Below are positions 1 to 64,000 of a stretch of 64,000 nucleotides of DNA, piece after piece. How positions within the stretch are numbered: the stretch's first letter is position 1; the number at the start of each line of letters is the position of its first letter. The DNA lies in NCBI GenBank assembly GCA_026195275.1, contig JAPHQU010000004.1, positions 3,119 to 67,118 on the forward strand, read 5' to 3'. The notes beneath the pieces were generated by a model that saw only the letters and a program-made list of their open reading frames with translations, made no database searches and was not told the DNA's origin. Both the position numbers and the translations under genes were made by a program. The stretch comes from Minisyncoccota bacterium. Its GTDB lineage: Bacteria; Patescibacteriota; Minisyncoccia; Phycocordibacterales; JABMNX01.

Positions 1-91
1 CCTTCCAGGTGATGGTCCACACCATAAGGACGAGAAACAGAAAAAAGAATAGTGAGCTTTCTGTGTGCATACCAAAGAATAATTGATTCAT
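1..91 (-). CDS. N-terminal fragment of a hydrophobic (membrane) protein; runs off the window
   Basis: Reverse strand ATG at 91..89 giving MNQLFFGMHTESSLFFFLFLVLMVWTITWK..., a hydrophobic N-terminus, truncated by the window edge. Confidence 0.3.
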   Translation of the reverse strand, partial: MNQLFFGMHTESSLFFFLFLVLMVWTITWK

Positions 92-166
92 ATCATTATT
101 GTAGCAACATAGGGATAAATCTCAAATAAAAAACAGATGGCACAAAGCCACCTGTTTTTATCACTG

Positions 167-250
167 CGGAGGAGGTGGGACTCGAACCCACAAGCGGTTT
201 CCCGCGCCTGTTTTCAAGACAGGTCCGTTACCAATTCCGGGCACTCCTCC
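167..250 (-). tRNA. tRNA-Ser (anticodon TGA), type II with long variable arm
   Basis: Reverse complement folds as GGAGGAG acceptor, anticodon stem CCTGT/ACAGG with loop CTTGAAA (anticodon TGA), long variable arm, T-arm GTGGG-TTCGAGT-CCCAC. No encoded CCA. Confidence 0.85.
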
Positions 251-295
251 AATATGTAGTGAAGCTATACTACCAGATTAGAAGAGAAAATGCCA

Positions 296-333
296 AAGCG
301 CCAATATAGTTCCGTTAACTAAACTATATTGGC
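296..333. terminator. 14-bp stem hairpin (GCGCCAATATAGTT...AACTATATTGGCGC); possible bidirectional terminator
   Basis: Perfect inverted repeat seen directly between the tRNA-Ser and ruvX. Confidence 0.4.
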
Positions 334-376
334 GCACTCCTTTCATCTTTCATCCTTCACCCTTATACTGAGTCGT

Positions 377-769
377 ATGAGAATACTCGGAATAGATTAC
401 GGTACAAAAAAAGTGGGCGTTGCACTCTCAGACGACACGCTCTCTCTTGCGTTCCCGAAGGCGGTGTTAAAGAATGCTCCTTCACTCATGGGAGAGATCA
501 GGGGTATGGTTGCTGCAAATGACGTAGGAGAAGTGGTGGTCGGGCAATCGCTCAAGCTCTCCGGTGAAGACAATTTGCTTATGGATGACATCCGGCGGTT
601 TGTTGAACGACTTGAAAAGGAGGTTAAGCTTCCGGTCAACCTTGAGCCGGAGTTTCTTACCTCTGCTGAAGCGCGGAGAGGGGGAGTGCCAGAAGCGCTT
701 GTGGATGCCTCGGCAGCAGCGCTCATTTTGCAACGCTATCTTGATAAGCGTAAGGAGAAAGAAGAGTAG
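377..769 (+). CDS. ruvX: Holliday junction resolvase-like protein RuvX/YqgF
   Basis: ORF translation MRILGIDYGTKKVGVALSD... shows the typical YqgF/RuvX N-terminal motif. The listed ORF starts earlier at 329, but the start is placed at the internal Met. Confidence 0.85.
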   Translation: MRILGIDYGTKKVGVALSDDTLSLAFPKAVLKNAPSLMGEIRGMVAANDVGEVVVGQSLKLSGEDNLLMDDIRRFVERLEKEVKLPVNLEPEFLTSAEARRGGVPEALVDASAAALILQRYLDKRKEKEE

Positions 770-785
770 TGTATAATACGAAACA

Positions 786-1106
786 ATGATCTCTTTTGAC
801 GATTTCAAAAAAGTGGAGATACGTCTTGGCAAAGTTATTTCAGCCGAGCGTGTGCCGGAGACTGATAAACTAATCCGGCTTGAGGTTGATCTTGGTGATG
901 AAAAGCGACAGATTGTCTCAGGTATCGCGGAGTATACTACTCCCGAGGATCTTGTTGGTCGCACATTCCCCTTTGTGACCAACCTCGAGCCGAGAATAAT
1001 CAAAGGACTTGAGAGTAACGGTATGATCCTTGCAGCCTCAAATGACGCAGGGTTCTCATTTCTTGAGCCGTCCTCTGCGATCGCTCCAGGAACACGTATT
1101 GGATAA
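786..1106 (+). CDS. Stand-alone tRNA-binding domain protein (CsaA/EMAP-II/MetRS C-terminal-like OB fold)
   Basis: KVEIRLGKVISAER...GIAEYTTPEDLVGRTFPFVTNLEP matches the tRNA-binding OB domain usually found at the C-terminus of MetRS. Confidence 0.75.
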   Translation: MISFDDFKKVEIRLGKVISAERVPETDKLIRLEVDLGDEKRQIVSGIAEYTTPEDLVGRTFPFVTNLEPRIIKGLESNGMILAASNDAGFSFLEPSSAIAPGTRIG

Positions 1107-1108
1107 TT

Positions 1109-1705
1109 ATGTATCAACGTCTCACACTCCTTCATACGCGTAGTATTGACTGGTTTAAACAGCGTGCGCATGGGGCATACGCCAAAGCTTGGCTCTTCTT
1201 TCTTTCATTCACTGAATCGTCGTTCCTCTTTATACCACCCGATATACTATTGATTGCCATCTTGCTCGCTGGGTCTCGACAGTGGATGTATTATGGATTG
1301 CTTACATCGGTCGCCTCAATACTTGGTGCGGTGTTTGGATATGTTGTTGCATTGTTCTTCTACGACACTCTCGGTATTCACATTGTTGATTTTTATCACC
1401 TTAAAGAAGAAGTCGTCTTAGCGCAGACGCTTTTTAACAACAATGCGTTTTGGGTCATATTCACCGCCGCCTTTACACCGATCCCATATAAGGTATTTGT
1501 TCTTGCCGCTGGATTTCTTAAGGTGAATTTTTTTGTGTTTCTTGTTGCATCGATTATTGGTCGCAGTCTTCGATATATCATCATTGCGTATGTGGTGCAT
1601 CTCCTTGGGGAGCGCGCAGTAAAGTTGTTGTCTCGTTACTCAATCGCGCTTACGATCGCAGTGGTTGTTATTGTTACTGTCTTTATCGTTAAGCAGATCA
1701 TCTGA
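1109..1705 (+). CDS. DedA/YqaA family membrane protein
   Basis: About 198 aa with multiple TM helices; the FIPPDILLIAILLAG motif is typical of the DedA/SNARE-associated family. Confidence 0.65.
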   Translation: MYQRLTLLHTRSIDWFKQRAHGAYAKAWLFFLSFTESSFLFIPPDILLIAILLAGSRQWMYYGLLTSVASILGAVFGYVVALFFYDTLGIHIVDFYHLKEEVVLAQTLFNNNAFWVIFTAAFTPIPYKVFVLAAGFLKVNFFVFLVASIIGRSLRYIIIAYVVHLLGERAVKLLSRYSIALTIAVVVIVTVFIVKQII

Positions 1706-1807
1706 TCATTTTTTGTTGGTAAGGGCAGTTCACTTGGTTGTGTATTTTGGTTTCGTTGAGCTAACAACTGGACACTCTTTGGGGGTTGACCGTATACTTA
1801 ATCATAT

Positions 1808-2911
1808 ATGCAAGTGTTACCAGAGCACGAACGACGTTCCTCAATACACGAAAAAATCCTAGACTCTTTTCCTCCGCCAAAGTTTCTCAATATTGCCGCA
1901 ACTGGCGTAGATATATCGGATACTTCGGTCAAGGTTATGCATCTTAAGCAGACGAAAGCTGGTCACATCCCCGACTTCTTTGAGGAGCGCAGGATGACAC
2001 CGGGGATCGTGCATGGTGGCGAGATAAAGGATACAGAATCACTGGTCAAGGTGCTTACTGCGCTTCGAAGGAAGCATAATATATCGTTCGTGCGCGCGTC
2101 GCTCCCAGAGGAGAAAGCATATCTCTTTCAAACAACCGTTCCACATATTGAAGATCGGAAACAGCTGAGAAACAATATTGAATTTCAACTCGAGGAACAT
2201 GTGCCTATTTCTCCGGAGCAGTCAATATTTGACTATGACATTATTGAGGTGCGACCGGAAGGTATTGAGGTGAGTGTGACAGTCTTTCCAAAACCGGTTA
2301 TCACTAACTATCAGCAGGCGTTTCGTGAGGCAGGCATGACACCGGTTGCTTTCGAGATTGAGGGGCAAGCCATGGCGAACGCAATCATTCCACGTGGAGA
2401 TGTTAAGACATACATGATCGTTGATTTTGGTCGTAAGCGTAGTGGGATCTCAATAGTGAAGAATGGCATCGTAACCTTTACTTCAACTGTCGATGTTGGT
2501 GGTGATGAATTAACCGAGCATATCATTGAGTATCTTGGGGTGAATGAGTCTAAGTCATTGAAGTTCAAAAACAAAGAAGGTCTTCTTGGTCTTGATGAAG
2601 GAAACAAAGAACTCCACGATGCACTTATTCAATCAGTAACCTCACTCAGGGACGAAGTTCATAGGCACTTCCTCTATTGGAATAATCGGGAACGTGACCA
2701 CGGAAAGGATTATCAAGTGGGGGAAATTATCCTCTGCGGAGGGAATGCGTCGCTTGCGGGGTTGCCCGAATTTCTTTCTTCTACGGTAAAAGTGCCGGTG
2801 ACGCGAGCTGATGTGTGGCAGAACGCGTTTTCATATGAGGAATACATACCGCAGATGAGTCGAGAGACCGCACTTTCGTATGCGACAGTGATTGGTTTGG
2901 CGCTTACGTAG
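1808..2911 (+). CDS. pilM: Type IV pilus assembly protein PilM (actin-like ATPase)
   Basis: 367 aa with actin-fold motifs (VDFGRKRSGISIVKNG, ILCGGNASLAGLPEF) and operon context with PilN/O-like genes. Confidence 0.8.
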   Translation: MQVLPEHERRSSIHEKILDSFPPPKFLNIAATGVDISDTSVKVMHLKQTKAGHIPDFFEERRMTPGIVHGGEIKDTESLVKVLTALRRKHNISFVRASLPEEKAYLFQTTVPHIEDRKQLRNNIEFQLEEHVPISPEQSIFDYDIIEVRPEGIEVSVTVFPKPVITNYQQAFREAGMTPVAFEIEGQAMANAIIPRGDVKTYMIVDFGRKRSGISIVKNGIVTFTSTVDVGGDELTEHIIEYLGVNESKSLKFKNKEGLLGLDEGNKELHDALIQSVTSLRDEVHRHFLYWNNRERDHGKDYQVGEIILCGGNASLAGLPEFLSSTVKVPVTRADVWQNAFSYEEYIPQMSRETALSYATVIGLALT

Positions 2912-2924
2912 TAGGAACAACAAC

Positions 2925-3464
2925 ATGGCAAACGTATTACCACAAAAAGAACGAAAGAGGTTTCAGCGAGAGTACGCGCTCCGTCTTGGGGTTGTTGTCC
3001 TCGTGTTGGTAATAATCTCTGCAGTGTTCTGCAGCATTCTTCTTGTCCCCTCATTTTTTATGTCGATCCTTAAAGAGGAATCCATTGCTCGACAATCTGA
3101 ACTTATTAATAAGGCAATCGCTATTCGTGAGAAGGATGCGTCGACAGCTTCGCTCCTCATATTTCGGCAGAAGCTTAATGCTCTCAAAGAGATACAAGAG
3201 CAGGTGCTCCAAACAGATGTTATTGAGACAATCGCGCGAAACACAAACGATTCGGTGGTTGTTGACGCGCTTTATTATACAAAGGGAAGTGATGCTACTT
3301 CCCAAGTTAAGGTCTCTGGGCGCGCGCGTTCACGGACCATGCTTATTACGTTCGCGGACAACCTTAATCAAGAGCATCTCTTCACCTCGGTCGATCTGCC
3401 CGTTTCTAATCTCGCAAAAGACTCGAACATTGTCTTCTCAATGACGCTCACTGGAGAATTTTAG
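2925..3464 (+). CDS. pilN: PilN-like pilus assembly protein (single N-terminal TM)
   Basis: Start at MANVLPQKERKRF, then a TM helix and a coiled region. Position is immediately after pilM. Confidence 0.6.
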   Translation: MANVLPQKERKRFQREYALRLGVVVLVLVIISAVFCSILLVPSFFMSILKEESIARQSELINKAIAIREKDASTASLLIFRQKLNALKEIQEQVLQTDVIETIARNTNDSVVVDALYYTKGSDATSQVKVSGRARSRTMLITFADNLNQEHLFTSVDLPVSNLAKDSNIVFSMTLTGEF

Positions 3465-3469
3465 ATTAT

Positions 3470-4000
3470 ATGAAACTAAAGATATCAAAAGTTCAAAGTA
3501 TGCTGATCGGAGCAATCCTCGGAGCGGTAATTGCTCTTGGAGTATACGGCTTCTTATTTTTTGAGATAAAAAATAAGAATAACCAGGCCTCAATCCTCCA
3601 GAATCAACTCGATATTGAGATCAGGAAGGATCAACGACTCAGGTCAATCAAACAGCTCTTGAGTGAACTCCATGTCGAGGTTGATACGGTCGATAGATAT
3701 TTTGTAGGTGCTGACGAGGTGGTCGATTTTCTTGAGGAACTCGAGTTGCTCGGAAATATTGCTGATGCTTCAGTGGAGGTAAATTCAGTAAGCGTGTCAG
3801 AAGGTGGAGAGGCTATTCCATACGAACACCTGCGTGTAGAATTTCACACGCAGGATCGGTGGGTAGACCTGATACACATTGTCTCTCTTTTGGAGACGAT
3901 GCCATACGGAGTACGCATTGAACGTTCCCAGATTGAGCGTGTACCAAATTCAACCCTTTGGCAGGCACACATCATTTTCACAGTGTTAAAGCTTAAGTAA
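3470..4000 (+). CDS. pilO: PilO-like pilus assembly protein
   Basis: 176 aa with an N-terminal TM helix, a coiled-coil and a C-terminal domain. Third gene of the pilMNO cluster. Confidence 0.55.
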   Translation: MKLKISKVQSMLIGAILGAVIALGVYGFLFFEIKNKNNQASILQNQLDIEIRKDQRLRSIKQLLSELHVEVDTVDRYFVGADEVVDFLEELELLGNIADASVEVNSVSVSEGGEAIPYEHLRVEFHTQDRWVDLIHIVSLLETMPYGVRIERSQIERVPNSTLWQAHIIFTVLKLK

Positions 4001-4004
4001 GTTT

Positions 4005-4337
4005 ATGAATATAGAAACGATACAAAAAGAGATAAAGAGATACGCATCATTCATGACACTCGCGAGTATAAGTTCACGACCACGCGTCTATCTTCATTGG
4101 GAGATTATCCTTATGGTATTTGTAGTATTCAATATCTTCATGCTCTTTTTTAGTGGATATTTATTCCTTCAAGTAAACAGCGGCACGATCTTTTTAGTCG
4201 AGCAATCGGGACAAGTCCGGGTAGAGAGTGTTGACCGCAGTGAAATGCAGGAGGTTCTCACTTCACTTGAGGGAAGAAGTGCACTCTTTGAACAAAGAAA
4301 GAGTGCGGGGGTGCGTATTGCTGATCCGTCTCAGTAA
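4005..4337 (+). CDS. Small membrane protein of the pilus cluster (PilP-like?)
   Basis: 110 aa with one TM helix, translationally coupled to pilO. No recognisable motif. Confidence 0.4.
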   Translation: MNIETIQKEIKRYASFMTLASISSRPRVYLHWEIILMVFVVFNIFMLFFSGYLFLQVNSGTIFLVEQSGQVRVESVDRSEMQEVLTSLEGRSALFEQRKSAGVRIADPSQ

Positions 4338-4455
4338 TATAGACAGTTTCAAAAAAGTCTGTTCCCGTGTATAGTGTGGGTGCACTCGTAGTCCCAATGT
4401 AAAGTCGGGGTTTCGACCAAAGCGTCGGGATTCAATGGTCTCCAGCACTACAATT

Positions 4456-4527
4456 GCTTCTGTAGCTCAAAGGATAGAGCAGCGCTCTTCTAAGGCGTTG
4501 ATCCTGGTTCGAGTCCAGGCAGAAGCA
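4456..4527 (+). tRNA. tRNA-Arg (anticodon TCT)
   Basis: GCTTCTG acceptor, TAGCTCAAAGGATAGAGC D-arm, anticodon stem GCGCT/GGCGT with loop CTTCTAA, T-arm CCTGG-TTCGAGTC. No CCA. Confidence 0.8.
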
Positions 4528-4575
4528 CAGTAAAAACAAAAGAATCCAGTCTGATAAGACTGGATCTTTTTCTGG

Positions 4576-4649
4576 TGGGCGCTGAGGGATTCGAACCCCC
4601 GACCTACCCGGTGTAAACGGGTTGCTCTAGCCAACTGAGCTAAGCGCCC
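4576..4649 (-). tRNA. tRNA-Val (anticodon TAC)
   Basis: Reverse complement GGGCGCTTAGCTCAGTTGGCTAGAGC...ACCCG-TTTACAC-CGGGT...GGGGGTTCGAATCCCTCAGCGCCCA. Confidence 0.85.
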
Positions 4650-4728
4650 TCTTTGTGGGTACGCATTATAGTACCCCATTTTTCTACTTTTTCAACTTCT
4701 TCTGGTATTTCACCTACTTTGCACTACA

Positions 4729-5016
4729 ATGCGTATAATGGAAAATCAAGAGATTACCTGTAAGATAACGGGGAAAGTCCAAATGGTTATGTTTCGTGAT
4801 TTTGTGCAGCGCCACGCGCGTTCGCTCGGGATTCGTGGTACGGTAGAAAATCTGGACGATGGCTCGGTTGAGGTGGTCGCACAGGGGAGCGAGGACAAGC
4901 TCAAAAAGCTTATAGAGCACCTCCATAAAGGGCCGTTTCTCGCACGAGTGCTTCGGGTGGACACACGATGGCGGGAACCAAGTGGAGAGTTTGATAGTTT
5001 TAGTATTTTATATTAG
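4729..5016 (+). CDS. acyP: Acylphosphatase
   Basis: 95 aa; ITGKVQMVMFRDFVQRHARSLGIRGTVENLDDGSVEVVAQG matches the acylphosphatase signature (VQGVxFR...GxVxNxxDGSV). Confidence 0.85.
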   Translation: MRIMENQEITCKITGKVQMVMFRDFVQRHARSLGIRGTVENLDDGSVEVVAQGSEDKLKKLIEHLHKGPFLARVLRVDTRWREPSGEFDSFSILY

Positions 5017-5028
5017 ATAGAAAAGGAT

Positions 5029-5730
5029 ATGGAGAACAAGAAGAATATTCCAAAATGTATTGGCATCATCATGGACGGCAACCGTCGGTGGGCAAAAGAG
5101 CAGGGGCTCACGTCGCTTGAGGGGCACCAACGTGGGTACGAGAAGCTTAAAGAAGTTCTTGGGTGGGCTAAGGATGTGGGTATTGAAAACATGATCACCT
5201 ACGCGTTCTCCACAGAGAACTGGAATCGTTCAGAGGAGGAGGTTTCTTACCTGTTGGATCTGTTCCGTAAGATGTTGACCGAAGAGCTTGAAGAACTGAT
5301 GAAGGAAGACGCACGCATTATCTTCGCCGGAGACATATCGCGTTTCCCGGAGGATATCCAAACAAGCATTGCTGAGGTTCACAAGAAGACTAAAGACAAG
5401 ACCCCGTTCACCCTTGTTGTTGCACTCTCGTACGGCGGGAGGGCTGAAATCTTGCGTGCGGTCAATGAGATCGTCATGAACGCTGACTCGGGAGACAAGC
5501 ACGTGGTCACTGAAGAAGAATTTGCGCGACATCTTTGGACGAAGGATGTCCCCGACCCGGACATGATTATACGTACCGGCGGTGAGTGGCGTCTTTCCGG
5601 TTTCTTGCCGTGGCAATCAGTCTACAGTGAACTCTTTTTCCCAGAAACTTATTGGCCGGCGTTCACCAAGGAAGAGTTCGACGGACTTATTGCAGAGTTT
5701 GCGCAGCGCGAGCGGCGAAGAGGAAAGTAA
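5029..5730 (+). CDS. uppS: Undecaprenyl diphosphate synthase (isoprenyl transferase)
   Basis: GIIMDGNRRWAKEQG and later conserved UPPS motifs; 233 aa. Confidence 0.9.
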   Translation: MENKKNIPKCIGIIMDGNRRWAKEQGLTSLEGHQRGYEKLKEVLGWAKDVGIENMITYAFSTENWNRSEEEVSYLLDLFRKMLTEELEELMKEDARIIFAGDISRFPEDIQTSIAEVHKKTKDKTPFTLVVALSYGGRAEILRAVNEIVMNADSGDKHVVTEEEFARHLWTKDVPDPDMIIRTGGEWRLSGFLPWQSVYSELFFPETYWPAFTKEEFDGLIAEFAQRERRRGK

Positions 5731-5764
5731 GTGAGTTTGAAGTTGGAAGTTATAAAGTCTGCAG

Positions 5765-6511
5765 ATGGAAATACCAATATTATACGAAGATAATGATCTT
5801 GTGGCGATAAATAAGCCCGCGGGTCTTATTGTGCATTTTGACGGTCGCAACGAAGAGCCCTCAATTGTTGATTGGCTGCTTGAGCGCTATCCGGAAGCAG
5901 CAGGAGTGGGGGAGGACGGTGTGAGCCCTCAGGGTGTGCATATTCCGCGGTCGGGTATCGTGCATCGACTTGATCGCACCACCTCAGGTGTGATGATTGT
6001 TGTAAAGACCCAAGAGGCACACACGTTCATCAAAAAGCAGTTTCAAGAGCGCACTATGGACAAGCGGTACGCGGCGCTGGTCTACGGACACCCAAAGGCC
6101 GACCGTGGTGTGATCGATATGGAGATTGGTCGCACAAAAAAGAAGCCACGAAAATGGAGTGCACAACCGGGAAAGAGTGGCACGCTTCGCTCGGCAATCA
6201 CTGAGTGGCGCGTGATCGATCGTCTCTTGGATTCTGAAACAGGAGAGCCCGTCACCTACCTCACCGCAAGCCCAAAGACCGGACGTACACATCAGATTCG
6301 TGTCCACCTCAAAGCAATCCACCACCCTATTGTCTGCGATCATATCTACGCACCTAAAAAGGTGTGTATTGGCGGGCTGGAGCGTCCAGCGCTCCACGCG
6401 CGCTCAATCAGCTTCAATCTCCTTAATGGTGAGCGCAAGACCATTGAGGCACCACTGCCGGAGGATTTTGAGCGAGTACTCAAAAACCTACGTAATATTG
6501 CAGAAGAATAA
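5765..6511 (+). CDS. RluA-family pseudouridine synthase
   Basis: Catalytic HRLDRTTSGVMIVVKT motif; 248 aa, no S4 domain. Confidence 0.85.
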   Translation: MEIPILYEDNDLVAINKPAGLIVHFDGRNEEPSIVDWLLERYPEAAGVGEDGVSPQGVHIPRSGIVHRLDRTTSGVMIVVKTQEAHTFIKKQFQERTMDKRYAALVYGHPKADRGVIDMEIGRTKKKPRKWSAQPGKSGTLRSAITEWRVIDRLLDSETGEPVTYLTASPKTGRTHQIRVHLKAIHHPIVCDHIYAPKKVCIGGLERPALHARSISFNLLNGERKTIEAPLPEDFERVLKNLRNIAEE

Positions 6512-6537
6512 CGGTTGTGCTAAAGTTCCTACCACTA

Positions 6538-7160
6538 TGAATCAAGCAGCAGGCCAAGAAGGAGTCAAGATCTCTCCAGTCAATATGGACAACCGCAAGG
6601 AAATCGGAATCCGTGTCGGTGATAGTGTTCGTGTGTGGCAGAAGATCGAAGAGAAAGGAAAGACGCGACTTCAGGCGTTTGAAGGTTTGGTGCTTGCCCG
6701 CAAGCATGGCGACGAGCCAGGAGCAACATTCACTGTACGCCGCGTTTCAAGCGGCGTCGGGGTTGAGAAGATCTTCCCGCTCTACTCTCCTATGATTGAT
6801 AAGATCGAGATTGTGAAGCGATCAAAGGTACGCCGTGCGAAGCTCTATCATATTCGTGAGAAGGTTGCGCGTGAGATCAAGCGTCAGATGCGTAAGATGC
6901 AGCTCGTTGATATCACTTCAAAGTCTGAGACTGAGGAAGCGGCAGCTGCTGAGGCTGCAGTGAAGGCAGCGGAAGAGGCTGAAGCAGCAAAGGTCGCGGA
7001 GGCAGAAGCGGCAGCAAAAGCTGCTGAAGAAGCAAAAGCAGCCGAAGTGGTTGCCGAGACAGAAGAAGCTCCGGCAGAAGAAGAGAAGAAAGAGGAAGCT
7101 CCGGCAGAAGAGCCCGCTCCGGCAGAAACACCTACAGAGGAAGATAAGAAATCAGAGTAA
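6538..7160 (+). CDS. rplS: Ribosomal protein L19 with Ala/Glu/Lys-rich C-terminal extension
   Basis: IRVGDSVRVWQKIEEKGKTRLQAFEGLVLARKHG...TFTVRRVSSGVGVEKIFPLYSP is the L19 core. The tail AAAEAAVKAAEEAEAAKVAEAEAAAKAAEE... is low complexity. Confidence 0.85.
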
Positions 7161-7183
7161 GACTCAATTTATTTTATACAGAG

Positions 7184-7216
7184 AAAGCCGAGGTTCGCGC
7201 CTCGGCCTTTCTTTTG
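7184..7216 (+). terminator. Rho-independent terminator after rplS
   Basis: AAAGCCGAGGttcgcgCCTCGGCTTT followed by a T-run. Confidence 0.7.
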
Positions 7217-7265
7217 GCGTTTACAAAACCCTCAAAGTTCTTTAGAATGGACGAGTTACATATAT

Positions 7266-7349
7266 GCCCAGGTGATGAAATTGGTAGACATGCACCCTTG
7301 AGGGGGGTGTGTCCGTATGGACGTGCTGGTTCGACTCCAGTCCTGGGCA
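7266..7349 (+). tRNA. tRNA-Leu (anticodon GAG), type II
   Basis: GCCCAGG acceptor, anticodon stem CACCC/GGGTG with loop TTGAGGG, long variable arm, T-arm TGGTTCGACTCCA. 3' acceptor is CCTGGGC+A. Confidence 0.8.
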
Positions 7350-7361
7350 CAATGGTAAACA

Positions 7362-7393
7362 AAAACGACAAGTTGCAACTTGTCGTTTTTGTT
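7362..7393 (+). terminator. Rho-independent terminator after tRNA-Leu
   Basis: AAACGACAAGTTGCAACTTGTCGTTTTTGTTT hairpin plus U-tract. Confidence 0.7.
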
Positions 7394-7463
7394 TAGAACG
7401 CAATTTGCATTGCGTTCGTGCCATTGTGCCAGGCGGAGGCATGTCCCGAGCTGTGAGAGGGAA

Positions 7464-7538
7464 GCCGAGCCCGGGGAGGAAGTGCTTAGCGAGATGGAGT
7501 GCGAAGCACGAACAGTGAGCTTAGCAACTTGACCCCAC
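7464..7538 (+). repeat. Copy 1 of a ~55-75 nt hairpin-forming repeat (GCCGAGCCCGGGGAGGAAGTGCTTAGCGAG...GCTTAGCAACTTGACCCCACA)
   Basis: Three related copies at 7464, 7580 and 8021 share GAGYCCGGGGAGGRAGTKCTTA...GCTTAGMAACTYGACCCC. Confidence 0.7.
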
Positions 7539-7579
7539 AAAGCTCTAGAAACCTGACGCCCAGGTAAAAAATGAAAACA

Positions 7580-7640
7580 GGCGAGCCCGGGGAGGGAGTT
7601 CTTAATGAGCGTAGCGAATTTAGAAACTCGACCCCACACA
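7580..7640 (+). repeat. Copy 2 of the same repeat family
   Basis: GCGAGCCCGGGGAGGGAGTTCTTAATGAGCGTAGCGAATTTAGAAACTCGACCCCACACA. Confidence 0.7.
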
Positions 7641-7835
7641 GTAAACAAAGCAGGTTGCTCGCGCGTCGTGTAGTGCATTGGGAAGTGGACGTTCGTGTAC
7701 CTCAATCGACTTTCGTCACTTCTCTACGCGATTGCTCGACTTTTGAACCATAAATCTGGTATAGTCGAGAGGTCTCCGAGTTATGAATAAACGCCTCATA
7801 CCCATGAGGCGTTTAAAGACTCAAGGGATATATAT

Positions 7836-7908
7836 GGTGCCTATGGTGTAACGGTTAACACGGGGGTTTGTGGAACCCCAAATTCGAGTTCGATTCTCGG
7901 TAGGCACC
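7836..7908 (+). tRNA. tRNA-His (anticodon GTG) with encoded G-1
   Basis: G-1 + GTGCCTA acceptor pairing with TAGGCAC + C73; anticodon stem GGGGT/ACCCC with loop TTGTGGA; T-arm TCGAGTTCGATTCTCGG. Confidence 0.85.
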
Positions 7909-7910
7909 CA

Positions 7911-7958
7911 ACATACAGTTAGGCCCTGACACGATAGTGTTGGGGTCTTACTGTATGT
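7911..7958 (+). terminator. Hairpin downstream of tRNA-His (ACATACAGT...ACTGTATGT)
   Basis: 9-bp inverted repeat immediately 3' of the tRNA. Confidence 0.4.
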
Positions 7959-8020
7959 CGGTACATACTAGAATCGAAAGACGGAGCCAGTACACAAGAC
8001 GAGCGGAGCGAGGGCTTGTC

Positions 8021-8075
8021 GGCGAGTCCGGGGAGGAAGTTCTTAGCGAGCCTGCGAGCTTAGAAACTTGACCCC
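8021..8075 (+). repeat. Copy 3 of the repeat family, directly abutting a duplicated tRNA-His 3' end
   Basis: GGCGAGTCCGGGGAGGAAGTTCTTAGCGAGCCTGCGAGCTTAGAAACTTGACCCC, followed immediately by GATTCTCGGTAGGCACCCAA. Confidence 0.7.
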
Positions 8076-8095
8076 GATTCTCGGTAGGCACCCAA
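8076..8095 (+). repeat. 20-nt direct repeat of the tRNA-His 3' end (GATTCTCGGTAGGCACCCAA): att-site-like duplication
   Basis: Identical to 7889..7908 inside the tRNA-His gene. Confidence 0.7.
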
Positions 8096-8098
8096 GAC

Positions 8099-8137
8099 AC
8101 ACCCATCTACATTGGAATGTAAATGGGTGTTTTTTGA
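8099..8137 (+). terminator. Rho-independent terminator
   Basis: ACCCATCTACATTggaAATGTAAATGGGT followed by TTTTTT. Confidence 0.65.
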
Positions 8138-8150
8138 TATACTAAGGAGT

Positions 8151-8747
8151 ATGAAATTCGGATTTGGTGAGTGGCTCCTCGTTCTGTTTAATACTCTGTA
8201 TATTGCAGCGTTCGGGCTCTACTATGTGAGTATCAAAAACTATGAGTTCCTCTGGTATGTGGCAGTGCTCGTCTTTTTCTTTACACTCATCCTTACCACA
8301 CTCTCAAAAAGCAACTTCAATCAATTTATTCTCTGGTGTCTCTCGATCTGGGGACTGCTCCACATGGCGGGTGGTGGCATCCCGGTGGGCGACAGTGTGC
8401 TCTATGCATACCAGGTACTCCCGCTCTTTAACGGCACTGGAGACTTTGTTCTTATTAAGTTTGATCAGCTCGTGCACGTCTTTGGTTTCTTTGTGACAAC
8501 ACTTGTGGCATTTCATTTGCTTCGCCCATATCTTAACAACAAGACTCGATGGTCTGTGGTGTACGCACTTCTTGTGCTTATTGGGATGGGTGCAGGGTCA
8601 CTTAATGAGATCGTTGAGTTTATCGCAGTGGTCATATTCTCTGAGACAGGGGTCGGTGGCTACGCGAACACGCTTCTCGACTTAGTGTCTAACACGATTG
8701 GAGCTATTTTAGCGATTGGTGTGATTCATTTCCGTAGAAGAGACTGA
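8151..8747 (+). CDS. Hypothetical polytopic membrane protein
   Basis: About 198 aa from MKFGFGEWLL..., with 5-6 predicted TM helices and no recognisable catalytic motif. Confidence 0.5.
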   Translation: MKFGFGEWLLVLFNTLYIAAFGLYYVSIKNYEFLWYVAVLVFFFTLILTTLSKSNFNQFILWCLSIWGLLHMAGGGIPVGDSVLYAYQVLPLFNGTGDFVLIKFDQLVHVFGFFVTTLVAFHLLRPYLNNKTRWSVVYALLVLIGMGAGSLNEIVEFIAVVIFSETGVGGYANTLLDLVSNTIGAILAIGVIHFRRRD

Positions 8748-8833
8748 TACATTTCTCCTTATTATAAAAAAATAAATCCTTGTACTTACCAGTCTGCAGG
8801 CAGGTTTCATCCGCGTGGCATACAAAAGCAGTA

Positions 8834-10012
8834 CTACTTGATGTGGTTTCTGTATGCTGCGCGCTGTATTCGTGTACTAAATATATTCATCAGCGCAGGG
8901 CTTATAACAACAGTCACCACACTCAGAGCAACCATGGCGGTGAGCAAACCCTCTCCAATGAGGTTAAGAGAGAACGCAGAGAATGCGACTGCGAGCGTTG
9001 TTGAGAGTTGTGGAATTGACGAGATACCAAAAAGAAGCGATTGATCGTTGCTGAACCCGACCAACCTACCACCAAGCCAGCCGCTAATCAGTTTTGATGA
9101 CATTGAAGCAAGGATGACGCCTATAGTGAGCAGTGCCGCACCACTGACGTTTGCGAAAACTCTGATGTCGGTTTGTACACCGATGAGTATAAAAAACACC
9201 GGTACAAAAAAACCGTAGCTAATAGTGTGAATATTTTCTCTTATTTTTGGGTTTACTATTGAGTCTGAAAGAACAAGACCAACAAAGAACCCTGCAATAA
9301 TATGGTGAAGCCCGAGCAGTTCGAAGACAATTACTGTCCCAACGAGTATCAGAAAAGTTGAACGGAACTCTTGCTGGAAGAGATCTTTTGTTCCACGCAC
9401 TCCCGCAGTAAAGAGCCAGCGGATTTTAGGGAGTAGTAGGCGGAACATCACCAGGATGACGATGAGGAGTGGATAGAATAAATAAAGCGGGATTTGGGTA
9501 ACTGGATCGATGCTCTGAAGGACGATGGAGAGAAGTATTAAACTTGCAATGTCCTGTATCACCGTCGTCATAATCACTGACTGTCCGAGGCGGGTGTGAA
9601 GGAGTCCAAGTCTCTCAAGAGAGGGTATAACCACAGCAATTGAGGAAGAAACAAAGATGATCCCAATGAGGATGGCAATCGTCAGACTGTGACCGAGCGT
9701 GAGTGCAAGTCCAAAACCAACAATAAACGGTATAGCACCGTTAATAAGAGAAAGGAAGAGTAATTGTCCTCGAAAGTTCTTAAAGCTCGAGAGATTTGTC
9801 TCGAGCCCTGCCATGAACATTAGGAATATGAGTCCGATTTGCGCAATAAAATCGAGTGTGGGGGTGACCTCAATAAGGTTAAACACATGCGGTCCCACGA
9901 GTATGCCACCAAGGATGAGTCCCACCACCCACGGCACGTGCACACGTCGGAATATCATTGAAAAGACAACTCCGGCAAAGAGTATTAAGAAAAGAGGGTA
10001 GAATTCTCCCAT
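8834..10012 (-). CDS. Cation:proton antiporter (CPA2 family; Kef/NapA-like)
   Basis: 392 aa polytopic; N-terminus MGEFYPLFLILFAGVVFSMIFRRVHVPWVVGLILGGILVGP is typical of Na+/H+ or K+/H+ exchangers. Confidence 0.8.
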   Translation of the reverse strand: MGEFYPLFLILFAGVVFSMIFRRVHVPWVVGLILGGILVGPHVFNLIEVTPTLDFIAQIGLIFLMFMAGLETNLSSFKNFRGQLLFLSLINGAIPFIVGFGLALTLGHSLTIAILIGIIFVSSSIAVVIPSLERLGLLHTRLGQSVIMTTVIQDIASLILLSIVLQSIDPVTQIPLYLFYPLLIVILVMFRLLLPKIRWLFTAGVRGTKDLFQQEFRSTFLILVGTVIVFELLGLHHIIAGFFVGLVLSDSIVNPKIRENIHTISYGFFVPVFFILIGVQTDIRVFANVSGAALLTIGVILASMSSKLISGWLGGRLVGFSNDQSLLFGISSIPQLSTTLAVAFSAFSLNLIGEGLLTAMVALSVVTVVISPALMNIFSTRIQRAAYRNHIK

Positions 10013-10069
10013 GCGTATATTGTAGCAGGATTATTGCTGAGTATCGCCCCTCTATACGGTGCGCTGTTG

Positions 10070-10831
10070 TTATTCAACAAGAGTGAGCGCGAACATAAGT
10101 CCGATACCAATCATAATGCCCATGAGCTGAAGGAGTGATTTACGCGCAGTGGTTGTTTTATGGAGTTCGGGTACTAAGTCTGAGCCGGCGATATAGAGGA
10201 AGGACCCGGCGGCAATTGCAATAAGCGCGGGTGTTGCGTGCTCGATAAACGAACCTAAGAAGAGTGCAGCAAGAGCACCAAGAACAGCACTGAGTCCAGA
10301 GAGGAAGTTCACGAGAAGCGCTCGCGCACGGCTGTAGCCGGCGTGGATGAGTACACCAAAATCACCAATCTCTTGCGGGATCTCGTGGAGGATGACCGCA
10401 AGTGTTGTCGCGATACCTACTTCAATACTTACCAGATACGCAGCGCCGATGATTGCGCCGTCGAGGAGGTTGTGAATACCGTCTGAGAAAAGGATGATGC
10501 GACCAACCGGATGGATCGCACACGCCCGATGCTCTTCATTGTTGCCGTGATGGTGGTGCCAGTGGAAGAATTTTTCAAGGACGAAGAAGGTAAAGATACC
10601 GACAATGATATAGAAAGCTGCGTGCGTGGTGTCCTCAAAGAGCTCGAATGCCTCTGGAATGAGGTGAATGATTGCGTCACCAAAAAGAGCTCCCACCGCG
10701 AGACTCACCAGAAAGAATATTGAGCGCCTAAGGACTTCTTTGTTGATTGAAATAGTAATAGCCCCAACAAGAGAGATGAGGCTAACAATAAAGACACTTA
10801 TGAGTGCGTAGAGCGTTATTGACATGTGCAT
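10070..10831 (-). CDS. ZIP family metal (zinc) transporter
   Basis: His-rich loop WHHHHGNNEEH and the HEIPQEIGDFGVL ZIP signature. Confidence 0.8.
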   Translation of the reverse strand: MHMSITLYALISVFIVSLISLVGAITISINKEVLRRSIFFLVSLAVGALFGDAIIHLIPEAFELFEDTTHAAFYIIVGIFTFFVLEKFFHWHHHHGNNEEHRACAIHPVGRIILFSDGIHNLLDGAIIGAAYLVSIEVGIATTLAVILHEIPQEIGDFGVLIHAGYSRARALLVNFLSGLSAVLGALAALFLGSFIEHATPALIAIAAGSFLYIAGSDLVPELHKTTTARKSLLQLMGIMIGIGLMFALTLVE

Positions 10832-10935
10832 ACTATACAGTCTTGGGGATACTCCAACAAGAAGGCGGAGCGATGATTTTTTAACTGTGGGTGGTATTAT
10901 AATAGGTACATTACAAATAAACGAGAACGAGTACT

Positions 10936-11763
10936 ATGGAAAATAATATGAATACTCATGAGCGAATACTCAATAAAGCGTACACATCAGGTGTTGTCCG
11001 TACGTTGAGTGCGCTCACACTCACGCTTCTTTCGCTTTTCTTGCTCACCCTCGTGGTCACCGAGGTCCGCGAGTGGCGCTTCATTGGCTCTGGAGTCATT
11101 CCAACCAATACAATCACGATTCAAGGTGAAGGTGAGGTCTTTGCGGTGCCCGACACTGCGCTCTTTAGCTTCTCAGTAATCAAAGAAGGGGAAAGTGCGG
11201 AGGCAGTCCAAGAAGAAGCAGCGCAGGTGACGAACGAAGCGATTGCCTACCTCAAAGAGAACGGGGTGGAAGACCGTGACATTAAGACCATCTCATACAA
11301 TGTCTACCCGCGATACGAGTGGCGCAAGATCCAGTGTATTACCTACCCATGCCCAGAAGGGAAGCGAGAACTTGTCGGCTTTGAGATCAATCAGAGCGTC
11401 CAGGTGAAAGTGCGCGATACCAAGAAGGCGGGCGAGCTCCTTTCTGGGGTTGGCAGCTTTGGCGTTGAGAATATCAGCGGACTCCAGTTCACTATAGACG
11501 ACGAAGATGCACTTTCGCGCGAAGCCCGACGGGAAGCGGTCGCTGACGCAAAGGAGAAAGCGGATGCACTCGCAGATGATCTTGGTGTGCGACTTGTGCG
11601 CATTGTAAGTTTCAATGAGTATGGTTCGCCGGTCGCGTATCCACGCTTTGAATCAGTGGCATATGGGGTTGGTGGAGACGTGAGCAGTAAGACTGTTCCT
11701 GATCTTCCGGTAGGCGAGAACCGCATCACCTCTCAGGTGAGCATCACCTACGAGATACAATAA
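10936..11763 (+). CDS. SIMPL/DUF541 domain periplasmic protein
   Basis: N-terminal TM, then a domain with GEGEVFAVPDTALFSFSV...QVKVRDTKKAGELL that resembles the SIMPL (26 kDa periplasmic immunogenic protein) family. Confidence 0.6.
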   Translation: MENNMNTHERILNKAYTSGVVRTLSALTLTLLSLFLLTLVVTEVREWRFIGSGVIPTNTITIQGEGEVFAVPDTALFSFSVIKEGESAEAVQEEAAQVTNEAIAYLKENGVEDRDIKTISYNVYPRYEWRKIQCITYPCPEGKRELVGFEINQSVQVKVRDTKKAGELLSGVGSFGVENISGLQFTIDDEDALSREARREAVADAKEKADALADDLGVRLVRIVSFNEYGSPVAYPRFESVAYGVGGDVSSKTVPDLPVGENRITSQVSITYEIQ

Positions 11764-11781
11764 CCATCAGTATCTCATGAA

Positions 11782-11810
11782 AAACACCCGTATCTAGCAG
11801 GGTGTTTTTT
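11782..11810 (+). terminator. Rho-independent terminator
   Basis: AAAACACCCgtatctagcaGGGTGTTTTTT. Confidence 0.7.
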
Positions 11811-11891
11811 AATGATATTGACTTAGGTATGATGCGTGGTATTCTCCTTCCAGACATTCTTCTTCTCTATCTGAAATCCGAGGGGGATATA

Positions 11892-12110
11892 ATGAGAGAA
11901 CGCACAACACGAGAAAAAAAGACCGGAGGTCTCACGTTGCTGGAGGTCGGCAACAATCAGTGTCTCTGGCCTGTCGCAGGCGGCGAGGAGAAGACGACTC
12001 CCTTTTCCTTCTGCGGAGCGCCCACAGAGAGGGATGAGTCGTATTGCGCCACTCATGCAGAGCGTGCATATACTCGACGCAGAAGGAGACCAAACACAAA
12101 AGGTGACTAA
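11892..12110 (+). CDS. Small GcrA-like (cell-cycle regulator C-terminal domain) protein
   Basis: CLWPVAGGEEKTTPFSFCGAPTERDESYCATHAERAY matches the GcrA C-terminal signature (C.WP.G....FCG.....YC..H...AY). Confidence 0.55.
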   Translation: MRERTTREKKTGGLTLLEVGNNQCLWPVAGGEEKTTPFSFCGAPTERDESYCATHAERAYTRRRRRPNTKGD

Positions 12111-12192
12111 CTATCGCCACACCGGCGTCCAGAGAAATATTGGGCGCCGGTTTATTTTTGACTTTCCGTTGTTGTCATGCTATTCTTCAAAA

Positions 12193-12214
12193 AACACCCC
12201 CAGCGGGGGTTTTT
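12193..12214 (+). terminator. Rho-independent terminator
   Basis: ACCCCCagcGGGGGT followed by TTTT. Confidence 0.6.
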
Positions 12215-12240
12215 AAATAGGGTGCTAATTTTATCATTTT

Positions 12241-12423
12241 ATGAAACGATTCATTCAATACATCCGGGATACTCGAGGTGAGCTCAAGCACGTCTCGTGG
12301 CCAACAACAAAACAGACGACCATCTTTACTATTCTTGTTGTTGTGATCTCGCTCGTGGTCGCAGTACTTCTTGGATTCTTCGACTTCGTGTTTACTAACG
12401 TACTTGATAGGCTCTTTCTCTAA
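12241..12423 (+). CDS. secE: Preprotein translocase subunit SecE
   Basis: 60 aa; FIQYIRDTRGELKHVSWPT followed by one TM helix. Sits upstream of nusG. Confidence 0.85.
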   Translation: MKRFIQYIRDTRGELKHVSWPTTKQTTIFTILVVVISLVVAVLLGFFDFVFTNVLDRLFL

Positions 12424-12428
12424 ACACT

Positions 12429-12974
12429 ATGGCAAAACAAGACAACAACATCGGGCGCCACTGGTATGCTATTCACACCTACGCGGGATATGAGAATGCG
12501 GTTTTGCGTAATCTTAAACAACGTATCGAGTCTCTTGGTATGGAAGATCGTATTTTTGATGTGGTGGTGCCGACCGAGAAGAAGGTGAAGATCAAAGGTG
12601 GCAAGCGTGTCGAGGAGGCGGAGAAAATCTACCCCGGCTACGTACTTGTTGACATGATCGTGACCGATGATTCTTGGTATGTAGTGCGCAACACACCGCG
12701 CGTGACCGGATTCGTTGGTTCAGGTACCAAACCGGTACCGCTCACTCAAGTTGAGATCGATGAGCTCTTCTCACGTATGCACTCAGATACGGTCAAGCAC
12801 AAAATTGACCTCAATGTTGACGATGTGGTGACTATCGTTGATGGTCCATTTAAGGAGCTTGAGGGTAAGGTTGGCGAGGTTGATGAAGATCGCGGCAAGG
12901 TGAAGGTACTTGTGCCAATGTTTGGTCGCGAGACGCCGGTAGAGCTCGACTTCTTGCAGGTTAAGAAGATATAG
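12429..12974 (+). CDS. nusG: Transcription termination/antitermination factor NusG
   Basis: HWYAIHTYAGYENAV (NGN domain) and a C-terminal KOW motif. Confidence 0.9.
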   Translation: MAKQDNNIGRHWYAIHTYAGYENAVLRNLKQRIESLGMEDRIFDVVVPTEKKVKIKGGKRVEEAEKIYPGYVLVDMIVTDDSWYVVRNTPRVTGFVGSGTKPVPLTQVEIDELFSRMHSDTVKHKIDLNVDDVVTIVDGPFKELEGKVGEVDEDRGKVKVLVPMFGRETPVELDFLQVKKI

Positions 12975-13008
12975 AAATTATTATAAGTGTAGCGAATTAG
13001 GATTTCTC

Positions 13009-13087
13009 AACCCCTCACTTGGCGCGTTGTATATCATAATCAAGTATGTTATATATGAGTGGCTTAAGATAACAAACCAAGTGAGGG
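13009..13087 (+). promoter_or_regulatory. Long-range stem (CCCCTCACTTGG ... CCAAGTGAGGGG) in the rplK leader
   Basis: 12-bp perfect inverted repeat enclosing ~55 nt, located 45 nt upstream of the rplK start. Confidence 0.35.
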
Positions 13088-13132
13088 GTGTAAGATTTCT
13101 AAACTCACTTCATTCGTTAAGAACATCTAATC

Positions 13133-13558
13133 ATGGCAAAGAAAATAACACGAAAGATAAAGCTCCAGATTCCCGCAGGGAAGGCTACTCCGGCGCCACC
13201 AGTCGGTACCGCACTCGGTCCTGTTGGTATCAACATTGGCGAATTCGTAAACCAGTTCAACGAGCAGACCCGCGAGCTTGGTGGCGATATCATCCCGGTG
13301 GAGCTTTCGGTATATGATGATCGAACATTTGATTTCATCCTTAAGACCTCACCTGCCTCACGACTCCTTTTGAAGAAACTTGGCAAGCCAAAGGGTTCAG
13401 GAAAGAACCTCGTCAGCAAGGCAGGAACTCTTACTAAAGCGCAGGTGCGCGAGGTAGCGGAAGAGAAAATGCCTGACCTCAACACCAACGATATTGAACA
13501 GGCAACAAAGATTATCGAGGGTACCGCGCGAAGTATGGGAATCGAGGTGAAAGAATAA
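13133..13558 (+). CDS. rplK: Ribosomal protein L11
   Basis: [38 protein letters not shown] is near-universal L11 sequence. Confidence 0.95.
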
Positions 13559-13582
13559 GGGTTAAATAAAGAGGAAACATAA

Positions 13583-13618
13583 AAACACAACTCGCGCTTT
13601 CACGCGAGTTGTGTTTTT
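13583..13618 (+). terminator. Rho-independent terminator after rplK
   Basis: AAAAACACAACTCGCGctttcaCGCGAGTTGTGTTTTT. Confidence 0.75.
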
Positions 13619-13682
13619 ACATTCCCGTATGGTACCGTTCCATCAGAAATAAATTGTTCCTAGACACAGAAAGGATAGACTC

Positions 13683-14282
13683 ATGGAACGCTCAGGTATT
13701 CTGTCCTCGGACTGCGCTCCTGAGGAGCGTTTTGTTGAGGATTACACCAAGTTGAAGGATATTGTTGAAGCAATCCGCAAGCTTGGCGGTAAGATCGTTT
13801 TGACAAGCGGTTCGTTTGACCTTGCCCACATCGGTCACGCTCGATATCTCCGCGAAGCCCGTCTGCGTGGTGACTTCCTTGTTGTCGGTGTCGAAAGCGA
13901 CGAGCGCATCCAAATACGTAAAGGACCAAATCGCCCGATCGTCCCTCAACATGAACGCATTGAAGCACTCACTCACCTCCGGTACGTCGACATGGTCACC
14001 CTGAAACATAAGGGTGATGAGTCGTGGATGTTGATCAAGACTGTTCGTCCTGATGTCCTCGTTATCTCAGAACGAACTGGGTATTCCGGCGAAAAGGTCG
14101 AGAGGCTCAGAGAGTTCTGCGGTGAGGTGGTGAATCTTCCCTCCCAAGCGGAGACAAGCACCAGTGCTCGTCTGCGTGAGATGCAGATAGGCGTCCTTGG
14201 TCCAGCAATTGAATCAATGGAAGGAGCTGTAGAAGTACTTGCTGCTGGGCTTACGCGGCTCAGGGGGATGAAAGGAGGGTAG
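13683..14282 (+). CDS. HIGH-motif nucleotidyltransferase (cytidylyltransferase-like; RfaE domain II / GCT family)
   Basis: LTSGSFDLAHIGHARYLREA carries the class I nucleotidyltransferase H.GH motif; 199 aa. Confidence 0.7.
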   Translation: MERSGILSSDCAPEERFVEDYTKLKDIVEAIRKLGGKIVLTSGSFDLAHIGHARYLREARLRGDFLVVGVESDERIQIRKGPNRPIVPQHERIEALTHLRYVDMVTLKHKGDESWMLIKTVRPDVLVISERTGYSGEKVERLREFCGEVVNLPSQAETSTSARLREMQIGVLGPAIESMEGAVEVLAAGLTRLRGMKGG

Positions 14283-14286
14283 GTGT

Positions 14287-15147
14287 ATGAAGAAAATTGC
14301 TATCGCCTACATTCCGGTGCTTCACAGCGGGTATCTGGAGTTTTTCAGAACAATCCCGAGTGACGTACCGCTCTTCATCATCTCCGAAGACCTCATCGCT
14401 TCTTTTGGTGGTGAATTTGACTACCTCAAAAGAAAAGACGCGCTTCGTGCGCTCTCATCCTCTGAGATGGTTAAAGCTGTGCAGGGGCTCAGTCTCTTGC
14501 GGCTCAAGGATGTCCACTCATTGAATGTGCCGGCTGTACACCTTTTGGAGAAAGAAGATCTCTTGATCGTATGTCCGAACGAGGACATCACCCGAGCGGT
14601 TGTAGAAAAATACTTCTCGGGCGCAGAGGTGGAATTCCACTCCATCTTCTTGAGATGGCATCGCGACAATGTTGATGAGCAGAATGCTGTCAGCGCACAT
14701 CGTTCAGTGAACGTTGAATCGCTTCATTATGAAATGATGGAGCGTGCGCAAAAAGAAGCTGACAAGAGCTTCGATTGGTGGCGGCAAGTTGGCGGGGTGT
14801 TGGTTAAAGACAATACTCCTATCTTGTACGCTCGCAACACGCATGTGCCAGATGAACAAGGTTCGAATGTGTTCGGTGATCCGCGCAGTATCTTCAAGCG
14901 AGGAATCCGACTCGACCTCACAACAGCAGAGCATGCCGAAGCGATCTTGATTGTGGAAGCTGCACGCCGTGGAATCTCCACTGAGGGTGCGTGGCTGTAT
15001 GTCACAGCGTTTCCGTGTCCGAGTTGTGCGATGCATATTGCACGGGCAGGAATATCCCGATGCTACTTTAGCGGCGGATACGCAAAGCTTGACGGCGAAT
15101 CGACATTGAAAGATGCCGGTGTCGAACTTGTTCTTTTGGAAACCTAA
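14287..15147 (+). CDS. Fusion of a divergent nucleotidyltransferase-like N-terminal domain with dCMP deaminase
   Basis: N-terminus IAIAYIPVLHSGYLEFF is paralogous to the upstream HIGH motif but degenerate. C-terminus HAEAILIVEAARRG...AFPCPSCAMHIA is the zinc-binding cytidine/dCMP deaminase motif (H.E ... PC..C). Confidence 0.7.
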   Translation: MKKIAIAYIPVLHSGYLEFFRTIPSDVPLFIISEDLIASFGGEFDYLKRKDALRALSSSEMVKAVQGLSLLRLKDVHSLNVPAVHLLEKEDLLIVCPNEDITRAVVEKYFSGAEVEFHSIFLRWHRDNVDEQNAVSAHRSVNVESLHYEMMERAQKEADKSFDWWRQVGGVLVKDNTPILYARNTHVPDEQGSNVFGDPRSIFKRGIRLDLTTAEHAEAILIVEAARRGISTEGAWLYVTAFPCPSCAMHIARAGISRCYFSGGYAKLDGESTLKDAGVELVLLET

Positions 15148-15180
15148 AACCCCCGAGGTCATTGCCTCGGGGGTGTTTTC

Positions 15181-15642
15181 TTATCTCTTCTTGTATCCAA
15201 GCTTGACGCGAAGCTTTTCAGCGTCCTCAGAATGAGGCCCGCCAACTAAGAATTGAGCGTGCAGATGCGCCACCGACGATCCAGTGTAATCCATGTCCCC
15301 AAAACGCATGAACACAGCCCCACCATTCGGCGCATGTTTTTCATTCAGCATGCTCACAAAACGGCCGAATTCAACCCAAGCCTCTTGGTCTACTTCCGTG
15401 ACGTTTGTCGCGTGCAGTTTGTAGACAAGGAGGTAGTGGGCAGAGGTGCCATCGTATGGATAGTCATTTTTGGTAACTACCCACCACTCACCCTCTTCTT
15501 CAATGGGGGAATTGTGGTATTTTTCAAAGTGTTCTCTGCAGAAGGGACAGACGCCGTCTTGTGCAATTTGTTCCATTTGCTTTTGTTGCGCGTCCCCACG
15601 TGTGTGTTTGAAATTCAAAAATGTAGTTTTTTTCTCACGCAT
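15181..15642 (-). CDS. HIT-superfamily protein, GalT-like branch (HxHxQ)
   Basis: CPFC zinc knuckle and VAHLHAQFL (H.H.Q) motif, typical of the GalT/Ap4A-phosphorylase branch of the HIT superfamily. Confidence 0.65.
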   Translation of the reverse strand: MREKKTTFLNFKHTRGDAQQKQMEQIAQDGVCPFCREHFEKYHNSPIEEEGEWWVVTKNDYPYDGTSAHYLLVYKLHATNVTEVDQEAWVEFGRFVSMLNEKHAPNGGAVFMRFGDMDYTGSSVAHLHAQFLVGGPHSEDAEKLRVKLGYKKR

Positions 15643-15713
15643 AGATTTGTGTGTATCTAAAATAGTATCACCATGGCTCTAAAAAGAAAAAGCCCGACAC
15701 ATTCTGTGCGAGC

Positions 15714-16217
15714 TTATCTCCTTCGTTTATATTCGAAGAAGTCGAAAGGAAATTTATCTTCTGGCTGCCGGGTACCTTCTTTGTGTACCACAAGCTTCCA
15801 TTCTCTCGAATCCAATTTTGGGAAGGTTGCATCTCCTTCGACACCATCATCGTGGACTACGGTCAGGTAGATATACTCCGTAGATGGGAGGGCGAGTCGG
15901 TATATTTCTCCGCCTCCGATGACAAAGACCGCTTTACTCTCTCGAGCGCCGACAGCCAGTGCATCCTCAAGTGTCGATACCACTTCGCACCCTTCAACCT
16001 CCAAACCACTTTGGCGCGTGAGGATAACATTCACGCGTTTTGGCAATGGCTTTCCAATGGACTCAAAAGTCTTTCGGCCCATAACAACCACGGAGCCGAT
16101 GGTGAGCTCTCGGAAGTGACGAAGATCACTCGGCAAGCGCCACAGCAACCTTCCATTACCACCGATAACTCGTTTTTCGTTTATCGCGACAATGAGAGAT
16201 GGTTTTTCTGTATGCAT
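15714..16217 (-). CDS. folA: Dihydrofolate reductase
   Basis: LIVAINEKRVIGGNGRLLWRLPSDLRHFRELTIGSVVVMGRKTFESIG is classic DHFR. The internal Met is chosen as the start. Confidence 0.9.
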   Translation of the reverse strand: MHTEKPSLIVAINEKRVIGGNGRLLWRLPSDLRHFRELTIGSVVVMGRKTFESIGKPLPKRVNVILTRQSGLEVEGCEVVSTLEDALAVGARESKAVFVIGGGEIYRLALPSTEYIYLTVVHDDGVEGDATFPKLDSREWKLVVHKEGTRQPEDKFPFDFFEYKRRR

Positions 16218-16227
16218 CACCACCTCC

Positions 16228-17124
16228 TTAAATCGCAACCGGTATTTCAAGCCCCGGGTGAGGATCGTACTCTTCAAGCTCGAAATGATGCGGCCGGAAG
16301 TCGAAGAGGTTTTTCACACCCGGATCGACTTTGAGAATCGGAAACGGACGCGGTACACGGCTCAAGACCGTCCGGACTTCTTCAACTTGGTCCGCGTAGA
16401 TGTGTGCGTCCGAGAACGAATGACTGTACTGCGCCGGCTCAAGTCCGGTCACCTGCGCAACCGCAAGCAGAAGCGCGAAGTACTGAACCATGTTGAACGG
16501 TACCCCGATCGGCATGTCAGCGCTCCTTTGAAACATGTGCAGATACAGTTTCCCGTTGAGAACCCGGAAGTGCATCCATCCATGGCACGGTGAGACGACT
16601 GCCTTCTGCAGTTCACTACCCCAGCCGTTGTAAAACGGAATCCAAGGATGCACAAAGATGGTGCGCCGCTTGTAGTTTTCCGGGTTTTGCAACTGCTCGA
16701 CAGCGTGAGCGAGCTGATTGAACCCTTGTCCGTCAGGCATGGGGAAATCGTGGAACGCTGCGCCATAGGAGCCGGGACCGAGGTCACCAACCGGGACACC
16801 AATCTTGGTGCACTTCCGTTCACTTGCCCACTTTCCCCACCAAGTCACCCCAAATTCTTTGAGGGTGTCGAGGTCGCGGGCGCCGTTGATGAACGCCAGG
16901 ATTTCGCCGACGCCGGCTTTCCAGGGGATTTTACGTTCGGTAATGACGGGTGCTCCGTTTTGAACGGGGAACACCATCGGTGCGAGTTCCCCAAAGCAGG
17001 TCAATGCCCCGACATCCTGAGGGGTTTCCTTCTCGAGACGTCCGTCATCGAGGATGTGCCACAAACGATCCTGATACTGTGTATCGGGCGTACGTTCTTC
17101 AAGGGTACGATAAAACATCGCCAT
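16228..17124 (-). CDS. thyA: Thymidylate synthase (ThyA)
   Basis: RRTIFVHPW, SPCHGWMHF (catalytic Cys-His), QRSADMPIGVPFNMVQY (Asn indicates dUMP specificity), and C-terminal YDPHPGLEIPVAI. Confidence 0.9.
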   Translation of the reverse strand: MAMFYRTLEERTPDTQYQDRLWHILDDGRLEKETPQDVGALTCFGELAPMVFPVQNGAPVITERKIPWKAGVGEILAFINGARDLDTLKEFGVTWWGKWASERKCTKIGVPVGDLGPGSYGAAFHDFPMPDGQGFNQLAHAVEQLQNPENYKRRTIFVHPWIPFYNGWGSELQKAVVSPCHGWMHFRVLNGKLYLHMFQRSADMPIGVPFNMVQYFALLLAVAQVTGLEPAQYSHSFSDAHIYADQVEEVRTVLSRVPRPFPILKVDPGVKNLFDFRPHHFELEEYDPHPGLEIPVAI

Positions 17125-17215
17125 CTCCTGTTTCTATGAATGTGTAAGGACTGAATCTGGTGTCAGAGTACGTTCTTACATCAGGCAAGTCAAGAAATGG
17201 TCGAATTGGCTTCGT

Positions 17216-18295
17216 TTGTATATACTCAATATATATATGTTCAAAAGGACAATCACTTTCATAAGAAAACATCGACAGCACCTGCCAACAGTGGCGATCT
17301 TCTCAGGTTTTATCTGGGACTCACTTACGCTCGGCCGGCCGGACCAGCTCTACAGCAACTTAGTCATGCTTGCGTATCTCTTTATCGCGGGTTCATGCAT
17401 CATCTTTATGGCGCAGCGCGAGGAGACTGGAGCTCCGCAGTCGCTTTGGGCGCAGACGCTCACACAGTTCTCGTTTGGCAACCTCGCGAGTGGTCTTCTG
17501 GTGCTCTACATGGGTAGTGCCACTTTAATTGGGAACTGGCCGTTCCTTCTTATTCTTCTTGCACTCCTTATCGGGAACGAGTTTGTGAAGAACCGGCATC
17601 AGCGCATTCGTTTTTCTGTCGCGGTGTACTACCTGCTCATTCTCGCGTATCTCATTGTGCTCATTCCCGTGCTCACGCGTACCGTGGCATCGTGGACGTT
17701 TTTGGTGAGTGCGTTTGCGAGTCTGGTGGTTGTAGTAGGCTACCTCGCCATCATTCGCAAGATCGCGCGAAGAGTCTACGATGAAGATCGACGACTGCTT
17801 GTACGGAGCGTTCTCGCGATTGTGGTTACTTTTAGTTTTCTCTATTATGCGAACCTCATTCCGCCCGTGCCACTCTCGGCGCGCGAGGTGGGGATCTATC
17901 ATTCGGTCACGCGTACCGAGCTTGGCTACGAGGTAATGTATGAAAAGCATTGGTATGAATTTTGGAAGAACTCTGACTCGACGATACATGCGAAAACACC
18001 AGTAGCGGTTGGATGTTTTAGCTCAGTTTTTGCACCGGCTGATATTACAATTCCTATACAGCATGTCTGGGATGAATATAATCCGCGAGCAAGGGAGTGG
18101 GAGGTGCGCGAAGTGTTTGACTTCCCGGTCGCCGGTGGGCGTGAGGAAGGATATCGTGGATACAGTATCAAACGAGTCGAGGTGGGGAAGTGGCGCTGTT
18201 CGGTCGAAACCAATCGCGGAGCCCTTCTCGGTCGAGCGGCGGTCAATGTTGAATATTCAGAAGATAAGTACCCGCTCGTTGTCGAGTCGCGCTAA
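17216..18295 (+). CDS. Hypothetical membrane protein (N-terminal polytopic region + C-terminal soluble domain)
   Basis: 359 aa; about 6 TM helices, then a ~150 aa hydrophilic domain. No motif recognised. Confidence 0.45.
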   Translation: MYILNIYMFKRTITFIRKHRQHLPTVAIFSGFIWDSLTLGRPDQLYSNLVMLAYLFIAGSCIIFMAQREETGAPQSLWAQTLTQFSFGNLASGLLVLYMGSATLIGNWPFLLILLALLIGNEFVKNRHQRIRFSVAVYYLLILAYLIVLIPVLTRTVASWTFLVSAFASLVVVVGYLAIIRKIARRVYDEDRRLLVRSVLAIVVTFSFLYYANLIPPVPLSAREVGIYHSVTRTELGYEVMYEKHWYEFWKNSDSTIHAKTPVAVGCFSSVFAPADITIPIQHVWDEYNPRAREWEVREVFDFPVAGGREEGYRGYSIKRVEVGKWRCSVETNRGALLGRAAVNVEYSEDKYPLVVESR

Positions 18296-18322
18296 AGAAA
18301 GATTTCAGATATAGTTGATGGC

Positions 18323-20026
18323 ATGATCGAGGAGAAACTCATTAACTTAGTGCGGAGCGCGCTCACTGAGCTCGGCATTGAAGCAGAAGACATTAAACTG
18401 GAACACCCAGCGGACCTCTTTCATGGGGATTTTTCTTGTAATGCGGCGATGGTGCTCGCGAAAGAAGCAAGGAAGAGCCCACGCGAGCTCGCGGAAGAGA
18501 TCGTACGATATATCGAAGAAAATAAGCCAAGTGAGGTTGAGAAGGTTGCGGTTGCAGGTCCTGGTTTCATAAACTTCGATCTCTCACGAGAATTTTTCAT
18601 ACAGAACGTTCGTGATGTGCTCGAGGCAGCTTCGGTGTGGGGGAGAAATGATGCACTCAAAGGCAAGAAAGTAATGGTCGAGTACACTGACCCGAATCCA
18701 TTCAAAGTTTTCCATATAGGGCACTTAATGAGTAACGCCATTGGTGAGTCGGTCTCGCGTCTCATTGAGTTTTCTGGCGCGGAAGTGAAGCGGGCGAACT
18801 ACCAAGGTGACGTCGGACTCCATGTTGCAAAGGCGATCTGGGGGCTGAAAGAAATAGATGCACCAATTGAGAGTGTTGAGATGCTTGGCAAAGCATACGC
18901 AGCAGGAGCTGTAGCATACGAAAGTAATCCTGTAGCAGAAAAAGAGATTAACGAGATCAATCGCGAAGTATACGAGCGAAGTAATGAGGAAGTGAATGTT
19001 CTTTATGACACTGGGCGCACACTCTCGCTCGAGCATTTTGAAGAGATATACAAAAAGCTTGGCACAAAATTTGATCACTATTTCTTCGAGAGCGAAACGG
19101 GTCCTCTTGGTAAAGAGATCGTTGAAGAGTATTTATCGAGTGACGCCAGCGCAAAAGATTCTGTTTTCAGAGAGAGTGATGGTGCTGTTATTTTTGATGC
19201 CGAAACCCACGACCCATCCCTCCACACACGTGTGTTCCTCAACTCAGAAGGATTACCAACCTACGAAGCTAAGGAGCTTGGTCTTCTCAAGAAAAAGAAT
19301 GAAACATATCCATTTGATATTTCAATCACCATTACCGCGGAAGAGCAACGAGAGTACTTTAGAGTAGTTAAAGAAGCGATGAAACAGATATTTGGTGAGC
19401 TTGCAGAGAAGGTGGCGCACCTCACCCACGGCACGCTGCGGCTTACGAGCGGCAAGATGTCGTCGCGTACCGGGGACGTGATCAGTGGTGAGTCGCTCGT
19501 CAATGACGTGGAAGTCGAAGTCGAGAAACGCATGGGCGCATTCAATGTTGAGGGGGTACGAGAGACTGCAGAATCAGTCGCGGTTGCGGCGATTAAATAC
19601 TCAATCCTCAAACAGTCGACTGGACGAGATATTATTTTTAACCCTGAGCAAGCACTCTCCTTTGAAGGAGACTCCGGACCATATCTGCAGTACACAAACG
19701 CACGCATCGGCTCGCTCCTGGAGAAGGCGAGAGAGAGCGGAGTTGAAGTTGGCATCTCGACACCACTTCCTCAGGCAACCGATGTTGAACGTTTACTGTA
19801 TCGTTTTCCTGAGGTGGTGCGCCGTGCCACTGAGAATTATGAGCCACACTATATTACCAACTATCTCACCGAGCTCGCCGGAGTATTCAACAGTTGGTAC
19901 GGGCAAGAAAAGATACTCGACGGTACACCCGAGGTGTCGTATCGTCTTGCTATCGCGCACGCGGTTTCGACAACTCTCCAAAACGGACTTTGGCTTCTTG
20001 GTATCAAAGCGCCGGAGCGAATGTGA
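18323..20026 (+). CDS. argS: Arginyl-tRNA synthetase
   Basis: 567 aa; HIGH region PNPFKVFHIGHLMSNAIG; overall ArgRS architecture. Confidence 0.9.
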   Translation: MIEEKLINLVRSALTELGIEAEDIKLEHPADLFHGDFSCNAAMVLAKEARKSPRELAEEIVRYIEENKPSEVEKVAVAGPGFINFDLSREFFIQNVRDVLEAASVWGRNDALKGKKVMVEYTDPNPFKVFHIGHLMSNAIGESVSRLIEFSGAEVKRANYQGDVGLHVAKAIWGLKEIDAPIESVEMLGKAYAAGAVAYESNPVAEKEINEINREVYERSNEEVNVLYDTGRTLSLEHFEEIYKKLGTKFDHYFFESETGPLGKEIVEEYLSSDASAKDSVFRESDGAVIFDAETHDPSLHTRVFLNSEGLPTYEAKELGLLKKKNETYPFDISITITAEEQREYFRVVKEAMKQIFGELAEKVAHLTHGTLRLTSGKMSSRTGDVISGESLVNDVEVEVEKRMGAFNVEGVRETAESVAVAAIKYSILKQSTGRDIIFNPEQALSFEGDSGPYLQYTNARIGSLLEKARESGVEVGISTPLPQATDVERLLYRFPEVVRRATENYEPHYITNYLTELAGVFNSWYGQEKILDGTPEVSYRLAIAHAVSTTLQNGLWLLGIKAPERM

Positions 20027-20074
20027 TTGTTTGCATGTTTTAAGGTGTCTGTGATAGGGTTCACGCAGATTGAT

Positions 20075-20356
20075 ATGGAGGTGGACATGAAAAGTGGAGA
20101 TATCTCTGCCGTGGAGGCGGCATTGGGACAGGGGTCTCTTCGTTTCCCACTATTGCTGGTACCTGCAGGTCTTGGAGATGACACGTGCTTGGAGTGGCTC
20201 GTGACGAATATGTGCGAGCTCAGGAATGTGTTTTCAGACGTGCTTCGTGAGTCATATGACGACACCGCGATCATGGTGTCGCGCGCCGGCTGGAGTGGGG
20301 ATCATTGGAATACATTTCGTGAACCTGATCTCGAGAATCAGGTAAGGCTGCAGTGA
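20075..20356 (+). CDS. Hypothetical small protein
   Basis: ORF followed by a clear terminator hairpin at 20345..20379. No homology recognised. Confidence 0.3.
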   Translation: MEVDMKSGDISAVEAALGQGSLRFPLLLVPAGLGDDTCLEWLVTNMCELRNVFSDVLRESYDDTAIMVSRAGWSGDHWNTFREPDLENQVRLQ

Positions 20357-20379
20357 ATATCGCTGCAGCCTTTTCTTTT
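20345..20379 (+). terminator. Rho-independent terminator
   Basis: AGGCTGCAGtgaatatcgCTGCAGCCT followed by TTTCTTTT. Confidence 0.65.
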
Positions 20380-20405
20380 GTGGGGGATACAAATTTGCTA
20401 CTATA

Positions 20406-23400
20406 ATGATTATGAAAAACGACCCTGGAAAGGCTCCCGAGGAGAAGAGTGGTGTTGCAAAGCGTGAGGAGGGGGTCCTCGCATTTTGGCATACAAATAA
20501 TGTCTTCAAGAAATCCGAAGAAAAACCGGCACCAAAAGGAGAATATGTCTTTTACGATGGGCCACCGTTTGCGACCGGGCTTCCGCACTACGGTCACTTG
20601 CTTGCGAGTACTATTAAAGACGCGATACCACGCTACCAGAGTATGCGTGGTCATCGGGTCGTGCGTAAGTGGGGGTGGGACTGCCACGGGCTTCCTCTTG
20701 AGAACGAGATAGAAAAGGAATTGGGTCTTACGACCAAGCGAGACATCGAGAGTCTGGGTATTGCGAAGTTCAATGAAGCGGCGCGCGATGCGGTGCTTCG
20801 CTATGCTGACGATTGGAAGAAGATCATACCGCGGATGGGGCGGTGGGTCGACATGGAGAGCGACTACAAGACCATGGATACCTCGTACACCGAATCGGTG
20901 TGGTGGGTATTCAAAACGCTCTACGACAAAAAAAGTATTTACCAAGGGTTCAAATCAATGCACCTTTGCCCACGTTGTGGCACCACACTCTCGAACTTTG
21001 AAGTGAATCAAGGATATAAAGATACAACCGACATCTCTGTATACGTCGGGCTTAAACTTAAAGATGAGCAGGATACGTCTCTTATTGTGTGGACTACAAC
21101 ACCATGGACGCTACCCGGCAACATGGCAGCGGCAGTGAACAAGGATGTCGAGTACGTCACAGTCGAGAAAAAGGATGAAGGTGGACTCACTCGCTTTATT
21201 GTCGCAAAAGATAAACTCAAAGATGTTTTCGGTGATGATGAATATACCATCGTCGATACATACAAAGGTGAGGAACTTATCGGCAAATCGTATATCCCGC
21301 CGTTTGATTACTACAAAGATAAGAACATCGAGCATAAAGAGAACGCGTGGAAGGTTTACCACGCAGACTATGTTTCAGTTGAGGATGGAACCGGTGTGGT
21401 GCACCTTGCTCCCGCTTTCGGTGAAGAGGACCTAGTGCTTGCTCAACAAGAGGACATCCCGGTCGTACACCACGTAACACCGGAGGGTGTATTTGCACAA
21501 GAAGTGTCTGACTTTGCTGGTATGTTTGCAAAGCCAAAAGATGACCCGCTTGCAACTGATATCGAGATCATTAAGGCGCTCTCCGCGCGCGGCGCGCTCT
21601 TTAAAAAACAGAAGGTAACACACAGCTATCCGTTTTGTTGGCGTTGTGATACGCCGCTTCTTAACTATGCGACATCGTCGTGGTTTGTACGCGTAACTGA
21701 TTTTAAAGACAAGCTTGTTTCAGAGAACAAAAAAGTTGGGTGGATTCCAAAAGATGTCGGCACACATCGATTCGGCAACTGGCTTGAGAATGCACGCGAT
21801 TGGGCGATCTCACGCTCGCGCTATTGGGGCGCACCACTACCGGTATGGCTAAACGAGAAAGAGGAAAAAGTGCGGGTCATGGGATCAGTCGAGGACCTGA
21901 AGAAATATATTGCATCTTCAGGTAATACCTACTTTATGATGCGTCACGGCGAGGCGGTACATAACACTAAGAACACACTGAACGCAAAGGACTCAGTGGA
22001 GAATCCGGTGACGGAAGAAGGAAGGAAACAAGTGTATGAAGCGGCCAAGCTCTTTAACGGAAAGAGCATTGACCTAATCATACACTCTCCATTACAGCGG
22101 ACGCGCGAGACAGCTGAGCTTCTTGCGTCTGAACTCAAGCTCCCTGGATCACAACTTCGCGAAGATGCCCGCCTCACGGAAGTAAATGTCGGGTTGTTTG
22201 AAGGGAAGACAATTGATGAGTACCACGCGTTCTTTGCTGACTCGCGAGAGCGTATGAGTAAGCGACCCGAAGGAGGAGAGAATTGGGGTGAGGTCAAACG
22301 ACGTGTGAGTGAGGTGCTCTACGAGCTCGAGCGAGAATATAAAGATAAAAAGATATTGATCATCTCGCACAACGGACCACTTGAGATGATTCAAGCGGGT
22401 GCGCTCGGGTATGATGTTGATCAATGCGGGGAAGCGATCAAAGATAATCGTTTTGACATGTCGGTCGGCGAGGTGCGTAAACTTCCGTTCATACCGCTTC
22501 CGCATAATACTCTGTTTGAGCTTGACCTACACCGTCCATACATTGATGAGATCACTCTTATTGATACAGACGGCAGCGAGTTGAAACGGATTCCTGATGT
22601 GTTTGACTGCTGGTTTGAATCTGGCTCCATGCCGTACGGGCAGCAGCACTATCCATTTGAGAATACTGATGTCTTCGAGCCAAAGAGCGGATGGTTCAAA
22701 CGAGCGAAAGGCTACCCGGCGGACTTTATCGCGGAAGGAATGGACCAAACGAGAGGCTGGTTCTACTCGCTCATTGTCCTTGGCGTCGGGCTCTTTGGTC
22801 ACTCCCCATACAAGAATGTGATTGTGAACGGTCTCGTGCTTGCGGAAGATGGTCGCAAGATGAGCAAGCGACTCAAGAACTATCCTGATCCGGCATATAT
22901 TTTAAACACCTATGGAGCTGATGCGCTTCGCTACTACCTTCTCTCATCACCGATTGTTCGCGGGGAAGACCTCAATTTCTCTGAAAAGGGTGTTGATGAA
23001 GTGATGAAGAAACTCTTGGTGCGTCTTGAAAACGTATATTCGTTTTATGCACTCTACGTCGAGGATGGAACAGTGCCACAAAGCGTGGCCAGCAAGAATA
23101 TTCTGGACCAGTGGATTCTCTCACGACTCAATGAACTCACTCTTGAGATAACCGGTGCGATGGAACGCTATGAGCTCGACCGCGCGACGCGTCCGATCGG
23201 ACTCTTTATTGATGATCTTTCGACGTGGTATATACGCCGCTCACGTGAGCGCTTTAAGAGCAATGATGTGGAGGATCGTGCGCATGCTCTTGAGACAACG
23301 CGCACTGTTCTCATGGGGCTCAGTAAGGTCATGGCGCCATTCATGCCATTTTATGCGGAAGCACTCTACCAGGAGCTCAAAAAAGAGGACGATCTGGAGA

Positions 23401-23930
23401 GTGTACACCTCTGCGAGTGGCCTGAGGCAGGGAAGAGTAACAAGGAGGCGCTTGAAGATATGGCAGTGGTGCGCCGGCTCGTATCGCTCGGCCTCGAAGC
23501 TCGCGCTAAAGCGGGCACGAAGGTGCGTCAGCCGCTTGCGGAGCTCAAAGTTAGAAGTGAAAAGTTAAAAGGAAAGATGAAACTTCTCGAACTAATCGAG
23601 GACGAAGTGAATGTGAAGAAGATCTCGTTTGATACCTCGCTATCAGAAGAGGTTGAGCTCGACACCGAGCTCACCGATGAGTTGAGACAAGAAGGACTCG
23701 TACGCGATCTTATCAGGCGTATCCAGCAGTTTAGAAAAGAGAACGACCTTACACCGCAAGAGAAGGTGGCAATTATCATCGATACTGATGAGCACCTTAA
23801 GGAAGCGTTTGTGGGCGCGAAGACTGAGATTATGAATGCGACGCTTCTCTCAGACCTCACTTTTGGTTTTGTAGAAGGAGAGAAGGAGACCGTTGACGGG
23901 CATCCGTTTGCGTTCTCACTTAGTAAGTAG
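20406..23930 (+). CDS. ileS: Isoleucyl-tRNA synthetase with an in-frame inserted histidine-phosphatase (PGM-like) domain
   Basis: PPFATGLPHYGHLL (HIGH), TTPWTLPGN (CP1 editing) and KMSKRLKN (KMSKS) are present. An extra ~170 aa lies between the CP region and DLHRPYIDEITL; it contains RHGEAVHN, SPLQRTRETAE and ISHNG motifs. Confidence 0.9.
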   Translation: MIMKNDPGKAPEEKSGVAKREEGVLAFWHTNNVFKKSEEKPAPKGEYVFYDGPPFATGLPHYGHLLASTIKDAIPRYQSMRGHRVVRKWGWDCHGLPLENEIEKELGLTTKRDIESLGIAKFNEAARDAVLRYADDWKKIIPRMGRWVDMESDYKTMDTSYTESVWWVFKTLYDKKSIYQGFKSMHLCPRCGTTLSNFEVNQGYKDTTDISVYVGLKLKDEQDTSLIVWTTTPWTLPGNMAAAVNKDVEYVTVEKKDEGGLTRFIVAKDKLKDVFGDDEYTIVDTYKGEELIGKSYIPPFDYYKDKNIEHKENAWKVYHADYVSVEDGTGVVHLAPAFGEEDLVLAQQEDIPVVHHVTPEGVFAQEVSDFAGMFAKPKDDPLATDIEIIKALSARGALFKKQKVTHSYPFCWRCDTPLLNYATSSWFVRVTDFKDKLVSENKKVGWIPKDVGTHRFGNWLENARDWAISRSRYWGAPLPVWLNEKEEKVRVMGSVEDLKKYIASSGNTYFMMRHGEAVHNTKNTLNAKDSVENPVTEEGRKQVYEAAKLFNGKSIDLIIHSPLQRTRETAELLASELKLPGSQLREDARLTEVNVGLFEGKTIDEYHAFFADSRERMSKRPEGGENWGEVKRRVSEVLYELEREYKDKKILIISHNGPLEMIQAGALGYDVDQCGEAIKDNRFDMSVGEVRKLPFIPLPHNTLFELDLHRPYIDEITLIDTDGSELKRIPDVFDCWFESGSMPYGQQHYPFENTDVFEPKSGWFKRAKGYPADFIAEGMDQTRGWFYSLIVLGVGLFGHSPYKNVIVNGLVLAEDGRKMSKRLKNYPDPAYILNTYGADALRYYLLSSPIVRGEDLNFSEKGVDEVMKKLLVRLENVYSFYALYVEDGTVPQSVASKNILDQWILSRLNELTLEITGAMERYELDRATRPIGLFIDDLSTWYIRRSRERFKSNDVEDRAHALETTRTVLMGLSKVMAPFMPFYAEALYQELKKEDDLESVHLCEWPEAGKSNKEALEDMAVVRRLVSLGLEARAKAGTKVRQPLAELKVRSEKLKGKMKLLELIEDEVNVKKISFDTSLSEEVELDTELTDELRQEGLVRDLIRRIQQFRKENDLTPQEKVAIIIDTDEHLKEAFVGAKTEIMNATLLSDLTFGFVEGEKETVDGHPFAFSLSK
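21920..22480 (+). other. Inserted histidine phosphatase superfamily domain (branch 1, phosphoglycerate-mutase-like) within ileS
   Basis: Catalytic RHG(E) ... SPLxRTxETA ... (I)SHNG motifs in the right order and spacing for a complete PGM-like fold. Confidence 0.75.
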
Positions 23931-23936
23931 ATTTGT

Positions 23937-24530
23937 ATGGCACACCATCGCTATCAAACAGACGGATTGGTGCTCGGACACTATCCTGTCGGGGAAGCCG
24001 ATAGTCTCATAGATATCTTTACCGAAGACCTTGGTCGTGTTCGTGCTGTTGCGCGCAGTATACGCGAGGAGCACTCGAAGCTTCGCTTCTCACTTCAGAA
24101 TCTTTCAGTCGCGCGCATATCACTTGTGCGCGGAAAGGAGACGTGGCGTATTGTAGGCGCGGAATCGAGAGAGAATCTCTACACAGCACTCGCGGATGAT
24201 GAGGGGAAGCGGGAACTCATACTGCGCATGGTACGGTTGTTGCGCAAACTACTTGCCGGTGAAGAGAGTAACCCGGCGCTCTTTCGTGTGGTTATGAGTG
24301 GTATTGAGAGTATTCGCACCACAGCAACTGACAGCAAAGAACTTACCGACCTTGAGTGTTTGATCGTCCTGCGTATACTCCATAACCTTGGGTATCTCGC
24401 GAAAGACGAACGCACGGCGCCATTCCTTGATGTTGCGACAATCGACAGCTCGATTGTCTCACTTGTCTCGCCGATGCGCAGAGAGATGATCAGACAAATC
24501 AACACATCACTCCAAGAGAGTCAGTTATAA
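23937..24530 (+). CDS. recO: DNA repair protein RecO
   Basis: N-terminal OB fold: TDGLVLGHYPVGEADSLIDIFTEDLGRVRAVARS... Confidence 0.8.
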   Translation: MAHHRYQTDGLVLGHYPVGEADSLIDIFTEDLGRVRAVARSIREEHSKLRFSLQNLSVARISLVRGKETWRIVGAESRENLYTALADDEGKRELILRMVRLLRKLLAGEESNPALFRVVMSGIESIRTTATDSKELTDLECLIVLRILHNLGYLAKDERTAPFLDVATIDSSIVSLVSPMRREMIRQINTSLQESQL

Positions 24531-24549
24531 AGTGCTATACTTTTAGAAT

Positions 24550-26454
24550 ATGAAGGATAAAGGAAGGATCGAGAGCCTTCGGAAACAGCTCTATTCACGA
24601 AAAAAATCCGAAGCAAAAGAAGTGGGGCGACGTTCGCTTCGTCCGGGAGAAGAGCGTACGCCACGAGCCTGGAAGGAGACACCGATTGAGAGAAAGATGA
24701 GACCATCAAAAAAGAGACAATCTCCTCTTAAAGTATTTTTCATATTCTCGATTATCTTCTTTCTGGGGTCGACACTCTTCGGTGCGATCTACTTCTTTGG
24801 CGGCAAAAATCTCATTTCGTCTGAGAATGTCGATATTGAGATACAAGGGCCGACTGCGATCGGTGGTGGTGAAGAGTTGAGTCTTCAGATTACGATTACG
24901 AACAAGAACCCGACGACGCTTGAAGCGGCAGATCTTCTGGTGGAGTACCCAGAGGGTGCGCGTGCGCCGGAGAATATGGAGCGGGAACTGTCTCGATACC
25001 GTGAGTCACTTGGTGATATCGCACCGGGGGATCGGGTGAAGAAGACAGTGCGTGCAGTGTTCTTTGGCGAGGAGAATACCCAGCAGCGTATTAAAGTAAC
25101 TGTTGAATATCGCACCGCTGGCTCAAATGCCATATTTTATAGTGAGAAAGAATACGAAGTAACACTTTCTTCAGCGCCGGTAAGTATTTCGGTTCGCTCA
25201 CTCGGTGAGGTAACTTCCGGGCAAGAGTTCAGCTTTTCGATTGCGGTTAATGCGAACGTGTCGGAGGGAGTTGAGGACATTGTTGTTGTGGCGGAATATC
25301 CGTTTGGCTTCACGCTTACCAGTGCACAGCCACGTCCGGCATTTTCAAATTCTGTCTGGGATATTGGTGACTTGCGACCAGGAGAAGAGCGAATCATTGA
25401 CATCTCAGGGACGATTGTTGGTCAAGAGAATGACAAGAGAACGTTTCGTTTCGACGTGGGAGTTGGTGATGAGCTTGACGTGAAGAAACTCGCCACTACA
25501 TTTGTGAGTGTCGCGCGTGAAGTAACAATACAGCGACCGTTTATTGGCACAATTATCACGCTTAACAACGAAGATGATACCGCGTATGTCTTTGAGGGTG
25601 GAGAGCGTGTAGTAGGATCGATTGCGTGGAAGAACAACCTCCCCGACACAGTGTCTAACGTGCAGATAGAAGCGCGACTTATCGGGGAAGCAGTTGACGA
25701 ATCAACTGTCTTCGGGGAGCGCGGCTTTTATAATTCGGTCACCGATACAATCAGGTGGGGTAGGGATACACTCGAGGATTTTGCATTAGTGAATCCTTCA
25801 GAAGCGGGAATTCTTCGCTTCGGTTTCTCAGGCAAGAACATAGCTGCCTATGCGATTGAGAATCCGGAGATATTACTTGAGGTGACTGTTCGCGGTACTC
25901 GAGTTAGCGAAACAGGAGATACAGAGACGATCACTTCGCGCGTCTCTCGTAATATACGGTTTTCTTCTGATCTTGCGCTTGCCGGGCAGGTCTTGCGCAC
26001 GACCGGCCCGTTTGTAAATACCGGTCCAATCCCCCCTGTTGCTGAACAAGAGTCGACGTACACGATTGTCTGGACAGTGACCAACACGGCGAATCATGTC
26101 TCAGGAGCGCAGGTGACCGCGACCTTGCCGTCGTATGTCAGGTGGTTGGGCAACATCTCTCCGCAGGGGAGCGGACTCACGTTCAATGAGAACGCACGGA
26201 CGCTGACGTGGAACATTGGTGAGGTTGCTCAAGGGGTTGGTGTTGGTATTTCGCCGAAGGAAGTTGCCTTTCAGGTTGGTCTGACGCCGAGTGTGAGTCA
26301 GGTTGGGCAGGCTCCGGTGCTTATAGAAGCCCAAGGTGTCTCGGGATTTGATCAATTCACTGACGCGCGCATCTTTAATGAGATACCATCGCTCTCGATA
26401 CGGATATTCTCTGAATCAAGTCTCCCGAGTGGACATGATCGCGTAATTCAGTAA
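24550..26454 (+). CDS. Membrane-anchored protein with repeated beta-sandwich (CARDB/DUF11-like) domains
   Basis: Basic cytoplasmic N-terminus, one TM helix, then about 5 repeats of ~100 aa beginning VxIxIxGP... (e.g. VDIEIQGPTAIGGGEELSLQITITN). Confidence 0.55.
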   Translation: MKDKGRIESLRKQLYSRKKSEAKEVGRRSLRPGEERTPRAWKETPIERKMRPSKKRQSPLKVFFIFSIIFFLGSTLFGAIYFFGGKNLISSENVDIEIQGPTAIGGGEELSLQITITNKNPTTLEAADLLVEYPEGARAPENMERELSRYRESLGDIAPGDRVKKTVRAVFFGEENTQQRIKVTVEYRTAGSNAIFYSEKEYEVTLSSAPVSISVRSLGEVTSGQEFSFSIAVNANVSEGVEDIVVVAEYPFGFTLTSAQPRPAFSNSVWDIGDLRPGEERIIDISGTIVGQENDKRTFRFDVGVGDELDVKKLATTFVSVAREVTIQRPFIGTIITLNNEDDTAYVFEGGERVVGSIAWKNNLPDTVSNVQIEARLIGEAVDESTVFGERGFYNSVTDTIRWGRDTLEDFALVNPSEAGILRFGFSGKNIAAYAIENPEILLEVTVRGTRVSETGDTETITSRVSRNIRFSSDLALAGQVLRTTGPFVNTGPIPPVAEQESTYTIVWTVTNTANHVSGAQVTATLPSYVRWLGNISPQGSGLTFNENARTLTWNIGEVAQGVGVGISPKEVAFQVGLTPSVSQVGQAPVLIEAQGVSGFDQFTDARIFNEIPSLSIRIFSESSLPSGHDRVIQ

Positions 26455-26469
26455 TACTACCCATATTCT

Positions 26470-27780
26470 ATGGCAGAACAGAACGAACAATTAATGGAGA
26501 AGATCGTCTCGCTCGCGAAGCGCCGCGGATTTGTGTTTCAGGGCTCTGAGATCTACGGTGGTCTCGCCGGCACCTGGGACTATGGGCCATACGGTGTGGC
26601 GCTCAAGAACAACATCAAACAGTTGTGGTGGCATATTTTTGTAGATAGCAGAGACGATGTGTATGGACTCGATGCGGCTATTTTGATGAACGAAAAAGTG
26701 TGGGAAGCTTCAGGGCACACTGGTGCTGGTTTCACTGACCCTCTTGCAGAATGTAGCAAGTGCAAAAAACGATTTCGCGCTGACCACTTGAAGGATGCCA
26801 ATACCTGCCCAGAGTGTGGAGGGGAAATGGGTGAAGTGCGTGAGTTCAATCTGATGTTTGAGACAAAAGTCGGAGCAGAAGGGTCGACGAAATCGTACTT
26901 GCGCCCGGAGACCGCGCAAGGCATCTTCGTTAATTTTAAGAACGTTGTTGATTCAATGAACCCAAAACTCTCCTTTGGTATCGGTCAGATCGGCAAAGCG
27001 TTTCGCAACGAGATCGCACCGCGTGATTTTATATTCCGTACGCGAGAATTTGAGCAAATGGAGGTTGAGTATTTCGTGAAAGAAGAAAACTGGGAGTCAG
27101 CGTTTGAGTTGTGGCACGGTATCATGCATGCGTATGCCGCCCTTGTGGGTATTCCCAAAGAGTATATACACGATGTAGAGGTATCCGATGAAGACCGTGC
27201 GCATTATTCAAAAAGAACAATCGACTTTGAGTTCGATTTTCCATTTGGACAAAAGGAGTTGTGGGGACTTGCATATCGTACCGACCACGACCTCTCGCAG
27301 CACATAGAGCACTCTGGTGAAAGACTCACGTATCTTGATGAGGAAAACAAAGAGAAGATAATACCGCATGTCATTGAGCCGTCACTTGGAGTTGATCGCA
27401 CTGTCCTCGCAGTTCTCACCTCGGCATACCGTGAAGATGAAGTCGGTGGAGAGGCGCGCACATACCTCGCATTCAAACCATCGGTAGCGCCGGTGAAAGC
27501 CGCCGTCTTTCCACTCCTCAAAAATAAGCCGGAGTTACAAGAGAAGGCGCGAGAGGTGTACGCCGCACTCAAGAAGGAGGTGCCACAGATCATGTTTGAT
27601 GACAACGGCAACGTCGGCAAGCGTTATCGCAGACAAGACGAGATCGGAACGCCGTATTGTATTACGATCGATTTTGATACCCTTGAGGACGACACGGTGA
27701 CGGTCCGTGACCGTGATACCGCCAAGCAGGAGCGTGTGAAGCTCAATGAGCTCGTTGGGCTCATAAAGCAGAGTCTATAG
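26470..27780 (+). CDS. glyQS: Glycyl-tRNA synthetase (alpha2 dimeric type)
   Basis: RGFVFQGSEIYGGLAGTWDYGPYG and class II motifs; 436 aa. Confidence 0.9.
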   Translation: MAEQNEQLMEKIVSLAKRRGFVFQGSEIYGGLAGTWDYGPYGVALKNNIKQLWWHIFVDSRDDVYGLDAAILMNEKVWEASGHTGAGFTDPLAECSKCKKRFRADHLKDANTCPECGGEMGEVREFNLMFETKVGAEGSTKSYLRPETAQGIFVNFKNVVDSMNPKLSFGIGQIGKAFRNEIAPRDFIFRTREFEQMEVEYFVKEENWESAFELWHGIMHAYAALVGIPKEYIHDVEVSDEDRAHYSKRTIDFEFDFPFGQKELWGLAYRTDHDLSQHIEHSGERLTYLDEENKEKIIPHVIEPSLGVDRTVLAVLTSAYREDEVGGEARTYLAFKPSVAPVKAAVFPLLKNKPELQEKAREVYAALKKEVPQIMFDDNGNVGKRYRRQDEIGTPYCITIDFDTLEDDTVTVRDRDTAKQERVKLNELVGLIKQSL

Positions 27781-27793
27781 TCAATGGTATATA

Positions 27794-27821
27794 AAATCCT
27801 TGAATTAATTCAAGGATTTTT
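27794..27821 (+). terminator. Rho-independent terminator
   Basis: AAATCCTTGAATTAATTCAAGGATTTTT. Confidence 0.7.
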
Positions 27822-27893
27822 ATAACAGCATCCTTCCGGTCGGTGGCTTGGGTCCACTTTTAACTTTCAACGTTTTACTTTACACTTAGATAT

Positions 27894-28976
27894 ATGTCAG
27901 AGAATACTCCGGAATCAAATATTGTTATCTCAACCGGCACCATGGTGCGTGCACTACTGCTCCTCATGCTTGTTGCGGGTCTCTTTTATCTCAAAGATCT
28001 CGTCCTTGTGGTGCTTACCGCAGTGGTCATTGCCTCAGCAATTGAGCCGGCAACACGGTGGTTTGTGAAATACAAATTTCCCCGTGTGGTGGCGGTGCTT
28101 ATTGTTTATCTCATATTTTTTGGGTTTCTCTTTGGTTTCTTTTACTTCTTCTTGCCGCCGGTTCTCTCTGAGCTTACCAACTTTCTGACGGTGCTTCCGG
28201 ATTACCTCCAAGAATTCAACGCCACGACGCCTGCGCTTCAGGTACAAGAAGGCGTCTCCCTTAACTCACAGAGCCCCCCCAGCACATATTCGATTGCTGA
28301 TTTCGTGCGTTATCTGCGCGAGCTTTTCTCAGATGTCTCTGAAAACTTCCTAGCCGCTGTCGCGCTCATCTTCGGTGGTGTCATGAGTTTTGTACTCATC
28401 GTGGTCTTCTCATTTTATTTTGCGATGCAGGAAACGGGAATCGATGATTTCCTCCGCGTGATCACGCCGGTAAAGTACCAGAAAAATGTCATCAGTCTCT
28501 GGCGTCGATCTCAAGTGAAGATAGGGCTCTGGATGCAGGGACAAGTGTTGCTTGCGGTTATTGTCGGTATGTTGGTCTACCTCGGACTCACGATCCTTGG
28601 TGTGAAGTACGCACTTCTTCTTGCTGTGGTTGCAGCGATCTTTGAGCTCATCCCGGTTTTTGGGCCGATTCTCTCGGCGATACCCGCAGTTGCGATTGGG
28701 TTCGTCGACGGAGGAGTGACTATTGGTCTCTTGGTTATCGGTCTTTACATCATTATTCAGCAGTTTGAGAACCACCTCATCTACCCACTTGTCGTGACCA
28801 AAGTGGTCGGTGTTCCGCCACTTCTCGTTATTATCGCGCTTCTTATTGGTGCGCAACTTGCCGGCTTTCTTGGTATCATTCTCTCGGTTCCTGTCGCGGC
28901 AGTCATCCAAGAGCTTGTTAGTGACCTTGAGAAGAGGCGCGCACGGCAATTTGAACACATGACCGGAAGCGTATAA
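27894..28976 (+). CDS. AI-2E family transporter (UPF0118/PerM-like)
   Basis: 360 aa polytopic membrane protein with an overall UPF0118 pattern. Confidence 0.7.
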   Translation: MSENTPESNIVISTGTMVRALLLLMLVAGLFYLKDLVLVVLTAVVIASAIEPATRWFVKYKFPRVVAVLIVYLIFFGFLFGFFYFFLPPVLSELTNFLTVLPDYLQEFNATTPALQVQEGVSLNSQSPPSTYSIADFVRYLRELFSDVSENFLAAVALIFGGVMSFVLIVVFSFYFAMQETGIDDFLRVITPVKYQKNVISLWRRSQVKIGLWMQGQVLLAVIVGMLVYLGLTILGVKYALLLAVVAAIFELIPVFGPILSAIPAVAIGFVDGGVTIGLLVIGLYIIIQQFENHLIYPLVVTKVVGVPPLLVIIALLIGAQLAGFLGIILSVPVAAVIQELVSDLEKRRARQFEHMTGSV

Positions 28977-28986
28977 ACCTCTGAAA

Positions 28987-30429
28987 ATGTCGACGAATCG
29001 CTACATCACCACCACGCTTCCGTATGTGAACGCAGACCCACACATTGGGTTTGCGCTTGAAATCGTACAAGCGGACACACTTGCGCGTTTCTGGCGCCAC
29101 ATGGACGATGAGGTCTTTTTCAATACCGGCACTGACGAGCATGGGCAGAAGATTGCGCAGAAGGCCGACGAAGTGGGGCAGGACCGACAAGCGTATGTCG
29201 ACCATTACGCCGGCGAGTTCAGTAAACTCAAAGAAGCGCTTGATCTTTCGTACGATAACTTTATCCGCACCACCGACGAGCACCACACTAAAGCGGCGCA
29301 GCATATCTGGAATCTGTGTGATGAAAGTGGCGATATCTATAAGAAAAAATACAAAGGACTTTACTGCGTTGGTTGTGAGTCGTTTAAGACCGAGTCTGAC
29401 CTTGTTGATGGCAAGTGTCCTGATCACCGGGTCGAGCCGCAAGAGATCGAAGAAGAGAATTATTTCTTTAAACTCTCAGCGTATCAGGAGTATCTCACTG
29501 AGTATCTCACGCGTGAGGATTCTGTAGTACCGGACTTCCGCCGCAAGGAGCTCTTGAAATTCATCGAAGATGGGCTTGAGGACCTCTCTATCTCGCGTGA
29601 GAAGTCGCGTATGGACTGGGGGATTCCCGTGCCCGGAGACGCTGAGCATGTCATGTATGTGTGGTTCGATGCACTCACCAACTACATCTCGACACTTGGT
29701 TGGCCGGAAGATGTTGGGGGGAATTTCAAAAAGTTCTGGGAGGATGGCAAGACCCTCCAAGTAGCCGGCAAAGACCAGCTTCGTTTCCAATCAATCATCT
29801 GGCAGGCGATGCTTAAGAGCGCCGGAATTAAAGCAACTGATACTGTCTTTTATCACGGCTTCATCAACAGTGGCGGGCAGAAGATGAGCAAGTCGCTCGG
29901 CAACGTTATCTCACCGTATGAGATGGTCGAGCGGTATGGCACGGATGCTGCGCGCTACATCCTCCTTCGGCATGTGCATCCGACTGATGACTCCGACCTC
30001 ACCGGGGAGAAGATGGATGAGCTCTATGAAGCGCATCTCGTTAATGGTCTGGGGAACGTGGTTGCACGGGTGATGAAGCTTGCTGAGACACATCTTGCTG
30101 AGGCTGTGCAGGTAGAGGATATTGCCGATAAACAAATTGTTAGAATGCGTCTTAATGAAGCACTATCTTCATATCAATTCAATCACGCAATTGATGAAAT
30201 CTGGAAAGACATTGCTGACCTCGACGATGACATTACTGTTCGAGAACCGTTCAAGGTGATAAAGAGTGACACGGAAATGGGTCAAAGGATCATCGAGGAA
30301 CAGGTAAAATCTTTACGCAACATCGGCCTTCTCATAAGCGCAATTATGCCGAAGACCTCAGAAAAGATTCTTGCAGCAATCAAGGAAAACAAAAAACCGG
30401 AAAATCTTTTTCCGCGCTTGGAGAAATAA
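28987..30429 (+). CDS. metG: Methionyl-tRNA synthetase, short form without the C-terminal tRNA-binding domain
   Basis: PYVNADPHIGFALE (HIGH) and QKMSKSLGN (KMSKS); 480 aa. Confidence 0.9.
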   Translation: MSTNRYITTTLPYVNADPHIGFALEIVQADTLARFWRHMDDEVFFNTGTDEHGQKIAQKADEVGQDRQAYVDHYAGEFSKLKEALDLSYDNFIRTTDEHHTKAAQHIWNLCDESGDIYKKKYKGLYCVGCESFKTESDLVDGKCPDHRVEPQEIEEENYFFKLSAYQEYLTEYLTREDSVVPDFRRKELLKFIEDGLEDLSISREKSRMDWGIPVPGDAEHVMYVWFDALTNYISTLGWPEDVGGNFKKFWEDGKTLQVAGKDQLRFQSIIWQAMLKSAGIKATDTVFYHGFINSGGQKMSKSLGNVISPYEMVERYGTDAARYILLRHVHPTDDSDLTGEKMDELYEAHLVNGLGNVVARVMKLAETHLAEAVQVEDIADKQIVRMRLNEALSSYQFNHAIDEIWKDIADLDDDITVREPFKVIKSDTEMGQRIIEEQVKSLRNIGLLISAIMPKTSEKILAAIKENKKPENLFPRLEK

Positions 30430-30470
30430 TTTCCCTAACATCTAATCACCTAAAACCTAACACCTAGGCA

Positions 30471-31250
30471 ATGCCAGAATATTTCGACTTTCATTCACAT
30501 ATTCATTTTCCAAAGTTCGCTCAAGATCTCGACGAGGTTTTTGCGCGTATGCAAGAGTTCGGGGTGTGGACGACGGTTGTTGGGACGGATCTTGAACAAT
30601 CAAAACGAGCGGTTGAGTTTGCGCGAGCGCACGACGGTGTGTTCGCAACTGTTGGGCTCCACCCGGCAGACAACACGAAAGAGTCTTTTGATCCCGCAGA
30701 CTACAATGAGTTGGTCGCTGACCCTAAGGTGGTGATGGTTGGGGAGTGCGGGCTCGATTATTTCCATGTAAAAGATCCGGACGAGCAGAAGCGTCAACGA
30801 GCGGAGTTTGAAAGGCAGATTGATTTTGCGGTTTTGCACAAGAAGCCACTGATGCTCCATATCCGCAATGCGCACGATGACGGGCTTGATATTCTCACCT
30901 CAAAGAAGCGCGAATATGGTGACCGGCTTCAAGGAAACGCACACTTCTTCACCGAAGGCGCCGAGGTCGCAAAACGTTACTACGAAATCGATTTCACAAC
31001 GTCGTTCCCCGGAGTTATCACTTTCACGCGTGATTATGACGATACGGTGCGCTATGCTCCGGCGGATATGATCCACGCAGAGACCGACTCACCATACGCA
31101 GCCCCCATCCCATATCGGGGGAAGCGCAATGAGCCGGCGTTCGTGGTTGAGGTGGTGAAAAAGATGGCAGAGCTTCGTGGAGAGGATGTCGAAGTGCTGA
31201 AAAAGCAGCTCATCGAGAACGCACGACGCTTCGTGCCGCTACACAGCTAG
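30471..31250 (+). CDS. TatD family metal-dependent hydrolase (DNase)
   Basis: FDFHSHIHFP N-terminal motif and TIM-barrel hydrolase length. Confidence 0.8.
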   Translation: MPEYFDFHSHIHFPKFAQDLDEVFARMQEFGVWTTVVGTDLEQSKRAVEFARAHDGVFATVGLHPADNTKESFDPADYNELVADPKVVMVGECGLDYFHVKDPDEQKRQRAEFERQIDFAVLHKKPLMLHIRNAHDDGLDILTSKKREYGDRLQGNAHFFTEGAEVAKRYYEIDFTTSFPGVITFTRDYDDTVRYAPADMIHAETDSPYAAPIPYRGKRNEPAFVVEVVKKMAELRGEDVEVLKKQLIENARRFVPLHS

Positions 31251-31295
31251 GTATTCTTGCGGCAAATAGCCGGGTATGGTAAGCTAGCGCAACAT

Positions 31296-31850
31296 ATGGA
31301 AGATACACAAAACGCTGTAGATACGGCGAAAACAATGGAAGAAACCACGTTCGACGACGATCTCGCACAAGATGCGGAGTCGCGTATCTACGAGCTTGGC
31401 TATCATCTCGTCCCTGCGCTTTCTGAAGACGAGGCACCAGTTGAGGCAGCCGCTCTCAAAGAACTTGTCACCAAAGCGGGCGGTACAGTCATCGAGGATG
31501 AGGCACCGCAACATATCTCGCTTGCGTACACAATGTTCCGCACCGAGAGTGGAAAGAAGACGAAATTTGATACAGCTCACTTCTGTAGTGTTAAGTTTGA
31601 GATCGACCCGGCACAAATCACCACGATCCAAGAGGGGCTTGATGAGAACAAGAACGTGCTTCGTTACATTATCTATAAGACGGTTCGCGAGAATACACGC
31701 TCAGAATACCGCTTCCCACAGAAGACTGACCGCAAGGCCGAGCAGAAGCCGGTAGCAGAAGAGAAAGCCTCAGAGAAGCCGCAAGAAGAGAATGAGCCGG
31801 TTTCAGAAGAGGCGCTCGATAAGAGCATCAACGAGCTTGTGGTAGAATAA
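31296..31850 (+). CDS. rpsF: Ribosomal protein S6 with N- and C-terminal extensions
   Basis: RIYELGYHLVPALSEDE...GTVIEDEAPQHISLAYTMF...NVLRYIIYKTV follows the S6 pattern. The C-terminal tail is acidic. Confidence 0.7.
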   Translation: MEDTQNAVDTAKTMEETTFDDDLAQDAESRIYELGYHLVPALSEDEAPVEAAALKELVTKAGGTVIEDEAPQHISLAYTMFRTESGKKTKFDTAHFCSVKFEIDPAQITTIQEGLDENKNVLRYIIYKTVRENTRSEYRFPQKTDRKAEQKPVAEEKASEKPQEENEPVSEEALDKSINELVVE

Positions 31851-31854
31851 ACGT

Positions 31855-32292
31855 ATGTATATCAACAAGGCATTCATCTACGGAAACCTTACACGCGACC
31901 CTGAGTTGCGCTCACTCCCATCAGGTATTCAGGTGGCAAACTTCAGTGTTGCGACCAATCGTGTCTGGAAAGATAAAGATGGTCAGAAGCAGGAGAGTTC
32001 TGAGTTCCATAACGTCGTTGTCTTCGGGCGCCAGGCAGAGACCTCAGCACAGTACCTTAAAAAAGGGAACGGCGTCTTCATCGAAGGACGACTTCAGACA
32101 CGTAGTTGGGAGCAGGACGGACAGAAGAAGTACCGCACCGAGATTATAGCTGATCGCGTACAGTTTGGTCCGCGAGGTGCAGGTGCAGGAAGCACGACTT
32201 CCAACGAGGACACCGGAGGGCAGCAAGCGCCATCGGGAGATGCGATCAACTACCCGGATGAAGACATTAACCCGGACGACATCCCATTTTAA
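31855..32292 (+). CDS. ssb: Single-stranded DNA-binding protein
   Basis: OB-fold NKAFIYGNLTRDPELR...; C-terminal acidic tip DDIPF. Confidence 0.9.
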   Translation: MYINKAFIYGNLTRDPELRSLPSGIQVANFSVATNRVWKDKDGQKQESSEFHNVVVFGRQAETSAQYLKKGNGVFIEGRLQTRSWEQDGQKKYRTEIIADRVQFGPRGAGAGSTTSNEDTGGQQAPSGDAINYPDEDINPDDIPF

Positions 32293-32305
32293 TTAGAGAA
32301 TTATC

Positions 32306-32518
32306 ATGCAAAACACTCATAACGTAGACTTCTACTCAGCGCACAACATCAAGTATGTTGATTATCGTGACACGGATATTCTTAAGCAGTTCCTCAACCC
32401 GCACGGGCGCATCCTCTCGCGAAAGAAGACCGGCTTAAATGCAAAACACCAGCGTCAGATGGAGGAGGCAGTAAAGCGCGCGCGCTTTATGGGACTTCTC
32501 CCATTCGTAGCGAAATAA
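32306..32518 (+). CDS. rpsR: Ribosomal protein S18
   Basis: DYRDTDILKQFLNPHGRILSRKKTGLNAKHQRQMEEAVKRARFMGLLPF. Confidence 0.9.
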   Translation: MQNTHNVDFYSAHNIKYVDYRDTDILKQFLNPHGRILSRKKTGLNAKHQRQMEEAVKRARFMGLLPFVAK

Positions 32519-32522
32519 TCAG

Positions 32523-32575
32523 TACAAGGGCGACCCTTGTACAAAAACGCCAACCTCAGGTTGGCGTTTATTTCT
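32523..32575 (+). terminator. Tandem hairpin terminator after rpsR
   Basis: GTACAAGGGCGACCCTTGTAC and AAACGCCAACCTCAGGTTGGCGTTT, followed by TTTCTT. Confidence 0.7.
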
Positions 32576-32611
32576 TATCCAAGAGTCTGAAATTTAATAA
32601 CTAAAGGCTAT

Positions 32612-33181
32612 TTATGCCTTCTCCACTCGCTCGGCATATTCGCCAGTTTCGGTATTGACACGGATGATATCACCCTCGTTGACGAAAAGAGGAGTAGTGA
32701 TCTGGGTACCTGTCTCAATGACGACGGTCTTGGTCGCGCCTTGAGCGGTGTTGCCACGCACCGCTGGTGCCGCTTCAGTCACCTTAAAATCCATCTTGAT
32801 CGGAGTTGTGATGCCGATGATCTCGTCTTCAAAAGAAAGACCCTCGACTTCTCCATTCTCTTTCATGAACTTTACTTTCTCTCCAATGAGCTCCTCGGGG
32901 AGCATAAAGCGATCTTTTGGATTCTCTGGGTCACAAAACCAAAACTCTCCTTTGTTGGTGTAGATATACCTAATCGTGCGTTTCTTAAGGTCGGCTTCTT
33001 CAACCTTGTCAGACTGGTGGAAGGCTTGGTCAACGACCCGACCTGAGATAAGGTTCTTGAGCTTGGTCTGATTGACCGGCTTCTGACGGTTCTTCTTGGC
33101 AGTATTTGAGGCGAGCACCTCGTAGGGTTCACCTTCAAACACAATGTATTTCTTCGGGGTAATCTCGTTATAGTGCAGCAT
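32612..33181 (-). CDS. efp: Elongation factor P
   Basis: 189 aa; KNLISGRVVD...GEKVKFMKENGEV...VETGTQITTPLFVNEGDIIRVNTETGEY matches the three EF-P domains. Confidence 0.9.
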   Translation of the reverse strand: MLHYNEITPKKYIVFEGEPYEVLASNTAKKNRQKPVNQTKLKNLISGRVVDQAFHQSDKVEEADLKKRTIRYIYTNKGEFWFCDPENPKDRFMLPEELIGEKVKFMKENGEVEGLSFEDEIIGITTPIKMDFKVTEAAPAVRGNTAQGATKTVVIETGTQITTPLFVNEGDIIRVNTETGEYAERVEKA

Positions 33182-33226
33182 AGTGTGGCTATTGTACGCG
33201 TAACTTATAAAGAGTTCAAGGAAAAG

Positions 33227-33254
33227 AAAAAGCCGTCCCTACGGGGACGGCTTA
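33227..33254. terminator. Bidirectional terminator between convergent efp and the downstream gene
   Basis: AAGCCGTCCCTACGGGGACGGCTT flanked by A/T runs. Confidence 0.6.
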
Positions 33255-33276
33255 TATTGCGAGATGATGTAGTGAG

Positions 33277-33924
33277 CTACTCAACCGCAAAGATGAATCT
33301 CGAGTCGAGTTCCAGATTCGCTTTCAAGCCGGGACCGGCGTGAAGCCAGTGGTACATCTCTCTGTTCTTTTCGTCTGCACCATTTGCGAAAGCTAGGAAG
33401 AAAGGCTCTTTGGTACCATTTTTGTCGGGCAGTGGATCCATGGCGATATGGTAACCTCCGTCTTCCAGTCCTCCTTGTATCCAGAGACGAGGCCCGACTT
33501 CCGGGTGGCAGAGGCGGCAGCCGCGCTCGATTCCTCGTTGACACACCTCGGGGTATGTCGGTTTTTCCTTAAAGCCGAGCTCGGCGATCGTGTGCCCCAC
33601 AAGTCTCACTGGCACACTCTCAGATAAACTGCCGATCTCTGGACACCCTTCGAACATGTCTCTTGCCCAAGCCTTGGTGCGCGCTTTCTTGAGCTTATGG
33701 AGCATTTCTTTCTTCGGCATGCCACCAATCTCGATGACAAGCGACCGCCAGCTTAATTGGCCGACTTCACTGAGAATATCCCGAATCCTTGGGGTGATCA
33801 TCTTCTTGTTCTCGATGATCCTCTGTGCACCTTCGCGAGTAAGGTCGGGGATCGCACCGGTGAGGGTCGCGATAATGTCGAGTAGTTGCCCTTGTGACGG
33901 ATGTTGGACTGTCTCACGTGTCAT
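33277..33924 (-). CDS. Hypothetical protein (Cys-containing, no recognisable family)
   Basis: 216 aa from MTRETVQHPSQ...; contains CQRGIERGCRLCHPE. No motif recognised. Confidence 0.4.
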   Translation of the reverse strand: MTRETVQHPSQGQLLDIIATLTGAIPDLTREGAQRIIENKKMITPRIRDILSEVGQLSWRSLVIEIGGMPKKEMLHKLKKARTKAWARDMFEGCPEIGSLSESVPVRLVGHTIAELGFKEKPTYPEVCQRGIERGCRLCHPEVGPRLWIQGGLEDGGYHIAMDPLPDKNGTKEPFFLAFANGADEKNREMYHWLHAGPGLKANLELDSRFIFAVE

Positions 33925-34135
33925 GAGCTGTTCCTTTCGTCTTCGGTTGGTTAGGTACAGGACGTCTAGCGACGCTTGTTTCCGAGTACTGTATAGCATA
34001 CTGCTTTAACATTGTCACACGAGAGTGTCGTAACTTCGCCTATATTCAAGGGGTTGCAATACATACGGAGGCCGATATAGTAAAGGAAATAGCGAGGGGC
34101 GGACTCATGTGCCGTTCCTGTGGCCTGCCATAAAT

Positions 34136-34732
34136 ATGGGATTACTCGATAAAGATAAAGCGCTGAATATCGCGGACATACACGAGAAGAGCGATGAAGA
34201 GGTTCTCGCGCTCTCAGTTCGCAGACCGGAGGCATTCAAGGTGCTCCTTGAGCGTTACCAAGCGCCATTCCTCAGAAAGGCGCTCTCGATTCTGCGTAAC
34301 AAGGAAGATGCCGAGGAGGTGGTGCAAGAAGCCTTCAGTAAGATCTACCTCTACGCTGATCGCTTTGAGGTCCAAGCAGGGGCGTCATTCTCTTCGTGGG
34401 GGTACCGTATCCTCATGAACACCGCATTCACTCGCTACCAGAAGCTCAAGAAAGAGTGGGCGCGCACGCAGAAGCTCGACCCGGAGGTGTACGAGCGCTT
34501 ACCGGACACTGCGGCACTCCAGTTTGAGAAGCTTGAGCTCTCAGACTATATTGTCTCAGTGCTCGAGCAGATGCCGGAGCACCTTGCGCGTATTCTCACG
34601 CGCCACTTCATCGACGGGCGACCACATAAAGAGATCGCTGAAGAAGAGGGGATCAGTGTCGGCGCGGTAAAAACACGGGTGCATCGCGCCAAGGAAGCCT
34701 TTCGCAAGCATGTGAACCTTTATCAATTTTAG
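34136..34732 (+). CDS. RNA polymerase sigma factor, sigma-70 family (ECF-like)
   Basis: Region 2 (EEVVQEAFSKIYLYADRF...FSSWGYRILMNTAF) and region 4 HTH (HKEIAEEEGISVGAVKTRVHRAKE). Confidence 0.8.
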   Translation: MGLLDKDKALNIADIHEKSDEEVLALSVRRPEAFKVLLERYQAPFLRKALSILRNKEDAEEVVQEAFSKIYLYADRFEVQAGASFSSWGYRILMNTAFTRYQKLKKEWARTQKLDPEVYERLPDTAALQFEKLELSDYIVSVLEQMPEHLARILTRHFIDGRPHKEIAEEEGISVGAVKTRVHRAKEAFRKHVNLYQF

Positions 34733-34747
34733 GGAGTTATACAAAAT

Positions 34748-35074
34748 ATGAAAACATTTGAACAAAAAATCATGGCCCGTGTCCGAAGAATCTACTACCT
34801 CAAGAAAGTAGTGAACCCACTCATGCTCAAGCTCTACGGAGTAGGGGTGCTCTCAATTGGTGTTGTGTCACTCGTCTCAGTAAGGAACGTGTTCATGAAT
34901 ATGCCGGCACTCACAGACGTTGGGAGCATGTATAACTTCACCACAACCGCACTGATGCACACTGAGGTCACCGTACAGTTTGTTTTTGGCACTCTCATTG
35001 TACTCGCAGTACTTATTGTCCGCGACGCGGCAAGGAATTTCTCACACGGAGCACGGCATCTTGCGGTAGAGTAG
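34748..35074 (+). CDS. Small membrane protein immediately downstream of the sigma factor (possible anti-sigma factor)
   Basis: 108 aa with two TM helices. Only a 15-nt gap from the sigma factor gene. Confidence 0.4.
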   Translation: MKTFEQKIMARVRRIYYLKKVVNPLMLKLYGVGVLSIGVVSLVSVRNVFMNMPALTDVGSMYNFTTTALMHTEVTVQFVFGTLIVLAVLIVRDAARNFSHGARHLAVE

Positions 35075-35137
35075 GTAAATCAAATCTTGTGATTCAATCG
35101 CCAAATTGGATCTAGACGCCACATCAGACAGGGTTCT

Positions 35138-35170
35138 AAAAAAGACTTGATTCGCTAGAATCAAGTCTTT
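35138..35170. terminator. Bidirectional terminator (also serves convergent recA)
   Basis: AAAAGACTTGATTCGCTAGAATCAAGTCTTTT. Confidence 0.65.
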
Positions 35171-35186
35171 TCTTAAGATCCAATCT

Positions 35187-36206
35187 CTACACAAGACGCT
35201 TCTTAATGTCTTTGAGAATCGCATTAGCCAACTTCTTTTCTTCTTTGAGTTTGGTGCGCACTGCGTCATATCCGCGGCCGAGCTTCTCCTCCTTCTCTTC
35301 ATCGCCGTCGGGGAGGTAGGAGTATGACGCGCCGGATTTCTTAATGATACCGAGTTTCTCGCCGAGGGCGAGTATCTCACCTTCTTTCGAGATACCCTCA
35401 TTGTACATGAGATCGAATTCGCTTGTTTTAAATGGTGCGGCGACTTTGTTCTTGACCACCTTCACACGGTGTCGGCCACCCATGACTTCGTCGTTCTTCT
35501 TGATCTGTGCGATGCGGCGGATGTCGAGGCGCACCGAGGTGTAGAACTTAAGCGCCTTGCCGCCCGGGGTGGTCTCGGGGTTGCCGAACATGACACCGAT
35601 CTGCATGCGAATCTGGTTGATGAAGATAACCACCGTCTTTGATTTTGCGGTGATCGCGGTGAGCTTGCGGAGCGCTTGGCTCATGAGGCGTGCTTGCTTA
35701 CCAACATGGTGCGCGCCCATGTCTCCCTCGATTTCGTCTTTGGGGGTGAGTGCGGCGACTGAATCGATAACAATAACGTCGATCTTGCCTGAGCGCACCA
35801 GACTCTCAGTAATCTCAAGCGCCTGCTCACCGGTGTCTGGTTGGGAAATAAGTAGGTCTTCAATCTTCACGCCGATCTTCTTTGCATACTCGGGGTCGAG
35901 CGCGTGCTCCGCGTCAATGAACGCACAGATACCACCTGCTTTCTGTGCCTCGGCAATCGCGTGGAGTGAGAGAGTGGTTTTTCCGGATGATTCCGGGCCA
36001 AATATCTCAATAATACGACCGCGGGGGAGTCCGCCGATGCCGAGCGCCCAGTCAACACCAATAGAGCCAGTCGGAATAGCATCAACGCCGACCTTGGGGC
36101 GGTCGCCGAGTTTCATGATTGCTTCGTCGCCGAACTTCGTCTTGATCTCGTTGATTGCGTCGTCTACCGAGTTAAGATCTTTCTTCACTGTTTTCTTGGT
36201 CGCCAT
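35187..36206 (-). CDS. recA: Recombinase RecA
   Basis: [13 protein letters not shown] (Walker A), the KALKFY region, and overall RecA identity over 339 aa. Confidence 0.95.
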
Positions 36207-36567
36207 TATGTATATCGCTAGGTGTATAAATGAGTTCGAGTGTTTTTTCGGTTGTTCGGCCGAATTTATCCTCTGCGTATAGAGTAATTATATTATAGCC
36301 GGGGGAGAGGAGCAATTTCTCGCTAAAAGTGTTTTCCTCGTCAATAGTAATCGGACGGTTATTGATACTGATCTTTGCGATGTTCTGTGCACTCCCTGAT
36401 ATGTTCGTGATTGCGTTTAGTAAGGTAGCGCCATTTTGTGGGGTATCTACAGTGACTACCGGCCCGGTGATCACGTTTTGCATCTGAAAGAGTGTATAGC
36501 TGACAACAACACACAACAGCACGATAAACGCCAAGGTTTTTATGTTTGCTCGACGGAAATATGACAT
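36172..36567 (-). CDS. Small secreted/membrane-anchored protein; 3' end overlaps recA start by 35 nt
   Basis: N-terminal TM/signal sequence, then a ~100 aa beta-rich domain. ORF-track stop at 36172. Confidence 0.35.
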
Positions 36568-36588
36568 GGTGCTGCTGTGGTGTTAGTG

Positions 36589-38844
36589 CTACCCTCGTCC
36601 TCTTTCGCCTGATTCATTCTCATCAACGTTCTCATAATCTTCTTCCTCTTCGGTGTCATAGTCTTCTTCTGGCGCTTCGTAGGACTCTTCAGTATCGTCT
36701 GTGCCGACAAGAATATCGCGCGGTTTTGAACCGTCTGCTGAGCCGATCACACCGCGCTCTTCAAGCATGTCCATAAGGCGCGCGGCACGCGCATAGCCAA
36801 CTCGAAGTTTTCGCTGGAGGTATGAGGTTGATGCTTTGCCCGCTTCAACAACGACATGGTACGCGTCTTCGTAGAGGTCGTCTTCGTCGTCGCTACCGTC
36901 AATCGTCGTCGCGAAGATCGAGTTGTCACCCTTTGCTTCGGTGAGATCGATTTCGCTTGGGAGTTCGTCTTCATAGTTTTTAGCGAGGAAATTTGCAACC
37001 TTCTTCACTTCATTCTCTGAGAGGAATGGTGACTGGATGCGGCGCGGCTTCGACATCTCGCCGGAGAGGTAGAGCATGTCACCGGCGCCGAGAAGCTTCT
37101 CGGCGCCGCCGGTATCAAGGATGGTGCGTGAGTCGATCTGGCTCGCGACCTGAAGCGCGATACGGGTCGGTACGTTTGCTTTGATAAGCCCGGTAATAAC
37201 CTGGACTGACGGACGTTGTGTCGAGAGGACAAGGTGGATGCCGACCGCACGGCTCATTTGAGCAAGGCGCACAATACCAGCCTCGAGCTCTCGTGGGTAG
37301 GTCTGCATAATGTCCGCGAGCTCATCAACAACAACGACGATATAGGGCATTGGCTCAGGCATCTCTTCTTCAGAAAGGTTTTTCTTCACTGCAGGTGCGA
37401 CCACGTTCTTGTGGTATGAGGCAATATCGCGCACCGACTCTGACTCAAGGATGTCGTAGCGTCGATCCATCTCGTTTGCGAGCCACTTGAGCGCAAGAAT
37501 AGTCTTCTTTGCATCAGTAATGACCGGAGTAAGGAGGTGTGGGATGTTTTTGTAGAGGGTAAGTTCAACACGCTTTGGATCGACCATTATGAGGCGGAGA
37601 TCCTGTGGTGACTTGCGGTACAGTAACGACATGATGAGGTTGTGGATCATCACCGACTTACCAGAGCCGGTGGTGCCGGCAATCAAGACGTGCGGCATCT
37701 TTCCTAGATCAGCAAAGTGCGATTCTCCGGTGATGTCGCGACCAAGTGCGACGAGGAGCGGTTTGTCGGTATCTTTGAAGTCACTTGCCGACAGAAGGGA
37801 AGCGAGCCCAACGGTTGATTTTGAATGATTTGGCACCTCGATACCCACGAGCGACTTGCCGGGGATTGGTGCCTCAATACGCACCGGGTGCGCAGCGAGG
37901 GCGAGTTCGAGATTATTTTGGAGTGTGAGGATCTTTGAGAGGCGTACACCTTCGGCGGGCTTAAGCGCGTAGCGGGTGACTGTCGGCCCGACAGATATTT
38001 CATCCATCTCTACGTTAATGCCAAAGTTCTGTAGCGTACGCTTGATGATGTTTGCGTTTGCTTTCACATCACCAACATCAGGCTTGCCTTTGTCTTTCTC
38101 GAGGAGTGAGAGTGGGGGAGTCTCGTAGTCGCCGTAGACCGGGTAGACTGATATCTCACCCTTTTTCTTACTGAAGCCAAACATACCTCGCTTCGGCTCG
38201 TCTTCAACCTCTTCATCTTCTTCTTCGTATTCTTCCTCATCTTCGTACTCCTCTTCAGGCTCATCTTCGTACTCCTCATCTTCGTCTGCGTAGGTCTCGA
38301 CATCGTACTCCTCATCTTCTTCTGTGGCTTCATCCTTACGTGAGAGGAGGCGTGAGAGGAGTGGAAGGGAAGACGGAGTTGGGAGGAAGTCGAACATAAT
38401 AACGAGCGAGAGAAGAGTGACCACTACGAGCACCAAGACGCTCGCATAGGTATCAAAGAGTGCGATAAGTGGCAGTCCAATAAAATGCCCCAAAATACCG
38501 CCGCGGCCGGGGAGTGCGATATCGATAAGCCCAAGTCCGGAAAAAAGAAACAAGACAGCGCTGATGATCTTAAGTGGTCCGTATGCATGCTCTAAGTCAC
38601 GAAAGAACGATGTCGCAAAGAAGAGGAGCACTGCTGGCAGCAGGAAGTAGCCAACACCGAGAAGGAATGAGAGTCCGCTGTAGGTCATCTCCCCTGCGAT
38701 CCCGGCAAGGTTGAATGCGGCAAGAATAAAGAAGAGCGTGACCGAGAGGAAGACGATGCCCCAGATGCCGCGGACAGTCTCTTCTTTTAGTTCAGCAAAA
38801 ATATTTGAATATTCGGATTCCTTTTTCTTTTTTTTTGGTGCCAT
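36589..38844 (-). CDS. ftsK: DNA translocase FtsK/SpoIIIE with a highly acidic linker
   Basis: N-terminal TM region, acidic linker EEDEEYDVETYADEDEEYEDEPEEEYEDEEEYEEEDEE, motor domain with GTTGSGKS Walker A, and a C-terminal gamma wHTH. Confidence 0.9.
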   Translation of the reverse strand: MAPKKKKKESEYSNIFAELKEETVRGIWGIVFLSVTLFFILAAFNLAGIAGEMTYSGLSFLLGVGYFLLPAVLLFFATSFFRDLEHAYGPLKIISAVLFLFSGLGLIDIALPGRGGILGHFIGLPLIALFDTYASVLVLVVVTLLSLVIMFDFLPTPSSLPLLSRLLSRKDEATEEDEEYDVETYADEDEEYEDEPEEEYEDEEEYEEEDEEVEDEPKRGMFGFSKKKGEISVYPVYGDYETPPLSLLEKDKGKPDVGDVKANANIIKRTLQNFGINVEMDEISVGPTVTRYALKPAEGVRLSKILTLQNNLELALAAHPVRIEAPIPGKSLVGIEVPNHSKSTVGLASLLSASDFKDTDKPLLVALGRDITGESHFADLGKMPHVLIAGTTGSGKSVMIHNLIMSLLYRKSPQDLRLIMVDPKRVELTLYKNIPHLLTPVITDAKKTILALKWLANEMDRRYDILESESVRDIASYHKNVVAPAVKKNLSEEEMPEPMPYIVVVVDELADIMQTYPRELEAGIVRLAQMSRAVGIHLVLSTQRPSVQVITGLIKANVPTRIALQVASQIDSRTILDTGGAEKLLGAGDMLYLSGEMSKPRRIQSPFLSENEVKKVANFLAKNYEDELPSEIDLTEAKGDNSIFATTIDGSDDEDDLYEDAYHVVVEAGKASTSYLQRKLRVGYARAARLMDMLEERGVIGSADGSKPRDILVGTDDTEESYEAPEEDYDTEEEEDYENVDENESGERGRG

Positions 38845-38880
38845 CTCTTAGATTTTATTATGAGTGAAGCGAATTAAAAA

Positions 38881-38951
38881 ATCTTAGACCCCGTGAAATG
38901 CGCCGGCTCGCCGGCGCACCTCCGCCCAAAGGCGGAGGATTTCACTGGGGG
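38881..38951 (-). ncRNA. Conserved structured leader module in the ftsK 5' UTR (three-way-junction-like; paralog of the rplJ leader module at 50916..50975)
   Basis: On the ftsK sense strand: CCCCAGUGAAAUCC-[hairpin]-[hairpin]-GCAUUUCACGGGGUCUAAGAU. The outer 11-bp stem and flanks are identical to the rplJ copy; inner hairpins differ but still pair (covariation). Confidence 0.55.
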
Positions 38952-38978
38952 TTGGTTCATGTTTTATACAGATTTTCA

Positions 38979-38990
38979 TCGATTATACCA
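38979..38990 (-). promoter_or_regulatory. Extended -10 promoter (TGGTATAAT) for ftsK, ~28 nt upstream of the leader module
   Basis: Minus-strand sequence ...TCGTGGTATAATCGATG... No good -35. Confidence 0.4.
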
Positions 38991-39256
38991 CGATGTACAC
39001 GCAGTTTTCAGGTGTACAACGGTGGAATGAATAAAGAGTAAGAAGTTGAGGGGTGTGTAAGGAAAGGGCGACGAGCCGCATGCCCAATGCTCTCTATTTT
39101 TTGGGTGCATCTTCCTAACTCTTCATTCGTATTTCGTAATGTCTCAGAGGGGTTGTGTTCAAGCTTGTCCTATATATAATGGACATATGTAGATGTCTTT
39201 ATATAAAGGACATATAAAAGACAGTATAAAGGACACAATAAAGGTCAAAAGAGTCT

Positions 39257-40027
39257 ATGAGCCCACAAAAGAAAAACCAAGCACTCTTGCAGAACACGCA
39301 CGGCATTGATATTGAAGCCGTAGGACCTTTTGGAAACAACACCGCTGGTGTCCATGTGTACAAAAGGACAGAAAAGATTGTCGCCGCTCTATATCTCGTG
39401 ACAAATTTTGTCCCTGAGAGCGAGCCGGCACGACGTGTGATAAGAGACAAGTCAATCCACATTCTCTCTGATGTCCTTGAGCTTCGCTCAGGTTTTGGCT
39501 CTGCCGGGTCAGAAGGGGTTGAGCGGATCGTCGCATCGATTTGCGAGATAGTCTCTCTTCTTGATGTGGTACGCATTGCGGGGTTCGTTTCAGAGATGAA
39601 CGCAGAGATCCTCAAGCGTGAGCTCAACAACCTTGTAATCTTTTTGCGCGGCGTGAGTAAGAGCGGCGATGCTGAAAAGGTCACTTTCGATGCGGGTGAT
39701 TTTGACACTGATTATAAAGGACATAAAAAGGACACCGTTATGTCCTTTTATTCTACAAAGGACAAACATATTTCTTCAGGATCAAAAAAACGTACAGTGC
39801 GGCAGACGCAGGGGGGAGCAAAAAAAGCACAGGAGCGTAGCGATAGGCGGGATCAGATACTTGGTGTCGTAAAGGACAAAAAACAGGTGACGATAAAGGA
39901 CATAATTGAAACCATTACCGACTGTAGCAGCAAGACGATTCAACGTGAACTCATTGCACTTGTTGAGAGTGGTGTCCTTAAGAAAGAAGGAGAGCGGAGG
40001 TGGAGCACATATTCGCTTAAGAGTTAA
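39257..40027 (+). CDS. Putative transcriptional regulator with a C-terminal winged-helix DNA-binding domain (N-terminal all-alpha domain, possibly HEPN-like)
   Basis: C-terminus QVTIKDIIETITDCSSKTIQRELIALVESGVLKKEGERRWSTYSL is a typical wHTH. The N-terminal domain has an R-x4-H motif (RDKSIH). Confidence 0.5.
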   Translation: MSPQKKNQALLQNTHGIDIEAVGPFGNNTAGVHVYKRTEKIVAALYLVTNFVPESEPARRVIRDKSIHILSDVLELRSGFGSAGSEGVERIVASICEIVSLLDVVRIAGFVSEMNAEILKRELNNLVIFLRGVSKSGDAEKVTFDAGDFDTDYKGHKKDTVMSFYSTKDKHISSGSKKRTVRQTQGGAKKAQERSDRRDQILGVVKDKKQVTIKDIIETITDCSSKTIQRELIALVESGVLKKEGERRWSTYSLKS

Positions 40028-40048
40028 GAATAATGAGGAATTAAGGTG

Positions 40049-40078
40049 AAAACCGCCGCAGGGTTTGCGGCGGTTTTG
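40049..40078 (+). terminator. Rho-independent terminator
   Basis: AAAACCGCCGCAGGGTTTGCGGCGGTTTT. Confidence 0.7.
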
Positions 40079-40829
40079 TTGTTGTTAAAATCCGATAAGC
40101 GTGCTGTAGGCGTGTTGTATGAAATATCTTTGTTTCTAGCCGTATATACCCAATACCCAATACATGACCTCTAATCCCTCACGACGCGTTGACTTTTTGA
40201 GTGAAAAGCGTAGTATGTACAGCAATGGATGTTAGCGAACACCCAACCCTGAAATAGGGGATAAGCGGGCCGAATACGGTCCTCTTTGTTGTTGTGTTTG
40301 TTTCCGTGGAGTGGATCTCCACAAAAGGACGTTGTCCTTTTATCCACACATACTGTTTTGTGAGTACATTCAAGACGGATATAATTTGCTTAAGCAGTCT
40401 CGCAGGTGCGAGATGTGAATTGGGCGAACCATCAGTTACGAATTGCACGCAACAGTATCGGGCAGATCGTTGACAATTTCATACAGTTCAGAAGCAGCAT
40501 GCTCTCGCCGAGCGACTTTGTCGTTTTGTGGGTGCATACGTTACAGATACACCAGTACCACCACGGAAGCTTTGAAGTCCGCATGACAGACTAAACACTC
40601 TTGCCTGCTAAACTCGTCCCTTGTCGATATTCAGAGGCGAGATTAGTGAAGGAAAAATATCGCATGTGAACAGCTTCACTGCTCGGTCGCAAAACAGAGC
40701 ACGGAGTTGAACACAGAAAAGGACGGACATATTTTTGGTCGAAAGAAAATAGGTCCGTACCTAAATGACGTTTGTGTGTCTGTCGACACACAGGCACACA
40801 AAGGCATTTATAGGAAATTAAAGGTCACT

Positions 40830-43800
40830 ATGATTAACACATTAGAAACACGAAAAGTTGTAACAGCGCTTATCGTTGTTGCAATGATCTTCGGTGCACT
40901 CTTCGCATTCACTACCGTGAAGGCGCAGGCGCTCACCGAGGCTCAGATTCAGTCGATCCTCTCGCTCCTCTCATCATTTGGAGCTGAGCAGGCAACTATC
41001 GACAATGTTGACGCTTCCCTCCGTGGACAGCCAACATCAGGAACCGGATCAACAGGAGGAACGACAGCATGTTCGTTCACACGATCACTTACGATCGGTG
41101 CAACAGGTGCTGACGTGACATGTCTTCAGACATACCTTGAAGGTACTGGACACTTCACGTGGACAGGTGCCAAGGGTTACTTCGGTACTATTACCCAGTC
41201 AGCTGTAGCCGCATGGCAGGCAGCAAACGGAGTCTCACCAGCAGTTGGATACTTCGGCCCAATTTCACAGGCGAAGTACACAGCAGTAGCAGGAACAACT
41301 GGTGGCACCACAGGTGGCACCACTACTCCCGCACCAACAGGAACAGGACTCTCAGTTGCAGCAGCAGCACAGCCAGCAGCATCACTCGCGCCAAATAGCG
41401 CGGCACGCGTACCATTCACAAAGTTCACGGTTACCGCCGGAACTGACGGAGCGGTTACGATGAACAGCGTTACTGTTGAGCGAACAGGTCTCGGAGCAGA
41501 CGCATCATTCTCAGGAGTAGTTCTTCTTGATCAGGATGGTACACAGCTCGGAACCGCGAAGACATTCAACTCAAACCACCAGGCAACAATTGGTGAGGAT
41601 GTAGTAGTCCCAGCAGGGTCAACCCGCACCTTCACCGTTGCAGGTAACATGGCTTCAGACAACTCTACCCGAGCGGGACAGGTTGTTGGAATCAATGTAG
41701 TTGCGGTTAACACCTCAGCTGCGGTTTCAGGTTCACTTCCAATCACTGGAGCAATGCACACCATCAACGCAACCCTTTCACTTGGGTCAGTAACGATGGC
41801 AGTGTCTTCATTCGACCCGAACTCAGCACAGACCAAGGAGATCGGATCAACCGGCGTACGATTCGCTGGAATCCAGATCACTGCAGGTTCAGCAGAGGAC
41901 GTTCGAATCAAGAACATCCGATGGAACCAGTCAGGTTCAGCAGGAAAGGATGATATCGCAAACGTAGTTACTGTTGCAAACGGAGTAGCGTACCCAACCA
42001 CAGTTTCATCTGATGGTAAGTACTACACAACTTCATTTGGAAACGGTATTGTTATCGGAAAGGGTAACAACATCGATATCTACGTAAAGGGTGACATCAT
42101 CGGTGGTTCAAACCGAACAGTCATCTTCGACATCTACAAGACGACTGATCTCTACATCACCGGAGAAACCTACGGATACGGAATCACACCTCCAGCAGGA
42201 AGTGGTACTGCAGCAACGACTTCATCAGTCTTCACTGCAGGGACTCCGTTCTTCGACAACGCAACAATGACGATCTCAGCTGGATCAGCTTCAACGATCC
42301 AGAAAGCGATCTCAGTTGCGTCACAGAACATTGCTGTCAACGTTCCAAATCAGCCACTTGGCGGATTTGAGACCGACATCAAGGGTGAAGCGATCAACAT
42401 TGCAGGTTTGACCGTTACGGTTGCAACCTCATCAGGATCAGGAACAGGAGTCTTGACCAACGTATCAATCGTTGATCAGAACGGCTCAGTTGTTGCAGGT
42501 CCAGTTGACGCGGACACCGCAGGAACTTCATTAGTCTTCACCGACTCAATGACCCTTCCAACAGGAAAGATGGTCTACACCATCAAGGGTAAGGTAGCTT
42601 CAGCTATCGGAAACGGTACTGTCTACACCCTTTCTGTTACCCCTTCTGGCTGGACAACTCCAGTTGGAAACGTAACGGGAGACTCAATCACGATTTCACA
42701 GGGAGTATTCACGCTTAACCCAATGACGGTTAAGGCGGCTGACCTCAACGTGAGCGTGGCACCAAACCCAGTTGCACAGAACATTGTGGCAGGAGCGCAG
42801 GGTTACACCTTCGCGAACTACCAGTTCGACGCAACGCAGTCAGGTGAGGATGTACGATTCTCATCAATGGTTGGATTGCTTAACGGCAGCACAAACGCTA
42901 CCGCAGGTGCGTACAGCAACTTGACGTCATGTCAGTTGTGGGATGGTTCAACTGCGTTGAACGGCGGTTCAAACGTAGTTAATCCGACAGCAGCTGCAAC
43001 ATCATCTGCAAGCACCAACACCTTTACCTTCGACAACACTCTTACTGTTGCAAAGGGAACGGTTAAAACATTGGCACTCAAGTGTAACCTCTCAAGCTCA
43101 GCTGATACGGCTTCGACCTATCAGTGGGGTATTGCAGCAGTTGACGCTAACATCTCAGTTACCGGTGTAACCTCATCGGTTGCAGTTACAGAGGACGTTA
43201 CCGCATCTAACGGTCAGCTTATGACCGCAGCAGCAGGAACCCTCGTAGCTTCAGAAGACGCATCAAGTCCTTCATACGCAATTGTGAAGGCAGGATCAAC
43301 TGGAGTAACAAATGGAATCATCAACTTCCACGCTGCAAACGAATCAGTAACGATCCAGCGCATTGGTCTTACCCTTACGAATGCAACCGCATCATCAACC
43401 TCAAGCGACCTCGTACGAGCAACCTTGTGGGATGGTTCAACCATGATTGGTGACGCATACTTCGTAGGTGCAAACACCAACGCAACGTCAACTCTTTCAA
43501 CACCGGTAACGGTCGCGAAGGACTCTGACAAGGACATTACCGTTAAGCTTGACCTTGCATCAGTTGGCGCAAGCCAGTCTGGTAACCAGGGAGCGCTTAT
43601 CGCAGTCGATGTTGACACCAACGGAACCAACACCCAAGGTGTTGGAACCTCAGGAACCACCATCAACGCATCAGGTTCAACTTCGTTCTCAGGAGTACGT
43701 ATGTTCTCATCGTACCCAACGATTACCAAGCAGGCTGTTCCATCAACCGCCTTGGTTAACGGAGTCATGGATCTTTACCGATTCAGCGTAACGGCGAGCG

Positions 43801-44321
43801 CCGGAGGAAATGGAGTTGGTATCCACCAGTTCACCATCAACCTCTCAACCTCATCAGCAAGCGCTGTATCAGGTACAACCACAGTTACATTGGTAGACGT
43901 ATACGCGTACACCGATGCGAGCTACTCAACGCCTGTATCAGGCTACACGAGCGGTAAAGTTATTACCCAACTCGCAAGCCTCGCAGGTTCTGGAGACAAT
44001 GACGCACAGTTGTCATCAATCCTCCAGATCCCAGCAGGAGCTACCTACTACTTCCGAGTAACAGGTACAGTTACATTGACGGCAGGAACAGGAACCTTCT
44101 CAGGATCGGTTACAACCCGACTTGGAGGTGACTCAACCTACCCATCACTGTCAACACTCATGGGAGCACAGGCGTCAGTTGACGGAACAAGTCCGGACAA
44201 CTTTGTGTGGTCGCCAAACGCGACAACAACGTCAGCAGCAGGTCATGTTGACTGGACAAACGGTTACTTCATCTCAGGACTTCCATCGGATGGTTCAGAG
44301 GTCGTAACATTGTCTAAATAG
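40830..44321 (+). CDS. Giant secreted cell-surface protein: signal peptide + peptidoglycan-binding domain + ~1000 aa of Ser/Thr/Gly/Ala-rich Ig-like repeats
   Basis: Signal peptide MINTLETRKVVTALIVVAMIFGALFAFTTVKAQA. PG_binding_1-like motif LTIGATGADVTCLQTYLEG...GYFGTITQSAVAAWQAANG. The remainder is low-complexity beta-rich repeats. Confidence 0.7.
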   Translation: MINTLETRKVVTALIVVAMIFGALFAFTTVKAQALTEAQIQSILSLLSSFGAEQATIDNVDASLRGQPTSGTGSTGGTTACSFTRSLTIGATGADVTCLQTYLEGTGHFTWTGAKGYFGTITQSAVAAWQAANGVSPAVGYFGPISQAKYTAVAGTTGGTTGGTTTPAPTGTGLSVAAAAQPAASLAPNSAARVPFTKFTVTAGTDGAVTMNSVTVERTGLGADASFSGVVLLDQDGTQLGTAKTFNSNHQATIGEDVVVPAGSTRTFTVAGNMASDNSTRAGQVVGINVVAVNTSAAVSGSLPITGAMHTINATLSLGSVTMAVSSFDPNSAQTKEIGSTGVRFAGIQITAGSAEDVRIKNIRWNQSGSAGKDDIANVVTVANGVAYPTTVSSDGKYYTTSFGNGIVIGKGNNIDIYVKGDIIGGSNRTVIFDIYKTTDLYITGETYGYGITPPAGSGTAATTSSVFTAGTPFFDNATMTISAGSASTIQKAISVASQNIAVNVPNQPLGGFETDIKGEAINIAGLTVTVATSSGSGTGVLTNVSIVDQNGSVVAGPVDADTAGTSLVFTDSMTLPTGKMVYTIKGKVASAIGNGTVYTLSVTPSGWTTPVGNVTGDSITISQGVFTLNPMTVKAADLNVSVAPNPVAQNIVAGAQGYTFANYQFDATQSGEDVRFSSMVGLLNGSTNATAGAYSNLTSCQLWDGSTALNGGSNVVNPTAAATSSASTNTFTFDNTLTVAKGTVKTLALKCNLSSSADTASTYQWGIAAVDANISVTGVTSSVAVTEDVTASNGQLMTAAAGTLVASEDASSPSYAIVKAGSTGVTNGIINFHAANESVTIQRIGLTLTNATASSTSSDLVRATLWDGSTMIGDAYFVGANTNATSTLSTPVTVAKDSDKDITVKLDLASVGASQSGNQGALIAVDVDTNGTNTQGVGTSGTTINASGSTSFSGVRMFSSYPTITKQAVPSTALVNGVMDLYRFSVTASAGGNGVGIHQFTINLSTSSASAVSGTTTVTLVDVYAYTDASYSTPVSGYTSGKVITQLASLAGSGDNDAQLSSILQIPAGATYYFRVTGTVTLTAGTGTFSGSVTTRLGGDSTYPSLSTLMGAQASVDGTSPDNFVWSPNATTTSAAGHVDWTNGYFISGLPSDGSEVVTLSK

Positions 44322-44397
44322 TCAGCAATGACTAACAACTAGGTGGTTCGCTAACACAATCCTCCTAGTCGGCTAGACCGAGCAATCGGCCAAGCTA

Positions 44398-44430
44398 GCA
44401 AAAACCCCCTACTTCGGTAGGGGGTTTTTG
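44398..44430 (+). terminator. Rho-independent terminator
   Basis: AAAACCCCCTACTTCGGTAGGGGGTTTTT. Confidence 0.75.
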
Positions 44431-44466
44431 CGTTGCCATTTCTCCCTTCTCACACACCTTCCACAA

Positions 44467-44495
44467 AAATCTTGACGTCGGACGTCAAGATTTTT
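44467..44495. repeat. REP-like palindrome copy 1: AAAATCTTGACGTCGGACGTCAAGATTTT
   Basis: Perfect 11-bp inverted repeat around a central G, with A/T flanks. Four copies lie within 2 kb around a RAYT gene. Confidence 0.8.
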
Positions 44496-44589
44496 GTACA
44501 TGAAGGGTGGTTAAGGGTGATTTTGTGTGCATTGCATGGCGCGTGCGTTTCCCATACAATGTCTTCATATGTTCAATCAGGAAAACACT

Positions 44590-45354
44590 ATGAAAAAGAA
44601 TCTATTTATTGGCGCAGGTGTAGTGGCGTTGCTTGTGCTCGCAGCTGCCGGCTACTGGTACATGAAAGCGGGGGATACCACTACTCCACCAGAAGACGGC
44701 ACTACCGTCATCGAAGGAGGGGAGAATCGCATTGAGTTTGATGACACGCTTATCGAAAAGGTCGCACATCCACCGCTCGATCGCACCGTTGCCTTTTCAT
44801 CAACTCTCCCCCAGGATGCGCGTACTGCTCTTGAGACCAATATTGCGAAGCTTGTGGGTCAGCTCGAGGATGACTCGGAGAACTATGGTGCATGGCTCGA
44901 CCTTGCACTTATGTACAAGACGTCAGGTGACTACGAAGGTGCCGTTGAGATCTGGGAGTACATCGCGCAAGTGGTCCCCGGAGAATCAGTCTCGTACCAC
45001 AACCTCGGCAACTACTACCACCACGAAGTGGAAGATTTCGTGACCGCAGAGTCATACTTCAAGCAGGCAATCGAGCGAAATCCCGGTCAATCGATTCACT
45101 ACCAGGCACTCTTTGAACTCTACCGATACTCGTACAAGACCGACACTAACCTTGCAGAAGAGACTCTTAAAGAGGGGATTAGTGCGGTAGGGAATAGCAT
45201 CGACCTTCTCATCTCACTTGGGCGTTTCTACAAAGAGACCGGACGAACTGAGGAGGCTAAGCAGACGTACCTCGAAGTGCGGAGTAAAGCAGAGGCCGCT
45301 GGCAATGAGAACTTGGTGCAATCGGTTGATGCTGAGCTAGAGGGTCTCTACTAG
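44590..45354 (+). CDS. TPR-repeat protein with N-terminal signal/TM anchor
   Basis: MKKNLFIGAGVVALLVLAAAGYWY, then TPR-like helices (GAWLDLALMYKTSGDYEGAVEIWEYIAQ...). Confidence 0.6.
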   Translation: MKKNLFIGAGVVALLVLAAAGYWYMKAGDTTTPPEDGTTVIEGGENRIEFDDTLIEKVAHPPLDRTVAFSSTLPQDARTALETNIAKLVGQLEDDSENYGAWLDLALMYKTSGDYEGAVEIWEYIAQVVPGESVSYHNLGNYYHHEVEDFVTAESYFKQAIERNPGQSIHYQALFELYRYSYKTDTNLAEETLKEGISAVGNSIDLLISLGRFYKETGRTEEAKQTYLEVRSKAEAAGNENLVQSVDAELEGLY

Positions 45355-45547
45355 GAAGATGAAACCGCTTACAAACACAACCTTCTTCAAATTCCTCTTC
45401 GGCTTTCTTGCGCTGCTTTTCTTGAGCTTCATCATAACCGGCGCTGTCGCCCACTTCGCAGGGGACAGTGTCGACCCGGCCACTCAATCTGCCTGCGACC
45501 AAGGCAGCGACTGTTGATCCGCTCTGCTTCATTACCTTATTTCACAC

Positions 45548-45576
45548 AAAATCTTGACGTCCGACGTCAAGATTTT
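45548..45576. repeat. REP-like palindrome copy 2 (central C, i.e. opposite orientation)
   Basis: AAAATCTTGACGTCCGACGTCAAGATTTT. Confidence 0.8.
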
Positions 45577-45635
45577 TTCTTCCCTTTCTATTATGAAGAT
45601 ATCAGCTAGGTATTAACTGTAGGATATGTCTAATC

Positions 45636-46328
45636 TTATTCCAGAGTAATTCCTTCCAACTCGCTCATTATGGACCTGGACTTGAGCAATGCGCGCATTT
45701 GTTTTTCATAGCCCTCCTCGCCCCCGAGGAGATCAAGAAAGAACTTTCGATCTGTGATAGAGGGAAAATTCTTTTTTCCTAAGTAGTCGGAATGACTCGA
45801 CCAACGATATGATTGTAGATACTCCTCTGCTTCTCTACAGTTTGAAAGACTTCCTTTACGCCACTTTGGCATATTTAGATCAAGTGGGTTGAAGTGTATG
45901 TAAAAAGGAAGATAGAGAAAGTGTGCATCAGTGGCAATTTCGACCTTTTTATATTTTCCTTGCCACAGTGCGCCGTTACGTTCGTATTTTTCATTAAATG
46001 CTTTGGTGTATCCGCCACCGAGTTTTTTCATGAATAGCGACAAATTTTCCATATCATCATCAATAGGGGAGACAAGAAGATGGTAGTGATTCGGCATTAA
46101 ACAGAAACAATGAATCTGCACCACTGGCTCGCGTCTTTTTTTCCAAGAATCTTGACGTCGGACGTCAAGATTCTCTGATGATGCAAGGTGGTGTTTGGTC
46201 AGTCCGTTCGAACTTTGCTTATTGTTGAATTCATATAAATCGTGCAAGAACCGCACGCGATCCTTGTCGTTAAGGAAAACCTTTCGTTTATCAACGCCGC
46301 GGTTATATACATGAAAGAAACGCGTCAT
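45636..46328 (-). CDS. REP-associated tyrosine transposase (RAYT; IS200/IS605 TnpA-like Y1 HuH)
   Basis: Motif I FHVYNRG, HuH motif MPNHYHLLV, and catalytic region GALWQGKYKKV...YIHFNP...SYRWSS. Confidence 0.8.
   Translation of the reverse strand: MTRFFHVYNRGVDKRKVFLNDKDRVRFLHDLYEFNNKQSSNGLTKHHLASSENLDVRRQDSWKKRREPVVQIHCFCLMPNHYHLLVSPIDDDMENLSLFMKKLGGGYTKAFNEKYERNGALWQGKYKKVEIATDAHFLYLPFYIHFNPLDLNMPKWRKGSLSNCREAEEYLQSYRWSSHSDYLGKKNFPSITDRKFFLDLLGGEEGYEKQMRALLKSRSIMSELEGITLE
46147..46173. repeat. REP-like palindrome copy 3, located in frame inside the RAYT coding sequence
   Basis: GAATCTTGACGTCGGACGTCAAGATTC, translated in the RAYT frame as ENLDVRRQDSW between motif I and the HuH motif. Confidence 0.75.
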
Positions 46329-46447
46329 ATAAATAACTCTAGCATGATATACACAGCATAATTGAGCTATCTATTAACACAGATGCTTGATGTGATGGGT
46401 ATAATGCCTAATACGAAATAAAACGAAATAAAATCTTGACGTCCGAC

Positions 46448-46476
46448 GTCAAGATTTTTTGTGAGTTATGAACATC
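46448..46476. repeat. REP-like palindrome copy 4 (central C), upstream of RAYT
   Basis: AAAATCTTGACGTCCGACGTCAAGATTTT. Confidence 0.8.
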
Positions 46477-46518
46477 TGGCGTGTGAATGATGAATAGAGA
46501 GAGGAAAATTTTGGTAGT

Positions 46519-47145
46519 ATGAAAAATATGAAAGAATTTCTCCTTCGGGCATGGGGAGTGGGGCGGTGGGCGTTGCTCATCATTTTTGTCCTCTACATCG
46601 CACTGGTCATCTATCGCGTTCCGTTTGTCGCAGAAGATGAGCAGACACAGGAAGCAATCGCGTTCATCAACGCGCAAAAACTCAACCTGGCAGACGTAAC
46701 GGGGGAGCGGCTCCCACCTTCGCCTGACGTAGCGCTCAACAACGCGACTGTTGAAGGGGTTGATGCGAATGAGAACGGTATCCGTGACGATGTTGAGCTT
46801 GCTATTTTTGAGCGATATCCTGGTGATCAGAATATCGAGATCCGCGCGGCGATGCTTCAGTACGCGCTTGGATTGCAGCTTGAATTAACCCAGGTTTTTA
46901 ATTCAGAGACGTGGGTTGCTGTTACACAAAGCGAAGAAAGAGCGTCAGGTTGTCTCCTGAGTGTCTATTCGGTTGATGTGAACGAATACACTGGTTTAGA
47001 GGATTATTTTTCAGCTCGGTCTGAGGTAAGGGGATTAATCTTTAACACCGAACAGCGAAATGAGGTTGAAAATTCTATAGAGAGGTATCAAACAACATTT
47101 GGTTTACTCCAGGGAGAGAACTGTGACCTTATTTTTGATAATTAA
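46519..47145 (+). CDS. Hypothetical membrane-anchored protein
   Basis: 208 aa with an N-terminal TM helix; no motif recognised. Confidence 0.45.
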   Translation: MKNMKEFLLRAWGVGRWALLIIFVLYIALVIYRVPFVAEDEQTQEAIAFINAQKLNLADVTGERLPPSPDVALNNATVEGVDANENGIRDDVELAIFERYPGDQNIEIRAAMLQYALGLQLELTQVFNSETWVAVTQSEERASGCLLSVYSVDVNEYTGLEDYFSARSEVRGLIFNTEQRNEVENSIERYQTTFGLLQGENCDLIFDN

Positions 47146-47154
47146 TGAAGGTAA

Positions 47155-50100
47155 ATGCGTAACCTTTGGATAGTTTTTATACTTCTTCTCTTACTCAATC
47201 CTGGCGTATCGCTTGCAAATTGTAGTGAGGACGGGTCCACGGTTGTTTATGTTAATGGGATTTTTACAGGATTGGGAAAAGCAAAAGATGACCTCGGTCT
47301 TTTTGGTAATCTGTATAGTATAAGAAATCCCAAAGATAAGGTTTCTTTCATAAACGGCTACAACCCATCTCATTTAGCCGGTCTTGGGGATGCGGTACAG
47401 GTTGTCTCGCAAGCGATGGGGTCGTCGGTTAATAGTTATGACCTCAAGACGATCTTGATGCAGATTCACTCTGAGGTGAAAACGCGAAAGATACTTCTGG
47501 TTGGGCACTCGCAAGGTGCCTTTTATACAAATGAACTTTACGGTTATCTCACTGAGCACGGCGTTCCAGAAGAATCAATAGCTGTTTATAACCTCGCCTC
47601 GCCAGCGGGGTTTGTTGCAGGGGAAGGGTCTTATCTCACTTCAGCAAATGATGGTTTAGTAAATAACGTGCGCGAGTGGACAGCTGCTGTGGGTATACAA
47701 AATCCACTTCCGGCAAATATCCTCATCCCACTTGCGCGTCCGGAGCTCGATGAGCTCTTACGCGGACATTCGTTCAGTGAGGAGTATCTGGCAGGCGCGG
47801 CGAAGACCATCATCGCCGACATTACTGAGTCACTCAACTCCCTTGGTTTAGAGGATGAAACTGTCGAAAGTGAAGGGTGTTTTGACGCGCCTGCAGAGGA
47901 TTTCTCATATCAGATGCAACACACAGTTTTTGCCATGGTAGACCCTGCCGCACAGATAACACAAGAGGTTGCGGCCGCGGCGGGAAGGGCACTTGCGGCA
48001 GTTGGTGTTGCTATCACTCAGATCATTGGTGGAACGGGCATTAGCGCGGGGGACGACGCTTCACAACAAGATAGCCTGGGCACAGACAATGATTCATCAA
48101 AAACAATTTTTGAGCTCGTTCTCCCGCCTGTGCCTAATGAGGTCTTAATAAAACTTGCTGCGGCAAGTACCGATGATACCGGCGAAGACACAACACAGCA
48201 AAATTCTGATGACGACGCTCTCTATGATTCTGATACTTTGTCTGTTTCTGAGGGTGAGTCAGGTAGCTCGGATACATCGAGGACACAGGGTGAAGAGAGT
48301 GTAGAAGCTCCGTCCGAACCACGAATTGACTACGGTGGTGGCACACCGAAGATAGACTACAGTAGCAACACAGGCGATGAGCAAAATGTTGTCGGAAGCG
48401 AAGACGAGGTCGGTGATGATGAGGGCGATGAAGACAGTGAGGGTGATGCGGCAGACGAAGGAGAAGATGATGGTTCGAATGATGATTCTTCAGAAGGAGA
48501 TGATGGTGGTGATTCTTCCGAGGGCGATGAGGAGGAAGAAGAGGGTTCTGACGAGGGTTCCGAGGATAACGATTCAGAATCTGACGATGAAAGTGACAAT
48601 GAAGACAACGGCAATAATGAAGATGAAGAAGAGGGTGATGACGAGAACACTGAAGAAGACGACAACGAAGAGAATCAAGAAGGATTTACTGTTGCGTATT
48701 CAGAGGACACGACACAATCTGCAACGAGTACGATTACGTTCTCAGGTACTGGCGCTCCGGGTGATACCATCGCACAAGATTTTTCTGATGAGGTAACGAC
48801 GGTGGATGAGAATGGATTGTGGGAACTCACCGTGACTGATCTTCCGGACGGGGAGACCACTATTATCTTTAGCGAATTAAATGACAATGAAGAGGTGGTT
48901 GATACGGTGAGTATATCAGTGAGTGTTGAGACACCGCTGAAGGGGCTCAGTGTTGCGGAATGTGCGCACTCGCTGCGCACAGACGCATGTCTTCTGGGAG
49001 GGGCGGGGAGCGTGTCGTTTTCGTGGGATTTTGATGAGGGAGAGTTGTACCGCGTGACGCTTAACGGAGCGAGTGTTGAGGAGACAAGCGCGACATCGTC
49101 TTCAGTTACACTTGGGGTTGGTGAACATACGGTTGAGGTTTCCGCGCTTGATGTGGAAGGAAGTATTGCAACCTCGAGCACGCAGGACATTGAGGTGTTT
49201 GAAATGCCAATTGTAATTAATGAGATAGCGTGGGCGGGAACTCAAGCGAGTGCCGCCGATGAGTGGATTGAGCTCTACAACCGCACCAACTACACACTCG
49301 ACCTCTCGCATGTGGTACTTTATGCAGAAGACCTAGTGCCGTACTTGGAACTTGCGGGACCAGTTGCATCAAAGAGCTACTATCTCATTGAGCGTGGCGA
49401 CTCGAATACAACGAGTGCCGCTGAGGATATTGTGCTGGCATTTAGTGGACAGGGAAGCGGTAGTGGGCTCTCAAACAGCGGCGAGGTGCTCTATCTCGCG
49501 CAGGCTTTTGGCAGTATTGCAACAACGACACTTGACCGGACGCCCGACCTTGCTTCGTGCGGCGGTGGGTGGTGTGGCGGCGATGCGAGCAGCAAGACGT
49601 CGATGGAGCGCAAGGATGTCGATGTTGCGGGAGACGATCCGTCGAACTGGAATTCAAATAATACGTATACGGTGAATGATACCGATGAAGCCGGTGGAGT
49701 GATGTACTGCACACCAAAGTCACAGAATAGTATCTCCATTCTCACAGTTGGTTACTATTGTCCGAATGAGACTGAGAGTTATGTTGCTGGGCAAGCGTAT
49801 ACGCCGGTGAGTGGCACGTGCACATATCTCTCGGAGAATCTTTCGGGGAACCGGTATGGCGATTTGTACCGCGGAGTGGTTGGGAGCGCGACAATCGTGA
49901 ACGGACACTCGCTTGGAACAAACCCTTCGAGTACCCAGAATAATGACAGTGTTGCTGACCCGGTCGACGGCGAGAATATGTTTGCGGCAATGTATGAGAT
50001 TCATGATAATAGCGACGTCGCGAACTTCAGGAGTTTCTTCCAGATGGGTTCTAATCCGCCGCCGCATCTCTGGTATGGAATTGTTCCGTGGGTATATTTG

Positions 50101-50271
50101 GTACCAGCAGAGGAATCGTCGGGTGGTGAATCAAATGATGACGACACGGACTCTGATGATGAATCTGATCCAGAATCATCAGGTGGAGATTCTTCTACGC
50201 CACCGGGAGGACCAGGAGGACCGCCGAGTGGCCCACCTGGCGGGCCGGGAGGACCTGGTGGCCCTTTCTAG
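47155..50271 (+). CDS. Giant secreted protein: N-terminal alpha/beta-hydrolase (lipase-like, GHSQG) + acidic low-complexity region + lamin-tail domain (LTD) + Pro/Gly-rich C-terminus
   Basis: Signal peptide; LLVGHSQGAF nucleophile elbow; D/E/S/G-rich linker; IVINEIAWAGTQASAADEWIELYNRTNYTLDLSHVVL is a canonical LTD signature; C-terminal PPGGPGGPPSGPPGGPGGPGGPF. Confidence 0.7.
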   Translation: MRNLWIVFILLLLLNPGVSLANCSEDGSTVVYVNGIFTGLGKAKDDLGLFGNLYSIRNPKDKVSFINGYNPSHLAGLGDAVQVVSQAMGSSVNSYDLKTILMQIHSEVKTRKILLVGHSQGAFYTNELYGYLTEHGVPEESIAVYNLASPAGFVAGEGSYLTSANDGLVNNVREWTAAVGIQNPLPANILIPLARPELDELLRGHSFSEEYLAGAAKTIIADITESLNSLGLEDETVESEGCFDAPAEDFSYQMQHTVFAMVDPAAQITQEVAAAAGRALAAVGVAITQIIGGTGISAGDDASQQDSLGTDNDSSKTIFELVLPPVPNEVLIKLAAASTDDTGEDTTQQNSDDDALYDSDTLSVSEGESGSSDTSRTQGEESVEAPSEPRIDYGGGTPKIDYSSNTGDEQNVVGSEDEVGDDEGDEDSEGDAADEGEDDGSNDDSSEGDDGGDSSEGDEEEEEGSDEGSEDNDSESDDESDNEDNGNNEDEEEGDDENTEEDDNEENQEGFTVAYSEDTTQSATSTITFSGTGAPGDTIAQDFSDEVTTVDENGLWELTVTDLPDGETTIIFSELNDNEEVVDTVSISVSVETPLKGLSVAECAHSLRTDACLLGGAGSVSFSWDFDEGELYRVTLNGASVEETSATSSSVTLGVGEHTVEVSALDVEGSIATSSTQDIEVFEMPIVINEIAWAGTQASAADEWIELYNRTNYTLDLSHVVLYAEDLVPYLELAGPVASKSYYLIERGDSNTTSAAEDIVLAFSGQGSGSGLSNSGEVLYLAQAFGSIATTTLDRTPDLASCGGGWCGGDASSKTSMERKDVDVAGDDPSNWNSNNTYTVNDTDEAGGVMYCTPKSQNSISILTVGYYCPNETESYVAGQAYTPVSGTCTYLSENLSGNRYGDLYRGVVGSATIVNGHSLGTNPSSTQNNDSVADPVDGENMFAAMYEIHDNSDVANFRSFFQMGSNPPPHLWYGIVPWVYLVPAEESSGGESNDDDTDSDDESDPESSGGDSSTPPGGPGGPPSGPPGGPGGPGGPF

Positions 50272-50605
50272 ATGTGCAAACTGTCGTACAAAGACCTCCC
50301 TTGTAAGTACAAGAGCGGTCTTTGTACTGGGTCTTGTATACGCGGAATTATATCCACGAGCTGGTGTTGTGTGACGAAGTGCTTTTGGTAGTATAGAGGG
50401 TGGAGATGCGTCCGCGAGGGAGGCATCACACTCCGAAAGGAAGAGGAGGTTTTCGCTATGAAGGCCATGCAGAATTTCTCGCCGCACGTGTCTGCGCGCG
50501 CCGCAGTCACTCACACCGAGAAGGGCGTCTAACATCTGACGCTGAAAGCATCCTCCAACCGCTCACGCACCCGGGAGGACTCCTGGGTGCGGGGCACCCC
50601 TTACA

Positions 50606-50629
50606 CCGAGCAATCATGCTCGGTTTTTT
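50606..50629 (+). terminator. Rho-independent terminator upstream of the rplJ promoter
   Basis: CCGAGCAATCATGCTCGG followed by TTTTTTC. Confidence 0.6.
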
Positions 50630-50654
50630 CTTTGCGCGCCCGCAGGCGCGCGGG

Positions 50655-50683
50655 TTGACTCTCAGAACCGGCTCGGGTACTAT
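50655..50683 (+). promoter_or_regulatory. Sigma-70-like promoter for rplJ-rplL (TTGACT-N17-TACTAT)
   Basis: Near-consensus -35 and -10 hexamers with 17-nt spacing, implying a ~330-nt 5' leader before rplJ. Confidence 0.55.
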
Positions 50684-50689
50684 GCTATG

Positions 50690-50835
50690 CACTGGACTGA
50701 AGACAGCAGGTGCCGGGAGAAAACGGCTCAATATCCTGCCGAGGCAAGGTGCCCCAACTTGGGGTGCTCCCTTCAGACCATTTTGGTCGATAGAGAACCT
50801 GTTCGCGAGCGATAGCGAGCGTTACTGGTTCTTAA
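50690..50835 (+). promoter_or_regulatory. Candidate L10(L12)4 autoregulatory leader region (structured; CTGAAG...CTTCAG enclosing stems)
   Basis: Position between the promoter and rplJ. Long nested helices: CUGAAGACAGCAGGUGCC...GGUGCUCCCUUCAG. Identification is by context only. Confidence 0.35.
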
Positions 50836-50837
50836 CC

Positions 50838-50895
50838 CTATGAAATGTGTCGCACAGCGACACGCTTCCGCACCAAGGCGGAAGATTTCATCAGG
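50838..50895 (+). ncRNA. Leader module copy (degenerate): UGAAAU-[GUGUCGCacaGCGACAC]-[CUUCCGCaccaaGGCGGAAG]-AUUUCA
   Basis: Same architecture as the module at 50916..50975, arranged in tandem. Confidence 0.45.
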
Positions 50896-50915
50896 GTAGT
50901 GAATTTAAATCCAAA

Positions 50916-50975
50916 CCCCAGTGAAATCCTGCGCCGTAGGGCGCGGGTGCGTCGCCAAGGCGTCGCATTTCACGG
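50916..50975 (+). ncRNA. Conserved structured leader module in the rplJ 5' UTR (paralog of the ftsK leader module)
   Basis: CCCCAGUGAAAUCC-[GCGCCguaGGGCGC]-[GGGUGCGUCGCCAAGGCGUCGCAUUU]CACGGGGUCUAAGAU. 22-nt and 15-nt flanks are identical to the ftsK copy. This is followed by a hairpin (ATTCGTTACactcGTAACGAAAT) and then AAUCUAAGA-AUG. Confidence 0.55.
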
Positions 50976-51020
50976 GGTCTAAGATTTCGTAATTCGTTAC
51001 ACTCGTAACGAAATCTAAGA

Positions 51021-51512
51021 ATGGCAAAAACAAAACAACAGAAAACAGAAACACTTGAGCAGCTCACTGACGCGGCAAAGAACGCCGGTTCAGTAGTATT
51101 CGTGAACTTTCACGGACTTGGTGTCTCAGAAACCAACGAGATGCGTAGCGCACTCAAAGACGAGGGTGTGACGTATCTTGTGGCAAAGAAGACACTCACG
51201 AAGCGTGCAATCGCGGATGCTGGGGTTGAGGGTGAGGTGCCGGAGCTTGAGGGCGAGCTCGCACTTGCGTGGGGTGACGATCAGATCGCACCGGCGCGTG
51301 GTGTGCAAGAATTTGCCAAGAAGCATAAGGACAGCCTCTCGATCCTCGGTGGTATCTTTGAACACCGACTTGTAGGGAAAGAGGAGATGATCACTATCGC
51401 TTCAATCCCGTCCCTTCAGACGCTTTACGGACAGTTTGCAAATGTCATCAATTCCCCAATCCAGGGATTTGTATTTGCGCTTAACGCGATCGCGGAGAAG
51501 AAGGAAGCATAA
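51021..51512 (+). CDS. rplJ: Ribosomal protein L10
   Basis: 163 aa; L10 pattern and position upstream of rplL. Confidence 0.85.
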   Translation: MAKTKQQKTETLEQLTDAAKNAGSVVFVNFHGLGVSETNEMRSALKDEGVTYLVAKKTLTKRAIADAGVEGEVPELEGELALAWGDDQIAPARGVQEFAKKHKDSLSILGGIFEHRLVGKEEMITIASIPSLQTLYGQFANVINSPIQGFVFALNAIAEKKEA

Positions 51513-51545
51513 CCCATTATTCATCATTCGTAATTCATAGAAATC

Positions 51546-52061
51546 ATGTCAGACGAAGAAAAGAAGGTAGACGAGCAGGAAGCGGAAGCACCTGCTGAGG
51601 AGCAGAAAGAAGAAGCTCCTGCTACGGAAGAAAAAAAGGAGGAGGTATCTGTTGAGGCTCCTGCAGAAGACGCAGGGGAGGAGGTAGAAGTTCCTGAGAA
51701 ATTCAAGAAGCTTATCGAAGAGGTTGAGAACATGACCGTTCTTGAGCTTCACGAGCTCGTAAAGACACTTGAAAAGAAGTTTGGTGTTTCAGCGGCAGCA
51801 GTCGCGGTAGCCGGACCGGCAGCAGGTGGCGAAGGAGCTGGTGAGGAGCAGAGCGAGTTTACTGTTGAGCTTTCGGCAATTGGAGACCAGAAGATTGCGG
51901 TCATTAAGGCAGTTAAAGAAATTCTCGGACTCGGACTCAAGGAGGCAAAAGATCTCGTTGAGAGCGCCCCAGCCGTACTTAAGGAGGGTGTAAAGAAGGA
52001 AGAGGCAGAGGAGATTAAAACAAAGGTGGAAGAAGCTGGTGGAAAGGTAGAATTGAAGTAA
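51546..52061 (+). CDS. rplL: Ribosomal protein L7/L12 with a ~50-aa acidic N-terminal extension
   Basis: C-terminal domain [68 protein letters not shown]. The N-terminus is E/K/A-rich. Confidence 0.9.
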
Positions 52062-52128
52062 GTTTCAATTTTCCACAACGTAGTCTGACTACGTTGAGCC
52101 TTTGATTGGTGGCTTATCTAAGCCAAAA

Positions 52129-52162
52129 TAAACGCCCCGCGTATGTGGGGCGTTTATTTTTG
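52129..52162 (+). terminator. Rho-independent terminator after rplL
   Basis: AAACGCCCCGCGTATGTGGGGCGTTTATTTTTGG. Confidence 0.75.
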
Positions 52163-52203
52163 GTGGTTGCGTTCCGCTTCGGGAAGCGTACAATGGTTCG
52201 CAT

Positions 52204-52848
52204 ATGGACGTACTTGATAAATTATTTGGCAGCACCGCGCGAGTTCGGATCCTGCGACTCTTTCTCTTTAATGAGGGGGATAGTTTTGAGAATGCTGATA
52301 TTACAAAACGTACTCGGGTAGCGGCGGCGACAGCGCGTAAGGAGGTGGCGATGATGGAGAAGATTGATTTGATCAAGCGCTGTACATTTTCGACTGAGGT
52401 TATACGGGGAAGTGGAAAGAACAAGAAGACCACCAAGAAGAAGGTTCATGGATGGACGCTTAACCCGAAGTTTGAATATCTCTCAGCGTTGCGTAATTTT
52501 CTTCTTATCGTTGCGCCGATAAAGGAGAACGAGTTGATACAAAAGCTCTCAACGGCCGGTAGGTGTAAGCTGGTTGTTGTTGCCGGGGCCTTTATCCAGA
52601 ATCCTGATGGAGAGATTGATCTATTAGTTGTTGGTGATCGTCTTGACGAGACAAAGCTTGAGCGCGCGGTTCGTGATATCGAGACCAAGATGAGTCGTGA
52701 GCTTAGGTACACAGCCTTTGCGACTGACGATTTTATGTATCGCACGAATATCTACGATAAGACCATTCGGGATATATTTGACTATCCGCACCAGACCGTC
52801 CTAAACAGGCTTGGAGGGCGGTACGAGGGTGACTGGTTCTCTTTCTGA
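52204..52848 (+). CDS. Hypothetical protein with a possible minimal nucleotidyltransferase core
   Basis: 214 aa; VVVAGAFIQNPDGEIDLLVVGD resembles the G[SA]...D.[DE] NTase signature. Weak. Confidence 0.4.
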   Translation: MDVLDKLFGSTARVRILRLFLFNEGDSFENADITKRTRVAAATARKEVAMMEKIDLIKRCTFSTEVIRGSGKNKKTTKKKVHGWTLNPKFEYLSALRNFLLIVAPIKENELIQKLSTAGRCKLVVVAGAFIQNPDGEIDLLVVGDRLDETKLERAVRDIETKMSRELRYTAFATDDFMYRTNIYDKTIRDIFDYPHQTVLNRLGGRYEGDWFSF

Positions 52849-53061
52849 TCTTAATTACATGGCTCTGTTGTGGGTGGGGACGTCTTTTCCACAGGAGGGT
52901 AGAAATACCCGCTAAAACAAATGATATTATATAGATGCACACACCCTGTGTGCATAACGGTCGATTGTCCCGAAATGGGATGATTCATTGATAGAATATC
53001 CGTACTTTTCTAAGGTTCGGATTAGCCTAGGCATCTGTGTCGAGATATTTAGAATATCGAC

Positions 53062-53760
53062 ATGGATATATACCATATGTTATTACAAACATGGACTGAG
53101 GTACTCCAGCAGTCATTCCAGGATCTCTGGCTTGGCGTTGTTGCTTTCGTACCGAGTCTTGTTGTCGCATTGATCATCTTTGTTATTGGATGGATCGTCG
53201 GCGCAGTACTTGGACGAGTTGTTGCACAGATCGTTGGATCCCTTAAAGTAGATAACGCGCTTCGCAGTGCAGGATTTGAAGAGGTCTTCAACCGCGCTGG
53301 CTTTACCATGAACTCTGGAGGTTTCCTCGGAGGATTGGTCAAGTGGTTCGTTATCATTGTCTTCTTGGTGGCAGCACTCGACGTGCTCGGACTTAGCCAG
53401 GTGAATGTGTTCTTGCAGGAGGTTGTTCTCCTCTACCTTCCACAAGTGATTGTGGCGGTACTCATTCTCTTGGTTGCTGCAGTTATTGCAGAACTCGCAC
53501 GTAATGTTGTTGCTGGAGCTGCGAAGGCCGCAAACATGATCTCAGCAAACCTTCTTGGAAGTGTTGCGAAGTGGTCTATTTGGGTCTTTGCTGTCCTTGC
53601 CGCGCTCAACCAGCTCGGCGTGGCAACTGCTTTCGTACAGACACTCTTTACTGGAGTGATTGTTGCACTCTCACTTGGATTCGGACTTGCGTTCGGTCTT
53701 GGTGGACAGCAGGCAGCTGCGTCATACCTCGAGCGACTTCGCGGAGAGGTTCGCGAGTAA
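53062..53760 (+). CDS. Membrane protein with repeated 'conserved TM helix' motifs (MscS-N-terminal-like)
   Basis: 232 aa with several amphipathic/TM helices carrying repeated AxxLxxLG patterns. Confidence 0.5.
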   Translation: MDIYHMLLQTWTEVLQQSFQDLWLGVVAFVPSLVVALIIFVIGWIVGAVLGRVVAQIVGSLKVDNALRSAGFEEVFNRAGFTMNSGGFLGGLVKWFVIIVFLVAALDVLGLSQVNVFLQEVVLLYLPQVIVAVLILLVAAVIAELARNVVAGAAKAANMISANLLGSVAKWSIWVFAVLAALNQLGVATAFVQTLFTGVIVALSLGFGLAFGLGGQQAAASYLERLRGEVRE

Positions 53761-53786
53761 TTCGCGCGCATCACGATGATTTTTTG

Positions 53787-53818
53787 AAACACCCCGTGCC
53801 TTCGGCACGGGGTGTTTT
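53787..53818 (+). terminator. Rho-independent terminator
   Basis: AAACACCCCGTGCCTTCGGCACGGGGTGTTTT. Confidence 0.8.
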
Positions 53819-54955
53819 GCATAGGGTCCATAAAGAGGGAACCGCACCCTGTTTGTAGGACGCGGCACCAGTTTGCTTCGCTTCAGGTGGCTTCTTGTGA
53901 TTCTCTAAGAATTTCTTTCGCTTGCTTTAGTGTTGTGAGTCCTCCTGAAAGAACCCCACCATCTCACAAGACGGAAGTGTCTTTCTTTAGAGAGTGTTAT
54001 GTAGACTGCGCCTCCCTTGAATGCCATGAAGCTGGTGCACGGTATATTCTAAGGGTCCGAATACTCAGGAATAGCACGGTGTCAGCTGGGTTGTTGACTC
54101 AAAAACCCGCCTCGTGTATACTGCTGTCTACGTGATTATGAGTATTGATTTGAAGAACACCAACAAGCGGGGGCGCTAGCCGGGGCATCGACTCATGACT
54201 AACGCAGCCGCGATCTCGCGGTTTTTTTCTTGCCTTCACTCATAACTGACATCACGAGAACTTTGACAACGTCATAGGATCCATCTGGTCGGAGAGACTA
54301 GGCGGATCCGCAGGTAAAAACAAACCAAGACTAAAACTAAATGTTTACGTGCCGCTGTAAGCAAGCGGCACACACGAGTGTGGCTATGGTTATACTCGTG
54401 TAGCGGTTTTTAGATTTCCTGATAGGAGATCTAAGAGCGTGTGGTGGATACCTAGACTGAAAAAGGCGATGAAGGACGTGGCATGTCTGCGATAAGCTTC
54501 GGTAAGGTGACTAGCAACCTTTGACCCGGAGATTTCCGAATGGGGGAACCCGGCCGACTCTGTCGGTCACCTTTCTACTTGATAGAAGGGAGCGCACCCG
54601 GGGAAGTGAAACATCTCAGTACCCGGAGGAGAAGAAACCAATAGGAATTCCCGTAGTAGCGGCGAGCGAACTGGGACGAGCCCAAACTCGATTTCACCTC
54701 TACCATCTGTGTTTACACAGGTGCTAGAGGTGGTATCGGGGGTTGTAAGGCAACAATGTCATTTTTTCGAAAATGAGAAAAGTTACAAATTGTAATGTTA
54801 ATGGAAGCTTCTGGGAAGAAGCACCCAAGAGGGTAACAGTCCCGTACATGAAAACATATACAACTTTTTTGTTGTTGTCCTTGAGTAGCTCAAGACACGA
54901 ATAGCTTGAGTGAATCTGCCAGAACTAACTGGTAAGGCTAAATACTTTTTCAGAT

Positions 54956-54994
<39 letters not shown>

Positions 54995-56235
54995 GTCCGG
55001 TGAGGACAGTGAAATAGACTTGAAACCACATGCTTACAAGGAGTCAGAGCGGTCGCAAGACCGTCATGGCGTGCCTATTGAAGAATGAGCCAACGAGTTC
55101 ATATATGTTGCAGGCTAAGCCCTTATCGGGTGGAGTCACAGGGAAACCGAGTGTGAATAGCGCGAACCATTATGTAGCATGTATGAGACCCGAAGCTCGG
55201 TGAGCTTGCCATGGGCAGGGTGAAGTTTGTGGAAACACAGATGGAGGCCCGAACCGGGAGGTCGTTCAACGCCTTCGGATGACCTGTGGTAAGAAGTGAA
55301 AAGCTAATCGAACCGAGTAATAGCTGGTTCTCTCCGAAATAGCTTTAGGGTTAGCGTCGTGTGTTCCTGTTGGGGGTAGAGCACTGGCAGGTGTGAATAG
55401 GGGGAAACCTCGTCATTCCTATCAAACTCCGAATACCAACAGTTAATAGCGCGGCAGTTAGAGTCAGGGGGCTAAGCTCCTGTGCTCAAAAGGGAAACAG
55501 CCCAGATCCCAAGTTAAGGTCCCAAAATTCACGTTAAGTGCACTTAAGGAGGTGAGATTTCTCAGACAATGAGGAGGTTGGCTTAGAGGCAGCCATCCTT
55601 TAAAGATAGCGTAACAGCTCACTCATTCAGAGATTTCGCGCCGCAAATGATCGGGGCTAAACGTGATACCGAAACTGGGGGCTTTCCATTCATTCGTGAA
55701 TGGGGAGCGGTAGGAGAGCGTTCTGTTCTGCGATGAAGCCGAAGGGATAACCCACGGTGGAGCGTTCAGAAGTGAGAATGTTGGCACGAGTAACCGCATG
55801 GCATGTGAGAATCATGCCCGCCGAAAGATCAAGGTTTCCTTCGCGATGTAGATCAGCGAAGGGTTAGTCGGGCCTAAGCCGATCCCGAAGGGGGGAGGCG
55901 ATGGACACATGGTTAATATTCCATGACTTTACGAATATGCGATGGGATGACGGAGGGTTGTACTCTGAGCGCATTATTGGATTTGCGTTGGTGCTGTGAG
56001 GGGGTCTCTTAGGGAAATCCGGGAGACACCACCCCAAGCAGAGCGAAAATGGTGCGGTTTCGGCCAATCCAAATTCAGAGGAGCACGCTTCCAAGAAAAG
56101 TCTCTAAGCTTCAGTATTCGTAAAACCGTACCCCAAACCAACACAGGTGATCAGGTCGAGAAGACCAAGGCGAACAAGTGAGTCTTCCTCAAGGAACTCG
56201 GCAAAACAGCGACCGTAACTTCGGAATAAGGTCTG

Positions 56236-56335
56236 CCTGTGCAGCCAATAGAGGAGTTCATGAAGAAAACAAAAGATGAGACATGTCATATATGTATGCA
56301 TATACATGACAACGGGTGCAAGTGTTCGATCGAGA
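56236..56335 (+). other. Expansion segment in a 23S variable helix, closed by a perfect 14-bp helix (CAGCCAATAGAGGA/TCCTCTATTGGCTG)
   Basis: About 85 extra nt relative to E. coli between ...CUUCGG.AGAAGG... and ...ACUGUUUA.CAAAAACACAG. Contains internal palindromes. Confidence 0.5.
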
Positions 56336-56517
56336 GATCGAATCCTCTATTGGCTGCGTAGGCCGCAGCTAAAGAGCCCTGGCGACTGTTTACCAAAAAC
56401 ACAGCTCCCTGCGAACTCGTAAGAGGATGTATAGGGGGTGACGCCTGACCAATGCCAGAAGGTTAAGCACGGATGGTGTGATGAGTTTACTTGTCATGCT
56501 GGGCTGTGTAAGCCCTG

Positions 56518-56564
<47 letters not shown>

Positions 56565-57215
56565 AGTCCAGTAATTTTGGACGTGCACGAATGGTGTAAC
56601 GACTGGGGCACTGTCTCGAGGAAGAGCTTGGTGAAAATGCAATGGCGGTGAAGATGCCGCCTACCTGCAGCTAGACGAAAAGACCCCAGGAGCTTTACTA
56701 CAGCTTGATATTGGGGGTGTGAGTTGACTGCGTAGCATAGATGGGAGACTTTGAAGCGGACCTTTCGGGGATCGTGGAGTCGCCAGTGAAATACCATCCT
56801 TTCAATTTGCATTCTCTAACCTGAACGGAAAAAACGTGTAGGGACAGTATCTGGTGGGTAGTTTGAGTGGGGCGCTCTCCTCCTAAAAAGTAACGGAGGA
56901 GTCTATTAAGGTCCTCTAGGCGCGAATGGAAACCGTGCCGATAGTGTAAAGGCAAAAGAGGGCTTGACTGCAAGGGGTACATCCCGAGCAGGCGCGAAAG
57001 CGGAGCTTAGTGAACCGAGAGTTTCCTTTAGACGGAGCTCGAGATTAACGGATAAAAGTTACCCTGGGGATAACAGGCTGGTATTGCCCAAGAGTCCATA
57101 TCGACGGCAATGTTCGGCACCTCGATGTCGGCTCACCTTATCCTGGGGCTGGAGAAGGTCCCAAGGGTTTGACTGTTCGTCAATTAAAAAGGTACGCGAG
57201 CTGGGTTCAGACCGT

Positions 57216-57526
57216 TGAGAAGTTGAATTTATTTGACTTCTCAACAGTCTGAGTCCACTCTAACGACACAAAATCGAAGTCTTTTCGTTTATTCAATGAG
57301 AATTAATCAATCTAATCACGGCGGCTGGGTGTTTTCGTAACACCTAGTAAAGCTGACTTATATCGGTAAAACCCGAACCCATTCAGGGAGGGCAATACCG
57401 AGGAAACCCCGCACTTGCATGCAAGTGAAGGGGGTCCGTAGAGACTGAACGTCAGTTATCTGCACACTGTAATGGTGTGTCAGTTAAAGCTACAGTCCAA
57501 TGCACGAAGTAATTCGTGAGAACATG
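57216..57526 (+). other. Probable ORF-less group I intron in 23S rRNA domain V (near E. coli positions ~2593-2597)
   Basis: Conserved 23S sequence GGGUUCAGACCGU | ... | CGUGAGACAGGUUGGUC is interrupted by ~311 nt. The insert follows a U, ends in G, starts with a 10-bp P1-like hairpin (GTTGAGAAGT/ACTTCTCAAC), has AGACUG...CAGUCC (P7-like) and a terminal hairpin CACGAAgtaaTTCGTG (P9-like). Confidence 0.55.
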
Positions 57527-57667
57527 CGTGAGACAGGTTGGTCTTAATCTGCTGTGGGCGTCGATCTTTGAGAGGAGTTGTTCCTAGTACGAGAGGACCG
57601 GAATGAACTGACCTCTGGTGTATCGGCTGTCGCGCCAGCGGCACTGCCGAGTAGCTATGTCGGGAAT

Positions 57668-57700
<33 letters not shown>

Positions 57701-57882
57701 AACCTCAAGATAAGAGATCATAGACCCCTAGGAGATGACTAGGTGATAGGCTCTCGGTGTACGCACAGTAATGTGTTTAGCCAAGGAGTACTAATTCGTC
57801 GTACTCCTGTTAGGAAATCTGAAAATCGCTGTAAACAAAAAGTTTGTTTTTACCAACTCAAGTATTCAATGATGGGTGTTTG

Positions 57883-58053
57883 GGGCCGTAGCTCAGAAAG
57901 GTCACACGCTGTTTCTCAGTTCTTTTGGATTGATTTACTCCATGAGCTGCCAACTTAAGGGGTGGGTCAGGAACACGCGTGTGTCGCGAGAGAGCATCTC
58001 GTCTTGGGAAGGTCGCAGGTTCAAATCCTGCCGGCTCCACCAACTTTCTATCA
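57883..58053 (+). tRNA. Disrupted or intron-containing tRNA-like gene: canonical 5' end and 3' T-arm/acceptor end separated by ~100 nt
   Basis: 5' end GGGGCCGUAGCUCAG. 3' end GCAGG-UUCAAAU-CCUGC-CGGCUCC-A-CCA, complementary to the 5' acceptor. No contiguous D/anticodon arms could be folded. Confidence 0.4.
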
Positions 58054-58073
58054 TGAATAGTAACGGGGTGTAG

Positions 58074-58141
58074 CTCAGCCTGGTGGAGCGCTGGCTTCGG
58101 TAGCCAGAGGTCGAGGGTTCGAATCCCTTCCACCCCGACCA
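58074..58141 (+). tRNA. tRNA-Pro (anticodon CGG) with encoded CCA
   Basis: CGGGGTG acceptor, GCTCAGCCTGGTGGAGC D-arm, anticodon stem CTGGC/GCCAG with loop TTCGGTA, T-arm GAGGGTTCGAATCCCTT, CACCCCG-A-CCA. One extra C at the T-stem/acceptor junction. Confidence 0.7.
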
Positions 58142-58236
58142 TTCGTGGTCACCATCATTGTTTTTTCTTTGTCCGACATGGAGTCGGACTTATCATTGAG
58201 TACTTGAGTGTGACGTGTTAGATATTCGCACCTTTT

Positions 58237-58347
58237 GTTCTGGTGATTAATCGCTGAGGAACCACCTGTTCTCATTCCGAACACAGAAGTTAAGCTCAGT
58301 AGAGGCGATGATACTCTTTGATGGGGAAAGTAGCTAGTCGCCAGAAC
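58237..58347 (+). rRNA. rrf: 5S ribosomal RNA
   Basis: CCGAACACAGAAGUUAAGCUC (loop C/helix III) and GGGGAAAGUAGCUAGUCGCCAG. Helix I is extended by a 20-bp precursor stem (58224..58243 pairs with 58341..58360). Confidence 0.85.
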
Positions 58348-58776
58348 AAAAGGTGCGAATTTTTGTTTGTTGACCCAGAGTGTTCTTTTTGAGATACTAC
58401 CGCTTGGTATATGTGGCGCGGAAGAGTGAGTCCTCGGTACCAACTTGAGGTAAGACCTCGTGGTCAAATCCACTAGTCACAACAGTTCGTAGGCAAAGCG
58501 GCTGTTGTGGATCTGTGGCATTTGAAGATGAGATAAGAAGTAATAAGAACAACTTCTGTCTTGATCTCTTGTGTCGACCGAGTGTTCGGTATATTCGCGA
58601 TATATCGCATCACTCCTGGTCTATAGTGACACGTTTCTCACAATTCTCGTGTCTTACTTATAGGGTCGTAAGTAGTACGCTGCCACGTCGGACGGACCGA
58701 GTGTTGCACTTGGTCCGTCCGATCTTTTCAACCGTCTATAGGGCGGTTTTTCCTTTTTTTGTTACAATAGAGATAT

Positions 58777-59538
58777 ATGTCATGGGCAGCAAAGCGTCGA
58801 GCAATATACCTCGGAGGTGTCACACTCTTCCTTTTCGTGGTTGTTGGGGTGCCTGTTTTTCTTCTCTGGTATGAACAACCAACATGTTTTGATGGAGTAC
58901 AGAACCAAGGGGAGCTCAGTATCGATCGAGGTGGGCCATGTGCGCTTCTTCATGAGTCACAAGTGCAGCCTGAGGTGGTATTGTGGGCGCGGTCATTTGA
59001 AGTGATACCGGGCGTATACAACGCAGTAGCGTATGTGAGCAATCCAAATTTCTCCGCAGGGGTAGTCGCGGCGCCATATTCATTCAAGCTCTTTGACGCG
59101 GAGAATATACTTGTTGCGGAGCGGAAGGGTGTCACATACGTAATCCCTAATGCTATCACGTCGGTGTTCGAGGGAGGTGTCGCAACCGGGAACCGTGTTC
59201 CCGCAAGGACATTCTTTGAGTTCCTTTCGCCACTTGAATGGGAGCGGGTTGATTCTCCAGTAAAAGGTCTTGCGGTAGGAGACCGAGAACTTACCGAGGA
59301 GACCTCAGCACCACGAATCACCGCGGAAATTAAGAACAACTCGTTCTCTGATATTCATAATATTGAAGTGGTTGCTACCGTGTTTGACGAACAGGATACC
59401 GCGATAGCCTCGTCGCGCACCGCTATAGAAAGCCTTCAGCAACAGTCATCACAGATTGTGGTCTTCACATGGCCTCGTCCATTCACTGGAGTCGTGAGTA
59501 GAATCGAGATCGTTCCGCAGGCACCATTTCGAGAGTAG
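58777..59538 (+). CDS. Hypothetical membrane-anchored extracytoplasmic protein
   Basis: 253 aa with an N-terminal TM helix (LGGVTLFLFVVVGVPVFLLW); no motif recognised. Confidence 0.45.
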   Translation: MSWAAKRRAIYLGGVTLFLFVVVGVPVFLLWYEQPTCFDGVQNQGELSIDRGGPCALLHESQVQPEVVLWARSFEVIPGVYNAVAYVSNPNFSAGVVAAPYSFKLFDAENILVAERKGVTYVIPNAITSVFEGGVATGNRVPARTFFEFLSPLEWERVDSPVKGLAVGDRELTEETSAPRITAEIKNNSFSDIHNIEVVATVFDEQDTAIASSRTAIESLQQQSSQIVVFTWPRPFTGVVSRIEIVPQAPFRE

Positions 59539-59543
59539 TCCTC

Positions 59544-60704
59544 ATGAACGGTTGGTTATCACAAAAAGAGAGAGTGGTCCGGAGCGCACGAACACTGTTT
59601 TCTCATATTGATTGGGTGCTTCTTGTGTCTTCTTTACTCCTTGTGGGGGCGGGGGTGCTCACCATGAACTCGTTTGTTGGTGAGAATTATTTCTTTGAGA
59701 ACCAATTGATCTGGGCGGCGGTCGGGGTCGCTCTCTTTTTTGTTTTGAGTTTTATTGATTTCCGATTTCTTCGTCGAACGAGTACTATTGTGGCACTTTT
59801 TCTCGCTTCGACGTTCCTCCTCCTCCTGATATTTGTTTTTGGAGACATTGCAAAAGGAGCGCAAAGTCGTTTTGACTTTGGCGTGTTCGCGCTCCAACCG
59901 TCTGACCCGATCAAATTGGTGGTGATCCTCTTGCTTGCGAAATACTTCTCGCGCCGACACATCGAGATTGCAAACATTCGACATATTCTCGTCTCAGGCT
60001 TTTATGCTTTCGTTATATTCTTGCTAGTTCTCTTGCAGCCGGATTTTGGCTCAGCGGTCATTATTGCGATGCTCTGGTTTGGCTTCGTGCTCGTCTCGGG
60101 CATATCAAAGAGACACCTCTTGCTCGTATTGCTTCTTGGCGCCGTTGGACTCTTTGGTATGTGGTCGTATGTCTTTGAGGACTATCAGAAGCAGCGCATT
60201 CTCACTTTCTTGCATCCACTAGCTGATATCCAAGGTACGGGGTATAACGCGTACCAGTCAACTATCGCTGTTGGTTCCGGGCAGATTCTAGGGAAAGGTG
60301 TGGGATACGGAACACAGTCGAAGTTGCAGTTTTTACCCGAGTACGAGACCGACTTTATATTTGCCGCATTTGCAGAAGAATGGGGTTTTGTTGGGGTGAT
60401 CATGCTCTTTGGCATATTCTTTATCGTCATCTGGCGTATTCTTGAGAACGCAATGGTGGGCGCGAGTAATTTTGAGATTCTCTTTGGTATTGGATTGGCA
60501 ATCTTATTTATCAGTCATTTATTAGTGAACGTTGGTATGAACATCGGGCTTCTGCCGGTCACCGGAACAACACTGCCGTTCATGAGCTATGGGGGTTCTC
60601 ATTTGGTAACTGAATATATCGGTCTCGGAATATTGATGGGGATGCGTCGTTATGCACGGGCGACACACAAAGAAGACACACACCGCGAATTCATCGGTAT
60701 GTAG
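59544..60704 (+). CDS. SEDS-family peptidoglycan glycosyltransferase (FtsW/RodA)
   Basis: 386 aa, ~10 TM helices; conserved LQPDFGSAVI and a C-terminal GGSHL-like region typical of FtsW/RodA. Confidence 0.85.
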   Translation: MNGWLSQKERVVRSARTLFSHIDWVLLVSSLLLVGAGVLTMNSFVGENYFFENQLIWAAVGVALFFVLSFIDFRFLRRTSTIVALFLASTFLLLLIFVFGDIAKGAQSRFDFGVFALQPSDPIKLVVILLLAKYFSRRHIEIANIRHILVSGFYAFVIFLLVLLQPDFGSAVIIAMLWFGFVLVSGISKRHLLLVLLLGAVGLFGMWSYVFEDYQKQRILTFLHPLADIQGTGYNAYQSTIAVGSGQILGKGVGYGTQSKLQFLPEYETDFIFAAFAEEWGFVGVIMLFGIFFIVIWRILENAMVGASNFEILFGIGLAILFISHLLVNVGMNIGLLPVTGTTLPFMSYGGSHLVTEYIGLGILMGMRRYARATHKEDTHREFIGM

Positions 60705-60707
60705 AGA

Positions 60708-61853
60708 TTATGATTCATAAATACGCACAGTCTTCCGTAGCATCTGTTCCAGAGAGAAGTCAGCAACAACTTTTTCTTTGAGTGCTTCGCCATATCTCTG
60801 TCGTAACCCCGGGTTATCTATGAGAGAAAGAACAGCCTCGGCAATTGATTGAGAGTCGCGGGCAGGGGTGAGGATCCCGTTGTCTCTTGAGGTGATGATC
60901 TCCGGTATGCCACCAACATCACTTGCCACAACCGTTCGTTCGGAGAGCCCCGCTTCAAGTATGGTATAAGAAAGCGCTTCTGATATAGAGGTGAGGGTGA
61001 AGATATCAAATGCTCTGAGATACTGTGCGGCAGTATCAATAAAACCAAGGAAAAATACACAATCAGATAACCCCGCGTCTTGTACTGATTTTTGTAAGTT
61101 TTTTCGTTCTTCACCTTCGCCAATAACAACAAAGATAACCTTAGGGTGCGTTTTTCGTATTTGTTGAAGCGCCCTGATCGCATAGAGGAGTCCTTTCGTT
61201 GTATGGAGCTCAGAGACAGTGCCGACCCAGAAAGCGTCTTTCGGCAGAGACTCTCGCATATTTGGATTGTTCTCAAGGATGATCTCTCGAGCTTCCTCTG
61301 AGGTGAACACCCCGGCTTGTTTTACACCATTGTGTATGACAACGGTTTTTCTCTTTGTGAGTGGTCCGCGTCCTATCTGGTCTTTGATTTGGTGTGATAC
61401 GGCAATTGTCTGATGCGAGAGTAAGACGGTGAGCCATGAGAAAAACCAAAGCAGCACCTTTTGCCAGATAGGGCGCTCTTCGTTAAACGCCCAACCGTGT
61501 GCAGTGAATATGATACGGGGGACCTTTGTGATGCGCCCCATGAGCGCGCCGATACCACTGATCTTTGAGCTGTTGAGGTGGATAATATTCGGACGTGTCT
61601 CCTTGAGGAGCGAGTACACATTCTTAAATACAGCAAAGTCTTTAAATAAAGAGATGTCTCGATCAAGACCATTTATCGAGACGGTTTGTATATCGACTTC
61701 TCTAAGCTTATCTTGAAGTACGCCCTGCCCACCAAACGCAACAGTTACCGCGTACTCTTCTTTTGGCAGTGAGGACGCAAGATCAAATACATAGCGTTGC
61801 GCTCCGCCGAAATTTGATTTGGTTATAAGGAAGAGGATATTCTTTTTCTTCAT
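60708..61853 (-). CDS. Glycosyltransferase family 4 (GT-B fold)
   Basis: 381 aa; N-terminus ILFLITKSNFGGAQRYVFDLA and a C-terminal E.G....EA motif region. Confidence 0.8.
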   Translation of the reverse strand: MKKKNILFLITKSNFGGAQRYVFDLASSLPKEEYAVTVAFGGQGVLQDKLREVDIQTVSINGLDRDISLFKDFAVFKNVYSLLKETRPNIIHLNSSKISGIGALMGRITKVPRIIFTAHGWAFNEERPIWQKVLLWFFSWLTVLLSHQTIAVSHQIKDQIGRGPLTKRKTVVIHNGVKQAGVFTSEEAREIILENNPNMRESLPKDAFWVGTVSELHTTKGLLYAIRALQQIRKTHPKVIFVVIGEGEERKNLQKSVQDAGLSDCVFFLGFIDTAAQYLRAFDIFTLTSISEALSYTILEAGLSERTVVASDVGGIPEIITSRDNGILTPARDSQSIAEAVLSLIDNPGLRQRYGEALKEKVVADFSLEQMLRKTVRIYES

Positions 61854-61948
61854 GTATATGCTAATAGTACACGATACTTCACAAGATCAGTAACACGTGA
61901 GTAACTTGTCATCTTATATTTTTGTTGTATTGTGAGAGTCATAGACAC

Positions 61949-63304
61949 ATGACTATCGCAAACAAAAAAGAGCCTTTTGCCTTGCTTTTTGGTGATATTG
62001 CCGCATTCTTGCTCGCACTATGGGTAACGCTGTTTGTGCGTTACGCAGAGGTGCCAAGCGACACCCTCTTTTATAACCATCTTGAACCGTTCTCGGTTCT
62101 CTTTCTGGTGTGGGTAGCAGTATTCTTTATCTCGGGTCTTTATGATAAACACACGACACTTCTCCGCAGTAAGCTTCCCAAGGTCGTTCTTAATGCCCAA
62201 ACGGTGAATATTATTCTTGCTGCACTTTTTTTCTTTCTTGCGCCATTTGTAAACATTGCTCCAAAGACGAACCTGGTACTCTACTCGGTGATATCATCTT
62301 TATTTATACTTGTGTGGCGGATGTTCATAGCAACCCGTATTGGTGTGCGTAAAAAACAGCGCGCGCTGATTATCGGGCATAGCGATGAGGTATCGGAGCT
62401 TGTTGGGGAGGTGAACACAAACCCGCGGTATCTCCTCGAATTTGTACATATCATTGATGTTGATAGCACAGATGATACCCAAGCAATGCACGACAAAATA
62501 CTTTGCGCGATCAAGGAAGGTGTCGCTGTCATCGTCATTGATATTAAGAGTCGCAAAACCGCCGGGCTTCTCCCGGGTATGTTTGCTGATACTGAGGATG
62601 TAACTCTCCTTGATATACATGCGGTCTACGAAGATGTATTTGATCGAGTCCCAATTGGCGCACTTAACGAGAGTTGGATATTTGAGAACATCTCAACAAG
62701 TCCCCGAGTTTTCTACAACATACTTAAACGTGCCATGGATATTAGTGGAGCAATCCTCATCGGAGGTGTATCGCTTTTGATATACCCATTCGTCATCATG
62801 GCTATCAAGATAGAAGATGGTGGAGACATTTTTATCACACAGAGACGTGTTGGAGAGAATAACGAAGTCTTTTCCGCGTACAAATTTAGGAGCATGGAAC
62901 GCAACGAAGATGGTGTATGGATAGGCGAGACGAGCAACGTGGTTACAAAGGTTGGTGCGCTTATCCGGAAAACACGTATCGACGAATTGCCCCAACTCTG
63001 GAATATTCTGCGTGGAGACATGTCGTTCATTGGTCCGCGGCCTGATGTGCAGGGGCTCAATGAGCGCCTTTCACGCGAGATCCCATTCTATAACACACGA
63101 AGCGTGATCAAGCCGGGTCTTTCGGGGTGGGCACAGATAAAGCAGGATTACGAAAAAGGTAACCAAATTAGCCCGCAGTCGGTTGTAGATACACAAGCAC
63201 GTTTAATGTATGATGTGTACTATGTTAAAAACCGTTCGCTCCTGCTTGACGTAGTGATCGCGTTAAAGACGATAAAAACTGTCCTATCCAAGTTTGGGTC
63301 ATAA
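61949..63304 (+). CDS. Polyprenyl-phosphate sugar phosphotransferase (WbaP/bacterial sugar transferase family)
   Basis: N-terminal TM helices; C-terminal KRAMDISGAILIGGVSLL...YKFRSM...DELPQLWNILRGDMSFIGPRP signature. Confidence 0.85.
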   Translation: MTIANKKEPFALLFGDIAAFLLALWVTLFVRYAEVPSDTLFYNHLEPFSVLFLVWVAVFFISGLYDKHTTLLRSKLPKVVLNAQTVNIILAALFFFLAPFVNIAPKTNLVLYSVISSLFILVWRMFIATRIGVRKKQRALIIGHSDEVSELVGEVNTNPRYLLEFVHIIDVDSTDDTQAMHDKILCAIKEGVAVIVIDIKSRKTAGLLPGMFADTEDVTLLDIHAVYEDVFDRVPIGALNESWIFENISTSPRVFYNILKRAMDISGAILIGGVSLLIYPFVIMAIKIEDGGDIFITQRRVGENNEVFSAYKFRSMERNEDGVWIGETSNVVTKVGALIRKTRIDELPQLWNILRGDMSFIGPRPDVQGLNERLSREIPFYNTRSVIKPGLSGWAQIKQDYEKGNQISPQSVVDTQARLMYDVYYVKNRSLLLDVVIALKTIKTVLSKFGS

Positions 63305-63313
63305 CAAACAGAC

Positions 63314-64000
63314 ATGAAACAACACACACTATTTATAACTGGGGCTGCTGGGTATGTCGGCGCGATGCTCTGCGATCAATTCTCAAAACGCGATGACGTC
63401 ACGCGGATTGTTGCGCTCGATAAAGAGCTTGAGCCGGATCTTCTCAGAGGAAATGACAAGGTGGTGTGGATCACTGCAAATACGTCAGATAGCACATGGC
63501 AGAGGGAAGTAGCAAAATACAATCCCGATGTTGTTGTACATACTGCGTGGCAGATTCGTGAGATGTATGGAGACCGACCACTTGAGTGGAAGTGGAACGT
63601 TGATGGTTCTGATAATATTTTTGATTTCGCTTTTGACACGCCGGCAGTTAAACGACTCATACATTTCTCAACAGTATCTTCTTATGGCGCATTTGCAGAC
63701 AATCTTACCAGTCATCAGTATAAAGAAGATGAACCATTCCGTAAGACTAATTATCTTTATTCCGAAGAGAAACGTGTGTGTGAAGAACATCTTAAGGAAA
63801 AATATGATGTAGCTAAAAAGCAAAGGGACATTTCAGTGTCAGTTCTCCGACCAGCTGCGATTACTGGACCTCGAGGACGTTTTGCTCGTATCCGATTTGG
63901 GCTTCAGGCATCCCTGTCCGGTTCTCTTAAAGGACAGGGGTCAATCCTTTATAATATTATTTCGTTATGGGTATCGTTTGTACCAGTAACACCAAAATGG
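63314..64000 (+). CDS. NAD-dependent epimerase/dehydratase (SDR family), 3'-truncated by window end
   Basis: LFITGAAGYVGAMLCDQF (Rossmann GxxGxxG) and YxxxK region ...NYLYSEEKRVCEE. The ORF continues beyond position 64000. Confidence 0.75.
   Translation, partial: MKQHTLFITGAAGYVGAMLCDQFSKRDDVTRIVALDKELEPDLLRGNDKVVWITANTSDSTWQREVAKYNPDVVVHTAWQIREMYGDRPLEWKWNVDGSDNIFDFAFDTPAVKRLIHFSTVSSYGAFADNLTSHQYKEDEPFRKTNYLYSEEKRVCEEHLKEKYDVAKKQRDISVSVLRPAAITGPRGRFARIRFGLQASLSGSLKGQGSILYNIISLWVSFVPVTPKW

Follow-up and report, generated by a model that had tools for sequence, protein, structure and literature searches.

Several bacterial repressors are known to act from operators that lie both at a promoter and inside a gene. 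In the LacI (O1-O2), GalR (OE-OI), GlpR (at glpD) and Escherichia coli DeoR systems, promoter operators are combined with intragenic ones, the repressor is oligomeric and the DNA is looped. A different arrangement is found in CtsR, the class III stress repressor of Firmicutes, which consists of a winged helix and a four-helix bundle, binds tandem direct heptad repeats overlapping promoters and autoregulates its own operon. In the ParR-parC system of plasmid R1, direct repeats of 11 bp, in two groups of about five each, surround the promoter of the system's own operon, and cooperative binding to them leads to autorepression.

We analysed a locus that has features of all three, located in a stretch of 64,000 nt (the window) from a Minisyncoccota bacterium (GCA_026195275.1, contig JAPHQU010000004.1, positions 3,119 to 67,118, forward strand). 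It resembles the LacI, GalR, GlpR and DeoR systems in having candidate operators at the promoter and a few hundred bp inside the coding region, which is the mechanism that we propose for its regulator. It differs from them in that the inner array lies in the disordered-linker DNA of the regulator's own gene, comprises about five asymmetric copies instead of one palindrome and is conserved across a class-level clade, and in that the regulator is unrelated to these repressors save for its HTH type. Like CtsR, it is predicted to join a winged helix to a four-helix bundle, but in reversed order, the winged helix of CtsR being N-terminal; no sequence similarity was detected, the motif differs, and CtsR has no known intragenic array. 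With ParR-parC it shares repeat arrays around the putative binder's own promoter and a proposed autorepression, whereas ParR is a ribbon-helix-helix protein and parC a partition centromere; the regulator has no partner ATPase, sits in a chromosomal housekeeping context and has one of its arrays in a coding region. We consider it probable that the regulator is a lineage-specific DNA-binding protein that acts as a multivalent autorepressor through promoter and intragenic operators, possibly with looping, and that it has a small regulon.

The regulator gene (39257..40027, + strand) is a single ORF encoding 256 amino acids. In the AlphaFold2 model, a four-helix bundle (residues ~29-136) is followed by a disordered linker (~140-185), a helix (187-207) and a winged helix (213-254), the latter built from helices 213-219 and 225-237 and a β wing at 241-254. 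The Pfam profile HTH_DeoR (PF08220) matches residues 197-243 with E = 2.8e-4 and a score of 21.0 bits, which just equals the cut-off of 21. These residues are C-terminal, not N-terminal, and in 72 of 74 relatives the profile matches weakly. Model and profile thus agree with the C-terminal winged helix proposed in the first-pass annotation. Neither the recognition helix (SEKTIQREL) nor the wing (GERRWSxYS) varies within the family, as would fit a motif that is itself conserved throughout it. The NCBI name for the protein is 'DeoR family transcriptional regulator'. Members of the DeoR family, however, carry an N-terminal HTH together with a DeoRC sugar-phosphate sensor, whereas the HTH of the regulator is C-terminal, DeoRC (PF00455) has no match in the window protein or its 74 relatives, and the other domain is a four-helix bundle.

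This N-terminal domain is predicted to form an up-down four-helix bundle of ~110 residues that can be superposed on Avd, BT_0352 and XCC0516, and its closest structural matches are Avd and the 23S-IVS four-helix bundles. At the sequence level, PF05635 has no match in the window protein and matches only 5 of 74 relatives (best E = 0.0066), while a profile search of PDB sequences returned no bundle relative and only a marginal BlaI-type winged-helix match. An R-x4-H motif had earlier been read as reminiscent of HEPN. The motif exists (R63-x4-H68) and R63 is invariant, but position 68 varies between H, Q, R, C, M, D, S and E, and the top 60 structural matches contain no HEPN entry, so that reading is not supported. 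Avd and the 23S-IVS proteins (PF05635) are stand-alone bundles of ~110-120 amino acids without a DNA-binding domain, to which the regulator adds a winged helix; such a fusion was not found described in the literature searched, which likewise yielded nothing relevant on the regulator family or its motif.

The regulator is a Paceibacteria-wide family, from ultra-small bacteria of the CPR, with a predicted architecture of Avd-like bundle, linker and C-terminal DeoR-type winged helix. Over 1800 of its homologues have the full length of 250-280 amino acids, and the protein is kept in at least 569 species-level genomes. A frameshift, or a division of the ORF into two genes as the first-pass annotation had suggested, was rejected on account of these full-length homologues, and the internal sites fall in the disordered linker. 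The genes recA, a small membrane protein and ftsK are divergent from the regulator, and a cell-surface protein gene follows it; synteny with recA and ftsK is held in 67-75 of 75 loci. This conserved setting speaks against the suggested phage or defence-island origin, as does the result of a search of 2.9 million viral contigs in IMG/VR, which contained no relative of the regulator. Searches with PADLOC and PHROGs gave weak winged-helix-level matches only.

The clustering of a recurrent octamer, from which the first-pass annotation started, was borne out by counting. The octamer AAAGGACA has 12 exact copies on the two strands of the window, where dinucleotide shuffles contain 2.5 on average and never more than 7, and 10 of the 12 are packed into 1.14 kb (39205-40340), at 39205, 39228, 39363, 39716, 39727, 39757, 39871 and 39895 on the + strand and at 39741 and 40333 on the - strand. 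With the heptamer AAAGGAC a further site appears at 40324, the left arm of the palindrome AAAGGACgttGTCCTTT (40324-40340). A PWM scan of the whole window located no second motif cluster, and beyond the regulator's own gene no target is visible within these 64 kb.

To define the motif family-wide, we used 75 orthologous loci (30-60% protein identity), with ~700 kb of their flanking DNA as the "elsewhere" background for motif density. De novo 7-mer enrichment across the loci yielded variants of the regulator motif only. The motif, TAT-AAA-(A/G)-GACA, is asymmetric and about 10 bp long, and both the 7-mer enrichment and the PWM have GACA as its invariant core. It is enriched 75-200-fold 5' of and within the regulator gene and is at chance level elsewhere. 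The density of AAAGGAC is 3.6/kb upstream and 3.3/kb in the gene versus 0.11/kb elsewhere; PWM sites reach 9.6/kb upstream and 3.8/kb in the gene (+ strand in both cases) versus 0.05/kb. At least four sites are present in 72 of the 75 loci (median 8), and in 72 of 75 the same array occurs both at the promoter and within the gene, in keeping with the earlier impression that the regulator is autoregulated through operators of its own. Arrays most often have five sites, a number that varies with the score threshold. Flanking preferences are common to upstream and in-gene copies and are absent from chance copies elsewhere. The commonest spacing is 11 nt; a helical period of 9.5-10 nt is only weakly expressed (vector strength R = 0.24). 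A generic promoter element is not supported, as the motif is at chance level in the ~700 kb of flanks, and an element of the Shine-Dalgarno or CsrA type was rejected as well, the invariant core being GACA and not GGA. Rfam searches of 38845-40900 in gathering and E-value modes returned noise only and no known RNA family.

The probable regulator promoter (39153..39180, + strand) consists of a weak -35 box, TTGTGT (39153-39158), a 16-nt spacer and the -10 box TATAAT (39175-39180). It was located by its position, following the architecture cTTGCA-17-TATAAT-GGACA seen throughout the family; because its -35 box agrees at just 3 of 6 positions, it was absent from the output of the consensus promoter scan. 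A motif copy, AATGGACA (39178..39185, + strand; PWM score 16.4), is fused to the -10 box (TATAATGGACA), and the promoter spacer holds an inverted copy, TGTCCTA (39166..39172, - strand; PWM score 13.4), so that the two form TGTCC-N9-GGACA surrounding the -10 box. Across the family, AATGGAC and TAATGGA are among the top enriched upstream 7-mers; in 45 of 75 loci GACA is joined directly to the -10 box, and 16 of these 45 have an inverted copy 10-20 nt 5' of it. The 5' UTR array (39194..39247, + strand) has direct copies 11-12 nt apart. Its members are an inverted TGTCTTT (39194-39200), AAAGGACA on the + strand at 39205-39212 and 39228-39235, and the degenerate copies AAAAGACA (39216-39223) and AAAGGTCA (39240-39247). 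Three upstream octamers had been reported at first; two are exact, the third is the inexact AATGGACA, and the degenerate and inverted copies come in addition. In the family loci, direct repeats likewise occupy the stretch from the -10 box to the ATG. As would be expected of an autoregulated repressor, the putative binding motif overlaps the core promoter of the regulator's own gene, and this overlap is conserved in orthologues.

Inside the gene, a copy at 39363..39370 (+ strand; PWM score 12.2), overlooked in the first-pass annotation, lies in the N-domain coding region in codons for YKRTEK. It overlaps the near-invariant K36, T38 and E39 and may therefore be driven in part by the protein sequence. 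The linker-DNA array (39716..39764, + strand) holds AAAGGACA at 39716, 39727 and 39757 (+) and at 39741 (-); sites had been noticed here before, but they number four, not two. The array contains the palindrome AAAGGACAccgttaTGTCCTTT, encodes YKGHKKDTVMSFYSTKD and falls in residues 154-170, with a pLDDT of about 50 in the AlphaFold2 model. Two further copies, 24 nt apart at 39871 and 39895 (39871..39902, + strand), lie where the DNA that encodes the winged helix begins (VKDKK ... IKD). Family-wide, the linker DNA carries ~5 copies, which make use of every reading frame and of either strand, and in-gene copies encode KGQ/KGH, xKD, KRT, SSF/MSF and VLS. At the invariant K214-D215, the preceding Ile is ATA in 41 of 56 cases and Asp is GAC in 45 of 69, a codon choice that builds ATAAARGAC. 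In total, 198 in-gene copies were observed compared with 43 ± 6 in synonymous-codon shuffles (4.6-fold). The same DNA of the regulator gene thus appears to serve as protein code and as putative binding site, and the linker amino acids KGH, KGQ, IKD and MSF are, judging from these sequence comparisons, evidently dictated by the putative DNA-binding sites.

The linker array could also be an internal expression signal, giving rise to a short isoform with only the C-terminal winged helix that starts, in this genome, at M162 and modulates the full-length protein. The in-frame Met is where the first-pass annotation had put it (ATG 39740), a Shine-Dalgarno-like AAAGGA lies 7 nt upstream, close relatives retain (K-G/D)-x(1-2)-M-S-F, and the motif includes a -10-like TATAAA. 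We nevertheless regard such an isoform as unlikely. The Met is confined to close relatives and missing from most of the family while the array is universal; the ATG arises incidentally from the inverted motif ATGTCCTTT, which prefers a T at its flank; the window has no -35 box at a proper distance; and an array is found inside cca as well, where the logic of an isoform fails.

The region 3' of the regulator gene begins with a hairpin resembling an intrinsic terminator (40049..40077, + strand; 13-bp stem, then a T-rich tail). The palindrome AAAGGACgttGTCCTTT (40324..40340, no strand assigned) is probably an extra operator particular to the lineage. It is not a family feature, because across the family the downstream gap shows no more than a 3-5-fold enrichment of the motif, with most copies no further than 70 nt from the stop codon, and on the same grounds control of the downstream surface-protein gene was rejected as a family feature. 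The palindrome abuts a conserved DnaA-box-like TTATCCACA (40340-40348), also given as GTTATCCACA, which together with a promoter forms a neighbouring element (40340..40385, + strand; -35 TTGTGA at 40358, -10 TATAAT at 40380-40385). This promoter (40358-40385) scores 10/12 in the promoter scan and is located ~400 nt upstream of the PG_binding_1 surface-protein gene. We place box and promoter as a neighbour, outside the regulator system so far.

The perfect TTATCCACA 300 nt downstream, in an arrangement of box and promoter kept in 54 of 63 loci, the direct-repeat arrays with an inverted repeat over the promoter and the winged helix of the protein might call to mind a replication origin, with the repeats as iterons and the protein as a Rep-like initiator. 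This is extremely unlikely. GC skew is positive on both sides of the locus with no switch, the genes and rRNA operon on both sides run in the same direction, and the context is one of chromosomal housekeeping. Moreover, TTATCCACA is the only box with at most one mismatch in the gap, and its fixed distance of 7-9 nt from the -35 box resembles that of a promoter element; an origin was rejected for the missing strand switch and the single DnaA-like box.

The motif also marks yraN-cca-xth in related genomes, so that the putative regulator probably has a small regulon under its control. Metagenomes scanned for two motif copies within 25 nt gave a stored set of 120 loci, among them 15 at regulator homologues and 22 at yraN-cca-xth. 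Many of its other matches were set aside as coincidence (collagen-like phage proteins encoding GDKGQKG, tandem repeats and integrase-linked elements). Sites within cca (46 sense, 3 antisense) are found at +403 to +565, and some arrays sit between the convergent cca and xth, where the copies point along with each incoming transcript. Promoter occlusion makes no sense for arrays in that position. One cca gene (L117) has an enlarged insert full of motif copies.

That copies are translated in two unrelated genes, and fill the L117 insert, would suit selfish short elements that insert in frame without a regulatory role, like the Rickettsia palindromic elements. Such an origin is highly unlikely, as even deeply diverged orthologues have their copies at matching positions, the ~700 kb of flanking DNA contains no more copies than chance would give, and the copies are single short sites, not a defined element. 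The second locus, which does not encode the regulator, also raises the question of whether the motif belongs to another DNA-binding protein, for which the regulator gene would be one target beside yraN-cca-xth. The tie between putative winged helix and motif is indirect, and we infer it from the co-location of the motif with the regulator's own gene. Against another binder, which we regard as improbable, stand the array at the regulator gene in 72 of 75 deeply divergent loci, the densest cluster seen being that of the regulator gene, and a recognition helix that is as invariant as the motif. Self-targeting, in addition, is the commonest pattern among bacterial repressors.

Sites are strongly biased to the sense strand, by 6:1 upstream, 5:1 in the regulator gene and 46:3 in cca. 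This bias runs against a palindrome-binding dimer, and fits an RNA-level element too. It is one reason to consider that the repeats act in RNA, with sense UAAA(A/G)GACA in the 5' UTR and coding region bound by the regulator, by another RNA-binding factor or by an RNase, and translation or mRNA stability controlled in this way. The orientation of the copies in the convergent cca/xth gap, the likeness of the N-domain to Avd, which works in an RNA-protein complex, and the Shine-Dalgarno-like AAAGGA would fit as well. We judge action in RNA unlikely, however. Fusion to the -10 box puts the best-conserved copy at or before the transcription start, and inverted copies flank that box; antisense copies account for ~15-20% of the total and form palindromes; the spacing peak of 11 nt is about one turn of DNA; the invariant core reads GACA, where a Shine-Dalgarno or CsrA-type site would have GGA; and the predicted domain is a DNA-binding winged helix of the DeoR type. 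At the promoter the bias might stem from the half of the motif that resembles a -10 box and would fix its orientation, and the sense bias might also reflect the residues encoded, which are hydrophilic in sense (K, G, H, Q, D) and hydrophobic in antisense.

For the DNA-binding autorepressor that we favour, the conserved winged helix most likely recognises the asymmetric ~10-bp TAT-AAA-(A/G)-GACA. One copy is fused to the regulator's -10 box, often with an inverted partner just upstream, and 3-5 head-to-tail copies cover the 5' UTR up to the start codon, so that bound protein would block RNA polymerase, giving negative autoregulation. A second array of ~5 copies is offered 450-650 bp downstream by the DNA of the linker and the first winged-helix helix. 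By analogy, the Avd-like four-helix bundle may make the protein oligomeric; Avd itself is a pentamer (PMC6182149). Flexibly tethered winged helices could then occupy several irregularly spaced copies at once, and looping may bridge the promoter and intragenic arrays in the manner of lac O1-O2, gal OE-OI and the internal operators of glpD. The comparisons show the enrichment, placement and conservation of the motif, selection on codons, the protein's architecture and fold, and synteny; repression by the regulator, oligomerisation and looping are what we infer from this arrangement.

A bolder version, which we put forward as a tentative and rather doubtful possibility, would have a pentameric Avd-like hub with five tethered winged helices organise kilobase-scale nucleoprotein domains on arrays written into coding DNA (its own linker, and cca at ~+400-560), or would have the sense-biased copies act on transcripts as well. 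If true, the hub would make the protein a multivalent chromosomal regulator of a new type among CPR bacteria, with disordered-linker DNA doubling as operator, and on both views the mechanism would extend beyond classical promoter occlusion.

The linker of the regulator would also be a clean natural example of dual-use coding. It bears on how linker 'motifs' and codon bias are read, and on gene callers and motif finders that ignore coding DNA. With few CPR/Patescibacteria in culture, how they regulate their genes has hardly been explored. The locus provides a ready-made, testable regulator-motif pair, with a candidate site of ~10 bp and a candidate small regulon made up of the regulator's own gene and yraN-cca-xth.

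The 64-kb window contains 12 copies of the octamer AAAGGACA, compared with an average of 2.5 and at most 7 in dinucleotide-preserving shuffles, and ten of the 12 copies are confined to 39205–40340, confirming the dense array that the first-pass annotation had described around the regulator gene. The palindrome AAAGGACgttGTCCTTT is located at 40324–40340, and its left arm was recovered by a search with the heptamer AAAGGAC. Upstream of the regulator ORF, the exact copies are flanked by degenerate ones, namely AATGGACA (39178–39185), AAAAGACA (39216–39223), AAAGGTCA (39240–39247) and the inverted copies TGTCCTA (39166–39172) and TGTCTTT (39194–39200). The annotation had correctly placed copies inside the ORF at 39711–39770, but its number was too low, as this block holds four, and an additional copy at 39363 had been overlooked. 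A scan of the whole window with a position weight matrix (PWM) trained on orthologous loci returned no motif cluster besides the regulator locus.

The same motif recurs across the family. In a comparison set of 75 loci, comprising the window and 74 loci of species-representative genomes, AAAGGAC is found on both strands at 3.6 per kb in the 250 nt upstream of the gene and 3.3 per kb within it, with 0.11 per kb, the chance level, in the rest of the loci. The corresponding values for plus-strand sites with a PWM score of at least 12 are 9.6, 3.8 and 0.05 per kb. All 7-mers recovered by de novo enrichment are versions of a single motif (TAGGACA, AAGGACA, AAAGGAC, AATGGAC, AAGACAT), and the PWM consensus is TAT-AAA-(A/G)-GACA. 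About 70% of the upstream and in-gene copies alike are flanked by T at −1 and A at +8, a preference not found in chance copies elsewhere in the loci. At least four sites lie between −300 and the stop codon in 72 of the 75 loci (median 8).

The upstream regions can be aligned by eye as cTTGCA, 17 nt, TATAAT-GGACA. In 45 of 75 loci a motif copy is fused to the −10 box; 16 of these also carry an inverted copy 10–20 nt 5′ of the −10, and direct copies occupy the stretch from there to the ATG (median distance 88 nt). Neighbouring direct copies are most commonly spaced by 11 nt, with lesser peaks near 19–20 and 30–32 nt, and show weak ~10-nt periodicity (vector-strength test, R = 0.24, R being the mean resultant length computed from the distances between pairs of sites for a chosen period). 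The window keeps this plan, with TGTCCTA, TATAAT-GGACA and four more copies preceding the ATG at 39257. A conserved asymmetric motif thus overlaps the core promoter of the regulator and fills its 5′ UTR. Repressors typically use a site covering the −10 and the start point, and we infer that the regulator, by binding the motif copies, acts as a repressor of its own promoter.

The regulator ORF (39257–40027, plus strand) encodes 256 amino acids and is identical to a GenBank protein named by NCBI ‘DeoR family transcriptional regulator [Candidatus Pacebacteria bacterium]’. Over 1800 homologues, 250–280 residues long, align with it end to end, and the ORF is therefore one gene and not two, as had been considered possible. 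In alignments of 25 and 74 members, the N-terminal domain is conserved (Glu56, Arg63, Ser112 and Asn115 are invariant), the linker differs in length and sequence, and the C-terminus, CSEKTIQRELxxLVxxGVLKKEGERRWSxYS, is almost invariant, with an invariant recognition helix. An AlphaFold2 model based on the 74-sequence alignment (mean pLDDT 81.5) comprises a four-helix bundle (helices 29–49, 57–74, 84–107 and 113–136), a disordered stretch (residues ~140–185), a single helix (187–207) and a winged helix (helices 213–219 and 225–237, strands 241–244 and 251–254). The C-terminal winged helix proposed initially is thus present in the model, and HTH_DeoR is the sole Pfam match, right at cut-off. A profile search of PDB sequences returned only a marginal BlaI-type winged-helix match. 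The highest structural scores were obtained for Avd, the accessory protein of diversity-generating retroelements (8ub7_B, 14.2; 4dwl_A, 13.7), XCC0516 (2gsc_A, 14.1) and BT_0352 of the ‘S23 ribosomal’/23S-IVS family (2rld_A, 14.0), with r.m.s.d. values of 1.9–2.4 Å across 104–113 residues; PF05635 (23S_rRNA_IVP) matches weakly in five of 74 family members. The N-terminal domain is accordingly modelled as an Avd-like bundle, tethered to the winged helix by about 45 disordered residues. It is not a HEPN domain, which its R-x4-H motif had brought to mind: the His is not conserved in either alignment, and no HEPN protein appears among the 60 structural matches listed.

The in-gene copies cluster at +400 to +700, a region encoding the linker and the first helix of the winged helix. 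They occur on both strands and in all three frames: 48 in plus frame 0 (KGQ/KGH), 88 in plus frame 2 (xKD), 8 in plus frame 1 (KRT), 32 in minus frame 2 (SSF/MSF) and 15 in minus frame 0 (VLS/VLY). AAAGGAC was observed 198 times in the genes, compared with 43 ± 6 after within-gene synonymous-codon shuffling. For the invariant I-K-D in the winged helix, ATA is the Ile codon in 41 of 56 cases and GAC the Asp codon in 45 of 69, the preferred codons combining to ATAAARGAC. This excess and codon choice indicate that the nucleotide motif itself is under selection, so that a second array lies inside the linker-coding DNA, where it shapes the amino-acid sequence of the linker. In the window, the array at 39716–39764 encodes YKGHKKDTVMSFYSTKD, and the copies at 39871–39902 encode VKDKK...IKD. 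The Met of MSF is an ATG within the inverted copy ATGTCCTTT; as AAAGGA sits 7 nt upstream of this codon, Met162 may be an internal translation start, but its confinement to close relatives counts against this. The intragenic palindrome AAAAGGACAccgttaTGTCCTTTT (39726–39749) can form a 9–10-bp hairpin and was flagged on the minus strand by a terminator scan.

The neighbourhood is conserved across the 75 loci, in the order recA (−), a membrane protein of ~120 residues (−), ftsK (−), the divergent regulator (+), a gap of ~600 nt and a large PG_binding_1 surface-protein gene (+). The remaining window genes are housekeeping ones (aminoacyl-tRNA synthetases, FtsW/RodA, glycosyltransferases, an rRNA operon). 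Relatives of the regulator are absent from 2.9 million viral contigs, and defence and phage libraries gave only weak matches at the winged-helix level; the suggested phage or defence-island origin is therefore not supported. Other features of the window include a long GC-rich hairpin (gaccccgtgaaatgcgccggctcgccggcgcacctccgcccaaaggcggaggatttcactggggg, 38889–38950) on the ftsK side of the 412-nt ftsK–regulator gap, and, a few kb further downstream than the regulator locus, an ORF (45636–46328, minus strand) that weakly matches an IS200-like Y1 transposase. The 23S rRNA match (54421–57813) measures 3393 nt against a 2925-position model and so contains insertions. A 158-nt ‘tRNA’ identified by Rfam but not called by ARAGORN (57882–58039) may be a tRNA that is split or contains an intron, and a 1174-residue class I aminoacyl-tRNA synthetase (20406–23930) carries a His_Phos_1 (histidine-phosphatase) domain at residues 510–674.

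Downstream of the regulator, 54 of 63 loci (window 40340–40385; gaps of L002–L080) contain a perfect DnaA-box-like 9-mer, (A/G)GTTATCCACA, 7–9 nt upstream of a strong promoter (TTTGCA/TTTGAA, 17 nt, TATAAT), which precedes the surface-protein gene by 300–600 nt. Each gap holds a single box and GC skew does not switch; the arrangement therefore resembles a promoter element, perhaps under DnaA control, and an oriC was rejected. Between this promoter and the surface-protein gene lies a leader of ~400 nt or an unannotated RNA (40386–40830), for which Rfam returned nothing. Relatives have a stem-loop at the 5′ side in which the changes look compensatory (GCAACGAG...CTCGTCCCA), and the words CTTTGACAAT and TTGTGTCGATA are shared; the L002 gap is 70–76% identical to that of the window over parts.

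Scanning metagenome contigs for TAAAGGACA-N(1–25)-TAAAGGACA returned at least 120 loci, at least 15 of them regulator homologues and at least 22 a conserved CPR locus, yraN/cca/xth (UPF0102 nuclease, CCA-adding enzyme and exonuclease III), none of whose genes is present in the window. The others were dismissed as heterogeneous coincidences (collagen-like phage proteins, tandem repeats, integrase-linked elements). Among the matches listed, at least 46 sense and at least three antisense sites lie within cca, all but one at +403 to +565, and are often translated as KGQ or KGH. Further copies are found upstream of yraN and, in the order + + − −, in the convergent cca–xth gap. Array-bearing loci include L091, L102, L106, L114, L117, L136, L140, L143, L145, L146, L150, L159, L167, L169 and L199, among others. 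In L117, cca has an enlarged in-frame insert packed with copies (SKGHSNNSKGHFNSENVLYKILKDKNFYKGH). The same contig (3790–4170, minus strand) carries a reversed GTTATCCACA box and a TATAAT joined to an inverted copy, facing a noncoding stretch of ~300 nt between cca and rpsO that ends in the terminator-like GGCGGTTTTTTT and may be a small RNA gene.

By analogy with Avd, which is a pentamer (PMC6182149), the four-helix bundle would oligomerise. The commonest array size is five sites, a count that varies with the score threshold. Tethered winged helices of such an oligomer could occupy irregularly spaced copies, and the oligomer may link the promoter array to the intragenic one, in the manner of the known operator looping at lac, gal or glpD. 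This model accounts neither for the strong sense-strand bias of the copies nor for the arrays that lie between convergent genes. The bias would also suit a motif acting at the RNA level, a reading we regard as improbable. It may stem in part from the −10-like half of the motif, which would set its orientation at the promoter, and in coding regions from the hydrophilic residues encoded by sense copies, compared with hydrophobic ones by antisense copies.

Binding of DNA by the regulator would resemble that of known autorepressors with multiple, including intragenic, operators. It would also be similar to that of CtsR, a direct-repeat binder in which a winged helix is likewise paired with a four-helix bundle. 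The regulator is not a canonical DeoR member, because its domain order is wrong and the DeoRC domain is missing, and it is related to Avd and 23S-IVS proteins by fold alone. The literature searched yielded no account of the family, its domain fusion or the motif. The principle, autoregulation, is ordinary; its form is unusual, with predicted operator arrays conserved within the coding sequence of the regulator's own disordered linker and within cca.

Follow-up and report, generated by a model that had tools for sequence, protein, structure and literature searches.

We consider the locus described here to be a REPtron/TIRtron-type unit of a CPR-specific clade, in which a single-copy Y1 HUH gene is accompanied by its own cognate hairpin-forming palindromes, a reading to which we assign a probability of about 0.6. 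The gene, Y1 HUH tyrosine-transposase-like (RAYT-like or TIRYT-like), lies at 45636..46328 on the minus strand of the window, that is, of the whole 64-kb stretch of DNA analysed, where it occurs once and encodes 230 aa; four copies of a 29-nt palindrome are found within 2 kb, at 44466, 45548, 46146 and 46430. The proposed unit would have one copy just upstream of the gene, one just downstream and one in frame within it, with the fourth 1 kb off.

The product of ORF 45636-46328 is a Y1 HUH transposase-family protein with a TnpA-like fold. The motifs picked out by an earlier, sequence-only reading of this DNA (HVYNRG, NHYHLLV and YIHFNP) are all present in the ORF, the HUH motif being N80-H81-Y82-H83 and the tyrosine motif Y143-I-H-F-N-P, and the protein also contains LWQ (family consensus LFQ) and a YRWSSH tail. 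The Pfam profile PF01797 (Y1_Tnp), which that reading had proposed as a check, matched residues 70-144 with 26.6 bits, above the cut-off of 23 (E = 7e-6), whereas the RAYT profile that it had also proposed did not bear it out: the NCBIfam RAYT equivalog NF047646 scored 46.8 bits, under its cut-off of 80, which counts against a canonical RAYT. Across 120 homologues, H81-Y82-H83 and Y143 do not vary, all family-invariant residues are kept in the window protein, and its HUH and tyrosine motifs align with those of non-CPR homologues. An AF2 model built from the 120-sequence alignment had a pLDDT of 90.1, with residues 41-60 forming a low-confidence loop, and its top match in the PDB by Foldseek was 4ER8, the E. 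coli RAYT-REP complex (E = 8e-5), followed by the TnpA proteins of ISDra2, IS608 and IS200, all of these matches having a probability of 1.00; a sequence-profile search against the PDB gave weak ISDra2 matches only. The family is large, with 5780 homologues, the named ones being annotated as Parcubacteria/Patescibacteria ‘transposase’.

Three of the palindromes are the exact 29-mer AAAATCTTGACGTCSGACGTCAAGATTTT, at 44466-44494 (centre G), 45548-45576 (centre C) and 46430-46458 (centre C), while the other, at 46146-46174 (centre G), is a variant, AGAATC...GATTCT, with two symmetric substitutions that leave it a perfect palindrome. The claim of four identical palindromes is thus right as to four perfect palindromes in 2 kb, three of them identical and one a variant, and the positions first assigned to copies 1 and 3 were off by 1 and that of copy 4 by 18 (46430, not 46448). 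The number expected from 100 shuffles was 0, against the four observed. The other 62.7 kb of the window held no further copies, in agreement with the sequence-only reading, even when the 15-nt core was searched with up to two mismatches, the lone match of this kind outside the cluster (at 18808) being at chance level; a low copy number, as that reading suggested, is consistent with this result for the 64-kb window, and with the copies confined there to the 2-kb cluster, mobilisation in the source genome stays conjectural.

The copies, to which no strand is assigned, are disposed around the gene as follows. Copy 2 (45548..45576) lies 59 nt 3′ of the stop codon of the transposase-like gene, between convergent ORFs, copy 4 (46430..46458) lies 101 nt upstream of its start, and copy 3 (46146..46174) is in frame within it. 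Copy 1, in which the 29-mer is extended to a perfect palindrome of 35 nt (44463..44497), sits 1.05 kb past copy 2, and these two bracket a gene for a TPR protein (44590-45354), in whose product TPR domains were detected, and an ORF of 52 aa (45359-45517). The transposase-like gene is itself bracketed by a 35-nt inverted repeat (45542-45576 / 46430-46464), the arms of which are copy 2 plus 45542-45547 (TCACAC) and copy 4 plus 46459-46464 (TTGTGA). Folded as single-stranded DNA, each copy gives a stem of 13-16 bp closed by a loop of 3 nt, with a folding energy of −12 to −16 kcal/mol and z from −5 to −9. The core in the window is GACGTC-S-GACGTC, and the central base alternates G/C/G/C over copies 1-4. 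This alternation, reported earlier, is real, but we rejected the central base as the marker of orientation for which it had been taken: copies 2 and 4 both have C at the centre and yet are mutually inverted by their flanking TCACA tags, and the central bases of the upstream and downstream copies of related loci are random in this respect, with 11 inverted pairs and 13 that are not.

The arrangement was then compared over the family, represented by 80 metagenome loci together with the window and L091. In 61 of 75 loci, the upstream flank and the downstream flank have at least 12 nt in common. A stretch of 12 nt or more common to the flanks and to the gene segment +100..+200 is present in 59 of 81 loci, compared with just 0-4 of 81 for segments beginning at +200 or later. 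Cores vary between loci and match within a locus (GACGTC-S-GACGTC, GACATC-S-GATGTC, GACTT-ACG-AAGTC, CGCTGTC-G-GACAGCG and others), so that upstream, internal and downstream copies change together over at least 27 different cores; an interpretation of the window core as an AatII site (GACGTC) connected with restriction-modification was abandoned in view of the very different cores of related loci. Differences between cognate copies that are compensated on both arms number 87, of which we use only the excess of compensated changes, since counts of one-sided versus compensated changes are skewed by unequal stem lengths. Proteins with a common core are more alike (60.2% identity, against 55.1%), a gap reached in 0 of 2000 permutations, and this association between protein and core type could stem from shared ancestry alone. 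The downstream copy of relatives lies 2-60 nt past the stop codon, and extra local copies are common. No conserved GTAG-like tag was found beside the palindromes, only a weak distal C-rich/CA bias, with CAA, CAC or CCA in 27 of 76 distal flanks versus 9 of 76 proximal ones. Most related genes have the upstream/internal/downstream layout, which argues for an old variant of REP/RAYT-type systems rather than a recent arrival; the local clustering from which recent acquisition had been suspected is the conserved trio of the whole clade and, as the standard layout of the family, provides no evidence for it.

Copy 3 begins at position 2 of codon 52 and extends through the end of codon 61, encoding ENLDVRRQDS. 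Its central base opens codon R57, and it falls in the low-confidence loop of the model. Its two mirror-image substitutions (A>G and T>C) break the A4/T4 tracts. In related loci, the centre of the internal copy is 53-87 nt before LMPNHYH and the codon phase is identical in 35 of 37. The codons of the internal motif are also fixed, with GAC used in 16 of 18 cases, GTC in 7 of 9 and CGT in 14 of 14, compared with 27%, 14% and 14%, respectively, elsewhere in those genes, and this codon choice shows a constraint at the DNA level. That the palindromes flank the gene, as first proposed, is correct, but the internal copy does not interrupt it, because it is in frame (codons 52-61), the invariant residues are kept and a cognate palindrome is likewise placed in most relatives. 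The flexible loop in which the copy would sit separates helix A from the HUH strand. The most plausible origin of the copy is a single, old in-frame insertion that took place in the clade's ancestor, after which it would have evolved in concert with the flanking copies; the distant, non-CPR homologues of R. rubrum and Collinsella are without the 31-aa loop, and at the R. rubrum gene the palindromes all lie outside the coding sequence. Whether the in-frame hairpin is a functional cis element kept by the whole CPR clade, rather than a tolerated passenger, is a more speculative matter, and we rate it as possible but doubtful. If it were so, the enzyme's substrate would be present in its own gene, as a master copy or as one for autoregulation, which would always tie the inheritance and the changes of the repeat to those of the enzyme, and it would be this system that seeds short in-frame palindromes into essential genes (uvrA, tgt, tatD) of minimal genomes.

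By analogy with the IS200/IS605 TnpA enzymes and the E. coli TnpA-REP enzyme, the protein may bind the palindromes folded as hairpins on single-stranded DNA, and may cut and rejoin the DNA at or near them by means of the NHYH metal site and Tyr143. Such activity, together with conversion between copies, could keep the local copies alike and occasionally seed new ones elsewhere. The same analogy suggests a catalytic link between protein and hairpins, while mobilisation, and any role of the internal copy, are put forward conditionally. From their A-tract/stem/T-tract shape, the intergenic copies probably serve as terminators or insulators as well. The perfect symmetry of the palindromes counts against the REPtron-type reading, as known TnpA-REP enzymes pick the strand by hairpin asymmetry (PMC8266576), and so do the RAYT score under the cut-off and the missing GTAG-like guide.

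Dispersed copies occur in related genomes. Over 247 kb of relatives' flanks, 12 cognate copies are separated from the gene by more than 300 nt (approximately 1 per 20 kb), and the metagenome-assembled genome OFTM362 has at least nine copies on three contigs; in this and other Patescibacteria, same-core palindromes lie in frame in uvrA, tgt, tatD, a prmC-like gene and others. The dispersed and gene-flanking copies of OFTM362 have only a 13-nt core in common, and because their outer arms differ, simple copy-and-paste does not explain them. Comparison of two uvrA genes, in which one site is longer by a net 15 nt and the other is unchanged in length, reveals no clean insertion scars. When genome contigs were scanned with CTTGACGTCNGACGTCAAG, none of the matches in Patescibacteria adjoined a homologue within its 8-kb block, and those in Streptosporangiaceae and Dehalococcoidia were set aside as unrelated. 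A scan of viral contigs gave no relatives.

Some of these features would also be expected if the unit of approximately 0.9 kb were an autonomous insertion sequence of the IS200/IS605 type, the enzyme moving its own gene and the flanking palindromes being subterminal left-end and right-end hairpins. The hairpins lie just inside the 35-nt terminal inverted repeat, the fold matches the TnpA proteins of IS608 and ISDra2, a second family gene is present within a few kb in 3 of 82 loci, and in one locus (L036) the whole 872-nt unit, to 50-60 nt past both palindromes, occurs twice, 2.8 kb apart and with 94% identity. In four further loci (L032/L033/L055/L075), the similarity begins at the upstream palindrome and runs on for approximately 120 nt past the downstream one, limits that are ambiguous as those of a mobile unit, the overrun entering the apparent conserved 3′ end of a neighbouring ORF. 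However, IS200/IS605 elements are present as several near-identical copies per genome, with a Y-x-x-x-Q motif, a TnpA of approximately 150 aa and often tnpB, whereas the window has one copy in 64 kb, with Y-I-H-F-N-P and 230 aa, and no tnpB among the ORFs beside the gene. The tyrosine motif is of the class-2 form Y-x-x-x-N-P rather than the Y-x-x-x-Q of IS200 (PMC6006769), most homologue clusters are found on just one or two contigs, and no relative is closer than 64-65% identity. Furthermore, the surroundings of the gene are conserved between orthologous loci, with 82-84% identity at the DNA level (L064/L078 and L035/L050), which points to vertical descent, and an insertion sequence leaves unexplained both the third, internal hairpin and the palindrome-only copies in unrelated genes. 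We therefore regard this explanation as unlikely.

A second explanation is that the palindromes are mainly RNA or transcription elements rather than substrates of the enzyme, the intergenic copies being bidirectional intrinsic terminators and insulators and the internal one an mRNA hairpin that throttles translation. The intergenic copies have the shape AAAA-stem-TTTT(TT), which is also that of numerous terminator-like palindromes that occur once each at other places in the window. Copy 2 lies between convergent ORFs, the downstream copies of relatives are close behind the stop codon, and the two substitutions of the internal copy remove its A/T tracts. On the strand of the gene itself, copy 4 resembles a terminator, with a hairpin and then a T-rich tail. 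Between that palindrome and the start codon there is a weak sigma-70-like promoter match (TAGATA-18-TATCAT, 46344..46373, minus strand), which is a match to consensus only, of a kind no more frequent than in shuffles. Terminators, on the other hand, need neither be identical to each other nor match a sequence inside the adjacent gene, and the three copies co-vary over all these cores; dispersed copies lie in the middle of essential genes such as uvrA and tgt, where a terminator would do harm; and an Rfam search at the palindromes gave chance-level matches only. As the main function of the palindromes, this is quite unlikely. It is highly improbable that the palindrome is a double-stranded operator to which a regulator binds as a dimer, perhaps the transposase-like protein itself through its helical C-terminal part and in autoregulation, as might be proposed from the perfect two-fold symmetry of the palindrome, from the copies upstream of and inside the gene and from the resemblance of the C-terminal domains of TnpA-Y1 subclass 2.1 to helix-turn-helix motifs (PMC6006769), since the arms are of 13-26 bp without a spacer, the outer arms differ between copies of one genome and yet are each self-complementary, which indicates intrastrand pairing rather than a shared surface for protein contact, copies lie inside unrelated coding regions rather than at promoters, and the tail of the 230-aa protein contains no Pfam DNA-binding domain; the palindrome does not behave as the common promoter operator that the sequence-only reading had held out as its alternative.

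The REPtron/TIRtron-type reading places the locus between several described systems. Compared by motifs only, the protein resembles TnpA-Y1 subclass 2.1 (TIRYT, Bertels group 1), whose published signature comprises NH[YF]H, (W/F)Q, Y[IV]H(L/F)NP and a conserved SS in the tail, in proteins of approximately 230-240 aa; Table 1 of PMC6006769 gives the tyrosine motif as Y[IV]HLNP and the median length as approximately 238 aa. The window protein has NHYH, LWQ, YIHFNP, YRWSSH and 230 aa. As in TIRYT loci, inverted repeats bracket the gene near start and stop, and some of the published terminal inverted repeats are self-complementary (PMC3733652; PMC6006769). A TIRYT-like homologue on an R. rubrum plasmid, 28-35% identical, aligns with the window protein, and its gene is flanked by GGGTC-N-GACCC palindromes at −48 and +5 and bears GGGGTCAG, i.e. 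a motif of the GGGGWSAS type. By contrast, the terminal repeats in the window are without GGGGWSAS and have the GACGTC-S-GACGTC core, and the CPR clade has an insertion of approximately 31 aa between helix A and the HUH strand that bears the third cognate palindrome. Moreover, no REP-like sequences were reported for subclass 2.1 by Quentin et al. 2018 (PMC6006769), whereas the CPR repeats are long perfect palindromes and are dispersed in some genomes.

With the REPtrons (Nunvar 2010; Ton-Hoang 2012; Messing 2012, 4ER8; Corneloup 2021), the locus shares inverted hairpin repeats of its own flanking the gene, a gene that is low-copy and possibly single-copy (one in the 64-kb window), enzyme and repeat sequences that vary together, 4ER8 as the best structural match, and same-core repeats elsewhere in related genomes. 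It differs in that the CPR hairpins are symmetric, without a GT[AG]G tag and without a bulge, in the subthreshold NCBIfam RAYT score, and in a copy number that looks low, at the density given above near relatives' genes and with none outside the cluster in the window. The original description of the locus as a RAYT with REPs is consequently sound as regards the Y1 HUH family, the 4ER8 fold and cognate hairpin repeats arranged as in a REPtron; as a canonical REP/RAYT pair it does not hold, given the RAYT score, the missing GTAG-type tag and the perfect palindromes. An enzyme gene that holds its own REP, with the frame kept and in a peripheral variable region, has a parallel in subclass 2.4 of Cyanobacteria and Bacteroidetes, where REPs of variable length and sequence lie in frame inside tnpA-REP, in the stretch from the HuH motif to the Tyr motif (Quentin et al. 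2018, PMC6006769). The CPR copy is instead single, N-terminal to HUH and fixed in position and phase, and both subclass and phylum differ.

That such a system is rarely reported in CPR, as the sequence-only reading remarked, agrees with our literature search, which gave no paper describing a REP/RAYT-type system in CPR/Patescibacteria. To our knowledge, nearly all work on these systems has concerned Proteobacteria and Cyanobacteria. If our interpretation is right, a large CPR clade, comprising thousands of proteins mostly annotated ‘transposase’, has a REP/RAYT-type system in a distinctive form, in which the palindromes are perfect and without a tag, and one cognate copy has a set place and codon phase in the gene of the enzyme itself. 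Because three copies change together over so many core types, the clade would be a natural experiment on the co-evolution of Y1 enzyme and hairpin and on how symmetric hairpins are recognised. In practical terms, it would allow better annotation of ‘transposase’ genes and would caution that peptide segments of CPR proteins may be encoded by palindromes.

The system is also a candidate source for short in-frame palindromes in essential genes of reduced CPR genomes, and here the nearest likeness is to intragenic REPs and to the Rickettsia palindromic elements that Ogata reportedly described in 2000, of which RPE-1 is said to measure approximately 100-150 nt. The CPR elements, at 25-45 nt, are far shorter than RPE-1, and the sole intragenic copy in the window is that in the transposase-like gene. 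Relatives nevertheless carry the same core in frame in housekeeping genes including uvrA, which is a repeated target of intragenic REPs (Di Nocera et al. 2013, PMC3733652).

A search of the window with AAAATCTTGACGTCSGACGTCAAGATTTT, allowing up to three mismatches, gave four matches, at 44466, 45548, 46146 and 46430 (palindromes 1-4), compared with an expected zero from 100 dinucleotide-preserving shuffles, confirming that the four clustered copies described by the sequence-only reading are real; its coordinates were one nucleotide off for two copies and 18 nt off for the last (46448 for 46430). None is dispersed outside the cluster within the 64-kb window, and the 15-nt core, with two mismatches allowed, added one match there, at 18808, which is chance level. 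Palindrome 1 is perfect over 35 nt in full (44463-44497). Palindrome 3 carries two mismatches to AAAATCTTGACGTCSGACGTCAAGATTTT, reading AGAATC...GATTCT, and these mirror each other, so that a perfect palindrome is retained. Folded as ssDNA, each copy gave a stem of 13-16 bp with a 3-nt loop (-12 to -16 kcal/mol; z -5 to -9). This is the sole repeated palindrome family in the window. The many other palindromes, of the form A-tract/stem/T-tract, are all unique and look like terminators, bidirectional to judge by their appearance, with the same outer shape as the repeated family; perfect examples, none longer than 40 nt, lie at 7356-7395, 13580-13619, 27793-27820, 35140-35171, 40049-40077, 44398-44431 and 53787-53817.

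The copies are arranged around an intact ORF on the minus strand (45636-46328), encoding 230 residues with the motifs FFHVYNRG, LMPNHYHLLV and FYIHFNP. Palindrome 4 lies 101 nt 5' of its ATG and is terminator-like on the gene strand, with a weak promoter match following. Palindrome 2 lies 59 nt 3' of the stop codon, between convergent ORFs, and palindrome 1 is 1.05 kb further on, past a TPR-protein gene and a 52-aa ORF. Extended outwards, palindromes 2 and 4 form a 35-nt inverted repeat (TCACAC-palindrome ... palindrome-TTGTGA), and the gene is thus bracketed in the fashion of a REPtron or TIRtron. Palindrome 3, which had been thought to interrupt the gene, is instead in frame, starting at the second base of codon 52 and finishing with codon 61; it encodes ENLDVRRQDS, and its central base takes the first position of codon R57.

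The protein scored above the cut-off for Pfam Y1_Tnp (26.6 bits; cut-off 23) and below that for the NCBIfam RAYT equivalog (46.8 bits; cut-off 80). A database search returned 5780 homologues, including an identical protein labelled 'transposase [Candidatus Pacebacteria bacterium]'; after it, the closest relatives share 55-65% identity, and those that are named come from Parcubacteria/Patescibacteria MAGs. His81, Tyr82, His83, Tyr143 and His145 are invariant across 120 homologues, and an AlphaFold model built from their alignment was confident (pLDDT 90.1), with 4ER8, the E. coli RAYT with its REP hairpin, as its top PDB match, followed by ISDra2, IS608 and IS200 TnpA. The motif set (NHYH, LWQ/LFQ, YIHFNP and a YRWSSH tail in ~230 aa) appears to fit the published signature of TnpA-Y1 subclass 2.1, unlike that of the E. 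coli-type subclass 2.2; subclass 2.1 corresponds to Bertels group 1, the 'TIRYT' proteins (Table 1 of PMC6006769; PMC3733652). The general kind of system proposed, a Y1 HUH transposase-like gene with cognate hairpin repeats, stands, although we infer, rather than observe, the enzymatic link between protein and hairpins. It is not a canonical REP/RAYT pair, given the sub-threshold equivalog score, the perfect stems and the lack of a conserved tag.

The internal palindrome is a clade-wide feature. In the protein alignment, relatives carry DV[G/R]R where the window protein has its palindrome-encoded segment, and in DNA this is GAC GTC (G/C)GA CGT, the same palindrome core, with the central base setting Gly or Arg. 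Among the closest 120 homologues, DV[GR]R occurs in 53 and DI[GR]C, corresponding to GACATC-S-GATGTC, in 21. We scanned 80 metagenome loci encoding relatives at 45-54% identity, most of which have their own locus-specific perfect palindrome (stem 11-26 bp, loop 1 or 3 nt) 10-100 nt upstream, 2-60 nt downstream and inside the gene at about +125 to +175. The upstream and downstream flanks have at least 12 exact nucleotides in common in 61 of 75 loci, and the gene segment +100 to +200 has at least 12 nt in common with the flanks in 59 of 81, compared with 0-4 of 81 for segments starting at or beyond +200. At least 27 different cores occur across the loci, whereas the copies within a locus agree.

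The internal palindrome is centred 53-87 nt ahead of the LMPNHYH codons and, among the 37 loci whose internal stem reaches 9 bp, takes the same codon phase in 35; all three frames occur among its dispersed copies in other genes. Within the internal motif the codons are fixed (GAC in 16/18, GTC in 7/9 and CGT in 14/14 cases), compared with 27%, 14% and 14% elsewhere in the same genes, showing that the constraint acts on the nucleotides rather than the peptide. The segment that the palindrome encodes lies between helix 21-33 and strand 70-77 of the model, within residues 41-60, where alone in the core confidence is low (pLDDT ~55). Distant non-CPR homologues at 28-35% identity, such as an R. rubrum plasmid protein and a Collinsella protein, are without this ~31-aa loop. 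All this is most simply explained by a single, ancient insertion of the cognate palindrome, in frame, in the CPR clade's ancestor, followed by concerted evolution with the flanking copies; any function of the internal copy would be putative.

Alternatively, the palindromes might serve a single regulator as a duplex contact site. Against this, outer arms often vary among the copies of a locus or genome while every copy remains self-complementary, and 87 differences between copies are compensated on both arms. In the MAG OFTM362, for example, the arms ctgcg/cgcag, attatg/cataat, actgatg/catcagt and atctt/aagat all surround one 13-nt core. Together with the two mirror-image changes of the window's internal copy, these compensated changes point to intrastrand pairing, and hence to palindromes that would act as hairpins. 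No Rfam family matched at the palindromes. CTTGACGTCSGACGTCAAG, common to Streptosporangium and Herbidospora (L001 5519 and L009 3788) at apparently the same intergenic spot, ~20-25 nt 5' of a possible start codon, probably represents an operator with no relation to this family.

Beyond the gene, relatives have 12 cognate copies more than 300 nt away in 247 kb of flanks, three of them in the second unit of locus L036, and the 19-nt core CTTGACGTCNGACGTCAAG is present in three other Patescibacteria genomes. At the OFTM362 locus encoding homologue P0008, an upstream, internal and downstream (x2) set is joined by three further copies within 8 kb. Translations showed dispersed copies in frame within housekeeping genes: uvrA of two species, at different sites (L008 6003, L006 4992), and tgt-like (L008 1704), tatD-like (L003 566) and prmC-like (L005 7352) genes, the last with a second SADVRRPQI copy; comparison of the uvrA pair did not yield a clean insertion scar. 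GTAG and CGTC REPs have the same in-gene habit, uvrA included (Di Nocera et al., PMC3733652). OFTM362 also has the core in two paralogous genes for giant surface proteins (L091 11282; L002 6774 = L091 18015), at a homologous spot, just ahead of a DTEAPVIT...NGNNPATI Ig-like domain, with unlike outer arms and reading frames. A bAvd-like gene (DGR accessory) lies near these copies (L091 13331-13690).

Proteins with a common core are more alike outside the loop (60.2% versus 55.1% identity; 0 of 2000 permutations as large), and the nearest-neighbour protein has the same core in 22 of 59 cases (8% expected); shared ancestry alone could suffice for this association. In the orthologous loci L064/L078 and L035/L050 the gene is kept within conserved flanks, which points to vertical descent of the unit. 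The clustering in the window is no sign of the recent acquisition once suggested. Pointing the other way on mobility, a single contig of L036 has the whole unit (upstream palindrome, gene with internal palindrome, downstream palindrome) twice, with 2.8 kb between the copies (1071-1942 and 3899-4758) and 94% identity; the units are 872 nt long and reach 50-60 nt past both palindromes, so that the unit may conceivably have an IS-like capacity.

REPtrons, in which a RAYT gene has cognate REPs in inverted orientation on either side, and TIRtrons, the same with TIRs, are established (PMC2817692, PMC3333891, PMC3733652). The locus belongs to a CPR-wide variant of this theme, set apart by the cognate palindrome that the enzyme's own gene carries at a fixed position and in a fixed codon phase. 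For subclass 2.4, in-frame REPs of varying length and sequence are described inside tnpA-REP genes, where they sit between the HuH and Tyr motifs, and Quentin et al. found no REP-like sequences for subclass 2.1 (PMC6006769). Known TnpA-REP proteins recognize a specific strand through a GTAG tag, bulges or loop bases (PMC8266576); in contrast, the CPR palindromes have perfect stems and no conserved tag. In the literature searched we found no link of RAYT/REP systems to CPR/Patescibacteria beyond a KEGG label. The distant TIRYT-like homologue on the R. rubrum plasmid NC_007641 (L092 194, 911, 1671), which lacks the loop, has GGGTC-N-GACCC palindromes solely outside the gene, at -48 and +5, in 19-nt inverted repeats containing GGGGTCAG, with a third copy 0.7 kb upstream.

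Elsewhere in the window, the 23S rRNA gene (54421-57813) is 3393 nt long, compared with 2925 nt for the Rfam model, so that its insertions add up to ~470 nt; it is followed by a 5S rRNA gene (58239-58346). Between the 23S rRNA and tRNA-Pro genes, a 158-nt Rfam tRNA match (57882-58039, 36.9 bits; no ARAGORN call) may represent a tRNA interrupted by a long insertion or an intron. A 134-nt inverted repeat, 78% complementary (38822-38955 and 50911-51044, 12 kb apart), lies at the edges of two large ORFs, 36589-38844 (-) and 47155-50271 (+), which contain acidic low-complexity repeats.

Follow-up and report, generated by a model that had tools for sequence, protein, structure and literature searches.

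The window, by which we mean the whole 64-kb stretch of DNA that was analyzed, carries a RAYT-like Y1/HUH tyrosine transposase gene on its minus strand at 45636–46328, assigned from Pfam, motifs and fold. This is the only long ORF around the palindrome described below. It encodes a 230-aa protein, which has a 100% identical counterpart, labelled ‘transposase’, in a Candidatus Pacebacteria MAG and scores 26.6 bits against the Pfam Y1_Tnp profile (above the cutoff of 23) and 46.8 bits against the NCBIfam equivalog REP_Tyr_transpos (below the cutoff of 80). Motif I, H6-V-Y-N-R-G11 (46296–46313, minus), occupies the first β-strand region of the Y1 fold, and its H6, R10, and G11 are invariant among 30 homologues. 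The HUH motif, H81-Y82-H83 (46080–46088, minus; CAC TAC CAT on the reverse complement), is invariant in the same set. Alignment of the homologues predicts Y143 (45900–45902, minus) as the catalytic tyrosine of a Y-x3-N-P motif, Y143-IHF-N147-P148, in which Y143, I144, and H145 are invariant among the 30 sequences and N147 and P148 nearly so; Y---NP is the class 2 signature (Quentin et al. 2018, PMC6006769). A YRWSSH motif is likewise invariant across the 30 except at its second serine, which at least 90% of them share.

More than 5,700 homologues of 215–236 aa were found, nearly all of them in Patescibacteria/CPR metagenomes. The closest is 64% identical and belongs to a cluster of size 1 among 5.8 billion proteins, and the clusters of RAYT-like proteins hold between one and a few members each. 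Searching the PDB with phmmer and the single protein returned a chance match only, while a family profile finds ISDra2 TnpA. Foldseek places only Y1 transposases at the top of its PDB matches, E. coli TnpA_REP (4er8_A, E = 1.8e-3) among them, and the best matches by sequence and fold are the TnpA proteins of ISDra2, IS200, and IS608; the AF2 model of the window protein is itself of only moderate confidence (mean pLDDT 66). From the profile scores, the motifs, the profile match to the PDB and the fold matches, the window protein is predicted to be a RAYT-like Y1/HUH enzyme that diverges from the canonical enterobacterial type.

Inside this reading frame lies a perfect 29-nt palindrome, AGAATCTTGACGTC-G-GACGTCAAGATTCT, at 46146–46174 on the minus strand, with 14-nt arms around a 1-nt centre at 46160, recognized both as a palindrome and by RNA folding. 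Its minus-strand translation, E52-N-L-D-V-R-R-Q-D-S61, is free of stops. The initial annotation had described a REP palindrome at 46147–46173, within the RAYT frame and translated without a stop between motif I and HUH, with a long spacing of ~69 aa between the two motifs. These points hold: the annotated span falls inside 46146–46174, the palindrome is read through between the two motifs of the 45636–46328 ORF, and G11 and H81 are 70 aa apart.

The 25-nt core of the palindrome, AATCTTGACGTCSGACGTCAAGATT, has four exact matches in the 64-kb window, at 44468, 45550, 46148, and 46432, against an expected count of 0.00 from 100 shuffles. No further copies were found in the 64 kb, even with three mismatches allowed on a 17-nt core, and all four lie within 2 kb of the RAYT-like gene. 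The 5′ flanking copy (46430–46458, 14-nt arms) sits 101 nt upstream of the ATG and is shaped like a terminator when read on the minus strand. The 3′ flanking copy (45548–45576, 14-nt arms) begins ~60 nt past the stop codon and is located between convergent genes. The fourth, extragenic copy (44463–44497) has 17-nt arms followed by a T-run; it lies 1 kb further downstream of the RAYT-like gene, as read on the gene’s own strand, with a 1204-aa ORF (40707–44321) on one side and a TPR-like ORF (44527–45354) on the other. The only promoter-like site in the window, at 46373–46344 on the minus strand, falls between the 5′ copy and the ATG.

Neither GTAG nor CTAC adjoins any of the four window copies, and no consistent GTAG head was seen in the flanks of homologous loci; atypical REP heads are known in subclasses 2.6 and 3 (PMC6006769). 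In an Rfam scan of 44000–47000 at E ≤ 1, the hairpins gave only sub-threshold chance matches. A role as intrinsic terminator for all copies was considered and rejected, because the terminator consensus is fitted by one window copy only and T-runs are not general elsewhere.

To place the palindrome in a wider setting, 80 homologous loci were taken from GTDB species genomes, and the DNA between motif I and HUH (the linker) was scanned. Perfect palindromes with arms of at least 10 nt occur in 21 of 77 linkers, compared with 1 of 109 equal-sized windows elsewhere in the gene and 0 of 385 shuffled linkers. With imperfect stems allowed, 45 of the 61 long-linker loci have an in-frame centre surrounded by at least 9 of 12 Watson–Crick pairs. 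The scan covered all three codon phases, and among the 46 loci scored the centre falls at codon position 1 in 45 and in another phase in 1; it lies 20–30 aa ahead of HUH. The palindrome sequence is specific to each genome (for example TTCCCAATGGTTGGACATCGGATGTCCAACCATTGGGAA, CCAATATAACGTAGTCGGACTACGTTATATTGG, and AATCTTACGAGGCCGGGCCTCGTAAGATT). A back-translation test, which asks whether a peptide can be palindrome-encoded, is passed by 83% of the linkers of this subfamily (family 1), with phase 0 in 89 of 98, although the test is weakly specific (K ≥ 11 in 27% of control windows) and uninformative for the second subfamily described below. The palindrome layout is likely common to thousands of related genes. 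An ordinary loop with a coincidental palindrome, the alternative weighed in the initial annotation, is ruled out: homologues with equal spacing are themselves palindromic, at the same position and in the same phase across dozens of genomes, with sequences that differ from genome to genome.

The stems also covary. In an ungapped alignment of the 45 internal hairpins, both sides have changed in 13 of the 14 stem pairs. The alignment holds 152 doubly changed cells, compared with 57 in shuffles, and gives a covariation score of 0.574, compared with 0.152 in shuffles and 0.07–0.12 with slid partners. The rows of this alignment were chosen at ≥9/12 pairs, which makes the percentage of paired positions partly circular but leaves the variety of pair types free of that circularity. 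G-U pairs are rare in the 45 hairpins. As a general point, template-switch mutation can keep palindromes perfect without selection, which runs counter to reading such perfection as maintenance of a site.

Locus by locus, a genome-specific palindrome recurs directly upstream and directly downstream of the gene. The internal core equals at least one flank copy, with at most one mismatch in 12, at 41 loci, and matching upstream and downstream hairpins are present at 36 of 55 long-linker loci. Across the loci with ±4 kb of sequence, perfect palindromes are concentrated at only three sites, namely the 250 nt on the upstream side of the gene, the 250 nt on its downstream side, and 120–180 nt past motif I. 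The median gap is 3 nt between the stop codon and the start of the 3′ hairpin, which overlaps the stop in 21 of 53 cases, and 20 nt between the end of the 5′ hairpin and the ATG; the bracket in the window, at ~101 nt (5′) and ~60 nt (3′), is looser than that of the homologues. The centre nucleotide differs within a locus mostly by complementation (C/G, T/A), which points to copies in either orientation, and no consistent upstream/internal/downstream pattern in this nucleotide was found in the homologous loci. Other loci contain a few distal copies, and solitary as well as clustered copies occur in unrelated metagenome contigs.

The copies within a locus are not simply identical. In 33 cases, 8 of them in one locus (L001), outer-arm positions differ between the internal and a flank copy of the same locus and are paired in both. 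Because the outer arms differ yet stay paired, we infer that intrastrand pairing is preserved, and not a shared double-stranded protein site. Among in-stem mismatches, sense-strand G-U counts (7 versus 4 for internal and 21 versus 15 for flank hairpins) show no bias, at low power, and at the level of sequence nothing appears to point specifically to RNA structure. Stems of internal copies do not reach the length of the best flank stem (median 9 versus 13 bp, p = 0.0006). Shorter internal stems would fit a tolerated passenger in conflict with coding, counter to the interpretation that we prefer below.

Among the closest relatives for which DNA is available, L085 (62%), L094 (P0002), L093 (P0006), and L095 (P0008), a GACGTC-S-GACGTC apex is common to all four and the lower stems differ: ATATCTT in L085 and L094, ATGGGT in L093, TCTGCG in L095, and (A/G)AATCTT in the window. 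Each of the four loci has a single lower stem, present in every copy found, namely all three copies in L094 and L095, the internal and downstream copies in L093, and, in L085, where the contig stops within the gene, the copies upstream of it and inside it. A link to restriction–modification through the GACGTC (AatII-type) apex was rejected, since other genomes have apices without GACGTC. L094 and L095 are orthologous loci in which the gene is divergent from gapdh-rpiB-rpe, and between the two both GAPDH and the RAYT protein are 72% identical. Judged from this orthologous synteny and GAPDH-like divergence, the gene is vertically inherited at a fixed site under purifying selection, and all three hairpins have changed together in place, as opposed to an IS moving between sites. 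Two further suggestions of the initial annotation are not supported. Incipient pseudogenization is contradicted by the retained catalytic motifs and by orthologue divergence equal to that of GAPDH, and a recoding hairpin is not indicated, as the stem has no slippery heptamer ahead of it.

Sixteen of the 77 scored loci are short-linker loci (55–62 aa), with a linker ~10 aa shorter than that of their long-linker sister, and 14 of the 16 form one clade in a neighbour-joining tree. Where both flanks of a short-linker locus are available, matching flank hairpins are present in 13 of 14, and no convincing internal copy was found in those 14 loci. In about a quarter of the long-linker loci the internal copy has decayed, and flank hairpins persist there. 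With a whole clade lacking it and this fraction of loci having let it decay, the internal copy is evidently dispensable, an observation that runs counter to the reading that we favor.

A second subfamily (family 2), ~30% identical to the window protein and with at least 513 members, was met by chance in a metagenome scan for the window hairpin. Most of its members are without the extra segment, and a subset carries an inserted ‘[KR]SDL’ stretch whose DNA is an AAGTC-N-GACTT hairpin with its centre at codon position 3. This internal hairpin matches the upstream and downstream hairpins (L083, L089). One member locus, L088, has two internal copies of TGCAAGTCAGACTTGCA along with two flank copies, and the internal copies are read in two different frames, as RVCKSDLHT and GASQTCT. 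Another, L091, has no insert and carries flank hairpins only, as REPIN-like inverted doublets. Family 1, the phase in family 2 and the double copy of L088 together indicate, from sequence comparison, that the cognate hairpin entered the same loop in frame, independently, at least three times. The proposal in the initial annotation that the extra segment is an insertion is borne out by the short-linker sister clade, which has flank hairpins and no internal copy, and by most of family 2, which is without the segment. Its related suggestion, that the RAYT had been hit by its own REP, stands as history, ancient and clade-wide, and fails as a recent event at this locus, given the fixed phase (45 of 46).

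In the AF2 model, residues 43–62 have pLDDT < 50 and no regular structure, and the hairpin peptide corresponds to residues 52–61. The segment is flanked by helix 21–34 and by strand 70–77, which leads into HUH, and homologues have linkers of anywhere between 55 and 83 aa. The structural check envisaged in the initial annotation thus places the extra residues in a low-confidence loop, and because model confidence is low there, the hairpin probably occupies a permissive, disordered loop that follows helix 1 and precedes the HUH strand. The peptide tracks the stem: YEVQLRK, YEAKPRK, YEAGPRK, and YEVGLRK accompany GAAGTT, GAGGCT, GAGGCC, and GAAGTC. In the same way, the apparently conserved ‘DVGR/DVRR’ motif reads as the translated hairpin apex, GAC GTC SGA CGT C.

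The unit is closest to a REPtron, a RAYT/TnpA_REP gene flanked by cognate REPs (Nunvar 2010, PMC2817692; Ton-Hoang 2012, PMC3333891; Quentin 2018, PMC6006769; Corneloup 2021, PMC8266576), and it differs from one in several respects. The likeness includes a Y1/HUH enzyme in which the tyrosine motif is of the class 2 form, Y-x3-N-P, and is accompanied by a WSS-type motif, genome-specific perfect palindromes that bracket the gene and co-evolve with it, divergent paralogues of one genome that each have their own hairpin, vertical inheritance at a fixed locus, and repeats concentrated near the gene, as reported for Marinomonas REPtrons. Unlike a REPtron, this unit has a cognate hairpin copy within the ORF and in frame; no GTAG head was seen at its repeats, which have loops of 1–3 nt; its flank hairpins abut the start and stop codons in most homologues; few copies lie off-locus (1 in 64 kb); and the protein falls below the NCBIfam RAYT cutoff and has a ~80-aa C-terminal extension.

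The IS200/IS605 elements IS200, IS608, and ISDra2 share the catalytic fold, and they too are ~0.8-kb single-gene units delimited by subterminal hairpins. However, the tyrosine motif here is Y---NP (Y143-IHF-NP) and not the class 1 Y---Q, the end hairpins are identical palindromes and not distinct left and right ends, and the loci show orthologous synteny with housekeeping-like divergence. Neither multiple identical copies nor a sign of mobility of the IS200/IS605 kind was found in the homologue clusters and orthologous loci.

In-frame palindromic repeats in protein genes are known from the Rickettsia palindromic elements and from intragenic GTAG/CGTC REPs (Di Nocera 2013, PMC3733652). As in those cases, a short palindromic repeat has been inserted in frame and is translated in a permissive region of the protein, and the segment is missing from shorter homologues (the short-linker clade and most of family 2). 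In contrast to those cases, the host gene here encodes the enzyme presumed to mobilize that very repeat, and a very large clade has conserved the insertion, which is matched by extragenic copies and recurrent at the same loop. Phage phiX174 gene A and pT181 repC hold the nick site of their product within their own coding sequence, where it serves as a replication origin of demonstrated function. By analogy, the RAYT-like gene would resemble them in pairing a tyrosine nicking enzyme with a cognate site in its own gene, co-inherited and co-evolving; the analogy would be functional only, and the gene here is chromosomal, with two further copies outside the ORF. The literature that we searched contained no REP inside a RAYT ORF, no related report of autoregulation, and no description of RAYT/REP in CPR/Patescibacteria. 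A cognate hairpin inside a RAYT ORF is a novel variation on the REPtron, in-frame REP/RPE insertions in other genes being already known.

Taken together, the internal palindrome is a third copy of the hairpin that flanks the gene; the element is ancient, its phase is fixed across a large clade of Patescibacteria, it changes along with the flanks, and its Watson–Crick pairing is kept. On balance we lean, by a modest degree, toward an old and recurrent in-frame insertion of the enzyme’s REP-like hairpin that is kept matched to the flanks as a DNA-level site. The hairpin would then be the REP-like hairpin that belongs to this RAYT-type enzyme, with two of its copies bracketing the gene in the manner of a REPtron or an IS200-type unit. 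The third copy would have come in long ago, in frame, into DNA coding for the loop, and the ribosome would read straight through it. The enzyme may act on all three copies as single-stranded DNA hairpins and so keep them matched, since this would be the simplest reason for three matched copies. The matching could be maintained by strand exchange or conversion between copies 200–600 bp apart, together with hairpin-templated repair. Binding or cleavage of the hairpins by the window protein is assumed here from what is known of the family: the enzymes of IS608 and ISDra2 and E. coli TnpA_REP have been shown to recognize single-stranded DNA hairpins (PMC3479197, PMC8266576).

One would expect expression to be held back by hairpins at the RBS, in the ORF and at the stop codon, and for this reason we favor the idea that the internal copy and the start- and stop-codon hairpins form a self-limiting cis site of the enzyme, acting on its expression or activity; this is the least certain step of the scheme, and with it the autoregulatory hairpin suggested in the initial annotation. 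A stronger version, by analogy with the nicking enzymes above, takes the in-frame hairpin for a selected working site, with the RAYT binding or nicking its own coding strand and, along with the start and stop hairpins, providing feedback on the enzyme level. We put this version forward tentatively and regard it as possible but doubtful.

The internal copy might instead be a neutral passenger, an old in-frame self-hit in a permissive loop that has no function and is homogenized by short-tract conversion between repeats 200–600 bp apart, by RAYT-driven replacement, and by hairpin-templated repair. This reading has a real, if minority, chance of being correct. It accommodates the loss or decay of the copy in many lineages in which the gene and flank hairpins stay, the shortness of internal relative to flank stems, and the fact that most of family 2 never carried the copy, and the clustering of REP copies beside the gene makes self-hits likely. 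A passenger fits less well with the retained pairing, seen in 45 of 61 loci although protein identity is down to ~50%, a divergence at which neutral sites are saturated, or with repeated fixation in this one loop, which happened independently at least three times. The 33 outer-arm pairs that are unique to the internal copy (8 in L001) are, moreover, not copyable from the flanks, which argues against homogenization as their source.

Less probable, and in our view unlikely, is an element that works at the RNA level: an mRNA hairpin that, together with the 5′ UTR and stop-codon hairpins and independently of the enzyme’s DNA activity, would slow ribosomes, attract a double-strand RNase, or stabilize the message. 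The mRNA folding proposed in the initial annotation does identify the palindrome as the dominant stem of 46100–46220 on the minus strand (−39.3 kcal/mol, z = −3.98), and in most homologues the spacing of the hairpins to the ATG and stop codon would let all three be transcribed. There are also precedents for effects of this kind. IS200 represses tnpA through mRNA stem-loops, and REPs within ~15 nt of a stop codon reportedly lower translation in E. coli, a result attributed to Liang, Rudd and Deutscher in 2015. However, an RNA element offers no reason for three hairpins to share one sequence and change together, and it would not be expected from the rarity of G-U pairs or from the missing sense-strand wobble bias among in-stem mismatches. 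In the window, moreover, the 5′ copy precedes the only promoter-like site.

The palindromes could also form a double-stranded symmetric operator for a dimeric regulator, a role that the C-terminal helical part of the RAYT-like protein might itself fill, with the internal copy acting as a roadblock; we judge this very improbable. The perfect symmetry about a 1-nt centre and the position of the 5′ copy near the promoter or RBS region would suit an operator. Symmetric half-sites of a double-stranded operator would covary in the same way as the arms of a hairpin, which also runs counter to the DNA hairpin reading. Complementarity, however, extends through the whole arm of 10–21 nt, innermost bases included, far beyond an operator half-site, and the outer arms, though unlike from copy to copy within one locus, are complementary in each, which argues for intrastrand pairing. 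Finally, a recent self-insertion at the start of pseudogenization, or a chance palindrome arising from a conserved protein motif, was a first impression from a single sequence only and is scarcely credible, given the same position and phase over dozens of genomes with differing sequences, an intact ORF with its catalytic motifs and orthologue divergence equal to that of GAPDH, and the recurrence of the sequence in non-coding flanks, beyond the reach of any protein motif.

The reading of the palindrome as an in-frame insertion of the enzyme’s own hairpin bears on the family as a whole. RAYT/REP systems are among the commonest bacterial repeat systems. If the in-frame hairpin is indeed a working site, feedback through it would couple the enzyme level to the state of the repeats, like an ‘origin inside the rep gene’. 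Since the hairpin is translated, the DNA target of a RAYT could in that case be read off its protein sequence, and cognate REPs would be predictable from protein sequence alone in thousands of uncultured genomes. A large family with the presumed target inside the enzyme gene keeps each enzyme and its site together on record and so lends itself to the study of their co-evolution, and recoding of the loop offers a simple experimental handle on RAYT self-regulation through its own hairpins. It is also a clear case of a DNA secondary-structure constraint dictating protein sequence, with the caution that such ‘conserved’ motifs should not be taken as protein function, and it shows that the self-hits of a domesticated transposase can become fixed repeatedly in one permissive loop.

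The internal hairpins share one invariant feature: in an alignment of 45 such sequences, a G:C pair lies six positions away from the hairpin centre in every one (45/45; alignment columns 12 and 24). The short-linker clade, a sister group without the internal copy, has the same pair in its non-coding flank hairpins. Because the pair is invariant within the coding sequence and is also found in these non-coding flanks, it probably reflects a determinant of DNA recognition rather than a requirement for an acidic residue.

The flank hairpins often lie directly against the ORF. Among the 80 homologous loci from GTDB species genomes (L001-L080), the 3′ hairpin in most homologues (for example L006 at 912, L005 at 921, and L039 at 2843) either begins 0-15 nt downstream of the stop codon or, in 21 of 53, takes the stop codon into its stem. 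On the 5′ side, a median of 20 nt separates the end of the hairpin from the ATG. In most homologues, this bracket around the ORF is much closer than in the window, where the 3′ copy occupies 45548-45576, and such close bracketing might influence translation termination or initiation.

The window RAYT (45636-46328) is the sole long minus-strand ORF between 40 and 52 kb, where it stands among plus-strand ORFs, and GC skew is positive over the entire window. The minus-strand location and the positive skew together indicate that the gene is probably oriented head-on to the replication fork. In the relatives' loci L088, L089, and L091, the RAYT is co-oriented with its neighbours, and head-on orientation is therefore no rule. 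Synteny is preserved at L094 and L095, where the RAYT diverges from gapdh-rpiB-rpe, and at L088 and L089, where it lies upstream of an Asp/Asn-type tRNA synthetase; neighbour-gene identity at these four loci is 72-73%, close to that of the RAYT itself. Elsewhere in the window, a 1038-aa ORF (47155-50271) has a signal-like N-terminus, a Gly-Pro-rich C-terminus, and long low-complexity tracts rich in Asp, Glu, Ser, and Gly. Three other perfect palindromes (7356-7395, 27793-27820, and 37083-37108) bear no relation to the RAYT hairpin; in one of them, 20-nt arms meet without a spacer (TAAACAAAAACGACAAGTTG/CAACTTGTCGTTTTTGTTTA).

In family 2, a RAYT subfamily about 30% identical to the window protein, a single RAYT ORF at L088 carries one hairpin, TGCAAGTCAGACTTGCA, twice (291-315 and 350-368), 59 nt apart. 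Each copy is translated in its own frame, one as RVCKSDLHT and the other as GASQTCT, and together they form a BIME-like pair within coding sequence. At L091, the family-2 RAYT lacks the internal insert and has perfect palindromes of 42-46 nt on either side (2945-2990 and 3694-3735), as also seen at L092. Within each palindrome, two AAGTC-N-GACTT units are joined in inverted orientation as a REPIN-like doublet.

Single genomes can hold two or three divergent RAYT paralogues, 44-49% identical to the window protein (L011, L015, and L059 in MAG C13_metabat.bin.52; L042/L061; L039/L066; L034/L051), and wherever a palindrome was detected it differs from paralogue to paralogue. Stenotrophomonas and Pseudomonas, with their multiple REPtrons, show a similar arrangement. 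Additional hairpins with a GGACGTC-S-GACGTCC apex occur at L095 (5695-5741 and 6267-6309), at L094 (3338-3370), and at L081 and L083 near their matches. Beyond the shared apex, their outer stems are long and differ from one another (arms of 21-23 nt), and in some cases two different hairpins stand in tandem. This pattern suggests that one apex underlies several REP sub-families in each genome.
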